From an uncultured archaeon (GTDB lineage Archaea > Asgardarchaeota > Thorarchaeia > Thorarchaeales > Thorarchaeaceae), in the NCBI GenBank assembly GCA_964590575.1, contig CAZPWM010000034.1:1-30729 (forward strand): a stretch of 30,729 nt of DNA, in the 5' to 3' direction. The notes under the pieces were generated by a model that ran no database searches, had not been told where the DNA came from, and worked only from the letters and a program-made list of their open reading frames with translations. The position numbers and the translations under genes are program-made. Below are positions 1 to 30,729 of the stretch, piece by piece (within the stretch, counting starts at the first letter, position 1; the number at the start of each line of letters is the position of its first letter).

Positions 1-1
1 C

Positions 2-1027
2 TTGAAGTTCAGTGACTTCATTCATACGCAGAAACGTGAACCGCAGACAAACCTTCGGAACCAAACGATGTGGTGGGACTTCTGGTCACTCTGCCCTGAA
101 TCCCTTCATCAGGTGACCATTCTGTTCTCTGATCGGGGGACACCAAAGGGGTTTGCTCACGTGAATGGCTATGGAAGTCACACTTACAGTTTCATCAATG
201 CAAAGGATGAGCGATTCTGGGTGAAATTCCATTTCAAGACTCAGCAAGGCATTCAGAATTTCAGTGCTGAAGAGGCTGCCCGTTTGACTGCAGAAGATCC
301 CGATTGGGCAACTCGAGATTTATTCGAAAGAATTGAACGAGGGGATTTTCCAAAGTGGAGTTTTAAGATTCAAATAATGCCTGAGGAAGAAGCCGAATCA
401 TATCATTGGAATCCTTTTGACTTGACTAAGGTCTGGCCCCATGCAGACTATCCACTCATTGATGTTGGAGTGCTCGAACTAAACAAGAACCCATCGAACT
501 ACTTTGCTGATATAGAACAAGCTGCCTTTGCACCATCGGATGTTGTGCCAGGTATCTCGTTCTCACCAGATAAGATGCTTCAAGCTAGAATCTTCTCATA
601 TGCAGATGCTCATCGATACAGACTAGGTGTTAACTATCAGCTTCTACCAGTGAACCGACCTCGTAATGTAGCCGTACACAATTACCAAAGGGATGGCCTC
701 ATGAGGTTTGATGGCAATGCTGGTCCAGCAATAAACTACGAGCCAAATAGCTTTGGTGGGCCTACTGAAAACCCCGCTTTCCGAGAGCCTCCGTTGAAAA
801 TCTCCGGTGATGCTGACCGCTACAATCAACCACGGGTCGACGATGACTTCATTCAGCCTGGAAATCTATTCAGACTCATGTCAAAAGAAGAGCAAGCAAG
901 GCTCATCGAGAACATTGTGGGTTCTTTGAAGCATGTCCCTGAGTTCATTCAGAAGAGAATGGTGGAACATTTCCATAAGGCAGATCCAAACTATGGTAAA
1001 GGCGTTCAGAAAGGATTAGGAATGTAA
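2..1027 (+). CDS. katA: Monofunctional heme catalase, small-subunit type; 5'-truncated at the window edge
   Basis: [17 protein letters not shown] and FDLTKVWP motifs; proximal heme-ligand signature [20 protein letters not shown]. The N-terminal distal His region lies upstream of the window. Confidence 0.96.
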
Positions 1028-1056
1028 TCCTTCAAAGTCCGTAACAAACTCAGTAT

Positions 1057-1092
1057 GGATATAGGGGAGTCTTTTCCCTCATCCTTCTTTTT
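1057..1092 (+). terminator. Putative terminator after catalase
   Basis: GGAT(1057-60)/ATCC(1081-84) and AGGGGA(1063-68)/TTCCCT(1074-79) stem followed by TTCTTTTT. Confidence 0.4.
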
Positions 1093-1150
1093 CTACCCCT
1101 CCTAGGAAAGATATAACTCGAACTGCGAACTCCATTGATTGGGTGACTGA

Positions 1151-1483
1151 ATGACCAAAGACAAGATACTGGCGATGCTTCAAACTCTCGGAGAACGTTT
1201 TGAGGACCCGAAAATCCAGCGCAGGTTCAAGGACTATAACAAGGCGCTTCAATTTATCTTTCCTGATATTGATGTCAAGATGTACATGAAAATCGGGGAT
1301 GCAGAGCTCCTTGAGGTAGCAGAGGGTGAAACTGAAGCAGAACTGCAAGTTACTATGGATTCACCCGTTTTCTTCGCAATCATAGAGAAGACTGAGAGTC
1401 CAATGGCGGCATATTCTGCTGGCAAACTCAAGACAAAAGGTGAAGTACCGGATCTATTGAAACTCCAGAAACTACTCTTGTGA
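1151..1483 (+). CDS. SCP2 sterol/lipid-binding domain protein
   Basis: 110 aa; C-terminal ESPMAAYSAGKLKTKGE..DLLKLQKL pattern typical of the SCP2 fold; GGGTGA SD before the ATG. Confidence 0.8.
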   Translation: MTKDKILAMLQTLGERFEDPKIQRRFKDYNKALQFIFPDIDVKMYMKIGDAELLEVAEGETEAELQVTMDSPVFFAIIEKTESPMAAYSAGKLKTKGEVPDLLKLQKLLL

Positions 1484-1822
1484 TTCAGATTCCTTATCAA
1501 CAACCATTGATACAAGCTCTCGCATTCGAACCATCTGACTCCTTACACGTTCTGCTCCTTCCTTGGTTAGAACTGCGAAAGTTGTAGGTTTGAGGTCAAC
1601 AAATCGTTTTGATATTCGAATCAGACCTAACTCTTCCAGCTTCCTTAGATGACTCGATAGATTTCCTGAGGTCAGACCAAGTTTCTTCTGAAGGACTGGA
1701 AATGTTGCATGTTGCGTGAAATATAGGTAGACGAGAACGGAGAGTCGTGTGGGGACCATGGTTTCACGGTCTTCTTCCATTAGTCCTACCAATGCTGATA
1801 GGAGGTCCCCATCGAGACTCAA
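1472..1822 (-). CDS. Winged-helix transcriptional regulator (HTH_34/ArsR-MarR-like)
   Basis: RLSVLVYL...LGLTSGNLSSHLRKLEELGLI...PTT..LTKEG pattern; TTG start 2 nt after the upstream stop. Confidence 0.88.
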   Translation of the reverse strand: MSLDGDLLSALVGLMEEDRETMVPTRLSVLVYLYFTQHATFPVLQKKLGLTSGNLSSHLRKLEELGLIRISKRFVDLKPTTFAVLTKEGAERVRSQMVRMRELVSMVVDKESESQE

Positions 1823-1824
1823 TT

Positions 1825-2502
1825 CTATCCCTGTCCTTTGCTCTCCAGAAGAAGTCGTTCAGCAGTGATAAGCATATAGATGCCAATAACGTAGATTCCG
1901 CCCATATCTGCGACTATCAGAAATATGTGTGCAATGTCCAGAAACATCATCATCGGGATAATACTAAGAAACACCACAATTGCAAAATAGAGGTGTTCAC
2001 GACCATAGAACTCAACATTGCCTCCTCTCCTTCCACCAATGTAGTTTAGTAGAAAACCTACTCCCATTATGAATTGAAGAGCAGGTGCGAACAAGACTCC
2101 ATTTCCTGTGGCGAATGTCACAATGGATAGTATGACGATCATAACTGCTATGATACCCCAGACCAAAAATGCAGCTCGACCTCCATCTTCATCAGAAGAT
2201 GTTTGCGGATATGACTGAGTTAGTGGTAATACTAGTCTAAATGCAACAGCCCAAGAGAAAACAAGACTAAGAACTACGAATCCAAGATTCACTAACAGAG
2301 GATTTCCTGGTCCAAAATAATTTTCAAGTGACATATAGATCAATGTCGTAAAAGATATTCCTCCAGCAATGATGAGATAGACCAATCCTGCAACTCTACG
2401 TGAAACGACTTGTGGATACTTATCAACGAGGTCGGTTAGCAGTAGAAGCTGTTTTGCTTTCTCAATCATTTCACCGTTTTTTTCCATTCCTTCAGGATTC
2501 AA
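1825..2502 (-). CDS. Hypothetical integral membrane protein (about 6 TM)
   Basis: Several hydrophobic segments; co-oriented with the wHTH gene; TTG start with a GGTGG SD. Confidence 0.75.
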   Translation of the reverse strand: MNPEGMEKNGEMIEKAKQLLLLTDLVDKYPQVVSRRVAGLVYLIIAGGISFTTLIYMSLENYFGPGNPLLVNLGFVVLSLVFSWAVAFRLVLPLTQSYPQTSSDEDGGRAAFLVWGIIAVMIVILSIVTFATGNGVLFAPALQFIMGVGFLLNYIGGRRGGNVEFYGREHLYFAIVVFLSIIPMMMFLDIAHIFLIVADMGGIYVIGIYMLITAERLLLESKGQG

Positions 2503-2552
2503 ACGACCACCTCTATTCTAAATGACAAATTCAACTTTGACAAACCCCCTTA

Positions 2553-2580
2553 ATAAAAGATGGAGTCCCGTGAGGGACCC
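2553..2580 (-). terminator. Hairpin and U-rich tract after the ABC permease
   Basis: GTCCC(2565-69)-GTGA-GGGAC(2574-78) directly after the minus-strand stop, followed by TCTTTTATT on the minus strand. Confidence 0.45.
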
Positions 2581-3741
2581 CTAACGATAACCGTATCTCT
2601 CGAAGAGAATAATTCCCACTGCAACAAGCAGGAACCCAACTACTGATACAACTGCCAAATCGAACCAGATTATAGGTGTGGTAATTGGTGCTCCTCTTAG
2701 GAACAGTGTTGTCAATGCATCAGTGATGTACTTGCTAGGCATGAACTTACCAATAATCTCGGTTGCTCCGCCCAAAGGCATGAATGTTCCAAAGAACATC
2801 TGTGGCATGATGAATGCGAAACTCACACCTGTTGAAACCTCAGCAGATTTGGAGATTGCCGCAGAAATTAGACCGAACCCAACGGCAACTAATGAGAATG
2901 CTAAAGCGATGATAAAGGTGAAAGCAATTCCTGCTGGTCCAGTTGCAGGTCTATAGCCTATCATGAACGCCGATGCCATAACAAGTGCAACTTGAATAAC
3001 TGCAATTATCATGTAGGTAAGAGTCTGACTGACCATGTAGTCTGCTGATGAAACTGGAGTTGTTCTCATTCTCTTCAAGAGCCCTTCATCTCGCTCATAT
3101 GTCATTGATTGTGCAACGATCATAGTCAGGAAAATTGCAGCAAAAGCAAAGATTCCAGGGGCCATAAAGTCCCATTGAGTAAAGGTACTCGATTCAACTA
3201 AGGCAGGGCTTCCAATCTCAATTGGCAGACCAATAGTCATTGCCTCGCTCCCAAATATGGTCTTCATCAGAACCTCCAATACAAGAGGCGGAACAGCTGA
3301 TACCGCCATTAGAGACCCACTATCAACATAGAGCCCAATAGTCGTGTTTGTCCAGGCGCTAGGATCGACGGGGGAACTATAATACGATACAATACTTTCT
3401 CCAAAACCTCCAGGAATAACAATGAATGCATCGAGGTCGCCTTGGAGAAGTGCTGATTGTCCAGTAGTATTATCATCATAGCCATGGATGACAAAGATAT
3501 CAGACTCAGTGAGATTGTCAACGAACGCAAAACTCCAATCAGCTTGAGGACTTGTAGCATCGAGATTAAGAAGTCCTACCTCAAAACTTGTTGTGGTTCC
3601 TCCTCCAATTCCGCCAAATGCAAGACCAAACACAAACGTCAACACAACGGGGAAAATTATCAGAAGAAAAAGGACAGCTGGTTCCCTATGTGTCTTCTTC
3701 AAATCCTTCTTCACTAATGCTAGTATTCGTCTTAGGTTCAT
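2581..3741 (-). CDS. ABC-2 type exporter permease
   Basis: N-terminal TM, large extracytoplasmic loop and 5 C-terminal TMs; FMAPGI and ERDEGLLKRMRTTPVS motifs. Confidence 0.92.
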   Translation of the reverse strand: MNLRRILALVKKDLKKTHREPAVLFLLIIFPVVLTFVFGLAFGGIGGGTTTSFEVGLLNLDATSPQADWSFAFVDNLTESDIFVIHGYDDNTTGQSALLQGDLDAFIVIPGGFGESIVSYYSSPVDPSAWTNTTIGLYVDSGSLMAVSAVPPLVLEVLMKTIFGSEAMTIGLPIEIGSPALVESSTFTQWDFMAPGIFAFAAIFLTMIVAQSMTYERDEGLLKRMRTTPVSSADYMVSQTLTYMIIAVIQVALVMASAFMIGYRPATGPAGIAFTFIIALAFSLVAVGFGLISAAISKSAEVSTGVSFAFIMPQMFFGTFMPLGGATEIIGKFMPSKYITDALTTLFLRGAPITTPIIWFDLAVVSVVGFLLVAVGIILFERYGYR

Positions 3742-3743
3742 CT

Positions 3744-4490
3744 CTAGACAGCCTCCCTCAGTTTCTTACCAGTGAGTTTCAGGAAGACTTCTTCCAGATT
3801 CCTAGTCTGATGTTTTTTCATCAAATCAGCAGGAGACCCAAGTGCAATTAGCTTACCTTCGTCAATGATGGCAACTCTGTCGCAGAGCTCCTGAGCTTCT
3901 TCCATGTAGTGTGTTGTGAGAATGATAGCCTTGCCTTGCTCTTTCAGCTCTCGAATAAAGTCCCAGACCGCCCGACGGGATTGTGGATCCATCGCAACAG
4001 TGGGCTCATCTAGTAGAGCTATCTTCGGGTCACTGATTAATGCCATTAGCATACTGACCTTTCTAATCATTCCCCCGCTGTATTCCTTAGCACGCCTGCG
4101 AATGTAGCCTTCCATGTCAATTCTCTCAACCATGGTTGTGACACGTTCCTTGAGGACATTCTTTGGCATGAGATACATCTCTCCCATGAGGGTGATGTTC
4201 TCTTCGCCTGTAAGATGCGGATAGAATGCAGGTTTCTGAGGACAAACACCAATTACCTCTCGAACCCCCTCTGGGTCAAAGATCACATCATGCCCATCGA
4301 TGGTCGCAGAACCTTCAGTTGGCTCTAGAAGGGTGTTGAGAATGTTGATGGTCGTACTCTTGCCTGCACCATTGGGTCCGAGGATACCAAATAGCTCACC
4401 CCAGCCAATCTCAAGACTGAGACTGTCGATGGCTGTTATATCACCGAACCTTTTTGTTAGATTAGTTATCGTAATCGCAGATTCAGACAT
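3744..4490 (-). CDS. ABC exporter ATP-binding protein (DrrA-like)
   Basis: Walker A GPNGAGKST, signature YSGGM, Walker B ALLDEPT, H-loop LTTHYMEEA. Confidence 0.95.
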   Translation of the reverse strand: MSESAITITNLTKRFGDITAIDSLSLEIGWGELFGILGPNGAGKSTTINILNTLLEPTEGSATIDGHDVIFDPEGVREVIGVCPQKPAFYPHLTGEENITLMGEMYLMPKNVLKERVTTMVERIDMEGYIRRRAKEYSGGMIRKVSMLMALISDPKIALLDEPTVAMDPQSRRAVWDFIRELKEQGKAIILTTHYMEEAQELCDRVAIIDEGKLIALGSPADLMKKHQTRNLEEVFLKLTGKKLREAV

Positions 4491-4519
4491 TGTAAATCAC
4501 GAGTATTCACATGCATAGA

Positions 4520-4645
4520 ATGAATATAAGGAGTGGACAATCTTTGAACTACATCGAGGTTTGCGCTACAAACTAGCCTACGTGGCAATAATTCGCCGAA
4601 TCTTTAAAGGGCCGTGACAATACTGGACACATCTGAAATTGGAGG
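4520..4645. promoter_or_regulatory. Divergent promoter region
   Basis: TATA-like TTTAAAG near 4603 preceded by CCGAA on +; CTTATATT on - near 4523-4530; GGAGG SD at 4641-4645. Confidence 0.4.
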
Positions 4646-4654
4646 TTTTACTTA

Positions 4655-5653
4655 TTGCGAGTTCTCATCACAGCTCCCTTCACTGAGACTGGTCTAAAAG
4701 AACTACAAGATGCAGGCCTCAAGGTTGACTATCATAGCTGGCTAGAAACAGGAAAGCTGCACATGGGGGAGTCTTTGCTTCAAACCATTAAGGATGGTAA
4801 CTATGAAATTGTCATTGTAGAGGGTGATGAGATAAAGGAGGAGATCATTGAGCAGACTGAGTTGAAGCTAATTGGATCAGTAAGAGGGTCTCCCAATAAC
4901 ATATCACTCCAAGCAGCAACTGCCAAGAAAATTCCAGTCATTGCTGTGCCTGGAAGAAATACTATTGCGGTAGCTGAACACACAATTGCTTTGATTTTGG
5001 CTCAGGCAAGGAACATTGTGGCTGCGGAACGTTTTCTCAAGAACGACTTCTTTGTTGATGATTTCAAAGACTTTGCGAACATGTACACCAGTCTCATTGG
5101 ATTCGAGCTCTTTGGACGAACTGTGGGAATCATCGGACTCGGTCAGATTGGATTTGAGGTGGCCAAGCGTTTGCAGTCTTTTGGTGTAGAGATACTTGTC
5201 CTGGATCCATACGCTGACTCCAACAAAATCAAAGACGTGGGTGCAAGAATCGTTGAGCTTGATGAACTGCTGAAAAACTCAGATATAGTCACCCTACATT
5301 GTCCATCCACTGAAGAAACTCAGGGAATGTTGGGTGCTAAGGAGTTTGAGAAAATGAAGAAGACTGCAATCCTGATTAACACTGCAAGAGCATCAATAAC
5401 TGATGAATACGCCCTTCTTGCTGCATTGAAGAACGGTACCATCGCGGGTGCAGGTTTAGATGTCTTCTCTATGGAGCCTGTTGACAGTGATAATGAATTT
5501 CTTGAGATTGACAATGTAACAGTGATGCCCCATATGGGTGGAAACACGGTTGAAACTGTGCAACGCCAGTCAGAGAACATTGTAGCTGGCATCCTAGCTT
5601 TCCTTAAAGGTGAGAAACCCCCGAACATCTTGAATCCAGAAGTCTTCAATTAG
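4655..5653 (+). CDS. D-isomer-specific 2-hydroxyacid dehydrogenase, YoaD-like
   Basis: GIIGLGQIG NAD motif; catalytic R (NTARA), E (DVFSMEP) and H (PHMGG). N-terminal VLITAPF..G.KEL...DYHSW and RGSPNN..PGRN..AVAE resemble B. subtilis YoaD as I recall it. Confidence 0.9.
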   Translation: MRVLITAPFTETGLKELQDAGLKVDYHSWLETGKLHMGESLLQTIKDGNYEIVIVEGDEIKEEIIEQTELKLIGSVRGSPNNISLQAATAKKIPVIAVPGRNTIAVAEHTIALILAQARNIVAAERFLKNDFFVDDFKDFANMYTSLIGFELFGRTVGIIGLGQIGFEVAKRLQSFGVEILVLDPYADSNKIKDVGARIVELDELLKNSDIVTLHCPSTEETQGMLGAKEFEKMKKTAILINTARASITDEYALLAALKNGTIAGAGLDVFSMEPVDSDNEFLEIDNVTVMPHMGGNTVETVQRQSENIVAGILAFLKGEKPPNILNPEVFN

Positions 5654-5657
5654 GGGA

Positions 5658-7163
5658 ATGACAATGGTAGTAGCCGCGATTGACGCAGGTACGACTGGCG
5701 TAAGGTGCATGATTGTAGACCGTAAAGGAAAGACTCCGGGCACATCCAGAACTTCATGGGATTATTCTACACCCCCTGGTCTAGAGATAGCTAAGGAGTT
5801 CAACCCATCAGAGTTCTGGAAACTTGTTTGTTCGGTTATCAAAGGAGCGATCAAGAATTCAGGGATTGAGACTTCTGACCTAAAAGCTGTAGCAACAACC
5901 AGTCAACGACACGGGCTTGTCTTACTTGACTCCAACGGGAATGAGCTTCATGGTGGCCCGAATATCGATGCACGTGGTGCAATGACCCAATATCTCATCG
6001 ATGAATCTCTTGGCGAAACCTACCATGAGATTACTGGTTGTTGGCCCCCGTTGATGTTTGCACCATCCCGACTTGCTTGGTTCGAGGAAGAGGACCCTGA
6101 GCTTTACGGAAAAATAGCACAAATCCTCCCTCTCTGTGATTGGATAACATTCAGACTCTCAGGAATGTACGTGACAGACTCCTCATCCGCAAGCGCAACT
6201 GGATTTCTTGATGTCAGGACCAACAAATGGAGTGAAGAAGTAGCATCAGCTCTTAACATAGATTTGAGTATTCTACCTGAGATCCGCAAGGTTGGTGAAG
6301 TGATAGGTGAGGTGACATCTGAATCTGAAAAGGAATGTGGTCTACCAAAGGGCCTCCCGGTCGTTCAGGGTGGTGCTGATACACACTGCGCTCTTCTTGC
6401 GAGTGAATCTAAAGTGGATGAAATCACTGTCATAGCAGGAAGCACCGCTCCTGTAATGATGATTCTCGATTATCATCTCTGCGTTCCTGACCAGAAAATC
6501 TGGACTGGGACTAACATGAAAGAAGGTCAATGGGTTCTCGAGAGCAATGCGACCTTGACTGGAGCCGTCTTAGAGTGGGCTGTACGCCTTCTCTGTGAAC
6601 GGTCTGAGGAGCCTATGAAATGCAGAAAGAAAACGTTTGAAAATCTAGATGAATTGGTTAGAGGAATTCCCCCCGGAAGCGATGAAACTTTTGTCACTCT
6701 TGGCCCGAGTATAATGGACTGTCAGCAAATCACAGATGTGAAACAGGCACAGATGATATTCCCACAGCCCGCTTTACCTCAGGTTAACCCCCTTGACTCT
6801 TCAAGAATGATTCATGCTATTCTTGAGAACGTGGCTTTTGCAGTCCGTGGAAACGTTGAACAGCTCGAAGTATACAACCAATCAAGTGCTGTGAAAACAA
6901 TTGGTGGAATGAGTCAATCTGAAACATGGCCACAACTCCTGGCTAATGTTCTGAACAGACCAATTACTACTCCCGTTCAGTCTGAGGGGAGTCTGTTAGG
7001 TGCTGCAATCTGTGCTGCAACAGGTGCTGGTTATCACAAATCGATTGATGAAGCCGCAAAATCAATGGTCCGTTGGAGACCCACCTATCAACCTGATGAC
7101 CGCGCAGAACTTTATGACCGATACTTTTCAAAATGGAACGAGATAAGATGCAACGGTGACTGA
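5658..7163 (+). CDS. FGGY-family carbohydrate kinase, YoaC/autoinducer-2-kinase-like subgroup
   Basis: IDAGTTG, TSQRHGLVLLD, PNIDARG (instead of the WxDxR of xylulose/glycerol kinases), GGADT, GGMSQS and GAAICA motifs. Confidence 0.9.
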   Translation: MTMVVAAIDAGTTGVRCMIVDRKGKTPGTSRTSWDYSTPPGLEIAKEFNPSEFWKLVCSVIKGAIKNSGIETSDLKAVATTSQRHGLVLLDSNGNELHGGPNIDARGAMTQYLIDESLGETYHEITGCWPPLMFAPSRLAWFEEEDPELYGKIAQILPLCDWITFRLSGMYVTDSSSASATGFLDVRTNKWSEEVASALNIDLSILPEIRKVGEVIGEVTSESEKECGLPKGLPVVQGGADTHCALLASESKVDEITVIAGSTAPVMMILDYHLCVPDQKIWTGTNMKEGQWVLESNATLTGAVLEWAVRLLCERSEEPMKCRKKTFENLDELVRGIPPGSDETFVTLGPSIMDCQQITDVKQAQMIFPQPALPQVNPLDSSRMIHAILENVAFAVRGNVEQLEVYNQSSAVKTIGGMSQSETWPQLLANVLNRPITTPVQSEGSLLGAAICAATGAGYHKSIDEAAKSMVRWRPTYQPDDRAELYDRYFSKWNEIRCNGD

Positions 7164-7800
7164 AATGTATGAGAAAGAGAAGAAAGAATTACTTGACATT
7201 TGTCTGGAGATGATCAAACACAACCTAGTTATTGGGTCCTCTGGGAATGCAAGTCTTAGAGTTGGAGATCATGTTGTCATTTCTCCAAGTTCTGTTCATT
7301 ATGCAGAGATGACAGTTGATGATGTTGTTGTTATTGACATGAAGGGTGACGAGGTTGAAGGTACTAGGAATCCAAGTGTTGAAACACCAATGCATCTAGA
7401 GATTTACCACAACAGGGAGGACGCTCTTGCTGTAGTTCATACCCATAGTATTTGCGCCTCTGCTATGGCTATCCTTCATGAACCTCTGCCCCCGATACTT
7501 GATGAGATTGTCCCCAAACTTGGCGCTGGGATAAGAGTTAGTAAATACGCTATGCCTGGTACAAAACAGCTGGGGAAAAACGTGGTCGAAGTTCTTGAAG
7601 AAAGAAGTGCAGCACTAATAGCAAACCATGGCGCTGTATGTCTGGCAAAGACCCTGAAGGATGCACTCTTTCTCTCAATCCTCCTAGAACGTGCCTGCAA
7701 GATCTACATGACTGCAAAACAAGTTGGCAAACCAATAGAACTTCCTGAGGACGTCGTACTCGACGAACAGGATATCTGGGAAATGATGAAAGACTTCTAA
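7156..7800 (+). CDS. Class II aldolase/adducin family protein (L-fuculose-phosphate aldolase-like)
   Basis: SSGNAS, SPS, PSVETPMH (catalytic Glu), HTHS and NHG metal ligands; overlaps the kinase stop. Confidence 0.93.
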   Translation: MTEMYEKEKKELLDICLEMIKHNLVIGSSGNASLRVGDHVVISPSSVHYAEMTVDDVVVIDMKGDEVEGTRNPSVETPMHLEIYHNREDALAVVHTHSICASAMAILHEPLPPILDEIVPKLGAGIRVSKYAMPGTKQLGKNVVEVLEERSAALIANHGAVCLAKTLKDALFLSILLERACKIYMTAKQVGKPIELPEDVVLDEQDIWEMMKDF

Positions 7801-7810
7801 GGGTGATGAA

Positions 7811-9592
7811 ATGCCAGGATACATGGGTCAAATACTAGTTGTGGACTTATCAAATAGGGAAATGAGTACACTTGATATTGATCCCACAAAATCTGCTCTG
7901 TTTCTTGGTGGAAGCGGATATGCAGCAAGACTTCTTTACGAGCACCTCGATTCAGACGTTGACCCTCTCGGTCCAGACAATATACTGCTTTTCATGACCG
8001 GTCCATTGACTGGGACACTTGCCCCATGTACTGGACGTCATGTTGTCTGTGGAAAATCACCACTCACAAACCTCTGGGGTGAGTCTCATGTAGGTGGACA
8101 CTTTGGAGCTTTTCTGAAGTTCTCAGGATATGATGGAATCCTAATCAAGGGGCGATCAGAGAAACCAGTTACTTTGTATGTTGATAATGAAAAGCCTCAG
8201 CTTCTCTCTGCGGAAGACCTGTGGGGCAAAATGACTGGACCAACACAAGACTCATTGAAAGCCAGACTTGGACGGGTACAGATTTGCTGCATCGGTCCAG
8301 CTGGTGAGAATCTAGTAAAGTTTGCAAGTATAGTCACTGATGAACGGGTTTCAGCAAGATGCGGTCTTGGGGCTGTTATGGGGTCTAAGAACCTCAAAGC
8401 TATTGCAGTTGGAGGCAGAAACCGTGTGCCCTTACACACTCCTGAGGAATTTCGTGAGTTGGCACAATCATCGAGAAAGATAGTTGGTGAAGCGATGACT
8501 ATGCTCACCGACCAAGGTACTGCTATGTATGTCGATATTGGTATGATGTTCAATGACGTGCCAATCAAATACTTCCAGGAGATAAAGTTTGAAGACGCTG
8601 ATCTAATTAATGCAAAATCAATGGAGGAGATTCTCACGGGTCGCTCTGCTTGTTACTCATGTCCGATAGGTTGCGGACGAAAGGTAACGATTCCAGAGTA
8701 CGAGTTGGTTGACGTAGGAGGTCCTGAGTATCAGACAATTGCATCATTTGGATCCAACCTATTGATTTCCGATTTAAAGAAAATAGCACTCATGAACAAT
8801 CTGTGCAATCAATATGGCATGGACACAATCAGTTGTGGTAGTACCATTGCTTTTGCGACTCATCTATGTGATATTGGGAAAGCAGATTATGGGTTCACTT
8901 GGAACAACCCTGAACAGGTCATTAACACGCTCCACGAAATAGCAAAAAGAGAAGGTATTGGTGACATACTAGCCGAGGGCTCTGTTTCGGTTGCTAGAAG
9001 ACACTCTGCAGAGGATATTGTGCTTCATGTTAGAGGAATGGAGATTCCAAATCATGACCCTCGAGCATTCTCCGGGATGACAACTGTCTACACCATAGCT
9101 TCTAGGGGAGCAACCCATATGGAAGGTGACATGTATAGTGTGGATGTCGGTGTAGAATGGAGAGAATTGGGAATTATATCCGGAGACCGCCTGGAGAATG
9201 ATGGCAAGGGAATGATTGCAGCAAGAGCTCAGGACTTCAGAGCATTCTTCGATTCGGTAATAATGTGTCATTTTGCCATTGTTCCTCCTAAAACAATCGT
9301 TGAGCTACTGAACCTCGCAATTGGGTCATCATACCAACTTGAAGACATCTTGGAGATAGGTGCTCGTGCAGTTACCATGAAACGGCTCTTCAATCTGAAA
9401 TGTGGTCTAAAGACTGAAGATGAGAAACTTCCTGCACCATTATTGATACCTCATGCTGAAAGTGTCACAGATGACTTTGTCCCTGATGTCGATGCTCAGT
9501 TAGATGAATACTACGACTACAGGAAATGGGATAGAAAAACAGGTCGCCCTTCTGATGAAGCATTCAAAGAATTAGGATTATCCGATCTCTAG
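7811..9592 (+). CDS. aor: Aldehyde:ferredoxin oxidoreductase family (W/Mo-pterin, 4Fe-4S)
   Basis: KSPLT..WGES, RCGLGAVMGSKNLKAI, CYSCPIGC, GPEYQT, DTISCG, RGATH and IMCHF motifs. Confidence 0.94.
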   Translation: MPGYMGQILVVDLSNREMSTLDIDPTKSALFLGGSGYAARLLYEHLDSDVDPLGPDNILLFMTGPLTGTLAPCTGRHVVCGKSPLTNLWGESHVGGHFGAFLKFSGYDGILIKGRSEKPVTLYVDNEKPQLLSAEDLWGKMTGPTQDSLKARLGRVQICCIGPAGENLVKFASIVTDERVSARCGLGAVMGSKNLKAIAVGGRNRVPLHTPEEFRELAQSSRKIVGEAMTMLTDQGTAMYVDIGMMFNDVPIKYFQEIKFEDADLINAKSMEEILTGRSACYSCPIGCGRKVTIPEYELVDVGGPEYQTIASFGSNLLISDLKKIALMNNLCNQYGMDTISCGSTIAFATHLCDIGKADYGFTWNNPEQVINTLHEIAKREGIGDILAEGSVSVARRHSAEDIVLHVRGMEIPNHDPRAFSGMTTVYTIASRGATHMEGDMYSVDVGVEWRELGIISGDRLENDGKGMIAARAQDFRAFFDSVIMCHFAIVPPKTIVELLNLAIGSSYQLEDILEIGARAVTMKRLFNLKCGLKTEDEKLPAPLLIPHAESVTDDFVPDVDAQLDEYYDYRKWDRKTGRPSDEAFKELGLSDL

Positions 9593-9637
9593 TTCCTCAT
9601 CCGTTAGTTTATTTCGTATGTTTTCACGAACCAGATA

Positions 9638-10576
9638 TTGGTGGTAGCAATTCAGACAATCGAAGCTCTGATTTCACAGATAGTCCTTTTCTATGGGTTC
9701 ATTGTTACTGGCTATCTGATCGCCCGATTATCTGGAAGGGGACAAATAGTCAACAAGTATCTTAACTCACTCCTCATCAATATCCTCGTTCCAATTCTTT
9801 TCTTCCATGCTCTTCTAACTTCAACCCCTTCTTCTTTGGTGGAAATTCCCATCTTTCTCGTGATTGCAATTGCCATTCATCTTATTGGACCTGCATTGAT
9901 TTATCTCAGACTTCGAAGCGTAGAGATCAATTACCAAACCAAAGGGTCTCTCTACATCACCTCAACCTTCACTAACGCCCTATTCGTACCTCTTCCACTA
10001 GCCCTGATGCTCTTAGGTCCAGCTGCAGTACCCTTTGTGGTTATGTTCTCGCTTACACAGATGATTCTTCTTGTTACATTAGGGTCTGTTATGGGCGCAA
10101 CTTTTGGTGGAAAAGAGGCTGGTTGGAAAAAGATAGCTAAAGATGCAGTCATATTCCCTCCATTTCTAGCTGCAATACTATCCATTGTCCTTCTGGGACT
10201 CAACATAGGACTTCCACCAGATGTGGCTACGATACTCTCCTACAACTCCCCCCTCACAACATATCTAGCACTTGTTTCGGTAGGTCTGGGTGTTGGAGTT
10301 AGGTTCTCTCTAACTGATGTAAGAACAGCTTTCAATGTTGTTGCAATACGTCAGCTGATTCTTCCTTTTCTCGTTCTACCGATTATCCTCTTCTCAACCC
10401 TTTCACAAATTCCTCTCCAGGTACTCATTTTGGAATCTCTCATGCCTCCTGCTATTTTGACCGTTGTCTACGCCTCTGGATTTGATCTAGATGTTGAAAT
10501 TGCTTCAACAACCGTCACAGTGGGGACACTCCTACTACTACCATTAATCCCAATCCTTCCATTTGTCTTAGGATAG
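9638..10576 (+). CDS. AEC (auxin efflux carrier / malate permease) family transporter
   Basis: About 10 TMs in two repeats; FTNALFVPLPLA, FPPFLAA and ESLMPPA motifs. Confidence 0.85.
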   Translation: MVVAIQTIEALISQIVLFYGFIVTGYLIARLSGRGQIVNKYLNSLLINILVPILFFHALLTSTPSSLVEIPIFLVIAIAIHLIGPALIYLRLRSVEINYQTKGSLYITSTFTNALFVPLPLALMLLGPAAVPFVVMFSLTQMILLVTLGSVMGATFGGKEAGWKKIAKDAVIFPPFLAAILSIVLLGLNIGLPPDVATILSYNSPLTTYLALVSVGLGVGVRFSLTDVRTAFNVVAIRQLILPFLVLPIILFSTLSQIPLQVLILESLMPPAILTVVYASGFDLDVEIASTTVTVGTLLLLPLIPILPFVLG

Positions 10577-10633
10577 TCATTTATTGCGTAAACTGAACGC
10601 ATATATCGAAAACAGCCACATGAACGAATAACG

Positions 10634-10963
10634 GTGAGCAACTTGAGCAAGCGTGAATCCGAGGAGTCCAAAAATCCAGAGGCCATAAAGAAATCACTTG
10701 ATGACGTAGTCCAGAAACTCGATCAAGATATTGATGCAAGTAAGAGTTGGAGTAGCTCGATCACAGCAAACAAAGAGGAATGGGAGAATCTGAAAAAGAA
10801 GATACACGACCGTCAGAAAGCACTGAAACAACTTGTAAGTGATAAAAGGGCTGGAATAATTGGGGCGGATGAGTTCGAAGCCAAGTACAAGATTCTCCAA
10901 GACGAATTGACCGAATTGGAGTTCGCTGTGTATAATATGCGACTTGGTACAAAGGTTCAATGA
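10634..10963 (+). CDS. Hypothetical coiled-coil protein with a SHOCT-like C-terminal motif
   Basis: Charged helical sequence; AGIIGADEFEAKYKIL. Confidence 0.65.
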   Translation: MSNLSKRESEESKNPEAIKKSLDDVVQKLDQDIDASKSWSSSITANKEEWENLKKKIHDRQKALKQLVSDKRAGIIGADEFEAKYKILQDELTELEFAVYNMRLGTKVQ

Positions 10964-10970
10964 GGCACTT

Positions 10971-12032
10971 TTATGTATCCACTCGAGCACGCAGAATCAA
11001 GAGTACTGACTCAATGGCGACGAAAACTCCAAGAACAACTGTCATTGCCATCAAACCAATGTTAACAGTATTATCCGTTGTATTTCCTGATCTTCCGTCT
11101 AATCCTGAAACCAGGGCTCCCAAGTTGTAACTCATCATCCAGAAGTAATCCGCTTCTGGAAAGTAGACTGTCCGCCACCAGATTAGAACACCTCCATAAT
11201 CTGCTTGAATTTGGTACGCAAATTGTCCACCAGCTTGGAACTGAGCAACATCAGAACCAATGATTAGATCAATACTCCCATTACGAATTGCTTGCTGAAC
11301 CTCCAACAGTTTAGGAGCAGAGATGGTAATTTCCTCAATTTGAAGGACCGCGTCACTTGTAATTCCAAACGCTTCCGCAACATATGCTTCAGCAGGAGCC
11401 ACCACTACTGCATGCATCTCAGAAAAACTATACATGTCGTCAAAGGAATCGATTAACTCTTGAAGTTCATTAATGGATTCCACAAACATCTCGAAATTCA
11501 AAGTCCATTCATTAGCCAGAGTGCTGTTGAGCGTGCTCAGCGCTGCACGAGTAGCATTGGCGATTGCTAATGCGTTCTTAGGAAGTAACCAGAATCCGTG
11601 TGGGTTCCCTTCATGTTCATCTCCCTCTTCTATGTCGCCTCCAGGCATCGGGGAATACTCTGCACCATATGCCTCGTAATCCTCCAATGCATTATCATCA
11701 TGGAATGAAATGAATGGTGTTGAAGTCAGATTAGCTAGTTCTTGCTCCCAGTGAAAATGTCCTGTAAAGACCAGTAAATCTGCCGCATCTGCAATAGCAA
11801 TGATTTCAGGAGACACTGTGAATGTATGAGGATCTGTTTCCCGATCCAATAAGACTGTAACATTATAGTATGGGCTTCCTGCTTCCTGAACAATTCCTGC
11901 TAGAGCTGATACCGAAACTACGATTCTTCCTGTAGGAAGAATCTGCGCGTGTACTTCTAGTGTTATCCCACTCATAGCAAGTGGCAGTAAAAACAACAAC
12001 AGCGGGACCAAGGACACTTTTCTCCGAAGCAC
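10971..12032 (-). CDS. znuA: Metal ABC transporter substrate-binding protein (ZnuA/TroA cluster A-I), C-terminally membrane-anchored
   Basis: Signal peptide; DPHTF and NPHGFWLLP motifs; acidic/His loop EEGDEHEG; C-terminal TM; AGGAG SD before the GTG. Confidence 0.85.
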   Translation of the reverse strand: MLRRKVSLVPLLLFLLPLAMSGITLEVHAQILPTGRIVVSVSALAGIVQEAGSPYYNVTVLLDRETDPHTFTVSPEIIAIADAADLLVFTGHFHWEQELANLTSTPFISFHDDNALEDYEAYGAEYSPMPGGDIEEGDEHEGNPHGFWLLPKNALAIANATRAALSTLNSTLANEWTLNFEMFVESINELQELIDSFDDMYSFSEMHAVVVAPAEAYVAEAFGITSDAVLQIEEITISAPKLLEVQQAIRNGSIDLIIGSDVAQFQAGGQFAYQIQADYGGVLIWWRTVYFPEADYFWMMSYNLGALVSGLDGRSGNTTDNTVNIGLMAMTVVLGVFVAIESVLLILRARVDT

Positions 12033-12111
12033 AGTAATATCTCCTAAATATCATCTAGCCAAATCCTTAATAATAATTTTGAAATAGTTACTAATTAACG
12101 AATTGTCTTGA

Positions 12112-12525
12112 GTGTTAAAAATGCCGTTTGAACCCATTGCTGTTTCCATGACAGAGTCGGATCTTGAGGAATTAGAGTTTCTCCTGAAAGAGGGTGGATT
12201 CTCAAATCGGTCAGATGTGGTCCGCCATGCTGTCAAAGCGCTGATGTCGGAGCATCGTAATGTTGAGAATGCGAAGGGAGTAATAACCGCTGTATTCACA
12301 GCGCTCTACTACAAGAAAGGGCATGGTCAAAACATCAGCGCAGTTCAACATGAGTTTAAGGATACTATTACGGCAACCATCCACTCACATACCAGCGATG
12401 GCAGATGTGTAGAAGTAATGATTTTGACTGCAAAGGCCGATATTGTACGCGATTTTCTCAAGAAACTTCGGGCACAAAAAAAAGTCCTGAAGATTGAGGT
12501 CAGTCTAATAGGAGGGCGCACTTAA
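12112..12525 (+). CDS. nikR: NikR/CopG-family ribbon-helix-helix metal-responsive regulator (start possibly 12121)
   Basis: RHH IAVSM...GGFSNRSDVVRHA; metal-binding domain QHEF..TIHSH.....CVEV with the three-His, one-Cys ligand set. Confidence 0.85.
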   Translation: MLKMPFEPIAVSMTESDLEELEFLLKEGGFSNRSDVVRHAVKALMSEHRNVENAKGVITAVFTALYYKKGHGQNISAVQHEFKDTITATIHSHTSDGRCVEVMILTAKADIVRDFLKKLRAQKKVLKIEVSLIGGRT

Positions 12526-13328
12526 TGGCTGCAGTCCCATTACTAGAAGCGTCTAATCTCGCAGTTCGTTATCCCAATGGTGCGATAGCACTCCATGATG
12601 TTTCCTTTCTTGTAGAATCTCCAAGCTTCATGGCAATCATTGGTCCAAATGGTTCGGGAAAATCCACATTGGTCAAGACTTTTCTGGGACTCATCAAACC
12701 ATTCAAGGGGAGTATCAGAGTCAACGGTTACGATTCAGTGAAAAAAACAGGAAAGATTAGGAAACTGGTTAGATATGTGCCTCAACGAGACCGGATAGAA
12801 CTTTCAGTACCAATGAAAGTGAAAGATATAGTCCTAATGGGTCGCCTTCTCAAGAAACTTCCGCCAAGGTTTGCTTCTTCAAAAGATATCAAAATAGCAA
12901 AAGATGCGCTAGAGCAAGTGGATCTGGCTGAATTATGGAATCATCCTTTTCCAGAACTCTCAGGAGGCCAAAGGCAGAGAGTCCTAGTCGCCAGAGCACT
13001 GGCCAGTGATGGGTCTATCTTGGTCCTTGATGAACCTCTTGCTGGTACAGATGTGGAGAGTCAGGACCTAATTGTAGAAGCACTTGGTAAGTATCACAAA
13101 GAGAATGATGTTAGTATAATAATGGTCACGCATGATCTCAACCCAATTCACACATTGGTTCAAGATGTTCTGCTTCTGAAGAATACGGTAATCGGAATTG
13201 GTGAGCCCTGTTCAATAATGGATCCTGAGCTGATGAAGAAAGTCTATGGTCCAACTGCAAGGATTGTAGAGCATTCAGGACATCGTTACTGTATGACCCA
13301 TGATTCAGGAATTGATCGTCATGATTGA
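12525..13328 (+). CDS. znuC: Metal ABC transporter ATPase (ZnuC/MntA-like)
   Basis: GPNGSGKST, YVPQ, LSGGQRQRV, VLDEP and VTHDL motifs; His/Cys-rich C-terminus. Confidence 0.9.
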   Translation: MAAVPLLEASNLAVRYPNGAIALHDVSFLVESPSFMAIIGPNGSGKSTLVKTFLGLIKPFKGSIRVNGYDSVKKTGKIRKLVRYVPQRDRIELSVPMKVKDIVLMGRLLKKLPPRFASSKDIKIAKDALEQVDLAELWNHPFPELSGGQRQRVLVARALASDGSILVLDEPLAGTDVESQDLIVEALGKYHKENDVSIIMVTHDLNPIHTLVQDVLLLKNTVIGIGEPCSIMDPELMKKVYGPTARIVEHSGHRYCMTHDSGIDRHD

Positions 13329-14265
13329 AATATTGCAGTTAATCCTTGACAGTCCATTCCTTCAGCGCGCCATCATTGCTGCAGTGCTGATAGCTATTAT
13401 CGCAGCGGCTAGTGGAACATTTCTTGTCTTTCGTGGACTCTCCTTTATGGCATCTGGTGTAGCACATGCTGCCCTAGGTGGAACTGCCTTGGGTATCTTC
13501 CTACAGGACTCTGGTCTCGTTCCTTGGTTTGATCCAGTACTAGGGGCTCTTTTGTTTAGTGTGCTAGTAGCTGTCTTCACTGGCTATGCTGGTGAATCGG
13601 GAATCGCACAAAAAATGGAAGTAGCTGTGGGAGTTTCTTTTGCTCTCTCAATGAGTCTTGCAGTGTTTCTGATGTACTATATACCACCATACCGCATACC
13701 CCAAATATGGGGTTACCTAATCGGCGATATTCTACTATTGAACAATTTTGACGTCATTATGCTAGCGAGTACTGCGGCTCTACTAGGATTTATCACTCTG
13801 ATGTTCAACAAGGAGTTTGTATACGTCAGTGTTGATATGGAGGGCTCAATCGCACATGGGATGAATGCACGTGCATATCACTACCTAATGCTCGTTGTTT
13901 CAGCTCTTGCTATCGCCATTGCCACGAAGGCGGTGGGAGCTATACTTGTCTATGCGATAATGGTTGCTCCTGCAGCCGCATCCAATGAACTAGTAAAATC
14001 AGTTCGTGGAGTAATTCTCTCTGTGTTCTTTATTGCCCTCATAGCAGAATTTGTAGGTTTAGCAATATCGTTTGCAGTCTTTGTTTCCCCAAGTGCAATT
14101 GCAGGCATTCTAGCCGCTCTCTCATATCTACTAGCCCTCCAAATAAAGCGAGTCCGTGAGAGAGTTCATGTAGAAATTGATGATATACAACCGAAGTCCG
14201 GAGATTTAGAGGAAGTCTTTGAACAAGCAACCGTTCATGAGCACAAAAAAGATCATGAACATTGA
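13321..14265 (+). CDS. znuB: Metal ABC transporter permease (ABC-3, ZnuB-like); probable start 13321
   Basis: FLQRA...GTFLVFRGLSFMASGVAHAALGG, YLIGDIL and VGAILV..MVAPAA motifs; His-rich tail. Confidence 0.92.
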   Translation: MIEILQLILDSPFLQRAIIAAVLIAIIAAASGTFLVFRGLSFMASGVAHAALGGTALGIFLQDSGLVPWFDPVLGALLFSVLVAVFTGYAGESGIAQKMEVAVGVSFALSMSLAVFLMYYIPPYRIPQIWGYLIGDILLLNNFDVIMLASTAALLGFITLMFNKEFVYVSVDMEGSIAHGMNARAYHYLMLVVSALAIAIATKAVGAILVYAIMVAPAAASNELVKSVRGVILSVFFIALIAEFVGLAISFAVFVSPSAIAGILAALSYLLALQIKRVRERVHVEIDDIQPKSGDLEEVFEQATVHEHKKDHEH

Positions 14266-14476
14266 ATGTTGTGAATAGTTCTCACGAAAGGCTTCTCTAT
14301 ATGATGGCTCTTGATTTTACAGTGGAACGAGTAGGATAGAATCAAAGCTTTTTGATTTACTTTGGAATTGGTGGCTGCGCAGTAATAGTGGCAGCTTTAA
14401 TGGTATTCATTCGGAAGAGATAGTTCTGTGTCGGTATGTTTAAGAGTGAAACACAAATCCTCGATTTCCAAGGTCG

Positions 14477-14887
14477 GTGCGAAGAACAGTGAGCGATGAA
14501 ATCCCCGAAAGAAGTGAAATGATACGGTCCATGATTATTACAGTACTACTCACTGCAGTGTTTCTAATCCTTGGACTTACCTTTTGGGCCTGGTCTTCAC
14601 CAGAGGTCATTGATACAAGCCCTATTGGTGCAATAAACGACATGAACCCTGCTCTTACAGTTCTTATCGAAGTTCTAGTAATGGTTATGGTTTTCATATT
14701 CCTTTCTGTGACTGTCATCAACCTAAAACTAATGTTAACTAACTTTAGGGCTGGTTGGGTTGAGGTAATTGCTATTCTCATATTCATTGGATTCATCACA
14801 GTTGCAATGTTCGACCTTTTTGTTGGCGCTGCAACTTTGGTTCTCTCTCTTGGATTCGTAGTCTATCTTTACCTACTTCAGGAGTAA
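14477..14887 (+). CDS. Hypothetical membrane protein (about 4 TM)
   Basis: Four hydrophobic segments; no family recognised. Confidence 0.7.
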   Translation: MRRTVSDEIPERSEMIRSMIITVLLTAVFLILGLTFWAWSSPEVIDTSPIGAINDMNPALTVLIEVLVMVMVFIFLSVTVINLKLMLTNFRAGWVEVIAILIFIGFITVAMFDLFVGAATLVLSLGFVVYLYLLQE

Positions 14888-15110
14888 AGATTGAATGCCC
14901 TGCGAAGGGTTATCCTGTTCTGCAGGGAATGAGTGTACACCATAAGCTTTATGAGTATAGGTCTGGGTTTGCCAGTTAGAGCCTAGTGGTATGAATGCCC
15001 TTGGCTGGTAGCAAAGGAGTCTTTGCAACTCTTCGGAATTGTTGGATTGAATATCTTTGGAACTGTTCTGACTTCCGTAGTGTTCTGATGACTGCTTGGA
15101 GGAAGATACT

Positions 15111-15842
15111 GTGTTTGGGATCTCTGGCGCTGGGTACGATATGAGTACCAGCATCTTCAGTCCTGATGGACGAATATTCGCTGCTGAGTATGCAAAGAAA
15201 GCAGTCGAGCAGGGTGCGACGTCAATAGGCATTCTTGTAGAGGACGGAATCATTCTTCTTGCAGAGAAGAAAGTTCTGCCATTGCAAGAACCCGATAGTG
15301 TAGAGAAAATATCAAAGATAGATGAACACGTTGCTGTTGCTACATCTGGATTGATGGCTGATGCCCGAAAGTTAATAGCAGAAGCAAGAGTCAAAGCGCA
15401 GTCGTACTGGTTGACATACGAAGAACCTGTACCTGCAGAAGCTTTAGCAGAGCACATCTGCGACATAAAGGCACAATTCACTCAGGGAGGAGGTGCAAGA
15501 CCATACGGTGTTGCCATGATAATTGGTTCGGTCGACCATGATGGATCGCCCAGATTATATGTCACAGACCCCGTTGGCACATATTGGGGCTTTTTAGCTT
15601 CAATCATTGGTAGGGGCGCCTCGCAAGCTAGTGAGTATCTTGAGAAGAGATATAATCGGAAAATGAGCTTGAACGCCGCTATTGAGCTTGCTATAGGTGC
15701 ACTTCGTGAATCCAGTGAGAAGGACCTGAATGCTGATAATGTTGAGATTGCCAAAATCTCAGTAAAAACACGAACTTTCGAAAAATTATCGAGTTCTGAT
15801 ATTAAGAGCTTTCTTCAACCTACCAAGTCCACTATAGAATAG
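15111..15842 (+). CDS. psmA: 20S proteasome alpha subunit; probable GTG start at 15111
   Basis: GYD..SIFSPDGRIF..EYA, GATSIG, SGLMADAR, TQGGGARPYGV and TDPVG motifs; GGAGG SD at 15098-15102. Confidence 0.96.
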   Translation: MFGISGAGYDMSTSIFSPDGRIFAAEYAKKAVEQGATSIGILVEDGIILLAEKKVLPLQEPDSVEKISKIDEHVAVATSGLMADARKLIAEARVKAQSYWLTYEEPVPAEALAEHICDIKAQFTQGGGARPYGVAMIIGSVDHDGSPRLYVTDPVGTYWGFLASIIGRGASQASEYLEKRYNRKMSLNAAIELAIGALRESSEKDLNADNVEIAKISVKTRTFEKLSSSDIKSFLQPTKSTIE

Positions 15843-15856
15843 GAGTTGACCTACAA

Positions 15857-16588
15857 ATGATGGGTGGAGGATCCGGCAAGAAGACAGGTGACAAATGGAT
15901 TGAACTTGACGCAGTAGTCATTGGAATACAGAAAGGTCACCTTCGATTCGAACTGTTCGTAGATCCGGATCTTGCATTTGATTACAGGCGTGGGGAAGAC
16001 GTTCCTCTTGAAGATATTCTAAAGTCATACGATGTCTATGAGGATGCTAAACGAGGTGAACGTGCAACTGACAGTCTCGTGAAAGATGCGTTTGGATCTG
16101 ATGAAATCTTTGACATCGCCCCAGAGATTATCAAACAGGGTGAATTCAGATTAACACATGAACAGAGAGAGCAACTCGTTGAGGAGAAGACAGAGACCAT
16201 TATTGATAACATTGCAAAACGAGCTATGAATCCCCAGACTGGTCATCCTCATCCACCTGATAGAATTCGACAGGCTATGGAAGAAGCGAAAGTGCGTGTT
16301 GACCCATTCATTAGTGTGGATGAACAGATTCCGACTGTTGTGAAGGCACTCCGTGTGATTATACCCCTCTCCTTTGAGAGTGTGAAATTACAAATCACCC
16401 TACCTGCCTCTTTCTCTGGAAAGGGGTACAACATGGTAGCAAAAGCGGGTGTAATAAAATCGCAATCATGGGGCCAAGATGGCTCATGGACTGGGCTTGT
16501 TGAGCTTCCTGCGCAGAAAAGACAGGAACTCTATGATGAACTCAATAAACTGACGAAGGGGCAAATCAGAATCGAAGTCATCAGATGA
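15857..16588 (+). CDS. sdo1: Ribosome maturation factor SBDS/Sdo1
   Basis: RFELFVDP, DAKRGE and NPQTGHPHPPDRI..AMEEA motifs; canonical position after psmA. Confidence 0.95.
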   Translation: MMGGGSGKKTGDKWIELDAVVIGIQKGHLRFELFVDPDLAFDYRRGEDVPLEDILKSYDVYEDAKRGERATDSLVKDAFGSDEIFDIAPEIIKQGEFRLTHEQREQLVEEKTETIIDNIAKRAMNPQTGHPHPPDRIRQAMEEAKVRVDPFISVDEQIPTVVKALRVIIPLSFESVKLQITLPASFSGKGYNMVAKAGVIKSQSWGQDGSWTGLVELPAQKRQELYDELNKLTKGQIRIEVIR

Positions 16589-16649
16589 GCATGAATGAAG
16601 GATAAGTAATCAAAAGATTAGAAATATTACAAAATGAGGGAATAAATTA

Positions 16650-17540
16650 TTGGCAGTATATTTCCAGAAACGAGAAGTAGTTGTCCCTGGTCAGTTACTT
16701 GCAGAGGGTAGGTATAGAGCCTCCTTCGGCACATATGATGAGGACGGCAAGATTTTCTCCTCACTAGTGGGTCTAGCAGAACTCAGAGGAAACACGGTAA
16801 AAGTGGTCGCTCTAGAGGGTGCCTACATCCCCAAGGAAGGAGATTTGGTAATTGGAACAATAACCATAGTAGCAGGTAACAATTGGAAGGTGGACATAGG
16901 TGGTCCCTATGGTGCATCTCTCCATGCAAATAATGCGTTAAGGAGGCCATATTCTGATGACATCTCAGAGTACATGAATATCGGAGATGTAATCGCTGCA
17001 GAAGTAATTGCTTTTGACAGAAGTAGTGGTCCGTTCCTTGGAATGAAGGGACGTGGTCTTAGGGTACTCCAAGGTGGGATGATCCTAGATGTGAGCCCTG
17101 CTAAAATACCAAGAATAATTGGTAGAAGAGGGTCTATGATCAACGTGATTCAAGATCACTTGAATATCGATACTATGGTGGGCCAGAATGGGCGAATTTG
17201 GTTGCAGGCTCCCAGCACGGAAGTTTTGAGGCTTGCGATTAAGGCCTTTAAAACCATCGAGGCTCAAGCACATACATCCAAACTCACAGACCGGATAAGT
17301 GAGATGCTTGCAGAAGAGATGGCTATTATCAAGGGTAGTAGTGCTTCAGAAAAAGAAGTTAATCCGGAAGAAGTCAGTGTTCAAGATGATAGTTCTGATA
17401 TTAAATCCGAATCAGAATTGGAACCTGAGCCTGAGGTCGTGACAGAAGCTGAGGAAGAAAAACCAGTAGTGGTCGAGGCTGAGGCTGAAGTAGAAGAAGA
17501 AGAAGAAGATGAGAAGAAGACAGAGGAAGTGAGTGAATAA
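16650..17540 (+). CDS. rrp4: Exosome RNA-binding cap protein Rrp4 with an acidic C-terminal extension
   Basis: VVPGQLL, YIPKEGDLVIG (S1), KIPRIIGRRGSMI (KH GxxG) and GQNGRIW motifs. Confidence 0.95.
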   Translation: MAVYFQKREVVVPGQLLAEGRYRASFGTYDEDGKIFSSLVGLAELRGNTVKVVALEGAYIPKEGDLVIGTITIVAGNNWKVDIGGPYGASLHANNALRRPYSDDISEYMNIGDVIAAEVIAFDRSSGPFLGMKGRGLRVLQGGMILDVSPAKIPRIIGRRGSMINVIQDHLNIDTMVGQNGRIWLQAPSTEVLRLAIKAFKTIEAQAHTSKLTDRISEMLAEEMAIIKGSSASEKEVNPEEVSVQDDSSDIKSESELEPEPEVVTEAEEEKPVVVEAEAEVEEEEEDEKKTEEVSE

Positions 17541-18358
17541 TGAGTCCTGAAACAAAGCCCGATTTTCTAATCAGTCCTGAGGGCTTGAGAGTAGATGGTC
17601 GTAGACCTGATGAAATGCGACCAATTGAGCTAAAGGTTGGTGTACTCAAACAAGCTGATGGCTCAGCATCAATACGTCAAGGAAAGACCTACATCATCGC
17701 TGGTGTCTATGGTCCAAGAGAGCTACATCCAAGGCATTTGACATTGAATGATAGAGCATATCTACGAGTTGAATATCGAATGGCCACATTTTCTGTACCT
17801 GATAGAAAGAGACCAGCTCCATCTCGCAGAGAGAAAGAAATTTCCATGGTTATCGCAAATGCTTTGAAGCCTGTACTATTTCTTGAGGATTTTCCAAAAG
17901 CCGTAGTAGATATCTTCATCCAGGTGATACAAGCTGACGGAGGCACCCGATGTGCTGCAATAAATGCTGCTTCGCTAGCGCTAGCTGACGCAGGAATTCC
18001 GATGAGGAGCTTGATACCTGCTGTAGCTGTTGGTAAAGCTGATGGAAAACTCCTTGTAGACCTAGGTGATGAGGAAGACAAGTACGGTGAGGGTGATGTG
18101 CCAATGGCTATTATCCCCCAAACAGAAGAGATTACACTTTTGCAGCAAGACGGGTCATTCACTCGTGAGGAGCTCATGGAAGCAATGCAGATGGGAATAA
18201 ACTCTTGCAAGTATCTTCATGAACTACAAAAGGAGGCTCTTCGACGAGAGTACGTCAAGAAGACACCCGATAACGGTGATGATGATGATGAGGATGATGG
18301 CTTCGAAGATGATATGGAAACAGATCTTGGCGAAGCAGAACTAATGGAGGATGAGTAG
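17540..18358 (+). CDS. rrp41: Exosome phosphorolytic core subunit Rrp41
   Basis: RVDGRRPDEMR, ADGSA, VYGPRE, PSRREKEIS, QADGGTR and DL..EED..G..D motifs. Confidence 0.96.
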   Translation: MSPETKPDFLISPEGLRVDGRRPDEMRPIELKVGVLKQADGSASIRQGKTYIIAGVYGPRELHPRHLTLNDRAYLRVEYRMATFSVPDRKRPAPSRREKEISMVIANALKPVLFLEDFPKAVVDIFIQVIQADGGTRCAAINAASLALADAGIPMRSLIPAVAVGKADGKLLVDLGDEEDKYGEGDVPMAIIPQTEEITLLQQDGSFTREELMEAMQMGINSCKYLHELQKEALRREYVKKTPDNGDDDDEDDGFEDDMETDLGEAELMEDE

Positions 18359-19187
18359 AATGGGTGATTATAGTACGGAAACAATTAGTCACATTGACCG
18401 TGAGTTCATTTCAGACCTTCTTCGGAAGGGTGAGCGAATTGATGGTAGAGCATTCAATCAGTATCGTGACCTTGAGATTGAAGTTAATGTAGTACCAGCG
18501 AAGGCTGAAGGTTCAGCTCTTGTTAGACTAGGTGACACATCCGTAGTTACAGGCGTTAAGGTTCTTGTTGGAGAGCCCTATCCGGATTCTCCTGATGAGG
18601 GAGTAACCATGGTTTCTGCTGAGATGTCTCCCATTGCATCACCACTGTTCGAGCTGGGGCCTCCCAAAGCGGAAGCTATCGAACTTGCTCGAATTGTCGA
18701 TAGAGGAGTACGAGAGTCTGGAACCGTTGATGCAAAGAAGCTCTGTATCAAGGAAGGTAAGAAAGTCTACATGGTTTTTGCAGACATCTATCCCATGGAA
18801 TACGATGGTAACCTTATCGATGCATCATCAATTGCTGTCAATGCAGCCCTACTCACTACAAAATATCCTGAGATGAAGGTGGAAGATAGTAAGGTTGTAG
18901 CTACAGGAGAACTATTGTCTTTACCAATAAACAATGTTGCTGTCGAGCACACGGTGGCCAAGATTGATGAAACTCTGATCATCGATACAATACTGAAAGA
19001 AGAGTTTGTCCAAGACTGTAGATTAACAATGGCAATTGATAAAGCTAGCAACTTTACCGCCATGCAGAAGGGCGGTGGATCCGGTCCAATATCCCTTGAG
19101 CAGGTAGACCAAGCTATGGAAATGGCTCTTGAAACATCCAAGGACATCCAGAAAGCAATCGAAGAAGCTGTAAAAACAGTAGAATAA
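18351..19187 (+). CDS. rrp42: Exosome core subunit Rrp42
   Basis: RIDGR, AEGSALVRLGDT, PYPDSPDEG, ELARIVDRGVRES, YDGNLIDA and MQKGG motifs. Confidence 0.96.
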   Translation: MSRMGDYSTETISHIDREFISDLLRKGERIDGRAFNQYRDLEIEVNVVPAKAEGSALVRLGDTSVVTGVKVLVGEPYPDSPDEGVTMVSAEMSPIASPLFELGPPKAEAIELARIVDRGVRESGTVDAKKLCIKEGKKVYMVFADIYPMEYDGNLIDASSIAVNAALLTTKYPEMKVEDSKVVATGELLSLPINNVAVEHTVAKIDETLIIDTILKEEFVQDCRLTMAIDKASNFTAMQKGGGSGPISLEQVDQAMEMALETSKDIQKAIEEAVKTVE

Positions 19188-19236
19188 GCACAATAAGGTG
19201 GTTAGGTATCATTCCTAACCATCTGTTTTATGCTTA
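19185..19236 (+). terminator. Long hairpin after rrp42 (terminator or processing element)
   Basis: AGGTGGTTAGG(19196-206)/CCTAACCATCT(19214-224) 11-bp stem with one G-U, followed by GTTTT; outer TAAGCA/TGCTTA pairing. Confidence 0.55.
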
Positions 19237-19341
19237 CGGATAGGAAAGATAATAAGAGAAACTGTTGGGCGACTGATAGGTTCCAGCAATCCGACTTCAC
19301 CTCAAATGGGCGTGAAGTAATTAAAACTAGGAGACCAGAAA

Positions 19342-19743
19342 ATGGCACGAACCAAGAAGGTTGGTAGCACAGGAAGATACGGATCAAGGTATGGTGCAAA
19401 GCTACGCCGCAGGGTCCTTGACATTGATAACCGGAGGAAGGAACCAACCCGTTGTCCCGCATGTGCCACAAAAGCACTGAAAAGGAAAGCTGTAGGACTT
19501 TGGGTGTGCAGCAAATGCGATTTGCTATTTGCTGGCGGAGCCTACGTTCCTTATACTGATGCTGGAAAGGCCGCTAAACGAGCCATTGCTCAACGTGTTT
19601 CAGGTGACTTTCTCGCACTTCGTGATGACGAAGACATCGAAGAAGCTGTTGATTTCCTCCCCAATGTTGAAAGAGAGGAAGTAGTCATTGATGCAGAAAC
19701 AGTTACTACTGATGATACGGTAACTTCTACCAAAGAAGAGTGA
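19342..19743 (+). CDS. rpl37ae: 50S ribosomal protein L37Ae (eL43) with an acidic C-terminal extension
   Basis: RTKKVGSTGRYGSRYGAKLR; CPAC...CSKC zinc ribbon; AGGAY motif. Confidence 0.96.
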   Translation: MARTKKVGSTGRYGSRYGAKLRRRVLDIDNRRKEPTRCPACATKALKRKAVGLWVCSKCDLLFAGGAYVPYTDAGKAAKRAIAQRVSGDFLALRDDEDIEEAVDFLPNVEREEVVIDAETVTTDDTVTSTKEE

Positions 19744-20324
19744 TTCCAGGCCGAATTATCTTGCCTAACTCTAGTCTATTAATCACAACTTCCCGGAAGA
19801 CTTCCAATCGAGTGCGTTCCTTTGCACGTGATTTATGGACAGTTCTTCCTGGAACTGAGAGATTCAATCGTGGGGGAATGGGGCTTACTGAAATTACAGC
19901 CCGAGTCATGCAATCTGGTGCAAATGCTGCTTTAGTAATATCAATGTGGAAAGGGAATCCCCGATTACTTGTTTTCACAACCTCTACTGGACTTGAAGTC
20001 GTCAAGATAAAGATAGAAAGTGCTAAACTCCGACGTGAGGTCAATCCTGTCAAGAGTACAAGATTGATTGGCATATCTGGAGTCTTTATAAAATCTGGAA
20101 GTAGTGATCAAACAAGGGAGCTCGGAGTTGTTCTAGCTTCATTTCTCAATACCAAAATACAGGAGATTGCAGATCCTAAGGATGTACAGGTTGAATCAAA
20201 TTGGTCATTGATTTGGTTAGAAGACCTGCCTTCTGAAAAGATACTTTGGACACATTATAACTCTGGAAATAGAATTGAAATCGGTCCGAGGATTAGAGTA
20301 ACATCGATTAGGAGAATGGAGTAA
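19740..20324 (+). CDS. Brix/Imp4-domain ribosome biogenesis protein
   Basis: LITTSRKTSNRVRSFARDL...NRG, KGNP and EIGPRI motifs; conserved position in the superoperon. Confidence 0.88.
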   Translation: MIPGRIILPNSSLLITTSRKTSNRVRSFARDLWTVLPGTERFNRGGMGLTEITARVMQSGANAALVISMWKGNPRLLVFTTSTGLEVVKIKIESAKLRREVNPVKSTRLIGISGVFIKSGSSDQTRELGVVLASFLNTKIQEIADPKDVQVESNWSLIWLEDLPSEKILWTHYNSGNRIEIGPRIRVTSIRRME

Positions 20325-20325
20325 G

Positions 20326-20586
20326 ATGAGTTCAAACATTATTGGTGGAAAATCAGTGATTGAGATTCCGCTCGATTCCCAAAGGACTGCCGAAATACTA
20401 CTAGCCGCTCTTTTGCCCGAAACGAAATCAGGACCCTCAGATAGAGCCACAACACAAGTTTCGTTGCGAGACACCGTTCTGATAATTACAGTTGAGGCTA
20501 CAGACATTACCGCTTTACGAGCCGCAATGAACTCCTATATTGCATGGGTTTCTGCATGTATCAAATCAATCGAGCATGTTGGCTGA
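20326..20586 (+). CDS. pcc1: KEOPS complex subunit Pcc1
   Basis: ALLPE...RA...VEATDITALRAAMNSYIAW pattern. Confidence 0.9.
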   Translation: MSSNIIGGKSVIEIPLDSQRTAEILLAALLPETKSGPSDRATTQVSLRDTVLIITVEATDITALRAAMNSYIAWVSACIKSIEHVG

Positions 20587-20596
20587 TACAGACCAA

Positions 20597-20612
20597 TCAA
20601 AACGCTTAAGTC
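20597..20612 (+). promoter_or_regulatory. Putative BRE/TATA internal promoter for pfdB and downstream genes
   Basis: CAAAACGCTTAAGT about 60 nt before the ATG; AGGAG SD at about 20656. Confidence 0.35.
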
Positions 20613-20670
20613 CCAAATCATAGGGCGCAGTCTGAAACGAGTCTTATGTGAGAACAGGAGCGCATCAATT

Positions 20671-21033
20671 ATGGCACAAAACATACCCCCGGAATTGGAT
20701 TCTGACATTCGGAAGTTGTACAATCTGAAACGTCAACACGAAGCATTCACTAACATGGTTGAAACCTATGCGGAACGGGTCAAACAAATAAATGAAACAC
20801 TTGAAAATCTAAAAAAACAACCTGATGACACAATTACCTACAAAGCTGTGGGGCAAGTCATGTTCAGAGTTGAAAAGATTGCTATGGTTGACGAGCTTGA
20901 AACTGAAGTAAAAGGCCTTGATAAAAGCATGGCACAAGCAAAGAAAAAGCTCGAAACGCTCACACCAGAACTCACACAACTTGAGAACAACATCCAGCTT
21001 GAGCTTTCCAAACGTAATCTTCGTCTTCAGTGA
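20671..21033 (+). CDS. pfdB: Prefoldin beta subunit
   Basis: Coiled coil, single hairpin PDDTITYKAVGQVMF, coiled coil; follows pcc1. Confidence 0.9.
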   Translation: MAQNIPPELDSDIRKLYNLKRQHEAFTNMVETYAERVKQINETLENLKKQPDDTITYKAVGQVMFRVEKIAMVDELETEVKGLDKSMAQAKKKLETLTPELTQLENNIQLELSKRNLRLQ

Positions 21034-21341
21034 GAATGATGAGTCCTACACTTAGTATAGGGCTTCCTAATCTGTCTGAGGAAGTCCTTGAAAATCTAGC
21101 AGAAGAGTGCGAAGCACAAGTCAGTAAGTTCATTCTGACAAAGATTCCTGAGAAGAGTATTGATACTTTGTTCGTTAGCTGTACTTTGGAATATGTGGAG
21201 GATCAGCTAGACCTAGATGTCCAGCTTGAAATAGACCAACTGTTCGACACTGGCCATTCACTTGATGATTTATTGCAAGAAGCAGTAGACTTTGGAGTTG
21301 ATTGGTTCGAAAATCAGCTAACGGAGATGAAGAAAAAGTGA
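21030..21341 (+). CDS. DUF3194-like acidic protein
   Basis: IGLPNLSEE..E.LAE motif; small acidic protein in the usual position after pfdB. Confidence 0.7.
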   Translation: MRMMSPTLSIGLPNLSEEVLENLAEECEAQVSKFILTKIPEKSIDTLFVSCTLEYVEDQLDLDVQLEIDQLFDTGHSLDDLLQEAVDFGVDWFENQLTEMKKK

Positions 21342-22342
21342 ATCTAGAACTTCTTCTGAAAGACTCTCGTAATCCCCTCATTCTTGGACACCAGAATGCC
21401 GATCCTGACGCTGTATGTTCAATGATTGCTTTTGCAAGACTCTACAAAATACTCAATCCTGATGGTGCCCCTCAACTAGTAGCTGATGATACCAGCCGTC
21501 TTTCGAATCAGGTTTTACAAGTATTCGAGCCAGATTTGAAGATTGCAAGAACTCCAGAACTGAGTCATGACTTGTTAGTTCTTCTTGATACAAATAGTAG
21601 ATTCCAGCTAGGAACTACACTACAACATATACCAGAAAATCCCAGCAAGACCATAGTTATTGACCATCATGAACGAAATCCTGAGATTGACCTAATTGCA
21701 GAGCATCAAATATTGTCTGAAGACAAGTCTTCTACATGCGAGATTATGGTGAAGGTATATTCTGACCTAGATGTTCAGATTGATTCCAACACTGCTAACT
21801 TATTGTTGACGGGTATGATTTTTGACACCCGTCGTTTCTTTTATGCAGACTCGAAAACACTAGCGACAGCTATTGAGCTCATTGAAGCAGGTGCAAATTA
21901 TGAAAAATGCGTGAGATCTCTGTTAATTAAACCTGATAGATCCGAAAGCATCGCTCGACTAAAAGCAGCAGGTAGAGTGAAAGTGCATCTCGTCGATGAT
22001 TGGATCATAGCCTTATCTAAGATCAATGCATTTGAAGCAAGTGCGTGTCGTGGACTTATTGAACTAGGTGCAGACGTGGCCATTGTTGGTGGAAACCCTT
22101 CCAAGGATGTTGTTCGATTTAGTTCACGCAGTACAAGAGAATTCTTTGAAATGACAGGAGTCAGTTTAGGTTCTGATGTGATGGAACCCCTAGGACAACT
22201 TATAGAGGGCGAAGGAGGGGGTCACGCAAACGCTGCTGGTGCTAATGGAAAAAAGAACCTCGAGAAGGCAATGAAGCGTTCGGTAGAGCTCATTAGGGAG
22301 GCTGTTCAAGCAAAAAATGCCTCTGACGGGAGTTCAACATAG
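21338..22342 (+). CDS. DHH/DHHA1 phosphoesterase (NrnA-like); probable GTG start at 21338
   Basis: GHQNADPDA, LDTN, IDHHE, GMIFDT and GGGHANAAG motifs; GTGA start/stop overlap. Confidence 0.92.
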   Translation: MNLELLLKDSRNPLILGHQNADPDAVCSMIAFARLYKILNPDGAPQLVADDTSRLSNQVLQVFEPDLKIARTPELSHDLLVLLDTNSRFQLGTTLQHIPENPSKTIVIDHHERNPEIDLIAEHQILSEDKSSTCEIMVKVYSDLDVQIDSNTANLLLTGMIFDTRRFFYADSKTLATAIELIEAGANYEKCVRSLLIKPDRSESIARLKAAGRVKVHLVDDWIIALSKINAFEASACRGLIELGADVAIVGGNPSKDVVRFSSRSTREFFEMTGVSLGSDVMEPLGQLIEGEGGGHANAAGANGKKNLEKAMKRSVELIREAVQAKNASDGSST

Positions 22343-22355
22343 GAGATTGCTTAGA

Positions 22356-23198
22356 GTGCCCTTGATAGAGTTTATAGACTTCAGTTTCAAGTATCTAGGA
22401 GCTGACTCTCTAGCACTCCGGAAGGTAAATCTCAATATTTCAGATGGTGAGTACGTTGTTATCACTGGACCTAGTGGTTGTGGTAAGACAACTCTGTGTA
22501 GAGCTATCAATGGCCTAGTTCCTCAATTTCATCGTGGTTACATCGCCGGGAATGTAACAGTTGATGGAAAGAACACTAGGGCGCACAATGTTGCCGATTT
22601 TGCGCCAATCGCAGGATTAGTGTTTCAACAACCAGAGAATCAATTAGTGACATTGAATGTCGAGCGTGAGATTGCGTTCGGTCCCGAGAATCTGGGCGTT
22701 GAACCGACTGAAATACGTCGAAGAGTCGACGAACTCATTGATATGTTGGATCTTGAACATCTGCGGGAGAAACATCCCCATGAGATGTCTGGTGGTGAGC
22801 AACAGAGGGTAGCTATAGCAGCAACACTAGCCCTTAAACCAAAAGTGCTCGTTGCAGATGAACCCACCTCCAACCTTGACCCACAAAGTGCTGAAACGAT
22901 TCTTGATTTGATTGCAGATTTGAATAGACGCGACCTGACAGTTGTGCTTGTTGAACATCGTTTAGATTTGGTGTCAAAGGATGCATCACGTGTTGTACTG
23001 ATGGATCAGGGTTGCATTGTAGCAGATGGTGAGCCACGAGATGTGTTATCTATGGATATATGCCAGGAGATTGGAGTGGGAATTCCAAAAGCAACACAGC
23101 TCTACAAACGTCTGAAACAAAGAGGATTCAACCTCGACAAAGTTCCACTTACAGGTGCAGAACTAGCGATACTCGTACAGGAGGCGAAACAGAGATGA
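22356..23198 (+). CDS. ecfA: ECF transporter ATPase EcfA; probable GTG start at 22356
   Basis: GPSGCGKTT, VFQQPENQL, EIAFGPENLG, MSGGEQQR, DEPT and VEH motifs; AGGAG SD at 22341. Confidence 0.92.
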   Translation: MPLIEFIDFSFKYLGADSLALRKVNLNISDGEYVVITGPSGCGKTTLCRAINGLVPQFHRGYIAGNVTVDGKNTRAHNVADFAPIAGLVFQQPENQLVTLNVEREIAFGPENLGVEPTEIRRRVDELIDMLDLEHLREKHPHEMSGGEQQRVAIAATLALKPKVLVADEPTSNLDPQSAETILDLIADLNRRDLTVVLVEHRLDLVSKDASRVVLMDQGCIVADGEPRDVLSMDICQEIGVGIPKATQLYKRLKQRGFNLDKVPLTGAELAILVQEAKQR

Positions 23199-24019
23199 TA
23201 CTGCTCGAAGATGTACACTTCGCCTACGACGGATTGTATACAGCTCTACGTGGAGTATCTCTCCAAATCGATGAATGTGAAAGAATCGCAATAGTTGGGA
23301 GTAATGGTGCTGGAAAAACTACACTCGTGAAGCATCTCAATGGTCTGCTTCGTCCAGATCAGGGTCGAGTGATATTGGATGGTGTAGATACAAAACATTT
23401 CTCTGTTGCAGAACTAGCTCGTGAGATAGGGCTTGTTATGCAAAACCCTGATCATCAACTCTTCCTAGACAGTGTGGAACGAGAGGTTCTATTCAGTCTT
23501 GAGAACTTGGGGTATTCAAAAGAAGAATCTAAGGCACGCTGTAATCGCACACTCAATAATCTTGGTCTTGAGGGGCTCTCAGAACGATCCCCCTTCACAC
23601 TATCAGGAGGAGAGCGAAAGCGAGTCGCACTTGCATCAGTCCTCGCCACCGAACCGAGAATCCTCTCCCTAGATGAACCAACAATTGGGCAAGATGCAAG
23701 GCAAAAAGAGAATCTCGCTAAGATGCTCGGTGAGTTGAATGAGAAAGGCAAAGCAGTGATTGTGGTCACTCACGACATCGAGTTTGTGATTGAAAATTTC
23801 CCTCGCACTATTGCTATGGCCAATGGCAGAATTATTGCAGATGGTCCTACAAACTCCGTTCTGAGTAATGATGATGTATTAGAGAGATGTTCTCTTACAA
23901 GACCACAGCTAACTGAAACCGCGCGATGTCTTCACAAGGTGTTCCCTGAAGTTACAGAGAGACTCACCTTGATAGACGATCTAGAAGCGGTCGTGGTGAA
24001 AGTGCTAGGAGGTGGGTGA
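23195..24019 (+). CDS. ecfA2: ECF transporter ATPase EcfA'; probable start at 23195
   Basis: GSNGAGKTT, QNPDHQLF, PFTLSGGERKR, DEPTIGQD and THD motifs; ATGA overlap and GGAGG SD. Confidence 0.92.
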   Translation: MILLEDVHFAYDGLYTALRGVSLQIDECERIAIVGSNGAGKTTLVKHLNGLLRPDQGRVILDGVDTKHFSVAELAREIGLVMQNPDHQLFLDSVEREVLFSLENLGYSKEESKARCNRTLNNLGLEGLSERSPFTLSGGERKRVALASVLATEPRILSLDEPTIGQDARQKENLAKMLGELNEKGKAVIVVTHDIEFVIENFPRTIAMANGRIIADGPTNSVLSNDDVLERCSLTRPQLTETARCLHKVFPEVTERLTLIDDLEAVVVKVLGGG

Positions 24020-24791
24020 GATCTCGTTCCTTGAGATTTTTCAATATACTCGCCAAGATTCTGTGATTCATCGACTGGATCCCAGAGCAAAATTGTTCAT
24101 GAGTATTGTCTTAGCATTGGTATCATTACTGTTTCTTTCTATTATTCCTCTACTAATTATATTCTGTTGCTTAGTGCCAATTATTGGTGCTGCTAAATCG
24201 CTTCGTCGATGGTCCCGCAGTATGAAGGGTCTTTCCGTTTTACTCATCTTCATTATCATTTTCAATACATTACTATCGACACAACCCAATCCTTTCTCTC
24301 ACTCAATTGCACTCACACTTAGACTCGTGGCATTAATGACCTCATTCTCAATATTCTTTCTGACAGTACATCCTGACGAGTTATCGCAATCTTTGATCCA
24401 GATGAGGGTTCGTTTTGAATTTGCATTTGCTATGAGCATGGCAATGAGGTATGTCCCAACTCTTGGACAAGAAGCATATGCAATAATGGATGCTCAAAAA
24501 GCCCGCGGAGTTGAGCTCGACAAAGGAAACCTACTCAAGCGGATTCGTAACATTGTCCCCATCATTGTACCACTGATAATTGTGTCAATCCGCCGCGCTC
24601 TTTCAATAGCTGAAAGTATGGAGTCCCGAGGGTTTGGTGCAAGTGCGCACCGGACTTATATGACTGTCCTAAAATTCAGGAAACGTGACTGGGCTGTCGT
24701 GATTATTTCATTTCTTGTTCTAGTCTTAGTTGTATACGTGCGTCTATTCATGTCATTGCCCACTTGGATGCTTTGGGAATTACCAATCTAG
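24012..24791 (+). CDS. ecfT: ECF transporter transmembrane component EcfT
   Basis: HRLDPRAKL, AMRYVPT and the two coupling motifs AQKARG and MESRGF. Confidence 0.93.
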   Translation: MGEISFLEIFQYTRQDSVIHRLDPRAKLFMSIVLALVSLLFLSIIPLLIIFCCLVPIIGAAKSLRRWSRSMKGLSVLLIFIIIFNTLLSTQPNPFSHSIALTLRLVALMTSFSIFFLTVHPDELSQSLIQMRVRFEFAFAMSMAMRYVPTLGQEAYAIMDAQKARGVELDKGNLLKRIRNIVPIIVPLIIVSIRRALSIAESMESRGFGASAHRTYMTVLKFRKRDWAVVIISFLVLVLVVYVRLFMSLPTWMLWELPI

Positions 24792-24835
24792 AAACCTAAC
24801 TCTTCATTAAGGTCTCTTAAGAAAAGCAACCTGAA

Positions 24836-25050
24836 TTGATTAGCCCAGACAGAATACGCCCTTTGAACAGTAAAGCAGCAAAGAATGGACAATATGTTCT
24901 TTATTGGACGCTGGCGTAGCTTGGTGTTTTGGAAAACATGACAGGGCCTGGAAAGAACGAGAAATTTTTGGCAAAGTAAGGTACATGAATGCTAATGGGC
25001 TGCGAAGAAAGTTCGATATTGAAGAATATGTTCGAAGAATTGATGAATGA
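24836..25050 (+). pseudogene. phr: Class II CPD photolyase remnant; N- and C-termini joined out of frame by a large internal deletion
   Basis: 24836-24907 reads (M)[23 protein letters not shown]; 24910-25050, in another frame, reads [46 protein letters not shown]. Both match the termini of class II photolyases. Confidence 0.9.
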
Positions 25051-25137
25051 TCTGCTGGTTCATTTGAAAGCTACACGCTGAGTTAATTTATCAACTATTG
25101 TGACAATAAACTAGCCAACATAGGTGGGTGAATCTCA

Positions 25138-25710
25138 GTGCCTGCAAAATTACCAAAGAGAAAACAATACAAAGTAAAAGACCTCCTAAATGATTTGAAA
25201 AAGATTGATGCCACACCTAGTGTTCTCTATACAGTAGGATCTGAGCTTGTTTATCGTGAGCTAGATTGGTGCAATAAAACTCTTGGTGATGGTCATACTG
25301 TGACTCAAAACTTAGTTGCGTTAATGGAGTTCATGCAGTCTGATTATGAATCGCAATTGGTTTCTGGGAAACTTTGGAAAGTGAAGGACACACCAAGCTT
25401 TGCAATCAACACATTCATGCGAGATAGACCTGATGAATTCCTGAACCATCCAATCGGGATTCTAAGTGAACAAATACAAGAGGTGCTCAAGAAAGCTGAA
25501 GAATCTCGACGAATGGAGAAGAAACAATACAAAAAATTGGAATCGCGTGTGCGCTCTGAGATAAAAACAGACAAGAAAAATCCCGATCTCTGGAACAAAC
25601 TACGTATTCTTCTATGGATTCTTGGGAAATATAATGAATCGAGTGAAGCGTTCAAAACCGCAAAGGAACTTGGCTGGTCCGTTGAGAATAGCACTCTCGT
25701 TGCGATATAG
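25138..25710 (+). CDS. Hypothetical protein with a C-terminal TPR-like helix pair
   Basis: NPDLWNKLRILLWILGKYNESSEAFKTAKELG; GGTG SD before the GTG. Confidence 0.7.
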   Translation: MPAKLPKRKQYKVKDLLNDLKKIDATPSVLYTVGSELVYRELDWCNKTLGDGHTVTQNLVALMEFMQSDYESQLVSGKLWKVKDTPSFAINTFMRDRPDEFLNHPIGILSEQIQEVLKKAEESRRMEKKQYKKLESRVRSEIKTDKKNPDLWNKLRILLWILGKYNESSEAFKTAKELGWSVENSTLVAI

Positions 25711-25756
25711 TTGGTCCTAGCCAGATGGTTTTGTCCGCCAGTTTTTAAAGTCAAAC

Positions 25757-26113
25757 TTAGAAACCAATTGGTTCAATTGGATGAAGAAAGGCTTGGAACT
25801 CCAAAGCTCTGTCTTCTGGGTCTAGCGCGAAGAATTGATATATCTGGTACTTCTCATTCGTTGTGGGTTGTGAGGTCGCGATATGGCTTAGCATGCTATA
25901 CATCGCGTCAACATCCTCCTTCGAAGAGTAGAAGAATGTAATCATGCCTTCAACCTCAGAAGGCTCACGTTGACAGAATCCTAGGAGGAGGTTGCCGTGA
26001 CTAAGAATAATACAATCCTCTTGCTCTAACCACACATGCATACCAACATCACTCACATAGAATTCAACAATCTCTTGGAGCATCGTAGTTCTGAAGAACA
26101 CAATCCCTGCCAA
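25757..26113 (-). CDS. VOC/glyoxalase family protein; probable TTG start at 26113
   Basis: GIVFF...EFYVSDVG, VDAMY and YQFFALDPEDRALEFQ motifs. Confidence 0.85.
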   Translation of the reverse strand: MAGIVFFRTTMLQEIVEFYVSDVGMHVWLEQEDCIILSHGNLLLGFCQREPSEVEGMITFFYSSKEDVDAMYSMLSHIATSQPTTNEKYQIYQFFALDPEDRALEFQAFLHPIEPIGF

Positions 26114-26326
26114 TCCACACACCAAACCCTACTACCACGGGGTACCTGATATGTTTTGGGAGATTGTCCATATTTGAAGCGATTGCGCAAATCCGCATTA
26201 CACACTTCGTTTTTTAGCTCCTAAATGACTCCTCCTGTAATTTTCACACCCATTGGTTTCACGCAAATAGATATTCTATCAAGATAATGCATGCACAACT
26301 GAAAAGATGTTGGAGGACTAACAGAA

Positions 26327-26629
26327 TTGTCTATTAAAGCAGGAAGAACTCCCCGAAGCACGTTTACAATCTTAAGTACGTTAATTTGTGACGGACCAAT
26401 GTGCCCAAAGGAGCTCAGTGCCAAATTAGATATGGCTCCTCGTACAGTGAGCTTTGCGCTCAAGAAACTGTTGCGTGAGCGGATTTTACGCAGGATTCCG
26501 AATCTGAGTGATATGCGTCGTCCAAAGTATCACGTGAATATCGAACAAGCAAGGACTCTGCTGGAAAAATACAAAGACACTCCTTACATGTCAAGTGTGT
26601 CACCTCTTGTATGGCGTAAAATAGTGTGA
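26327..26629 (+). CDS. Small MarR/TrmB-like winged-helix protein
   Basis: GPM.PKEL...RTVSFALKKL...PNLSDMRR..Y pattern; GGAGG SD. Confidence 0.85.
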   Translation: MSIKAGRTPRSTFTILSTLICDGPMCPKELSAKLDMAPRTVSFALKKLLRERILRRIPNLSDMRRPKYHVNIEQARTLLEKYKDTPYMSSVSPLVWRKIV

Positions 26630-26630
26630 G

Positions 26631-27767
26631 TCATACCTTCTTCCAAATGGCAAAGAGCTGTATTGCTCTTTCAACCCTAGCAATGTGTGCCAGTGGAAGA
26701 ATTTCTGAAACACTCAATGAGTCTAGATCATAGTTTCGAAGAGACATGTTCCTCGCCGCACTCAGTAGCTCAACAATGAAAGATTGGTCTGTCTGTTTGT
26801 TTTTTAGCAGTTGATGCAATGAACTCAAACCGATCATTGCATTGTCAATGAAGAACGCAAGTGCAAGTCCTCTCAGGAATACAACTTCAGTACCTTGAAT
26901 CAATGGGTCAACAATTAGGTTAATGATTTTACATATCTTGGACCGGGTGTCTGATACGTGGTCAGCATTATATGTCCCTGAGATTGAGGAGTCAATCTGG
27001 TCCATCAGATTTGAGTAGAGCGAATCAACAAGATCAATCATTTGAGTGATAGGTTTGGTTTCTACCGTATCTTTTTGTGGAGTCCAGTCGACCAATTCCT
27101 GATTGAGGGAAAGAGTACTACCAGCTCCCAATACCGTATGTTGCTTTTCTTTAGGCCTAGCTAATCCCGCTAGAACTGCGAATAGGTCTTGGCCACAACA
27201 GTTGCAAATCACTGCACCTAACACAGTACGTTCTATGATTTTGAATGAATTAAGTGCATGCTCAGCTCCTCTAGCTCTCCGCATCCTCACCCTCCCATCT
27301 CTAAGGATGTGGACCTTGATTTCTTCCATATCTCCCCACGCGTAGGCAAGCTCCTTACTACACCTCATGTTTTCGTACCTTGAAGAAACACAATCCAATA
27401 ACCAGCAGAGTATTGCAGGATCAAGCACACCAAACTTCATTGGTTCCCCTGGATTCACCCCATTGAAGATTCTCATCTCCGCCATTAGAAGGTCCGGAGA
27501 ATCCATACAAGGTTTTGATAGGAGAACACCACCCTCTGGTTGTTCAGGGGCTGGTTTCTCAGTATTTCTTACTTCATTTGAAAGGGTTTCTAGCTCATTT
27601 CGCTGCTGAGTAAATTGCTTCAGGCTAAGAACTGGACAGGACGAAATCTTGGTATTACCCACAACAAATGACCGTGCGAAAGCTCCACAGGTAGTGAAAC
27701 CACAGAGACCACAATCAATCTCGGGTGTGTTTTTTCTCGCTTTGGTCCAGACACTACTCACAGTCAC
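26631..27767 (-). CDS. Fe-S cluster-binding protein with an unknown C-terminal region
   Basis: N-terminal DCGLCGFTTCGAFA...CP (FeS domain as in RnfB/CdhE N-termini); later KPC, CS and CNCC motifs. Confidence 0.75.
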   Translation of the reverse strand: MTVSSVWTKARKNTPEIDCGLCGFTTCGAFARSFVVGNTKISSCPVLSLKQFTQQRNELETLSNEVRNTEKPAPEQPEGGVLLSKPCMDSPDLLMAEMRIFNGVNPGEPMKFGVLDPAILCWLLDCVSSRYENMRCSKELAYAWGDMEEIKVHILRDGRVRMRRARGAEHALNSFKIIERTVLGAVICNCCGQDLFAVLAGLARPKEKQHTVLGAGSTLSLNQELVDWTPQKDTVETKPITQMIDLVDSLYSNLMDQIDSSISGTYNADHVSDTRSKICKIINLIVDPLIQGTEVVFLRGLALAFFIDNAMIGLSSLHQLLKNKQTDQSFIVELLSAARNMSLRNYDLDSLSVSEILPLAHIARVERAIQLFAIWKKV

Positions 27768-27783
27768 TAACCTCTTTCTTTCA

Positions 27784-29169
27784 TCAAGACAAGAACCTCT
27801 TGGCGAGTTCTATATATCCCTTAGCTGTCATCTCTAGTGTACGAATTGGTACTCTTTCATCAGTCCCATGGAACATACCGAGTAGTGTTGCAAGGTCAAT
27901 AGTTCCATCATGGATGGCAAAACCATATGCCTGAGTATCCCAGACTTTTCTAAAGAAGCGACAATCAGTGGCTCCGGGTGATATCAATGGGACCATTGTG
28001 AATTCGGGTCCTCTAATCTCTTGGACGATTGAGCTTATCACCTCTACAAATGAAGAGTTTGCATCGCTCATCGATCCCGATGTGAATGTTCCTCCCTCAT
28101 CAGAGGGCATTCTGCCAATCTCGACCTCTTTTGCTAAGGGTCCGAGTGCTTTTTTGAAGTGCTCTTGAACATACTCTTCATCTTGACCTGGGAGTACTCG
28201 AACGTCTATATCCAAATGAGCTGTTCCAGGTATTGTATTGGTCTTTGCACCACCTTGACATACATTGGGCGACCAAGTCATCTGACTGAGTGAATGGATA
28301 AATGCAGCATTCCCCTTCCCACTATTTGCTAACCGGTTAAGCACGAATCCCAATAGACGCGGTTGGTTCATCAAAGCTCGTGTGGTTATTCCTATTCCCA
28401 TAGCCCTCAGGAAAGGTTTAGTGATTGTCGTATCTCGCGGGGGCTGATATTCTCTGATTCGCTGAATCACCTTTGCCATCGTTACAACTGCGTTATTTGA
28501 CCTGAACGGAGCTGAGCCGTGCCCTTCCTCGCCTTTGAACCTCATTCTTGTCCATGCAGTTCCCTTCTCTCCATAAATGTATGATACCTTATTCGGACCC
28601 AAGGGGTCCCCCCCTGCTTCAGTTACAAGATAATCCACCTTGACCTTTTCTGGATGGTTTCGCACCATCCAATTTGCTCCTAGTTCCCCTCCCACTTCCT
28701 CGTCAGCAACTACCAGTAGTTTGAGGTCTCCTTTTGGGTTGAAACCTTCTGAATGCAGATGAGCAAAGACTACGGTCTGAGATGCAACAATATAGAGCAT
28801 ATCCAAAGAACCTCTTCCCCAGATACAACCATCTTGGATAACTCCATCAAACGGTGGAACAGTCCACTCATCCTCATTCTCAACAGGAACTACGTCTACA
28901 TGCCCTGGGCCCAACATGAGACTTGGTTTCTCTCCAGACCCCTTTATGATAGCAAATAGATTTCCCCTATCAGGCGCAGATTCGAAAATCTCTGGCTCGA
29001 CTCCAAATGATGAGAGATATCGCTCAATGGTACGAATTGATTTCATCTCACCACCGGGGGGATTCACGCAGCGGTTTCGTATCATTTCTTGCATGAGAGA
29101 AGTGATTTCATCAATCATGGTTGTTGACGACCTACCCCTCACAAACTTTCTACGTCCAAAAAAAGGCAA
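27784..29169 (-). CDS. M20/M25/M40 family metallo-hydrolase (ArgE/DapE/ACY1-like)
   Basis: GHVDVVP, WGRGSLDM, ADEEVGG, TEAG, GHGS, GATD and HGTDE motifs. Confidence 0.93.
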   Translation of the reverse strand: MPFFGRRKFVRGRSSTTMIDEITSLMQEMIRNRCVNPPGGEMKSIRTIERYLSSFGVEPEIFESAPDRGNLFAIIKGSGEKPSLMLGPGHVDVVPVENEDEWTVPPFDGVIQDGCIWGRGSLDMLYIVASQTVVFAHLHSEGFNPKGDLKLLVVADEEVGGELGANWMVRNHPEKVKVDYLVTEAGGDPLGPNKVSYIYGEKGTAWTRMRFKGEEGHGSAPFRSNNAVVTMAKVIQRIREYQPPRDTTITKPFLRAMGIGITTRALMNQPRLLGFVLNRLANSGKGNAAFIHSLSQMTWSPNVCQGGAKTNTIPGTAHLDIDVRVLPGQDEEYVQEHFKKALGPLAKEVEIGRMPSDEGGTFTSGSMSDANSSFVEVISSIVQEIRGPEFTMVPLISPGATDCRFFRKVWDTQAYGFAIHDGTIDLATLLGMFHGTDERVPIRTLEMTAKGYIELAKRFLS

Positions 29170-29321
29170 CGTCTTCGGCCATTTTCATTACGACTCTTTT
29201 CGGAAGCTGTTGATTCAGAAAACTGCGATAGAGCTCAGTCAACTGCGAAGAAACCTGAACCTAGGACATGACGCTAATACATAGCCAAAGTGTGTTCTTC
29301 TTTTTATTGTGGTGAATACCT

Positions 29322-29582
29322 ATGCTACCCTCAGTAAGACTACCAAAAAGTGCACTTCACATTCTGCAATTTCTGTCGAAAACAGGGCCTCAAACCCCAA
29401 GGGTGATCAGCAAGGAAGCTAATGTGCCTCTCCGGACCGTTACTTTTGCCTTGGACCGTTTAATAGACACAGATCTCTGTGCTAAAGTTCCAAATCTTGG
29501 TGATATGCGTCGAACCCTCTACGTGGTAAATCATGAGAGGGCAAGAGCAGTCTTTGCTTTGTATAATCAAGTGGTTAAGTAA
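29322..29582 (+). CDS. Small winged-helix protein, paralog of 26327-26629
   Basis: LPKSA...GPQTP...RTVTFAL..L...PNLGDMRRTLY pattern; GGTGA SD. Confidence 0.85.
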   Translation: MLPSVRLPKSALHILQFLSKTGPQTPRVISKEANVPLRTVTFALDRLIDTDLCAKVPNLGDMRRTLYVVNHERARAVFALYNQVVK

Positions 29583-29609
29583 TCAGTTAGTAAGGAGTAG
29601 TACTATACA

Positions 29610-29990
29610 ATGTTGACTTTCTCTGAGTTGAAATCCACGTGCGAACAGGCAATGATTAAACAAAACGCAATCAAAGACGAGGAGTCAATCTCAGTACTCT
29701 GTCAAAATGATTGGGTTCGAATTCTCTTAGTCTGCGATTCCGATACCAATGAGAAATGGAGGATTGAAGTAGAGGTCTCTCTTCCCTCGCAAAAAGATCC
29801 TGGTTCTGAAAATGAAGTGAAGAACGACATCCAATCTCTCATCAAACATCTGGAGTATCTTCTCCGTCTTGATGAAGAAGGGCTAACATTGGATGAAATG
29901 TCCAGAGATGGTTTATGGACTGCATATCTTGAGATTGATGACCCGCCTCCAGAAAGTTTGTTCAAAGCACTCATACCTCCTTCATTGTAA
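29610..29990 (+). CDS. Hypothetical acidic protein
   Basis: 126-aa ORF with an AAGGAG SD; no family recognised. Confidence 0.65.
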   Translation: MLTFSELKSTCEQAMIKQNAIKDEESISVLCQNDWVRILLVCDSDTNEKWRIEVEVSLPSQKDPGSENEVKNDIQSLIKHLEYLLRLDEEGLTLDEMSRDGLWTAYLEIDDPPPESLFKALIPPSL

Positions 29991-30065
29991 TTAGTGCTAA
30001 CTCTCCCAGTGAGTTTTTTATGCGGGGCTAGCTCATAATGAAACAGCACCTATGGATGTGTTTCC

Positions 30066-30729
30066 ATGAGTTTCGATATTTCCAAGGCAATGACCATCAA
30101 GCTCTCATCAGATCTTCCTCCTGAACCTGTCTTTGATTCACGGTATCGCAGGGCTCCAAATCGAGGGTTTGACCTATCACCAGCTGACACTATTGTGGCT
30201 GTAAAGAACGCACTCCGTTATGTGCCTGAGAATCTTCATGAGATTCTTGCACCTGAATTTCTAGACGAACTCATGACAATGGGTCGTATCTACGGTTATC
30301 GATATCGTCCAGCTGGTCCTATCAAAGCCAAGCCTGTTAACGAGTACAAAGGCATCCTAGAAGCTCGAGCGCTCCAAGTAATGATTGACAATAATCTTGA
30401 TTTTGATGTTGCTCTTTATCCATACGAGCTCGTGACGTATGGTGAAAGTGGGCAGACCTTCCAAAATTGGCTACAGTATTCACTAGTAAAGAAGTACTTG
30501 GAAACTATGACCAATGAACAGACGCTCATAGTCAGTTCCGGGCATCCAGTGGGACTCTTCCCGTCACATTCCAATGCGCCACGTGCAATTACCACAAACG
30601 GCCTCATGATTGGAATGTTCGATACACCTGACGGATTTCACCACGCAGCAGCTATGGGTGTGGCGAATTACGGCCAAATGACAGCTGGTGGTTGGATGTA
30701 TATTGGCCCTCAAGGAATAGTTCATGGCA
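30066..30729 (+). CDS. hutU: Urocanate hydratase, long type; 3'-truncated at the window edge and absent from the ORF track
   Basis: Manual translation from ATG 30066: MSFDISKAMTIKL...RRAPNR...KNALRY...GRIYGYRYRP...MIDNNLDFDVALYPYELVTYG...SGHPVGLF...YGQMTAGGWMYIGPQGIVHG. Confidence 0.95.
   Translation, partial: MSFDISKAMTIKLSSDLPPEPVFDSRYRRAPNRGFDLSPADTIVAVKNALRYVPENLHEILAPEFLDELMTMGRIYGYRYRPAGPIKAKPVNEYKGILEARALQVMIDNNLDFDVALYPYELVTYGESGQTFQNWLQYSLVKKYLETMTNEQTLIVSSGHPVGLFPSHSNAPRAITTNGLMIGMFDTPDGFHHAAAMGVANYGQMTAGGWMYIGPQGIVHG

Follow-up and report, generated by a model that had tools for sequence, protein, structure and literature searches.

The window (the whole 30,729-nucleotide stretch of DNA analysed here) belongs to a Thorarchaeota-like Asgard archaeon and contains five co-directional genes predicted to encode a D-2-hydroxyacid-dehydrogenase-family oxidoreductase (DH), an FGGY kinase, a class II aldolase (ALD), an aldehyde:ferredoxin oxidoreductase (AOR) and an AEC-family permease (Table 1). 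The open reading frames confirmed the positions and spacing given in an earlier note on this DNA: from DH to the permease, successive genes lie 4 nt apart, overlap by 8 nt, and are then spaced by 10 nt and by 45 nt. The database copy of the kinase (P0001) has 499 aa, so translation may begin at the third codon, which would widen the DH-kinase gap to 10 nt. Pfam and NCBIfam profiles bore out the gene families that the note had named, the Pfam matches of all five genes exceeding the gathering cut-offs, and the motifs that it had quoted are found in the translations (RVLITAPFTETGLKELQ...YHSW and RGSPNN in DH; TSQRHGLVLLDSNGNELHGGPNIDARG in the kinase). An SCP2-family gene lies 3.2 kb upstream of DH, with four opposite-strand genes in between that include those of an ABC-2 type transporter running divergent from the module. 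Neither Pfam nor NCBIfam gave a match for the membrane protein in this interval, and Pfam gave none for the charged protein downstream of the permease gene.

Table 1. Genes and candidate expression signals of the module and its surroundings in the window.
Feature	Position	Strand	Length	Remarks
SCP2-family carrier protein	1151-1483	+	110 aa	Pfam SCP2 37.5 bits (cut-off 21.3)
Winged-helix (HTH_34/MarR-like) regulator	1472-1822	-		Pfam HTH_34 67.5 bits
Membrane protein, ~6 hydrophobic segments	1825-2502	-	225 aa	Hydropathy scan
ABC-2 type transporter permease	2581-3741	-		Pfam ABC2_membrane_3 104.9 bits
DrrA-like ATPase of ABC-2 type transporter	3744-4490	-		Pfam ABC_tran 104.7 bits; NCBIfam drrA 288 bits (cut-off 312)
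Candidate expression signal TTTAAA	4603-4608	+		Upstream of DH; sequence reading
Candidate expression signal GGAGG	4641-4645	+		9 nt ahead of the TTG start of DH; sequence reading
D-2-hydroxyacid-dehydrogenase-family oxidoreductase (DH)	4655-5653	+	332 aa	TTG start
LsrK-like FGGY kinase	5658-7163	+	501 aa (or 499 aa)	
FucA/DrdA-like class II (metal-dependent) aldolase (ALD)	7156-7800	+	214 aa	
Tungsten-type aldehyde:ferredoxin oxidoreductase (AOR)	7811-9592	+	593 aa	
AEC-family (Mem_trans) permease	9638-10576	+	312 aa	Pfam Mem_trans 71.4 bits
Charged protein, probably coiled-coil	10634-10963	+	109 aa	Sequence inspection

The DH, kinase and ALD genes adjoin one another in 20/20 Asgard loci fetched, the kinases of which are 30-80% identical to that of the window. 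Wider linkage was counted in loci with at least 3 kb of flanking DNA on both sides (28 archaeal, 20 bacterial). The archaeal loci contained DH and ALD in 28/28 cases, and AOR and SCP2 in 25/28 cases each. DH was present in 19/20 of the bacterial loci, ALD in 13/20, AOR in 4/20 and SCP2 in 1/20, and the complete triad in 12/20. The linkage of DH, kinase and ALD far exceeds chance. AOR adjoins the module in Thermoplasmata (L099), Bacillota (L103, L124) and Chloroflexota (L122, L126), an Fe-ADH occupies the corresponding position in locus L097, and the order DH then kinase is repeated in Bacillota relatives of the window kinase. Absence of this linkage elsewhere would have spoken against the earlier proposal; instead, the linkage is conserved, AOR included, in distant archaea, Bacillota and Chloroflexota. 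A literature search did not find a published description of the module. We conclude that the gene set is a genuine unit that is conserved and apparently undescribed.

Several neighbours are restricted to close relatives. The AEC permease does adjoin AOR in the window, as had been pointed out, but elsewhere it is found only in close kin (5/20 Asgard loci; 21/28 archaeal loci, all Thor-like; 0/20 bacterial loci), and the ABC-2 permease (cluster 7) occurs in 5/20 Asgard loci. These two transporters are lineage-limited accessories that may move substrate or product, and the ABC-2 transporter possibly exports a lipophilic compound. The HTH_34/MarR-like regulator (cluster 14; close kin L035-L037 only) and the 225-aa membrane protein (cluster 13; close kin only) belong to an insertion at genus level that separates SCP2 from DH, and the regulator is probably not core to the module. 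The 109-aa protein (cluster 5) accompanies the AEC gene in close kin (6/20 loci plus the window).

The earlier list of parts was correct for the four enzyme genes but overlooked a core partner, SCP2, and a bacterial fusion of four domains. The SCP2 gene is a core part of the module: its orthologues adjoin the triad in 14/20 Asgard loci by clustering and in 15/20 by HMM, and it abuts DH directly in other genera (L038, L043, L044). A hydropathy scan found no transmembrane-like or hydrophobic segment in the window's SCP2 protein, consistent with a soluble carrier. An HMM derived from the Asgard SCP2 sequences matched 128/128 fused bacterial proteins at a position between DH and ALD. Among 14 long representatives scanned, six carried kinase, DH, SCP2 and aldolase in one chain and others were kinase-DH or kinase-aldolase proteins; the four domain sets were carried by all of the listed relatives of P0174, which number at least 120. 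Named four-domain carriers include Mycobacterium kansasii, M. persicum, M. simiae and Myxococcota, and locus L054 contains a single DH-ALD frame of 564 aa. The four-domain proteins of M. kansasii, Myxococcota and others (~1270-1480 aa; ~1280 aa in Mycobacterium and Myxococcota) comprise the same four families as the window module, with kinase domains 28-34% identical to the window kinase. Their fused order is kinase-DH-SCP2-aldolase, whereas the window has separate genes in the order SCP2 ... DH-kinase-aldolase. These proteins are almost certainly the same module as that of the window, and our literature search did not find a paper on them. With the SCP2 partner and the bacterial fusion taken into account, a molecule with a hydrophobic part becomes a likelier substrate than the free SAM-derived pentose suggested in the earlier note.

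The kinase matched Pfam FGGY_N (156.7 bits) and FGGY_C (67.5 bits), and its NCBIfam scores were 272 bits for LsrK (cut-off 528), 219 for XylB, 142 for GlpK and 117 for FucK. Among solved structures LsrK (5ya0) was the best match at 203.5 bits, followed by glycerol kinase at 121.8 bits. In the kinase tree, the module kinases shared an unresolved polytomy with E. coli LsrK and were separated from E. coli XylB, FucK, RhaB and AraB, so that assignment as a xylulo-, fuculo- or rhamnulokinase was rejected. Grouping with the common sugar kinases, which would also have told against the earlier proposal, was thus not seen. Judged by sequence the kinase is LsrK-like, and LsrK phosphorylates a terminal CH2OH adjoining a CHOH. 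This autoinducer-2 (AI-2) kinase is the nearest characterised kinase by profile, solved sequence and look-alike search, a language-model search having returned AI-2 kinase clusters with a score of 0.98, and several orthologues carry the JGI name AI-2 kinase. Together with the polytomy, these matches are what would be expected if the protein were a true LsrK whose neighbours replaced LsrG and LsrF in the disposal of phospho-DPD. However, its score is about half of the curated LsrK cut-off, the annotated ORFs of the window lack the LsrACDB-type importer, LsrG and LsrF of the E. coli lsr locus, and the partners that are present are entirely different. As such a role would also not account for SCP2 or for a separate dehydrogenase alongside a DHAP-type aldolase, we regard AI-2 processing as very improbable.

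DH is a short SerA/glyoxylate-reductase-like protein. Its Pfam scores were 203.6 bits for 2-Hacid_dh_C and 68.1 for 2-Hacid_dh, and in NCBIfam it scored 259 bits against PGDH (cut-off 454) and 243 against glyoxylate reductase (cut-off 455). Among solved structures it came nearest to 1wwk (201.9 bits) and to 5aov (194.3 bits). It contains R245, E274 and H293, and an alignment of 43 module DHs showed that E56, R77, R101, N102 and H293 are invariant in all 43. The residues corresponding to R77, R101 and N102 in 1wwk are Gly, Ala and Ser. The proximity to phosphoglycerate dehydrogenase and glyoxylate reductase, combined with these three module-invariant residues, favours an anionic (phosphate) substrate for DH. 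To our knowledge, D-2-hydroxyacid dehydrogenases act on 2-hydroxy acids and not on polyol phosphates, so the oxidation of a polyol phosphate that we propose below would be without direct precedent in the family.

The FucA-type assignment of ALD in the earlier note agrees with its Pfam match (Aldolase_II, 174.8 bits) and with its scores against the solved structures of FucA (4c25, 122.8 bits) and DrdA (6btd, 119.8 bits). Residues G30, N31, S74, E76, H95, H97 and H158 are invariant in 43/43 sequences; alignment with FucA predicts that G30, N31 and S74 form the phosphate site, that E76 is catalytic and that H95, H97 and H158 are metal ligands. By these comparisons the catalytic residues are intact. 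In place of FucA Tyr113, ALD has Asp/Glu (D116 is acidic in 37/43 sequences and E117 in 39/43), no NCBIfam cut-off was reached, and the best partial NCBIfam match, at 170 bits (cut-off 251), was a subfamily named as an epimerase. These three features leave room, as far as the sequence goes, for an epimerase or decarboxylase reaction.

AOR matched AFOR_N (252.1 bits) and AFOR_C (349.6 bits), and scored 359.6 bits against the solved Pyrococcus furiosus AOR (1aor; P. furiosus). In the AOR tree, 16/17 module-adjacent AORs and one paralogue from the window's genome formed a clade (SH-aLRT 96) that leaves out 6/7 other paralogues placed on the tree. The paralogue within the clade belongs to a second cluster of the same genome, on C12, with the composition SCP2-FabK-like-Fe-ADH-AOR.

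An alternative is a tetronate-like route for a sugar acid, in which DH would oxidise a 2-hydroxy acid, the kinase would phosphorylate the far end, ALD would be an OtnC-like decarboxylase or AraD-like epimerase, and AOR would be only loosely associated. The D-2-hydroxyacid dehydrogenase family normally uses 2-hydroxy acids. The E. coli ygbJKLM genes follow such a dehydrogenase-kinase-class II decarboxylase logic (annotation and the available text of PMC12994016), and the epimerase-named match, an OtnC score of 105 bits (cut-off 250) and the loss of Tyr113 fit this route. However, the OtnC score is well under the FucA and Ru1P-aldolase scores of ALD, the FucA Glu is invariant in ALD where AraD has Asp, and by E. 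coli annotation the pathway kinase YgbK is not an FGGY protein. Moreover, an OtnI-type isomerase was not conserved beside the triad among the neighbour clusters of the loci examined, and the recurrence of AOR or an alcohol dehydrogenase next to ALD in distant lineages, together with the clade formed by the module AORs, indicates an aldehyde product. We therefore consider this route unlikely.

Our best reading, to which we assign a probability of roughly 55%, is that these genes constitute a conserved catabolic module of five working parts (SCP2, kinase, DH, ALD and AOR) acting in the order kinase, DH, DHAP-releasing ALD and AOR on a probably amphiphilic substrate. The substrate would end in several hydroxylated carbons, and the kinase would phosphorylate its terminal CH2OH. 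DH would then oxidise the secondary alcohol beside the phosphate ester, so that the remaining molecule would carry a DHAP unit as its 1-phospho-2-ketose head; these two steps possibly occur in reverse order. Because the ketone would arise by oxidation, an isomerase would be unnecessary. A retro-aldol cut by ALD would release DHAP into glycolysis together with an aldehyde, which AOR would oxidise to the acid while reducing ferredoxin. In bacteria the SCP2 domain is fused between DH and ALD. SCP2 most likely binds some hydrophobic portion of the substrate or of the aldehyde product, and the substrate in the archaeon of the window is therefore probably amphiphilic and possibly lipid-tailed. In four Dehalococcoidia loci, which represent one related group, the module directly follows the hopanoid synthesis genes SHC, HpnH-like and HpnG-like; this setting, the membership of the carrier in the SCP2 family and the SCP2/AOR cluster on C12 all favour a hydrophobic cargo. 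Weighing against our reading are the 3.2 kb and four opposite-strand genes that part SCP2 from DH in the window, and the lack of SHC and HpnG matches in the window's genome.

The hopanoid setting would also suit the opposite direction, in which AOR would use reduced ferredoxin to convert a carboxylic acid to an aldehyde, ALD would condense the aldehyde, perhaps presented by SCP2 as a fatty aldehyde, with DHAP, and DH would reduce the ketone to build a polyol head on a lipid or a rare sugar, with the kinase recycling dephosphorylated intermediates. According to the available text of PMC6079011, the aldol reactions catalysed by such enzymes can run in both directions, with condensation favoured. 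However, DHAP would itself bring the phosphate, leaving the kinase without an obvious role even though it is the most constant part of the module. In addition, the window's genome gave no match to SHC or HpnG, and the Bacillota contexts are mostly catabolic in style. An anabolic function is thus quite unlikely.

The catabolic contexts in Bacillota and Anaerolineae consist of sugar-type or PnrA-like (nucleoside-type) ABC importers, ECF transporters, GntR/SorC regulators, amidohydrolases and alcohol dehydrogenases, and SCP2 was not found beside the loci examined. At least these versions of the module therefore probably use a soluble substrate. Broadening the earlier idea, the module as a whole might degrade a small soluble polyol or deoxy-sugar (such as ribitol, erythritol, or a SAM-derived pentose or pentitol of the 5-deoxy or 5-methylthio kind), with ALD producing DHAP and acetaldehyde, methylthioacetaldehyde or glycolaldehyde, AOR oxidising the aldehyde, and SCP2 serving as a scaffold or being unrelated to substrate binding. 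ALD is about as near to DrdA as to FucA, and DrdA cleaves 5-deoxyribulose-1-P to DHAP and acetaldehyde (available text of PMC6079011; structure 6btd). The window's genome encodes MtnA (352 bits, above the cut-off) and MTAP (275.6 bits, cut-off 274.85), and ALD is its sole class II aldolase, making an MTAP-MtnA-aldolase DHAP shunt possible. However, the LsrK-like FGGY kinase and DH, the most constant partners, have no role in the DHAP shunt as described, and the retention of SCP2 in archaeal loci and its fusion in bacteria would be left unexplained. The annotated ORFs of the window also include no sugar importer. A soluble substrate for the module in general is thus a tentative alternative. B. 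subtilis YoaD-YoaC, which we take to consist of a 2-hydroxyacid dehydrogenase and then an FGGY kinase, would share the gene order of the window and had suggested the SAM link. The available text of PMC2885750 on YoaDC speculates on cysteine degradation. No SAM riboswitch was found in the window or in the 8 bacterial module loci scanned out of 35, and a SAM-derived substrate has little in its favour. What stands of the earlier interpretation is the conserved undescribed unit, the grouping of the kinase away from common sugar kinases and the FucA-type aldolase, but not the SAM link or a parts list lacking SCP2.

The proposed catabolic module shares its logic with L-fucose and L-rhamnose catabolism in E. 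coli (FucK-FucA-FucO/AldA; RhaB-RhaD), in which an FGGY kinase works with a metal-dependent class II aldolase from the Pfam family of ALD to produce DHAP and an aldehyde, the latter being oxidised or reduced in turn, and FucA shares its metal ligands and catalytic Glu with ALD. In contrast to these pathways, the module lacks an isomerase, has a D-2-hydroxyacid-family dehydrogenase as its constant third partner, uses a kinase that groups apart from FucK and RhaB, and adds a tungsten AOR for the aldehyde and an SCP2 carrier; ALD also has Asp/Glu in place of Tyr113 and does not reach the FucA model cut-offs. In the Brucella erythritol pathway the FGGY kinase EryA acts first on the polyol and the EryB dehydrogenase then produces a ketose phosphate, which is the order proposed for the module, although EryB is a dehydrogenase of another (flavin) family and the subsequent steps are catalysed by isomerases, not by an aldolase. 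The tetronate (threonate/erythronate) pathway (LtnD/OtnI/OtnK/OtnC; E. coli ygbJKLM), as described in the available text of PMC12994016, resembles the module in leading to DHAP by way of a dehydrogenase, a kinase and an enzyme of the class II aldolase fold, but its dehydrogenase and kinase are of other families, it requires an isomerase and its final step is a decarboxylation. In the DHAP shunt for 5-deoxyribose disposal (DrdK-DrdI-DrdA), the available text of PMC6079011 describes an MtnK-type kinase or phosphorylase and an MtnA-type isomerase, in place of which the module has an LsrK-like FGGY kinase and a dehydrogenase, with SCP2 and AOR in addition. The overall logic is nevertheless the same, in that a class II aldolase, DrdA being among the solved structures closest to ALD, frees DHAP from a 5-substituted pentulose-1-phosphate, with a substituted acetaldehyde as the other product.

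The four tightly coupled genes and the following AEC transporter reported in the earlier note are an exact match to the ORF table, with spacings of +4, −8, +10 and +45 nt along a single unit of five same-strand frames. The families proposed for them also agree with Pfam, namely D-2-hydroxyacid dehydrogenase (DH), FGGY kinase, class II aldolase, aldehyde:ferredoxin oxidoreductase (AOR) and Mem_trans (AEC), and the motif strings quoted for the DH and the kinase are found in the translations. This gene set nevertheless missed a core partner, a protein of the SCP2 lipid-carrier family encoded upstream, as well as bacterial proteins in which several of the activities are fused. We refer to SCP2, DH, kinase, aldolase and AOR as the module and to DH, kinase and aldolase as the triad.

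Coordinates of features in the window, in other contigs of the same genome (C) and in loci of relatives (L)
Feature	Position	Strand	Evidence or remark
Haem catalase, C-terminal two thirds	2-1027	+	Catalase 402 bits; cut by contig start
SCP2-family protein, ~110 aa	1151-1483		Pfam SCP2 37.5 bits, cut-off 21.3; neighbour clustering
Winged-helix regulator, 6-segment membrane protein, ABC-2 permease and its ATPase		opposite	four genes between SCP2 and DH
TTTAAA box	4603-4608		ahead of first gene; read from sequence
GGAGG	4641-4645		ahead of first gene, start codon TTG; read from sequence
DH	4655-5653	+	ORF table
Kinase	5658-7163	+	ORF table
Class II aldolase	7156-7800	+	ORF table
AOR	7811-9592	+	ORF table
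AEC permease	9638-10576	+	ORF table
Metal uptake unit: ZnuA-family binding protein, NikR-like regulator, ABC ATPase, ABC-3 permease	10971-14265	− (ZnuA-family gene)	adjoins module in close kin only
Archaeal gene row: proteasome alpha, SBDS, Rrp4, Rrp41, Rrp42, L37ae, prefoldin beta, DUF3194	15096-21341	+	
PHP-domain protein, SCP2 (140 aa), NMO/FabK-like flavoprotein, Fe-ADH, AOR	C12 (L140) 4558-9917	−	tight row
FGGY kinase	C45 9946-11445	−	LsrK model 303.8 bits
MtnA	C6 14072-15058		352 bits
MTAP	C182 702-1421		275.6 bits, just above cut-off
Second SCP2 gene	L040 11932-12279	opposite	just after AOR
Second SCP2 gene	L043 10142-10459	opposite	just after AOR
Second SCP2 gene	L044 11925-12263	opposite	just after AOR

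The linkage, on whose conservation elsewhere the earlier note had staked its pathway, extends well beyond this genome. With a threshold of E <= 1e-60, kinase relatives were found in 133 of the 301 Asgard genomes sampled, and the source names of the orthologues include Candidatus Thorarchaeota, Sifarchaeia and Promethearchaeota. These names place the window among the Asgard archaea, and its gene row from proteasome alpha to DUF3194 confirms that it is archaeal. When about 17 kb around the kinase was inspected in 20 of these Asgard genomes (kinase identity 30-80%), the triad was adjacent in all 20, with AOR in 14 and AEC in five. A second set comprised 79 loci, at least eight contigs of which are shared with the first, and counts were restricted to loci flanked by 3 kb or more on each side. 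Among the 28 archaeal loci that qualified, DH and aldolase were present in 28, AOR and SCP2 in 25 and AEC in 21; the corresponding values for the 20 bacterial loci were DH 19, aldolase 13, AOR 4, SCP2 1 and AEC 0. The complete DH-kinase-aldolase-AOR row recurs in distant lineages, in one Thermoplasmata archaeon (L099), two Bacillota (L103 and L124) and two Chloroflexota (L122 and L126). Overall, Thermoplasmata, Chloroflexota, Bacillota and Binatia also have the module, and mycobacteria and Myxococcota encode it as one giant enzyme. Three kinase orthologues in other genomes (G112:C33, G152:C15 and G081:C45) carry one in-frame stop each (TAG, TAG and TGA, respectively) within an otherwise full-length match; errors of assembly, pseudogenes or recoding could account for these stops.

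Clustering of neighbours placed the SCP2 protein beside the module in 14 of the 20 Asgard loci as well as in the window; further matches to an HMM made from these proteins come from L054 (a locus of one Asgard family), Thermoplasmata and a single Chloroflexota locus. The SCP2 gene directly abuts the DH gene in several Thor genera, and in the genus studied here four opposite-strand genes part the two. Chance adjacency was ruled out, as the genome has seven SCP2 genes in 3.4 Mb, against conserved adjacency in 25 of 28 loci. In many Thor loci AOR is immediately followed, on the other strand, by a second SCP2 gene of greater divergence; the window has the upstream copy only.

Fusions provide a further view of the same association. 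An exhaustive search of representative proteins with the kinase returned long proteins of 745-1481 aa, 14 of which were scanned for domains: six were kinase-DH-SCP2-aldolase, one was kinase-DH-SCP2, four were kinase-DH, one was kinase-aldolase and two were partial or odd. In L054, DH and aldolase form one 564-aa frame. With one fused protein as query, at least 120 full-length relatives were retrieved, all of those listed having the four domain sets; they include Mycobacterium kansasii, M. persicum, M. simiae, Myxococcota, Deltaproteobacteria and Acidoferrales. In 128 of 128 fused proteins, the domain that separates DH from aldolase is matched by the Asgard SCP2 HMM. The two longest bacterial fusions (P0193 and P0305) contain two SCP2 domains, mirroring the second, post-AOR SCP2 gene of many Thor loci. 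Because the four proteins are fused in one lineage and are conserved neighbours in another, there is strong evidence that kinase, DH, SCP2 and aldolase would act on one substrate, and the SCP2 partner argues that this substrate or the aldehyde derived from it is probably hydrophobic. The M. tuberculosis genes Rv0727c, Rv0728c and Rv0729 may be an unfused version of the triad. A literature search found no paper naming two of these three genes together, and among the papers listed for single genes none looks functional.

The genome to which the window belongs (91% complete) encodes four FGGY kinases and five 2-hydroxyacid dehydrogenases, and has AOR-like matches on 12 contigs, the window's included. 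In contrast to these multicopy families, the class II aldolase is single copy. DNA data sets containing window positions 1100-10600 are salt-marsh, aquatic and sediment metagenomes, and no RNA sets were listed.

The kinase belongs to the FGGY family, both domains scoring above gathering (FGGY_N 156.7 bits, cut-off 28.8; FGGY_C 67.5, cut-off 27). Its best profile match is the LsrK model NF008187, at 272.2 bits below the curated equivalog cut-off of 528. The best solved sequence is also LsrK (203.5 bits, the next being 121.8), and look-alikes in the ESM Atlas are AI-2 kinase clusters only. The cut-offs for XylB (218.8 bits against 380), GlpK (142.2 against 590) and FucK (117.2 against 471) were not reached. 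In a 35-row tree with long branches, obtained by a quick search with GlpK left out, E. coli XylB, FucK and RhaB formed a group with two further kinases from the genome, separate from the module kinases (SH-aLRT 90), and LsrK fell in an unresolved polytomy with the module kinases. Clustering with xylulo- or fuculokinases, which would have spoken against the earlier proposal, was thus not observed. Compared with a reference lsr locus, the window ORFs scanned contain no Lsr transporter, LsrF or LsrG. The kinase is best described as a putative LsrK-like enzyme and not as a demonstrated LsrK, because the best matches go together with a sub-cut-off score, an unresolved polytomy and long branches. 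Another FGGY kinase of the genome, on contig C45, scores higher with the LsrK model than the window's kinase and groups with XylB in the tree.

The DH has both Pfam domains of the D-2-hydroxyacid family together with its Arg-Glu-His catalytic set, R245, E274 and H293. Over the 43 module DHs aligned, H293 is present in 43, R245 in 35 and E274 in 32. The closest relatives are 1wwk, a short phosphoglycerate dehydrogenase from Pyrococcus, and glyoxylate reductases of archaea; cut-offs for SerA and glyoxylate reductase were not reached (TIGR01327, 259.2 bits against 454; NF009714, 243.3 against 455). Four residues, E56, R77, R101 and N102, are invariant in all 43, and 1wwk has other residues at these places. 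We infer from this pattern that the extra invariant arginines may bind an anionic group, for instance a phosphate ester. A housekeeping SerA role for the DH was ruled out by the conserved linkage and the fusions, the genome having four other members of the family.

Among solved sequences, S. pneumoniae FucA and 6btd come closest to the aldolase. When E. coli FucA, RhaD, AraD and YgbL and 43 module aldolases were compared, G30, N31, S74, E76, H95, H97 and H158 proved invariant in all 43 and aligned with FucA residues. By analogy with FucA, we take G30, N31 and S74 to form the phosphate site, E76 to be catalytic and H95, H97 and H158 to be metal ligands, so that the three His ligands, catalytic Glu and phosphate-site residues of a DHAP-dependent, FucA-like aldolase are all present. 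AraD differs in having Asp at the position of E76. The protein is not FucA proper: NF005302 gave 158.9 bits (cut-off 264), TIGR01086 gave 121.9 (cut-off 400) and Tyr113 is absent. In the alignment, D116-E117 take the place of FucA's His-Tyr113, in which the Tyr comes from the neighbouring subunit; the two positions are acidic in 37 and 39 of the 43 sequences, respectively. Nor does the protein reach the cut-offs for AraD (NF005123, 170.2 bits against 251; TIGR00760, 91.5 against 389) or for the 3-oxo-tetronate 4-phosphate decarboxylase OtnC (NF043034, 104.9 against 250), and no isomerase, the expected OtnI partner, is conserved beside the triad among the clustered neighbours. Judged by its residues and profile scores, the aldolase is predicted to be a subfamily of its own that has kept the chemistry of an aldolase. 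PMC6079011, a paper on the 5-deoxyribose aldolase DrdA, contains the code 6BTD and gives Glu76 of DrdA as the proton-transfer residue. PMC12994016 concerns a different route, with a dehydrogenase, a kinase and a decarboxylase.

The earlier note had proposed that a SAM-derived pentose is phosphorylated and cleaved by the FucA-type aldolase to DHAP and an aldehyde, which AOR then oxidizes, by analogy with the B. subtilis yoaDC genes of the S-box regulon, whose products its DH and kinase may resemble. What survives from this proposal is a real and conserved, apparently undescribed route that would yield DHAP and have AOR as its outlet. The SAM and S-box part found no support: searches at gathering scores covering the window and eight of 35 bacterial loci gave no match to a SAM riboswitch or to any other Rfam family. 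The single passage on yoaDC that we found, in PMC2885750, is speculative. A narrower form of the idea is that methylthio- or 5-deoxy-ribulose-1-phosphate from a DHAP shunt may end at the window's aldolase. The genome encodes MtnA and MTAP and has neither a second class II aldolase nor an MtnB-like gene, as this role would have it, but the idea leaves the kinase, the DH and SCP2 unexplained.

The window's AOR has both family domains (AFOR_N 252.1 bits, AFOR_C 349.6 bits; Pfam) and is matched over its full length by P. furiosus AOR 1aor (359.6 bits, residues 3-592); it is a predicted tungsten aldehyde:ferredoxin oxidoreductase. When 17 module-adjacent AORs were placed on a tree together with eight paralogues from the same genome, 16 of the 17 formed one clade with a single paralogue, that of contig C12 (SH-aLRT 96); six of the other seven paralogues fell outside it and the seventh was the outgroup, which is thin, being drawn from own-genome paralogues only. 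On C12 this AOR gene belongs to a tight row that also contains an SCP2 gene. NfnAB-like genes flank the module in one Asgard family, and one Bacillota locus has an iron alcohol dehydrogenase after the aldolase; both fit an output of aldehyde and reducing equivalents. The catalase at the contig start is notable in a genome that otherwise has many oxygen-sensitive tungsten AORs.

The simplest scheme in which every constant part has a role, and which needs no isomerase, has four steps. The kinase would phosphorylate the terminal position of the substrate. The DH would then oxidize the secondary alcohol next to the phosphorylated end, much as a SerA-like enzyme oxidizes beside CH2-O-phosphate. Retro-aldol cleavage by the aldolase would give DHAP and an aldehyde, and AOR would oxidize the aldehyde with reduction of ferredoxin.

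As to the substrate, we considered the possibility, to which we give a chance of about one in eight, that the module supplies the missing enzymes that cleave the ribitol-like polyol tail of bacteriohopanepolyols, or the tail of another lipid ending in four hydroxylated carbons. SCP2 would lift the lipid from the membrane, the kinase would phosphorylate the terminal C35 hydroxyl and the DH would oxidize C34; the aldolase would then release DHAP and a C32 hopanoid aldehyde, which AOR would convert to C32 hopanoic acid. Three observations point this way: the SCP2 partner, the second SCP2-AOR cluster in the genome and four related Dehalococcoidia loci (L106, L117, L119 and part of L110). In these loci DH-kinase-aldolase directly follows hopanoid genes, in a row of polyprenyl synthase, FMN-dependent dehydrogenase (Pfam FMN_dh, possibly IDI-2), HpnH-like radical SAM enzyme, HpnG-like phosphorylase, HpnA-like epimerase and squalene-hopene cyclase (SHC). 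This context suggests the hopanoid polyol tail as one candidate substrate. A 123-aa protein with HMG-CoA_red_N/CGDB-like matches adjoins the aldolase in the same loci. No match to SHC or HpnG was found in the window's own genome, and therefore a hopanoid substrate would need an outside source.

The Bacillota and Anaerolineae versions have a different setting, beside sugar-type and PnrA-like ABC importers, ECF transporters and GntR/SorC regulators, with amidohydrolases and zinc and iron alcohol dehydrogenases nearby and no SCP2 detectable in their loci. These versions probably take a soluble substrate, and the module family may therefore have several specificities.

C32 hopanoic acid is a dominant hopanoid acid of sediments, and we know of no explanation for its biological origin. 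If the hopanoid substrate is correct, Asgard archaea of sediments, along with many bacteria, would gain three carbons from each hopanoid and would shape a major geochemical biomarker pool; any polyol-tailed lipid as substrate would mean a new oxygen-free way of degrading membrane lipids. Whatever the substrate, its assignment would give hundreds to thousands of genes an annotation in one stroke and would provide models of Asgard metabolism with one more source of carbon and energy. The literature searched, partly at title level and including passages of PMC11291895, yielded no published function or description of the module. Routes in which a kinase and an aldolase free DHAP from a sugar are textbook biochemistry. 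These routes use an isomerase, whereas the module has a dehydrogenase in its place, adds a lipid-carrier protein and, through AOR, would couple the aldehyde to ferredoxin.
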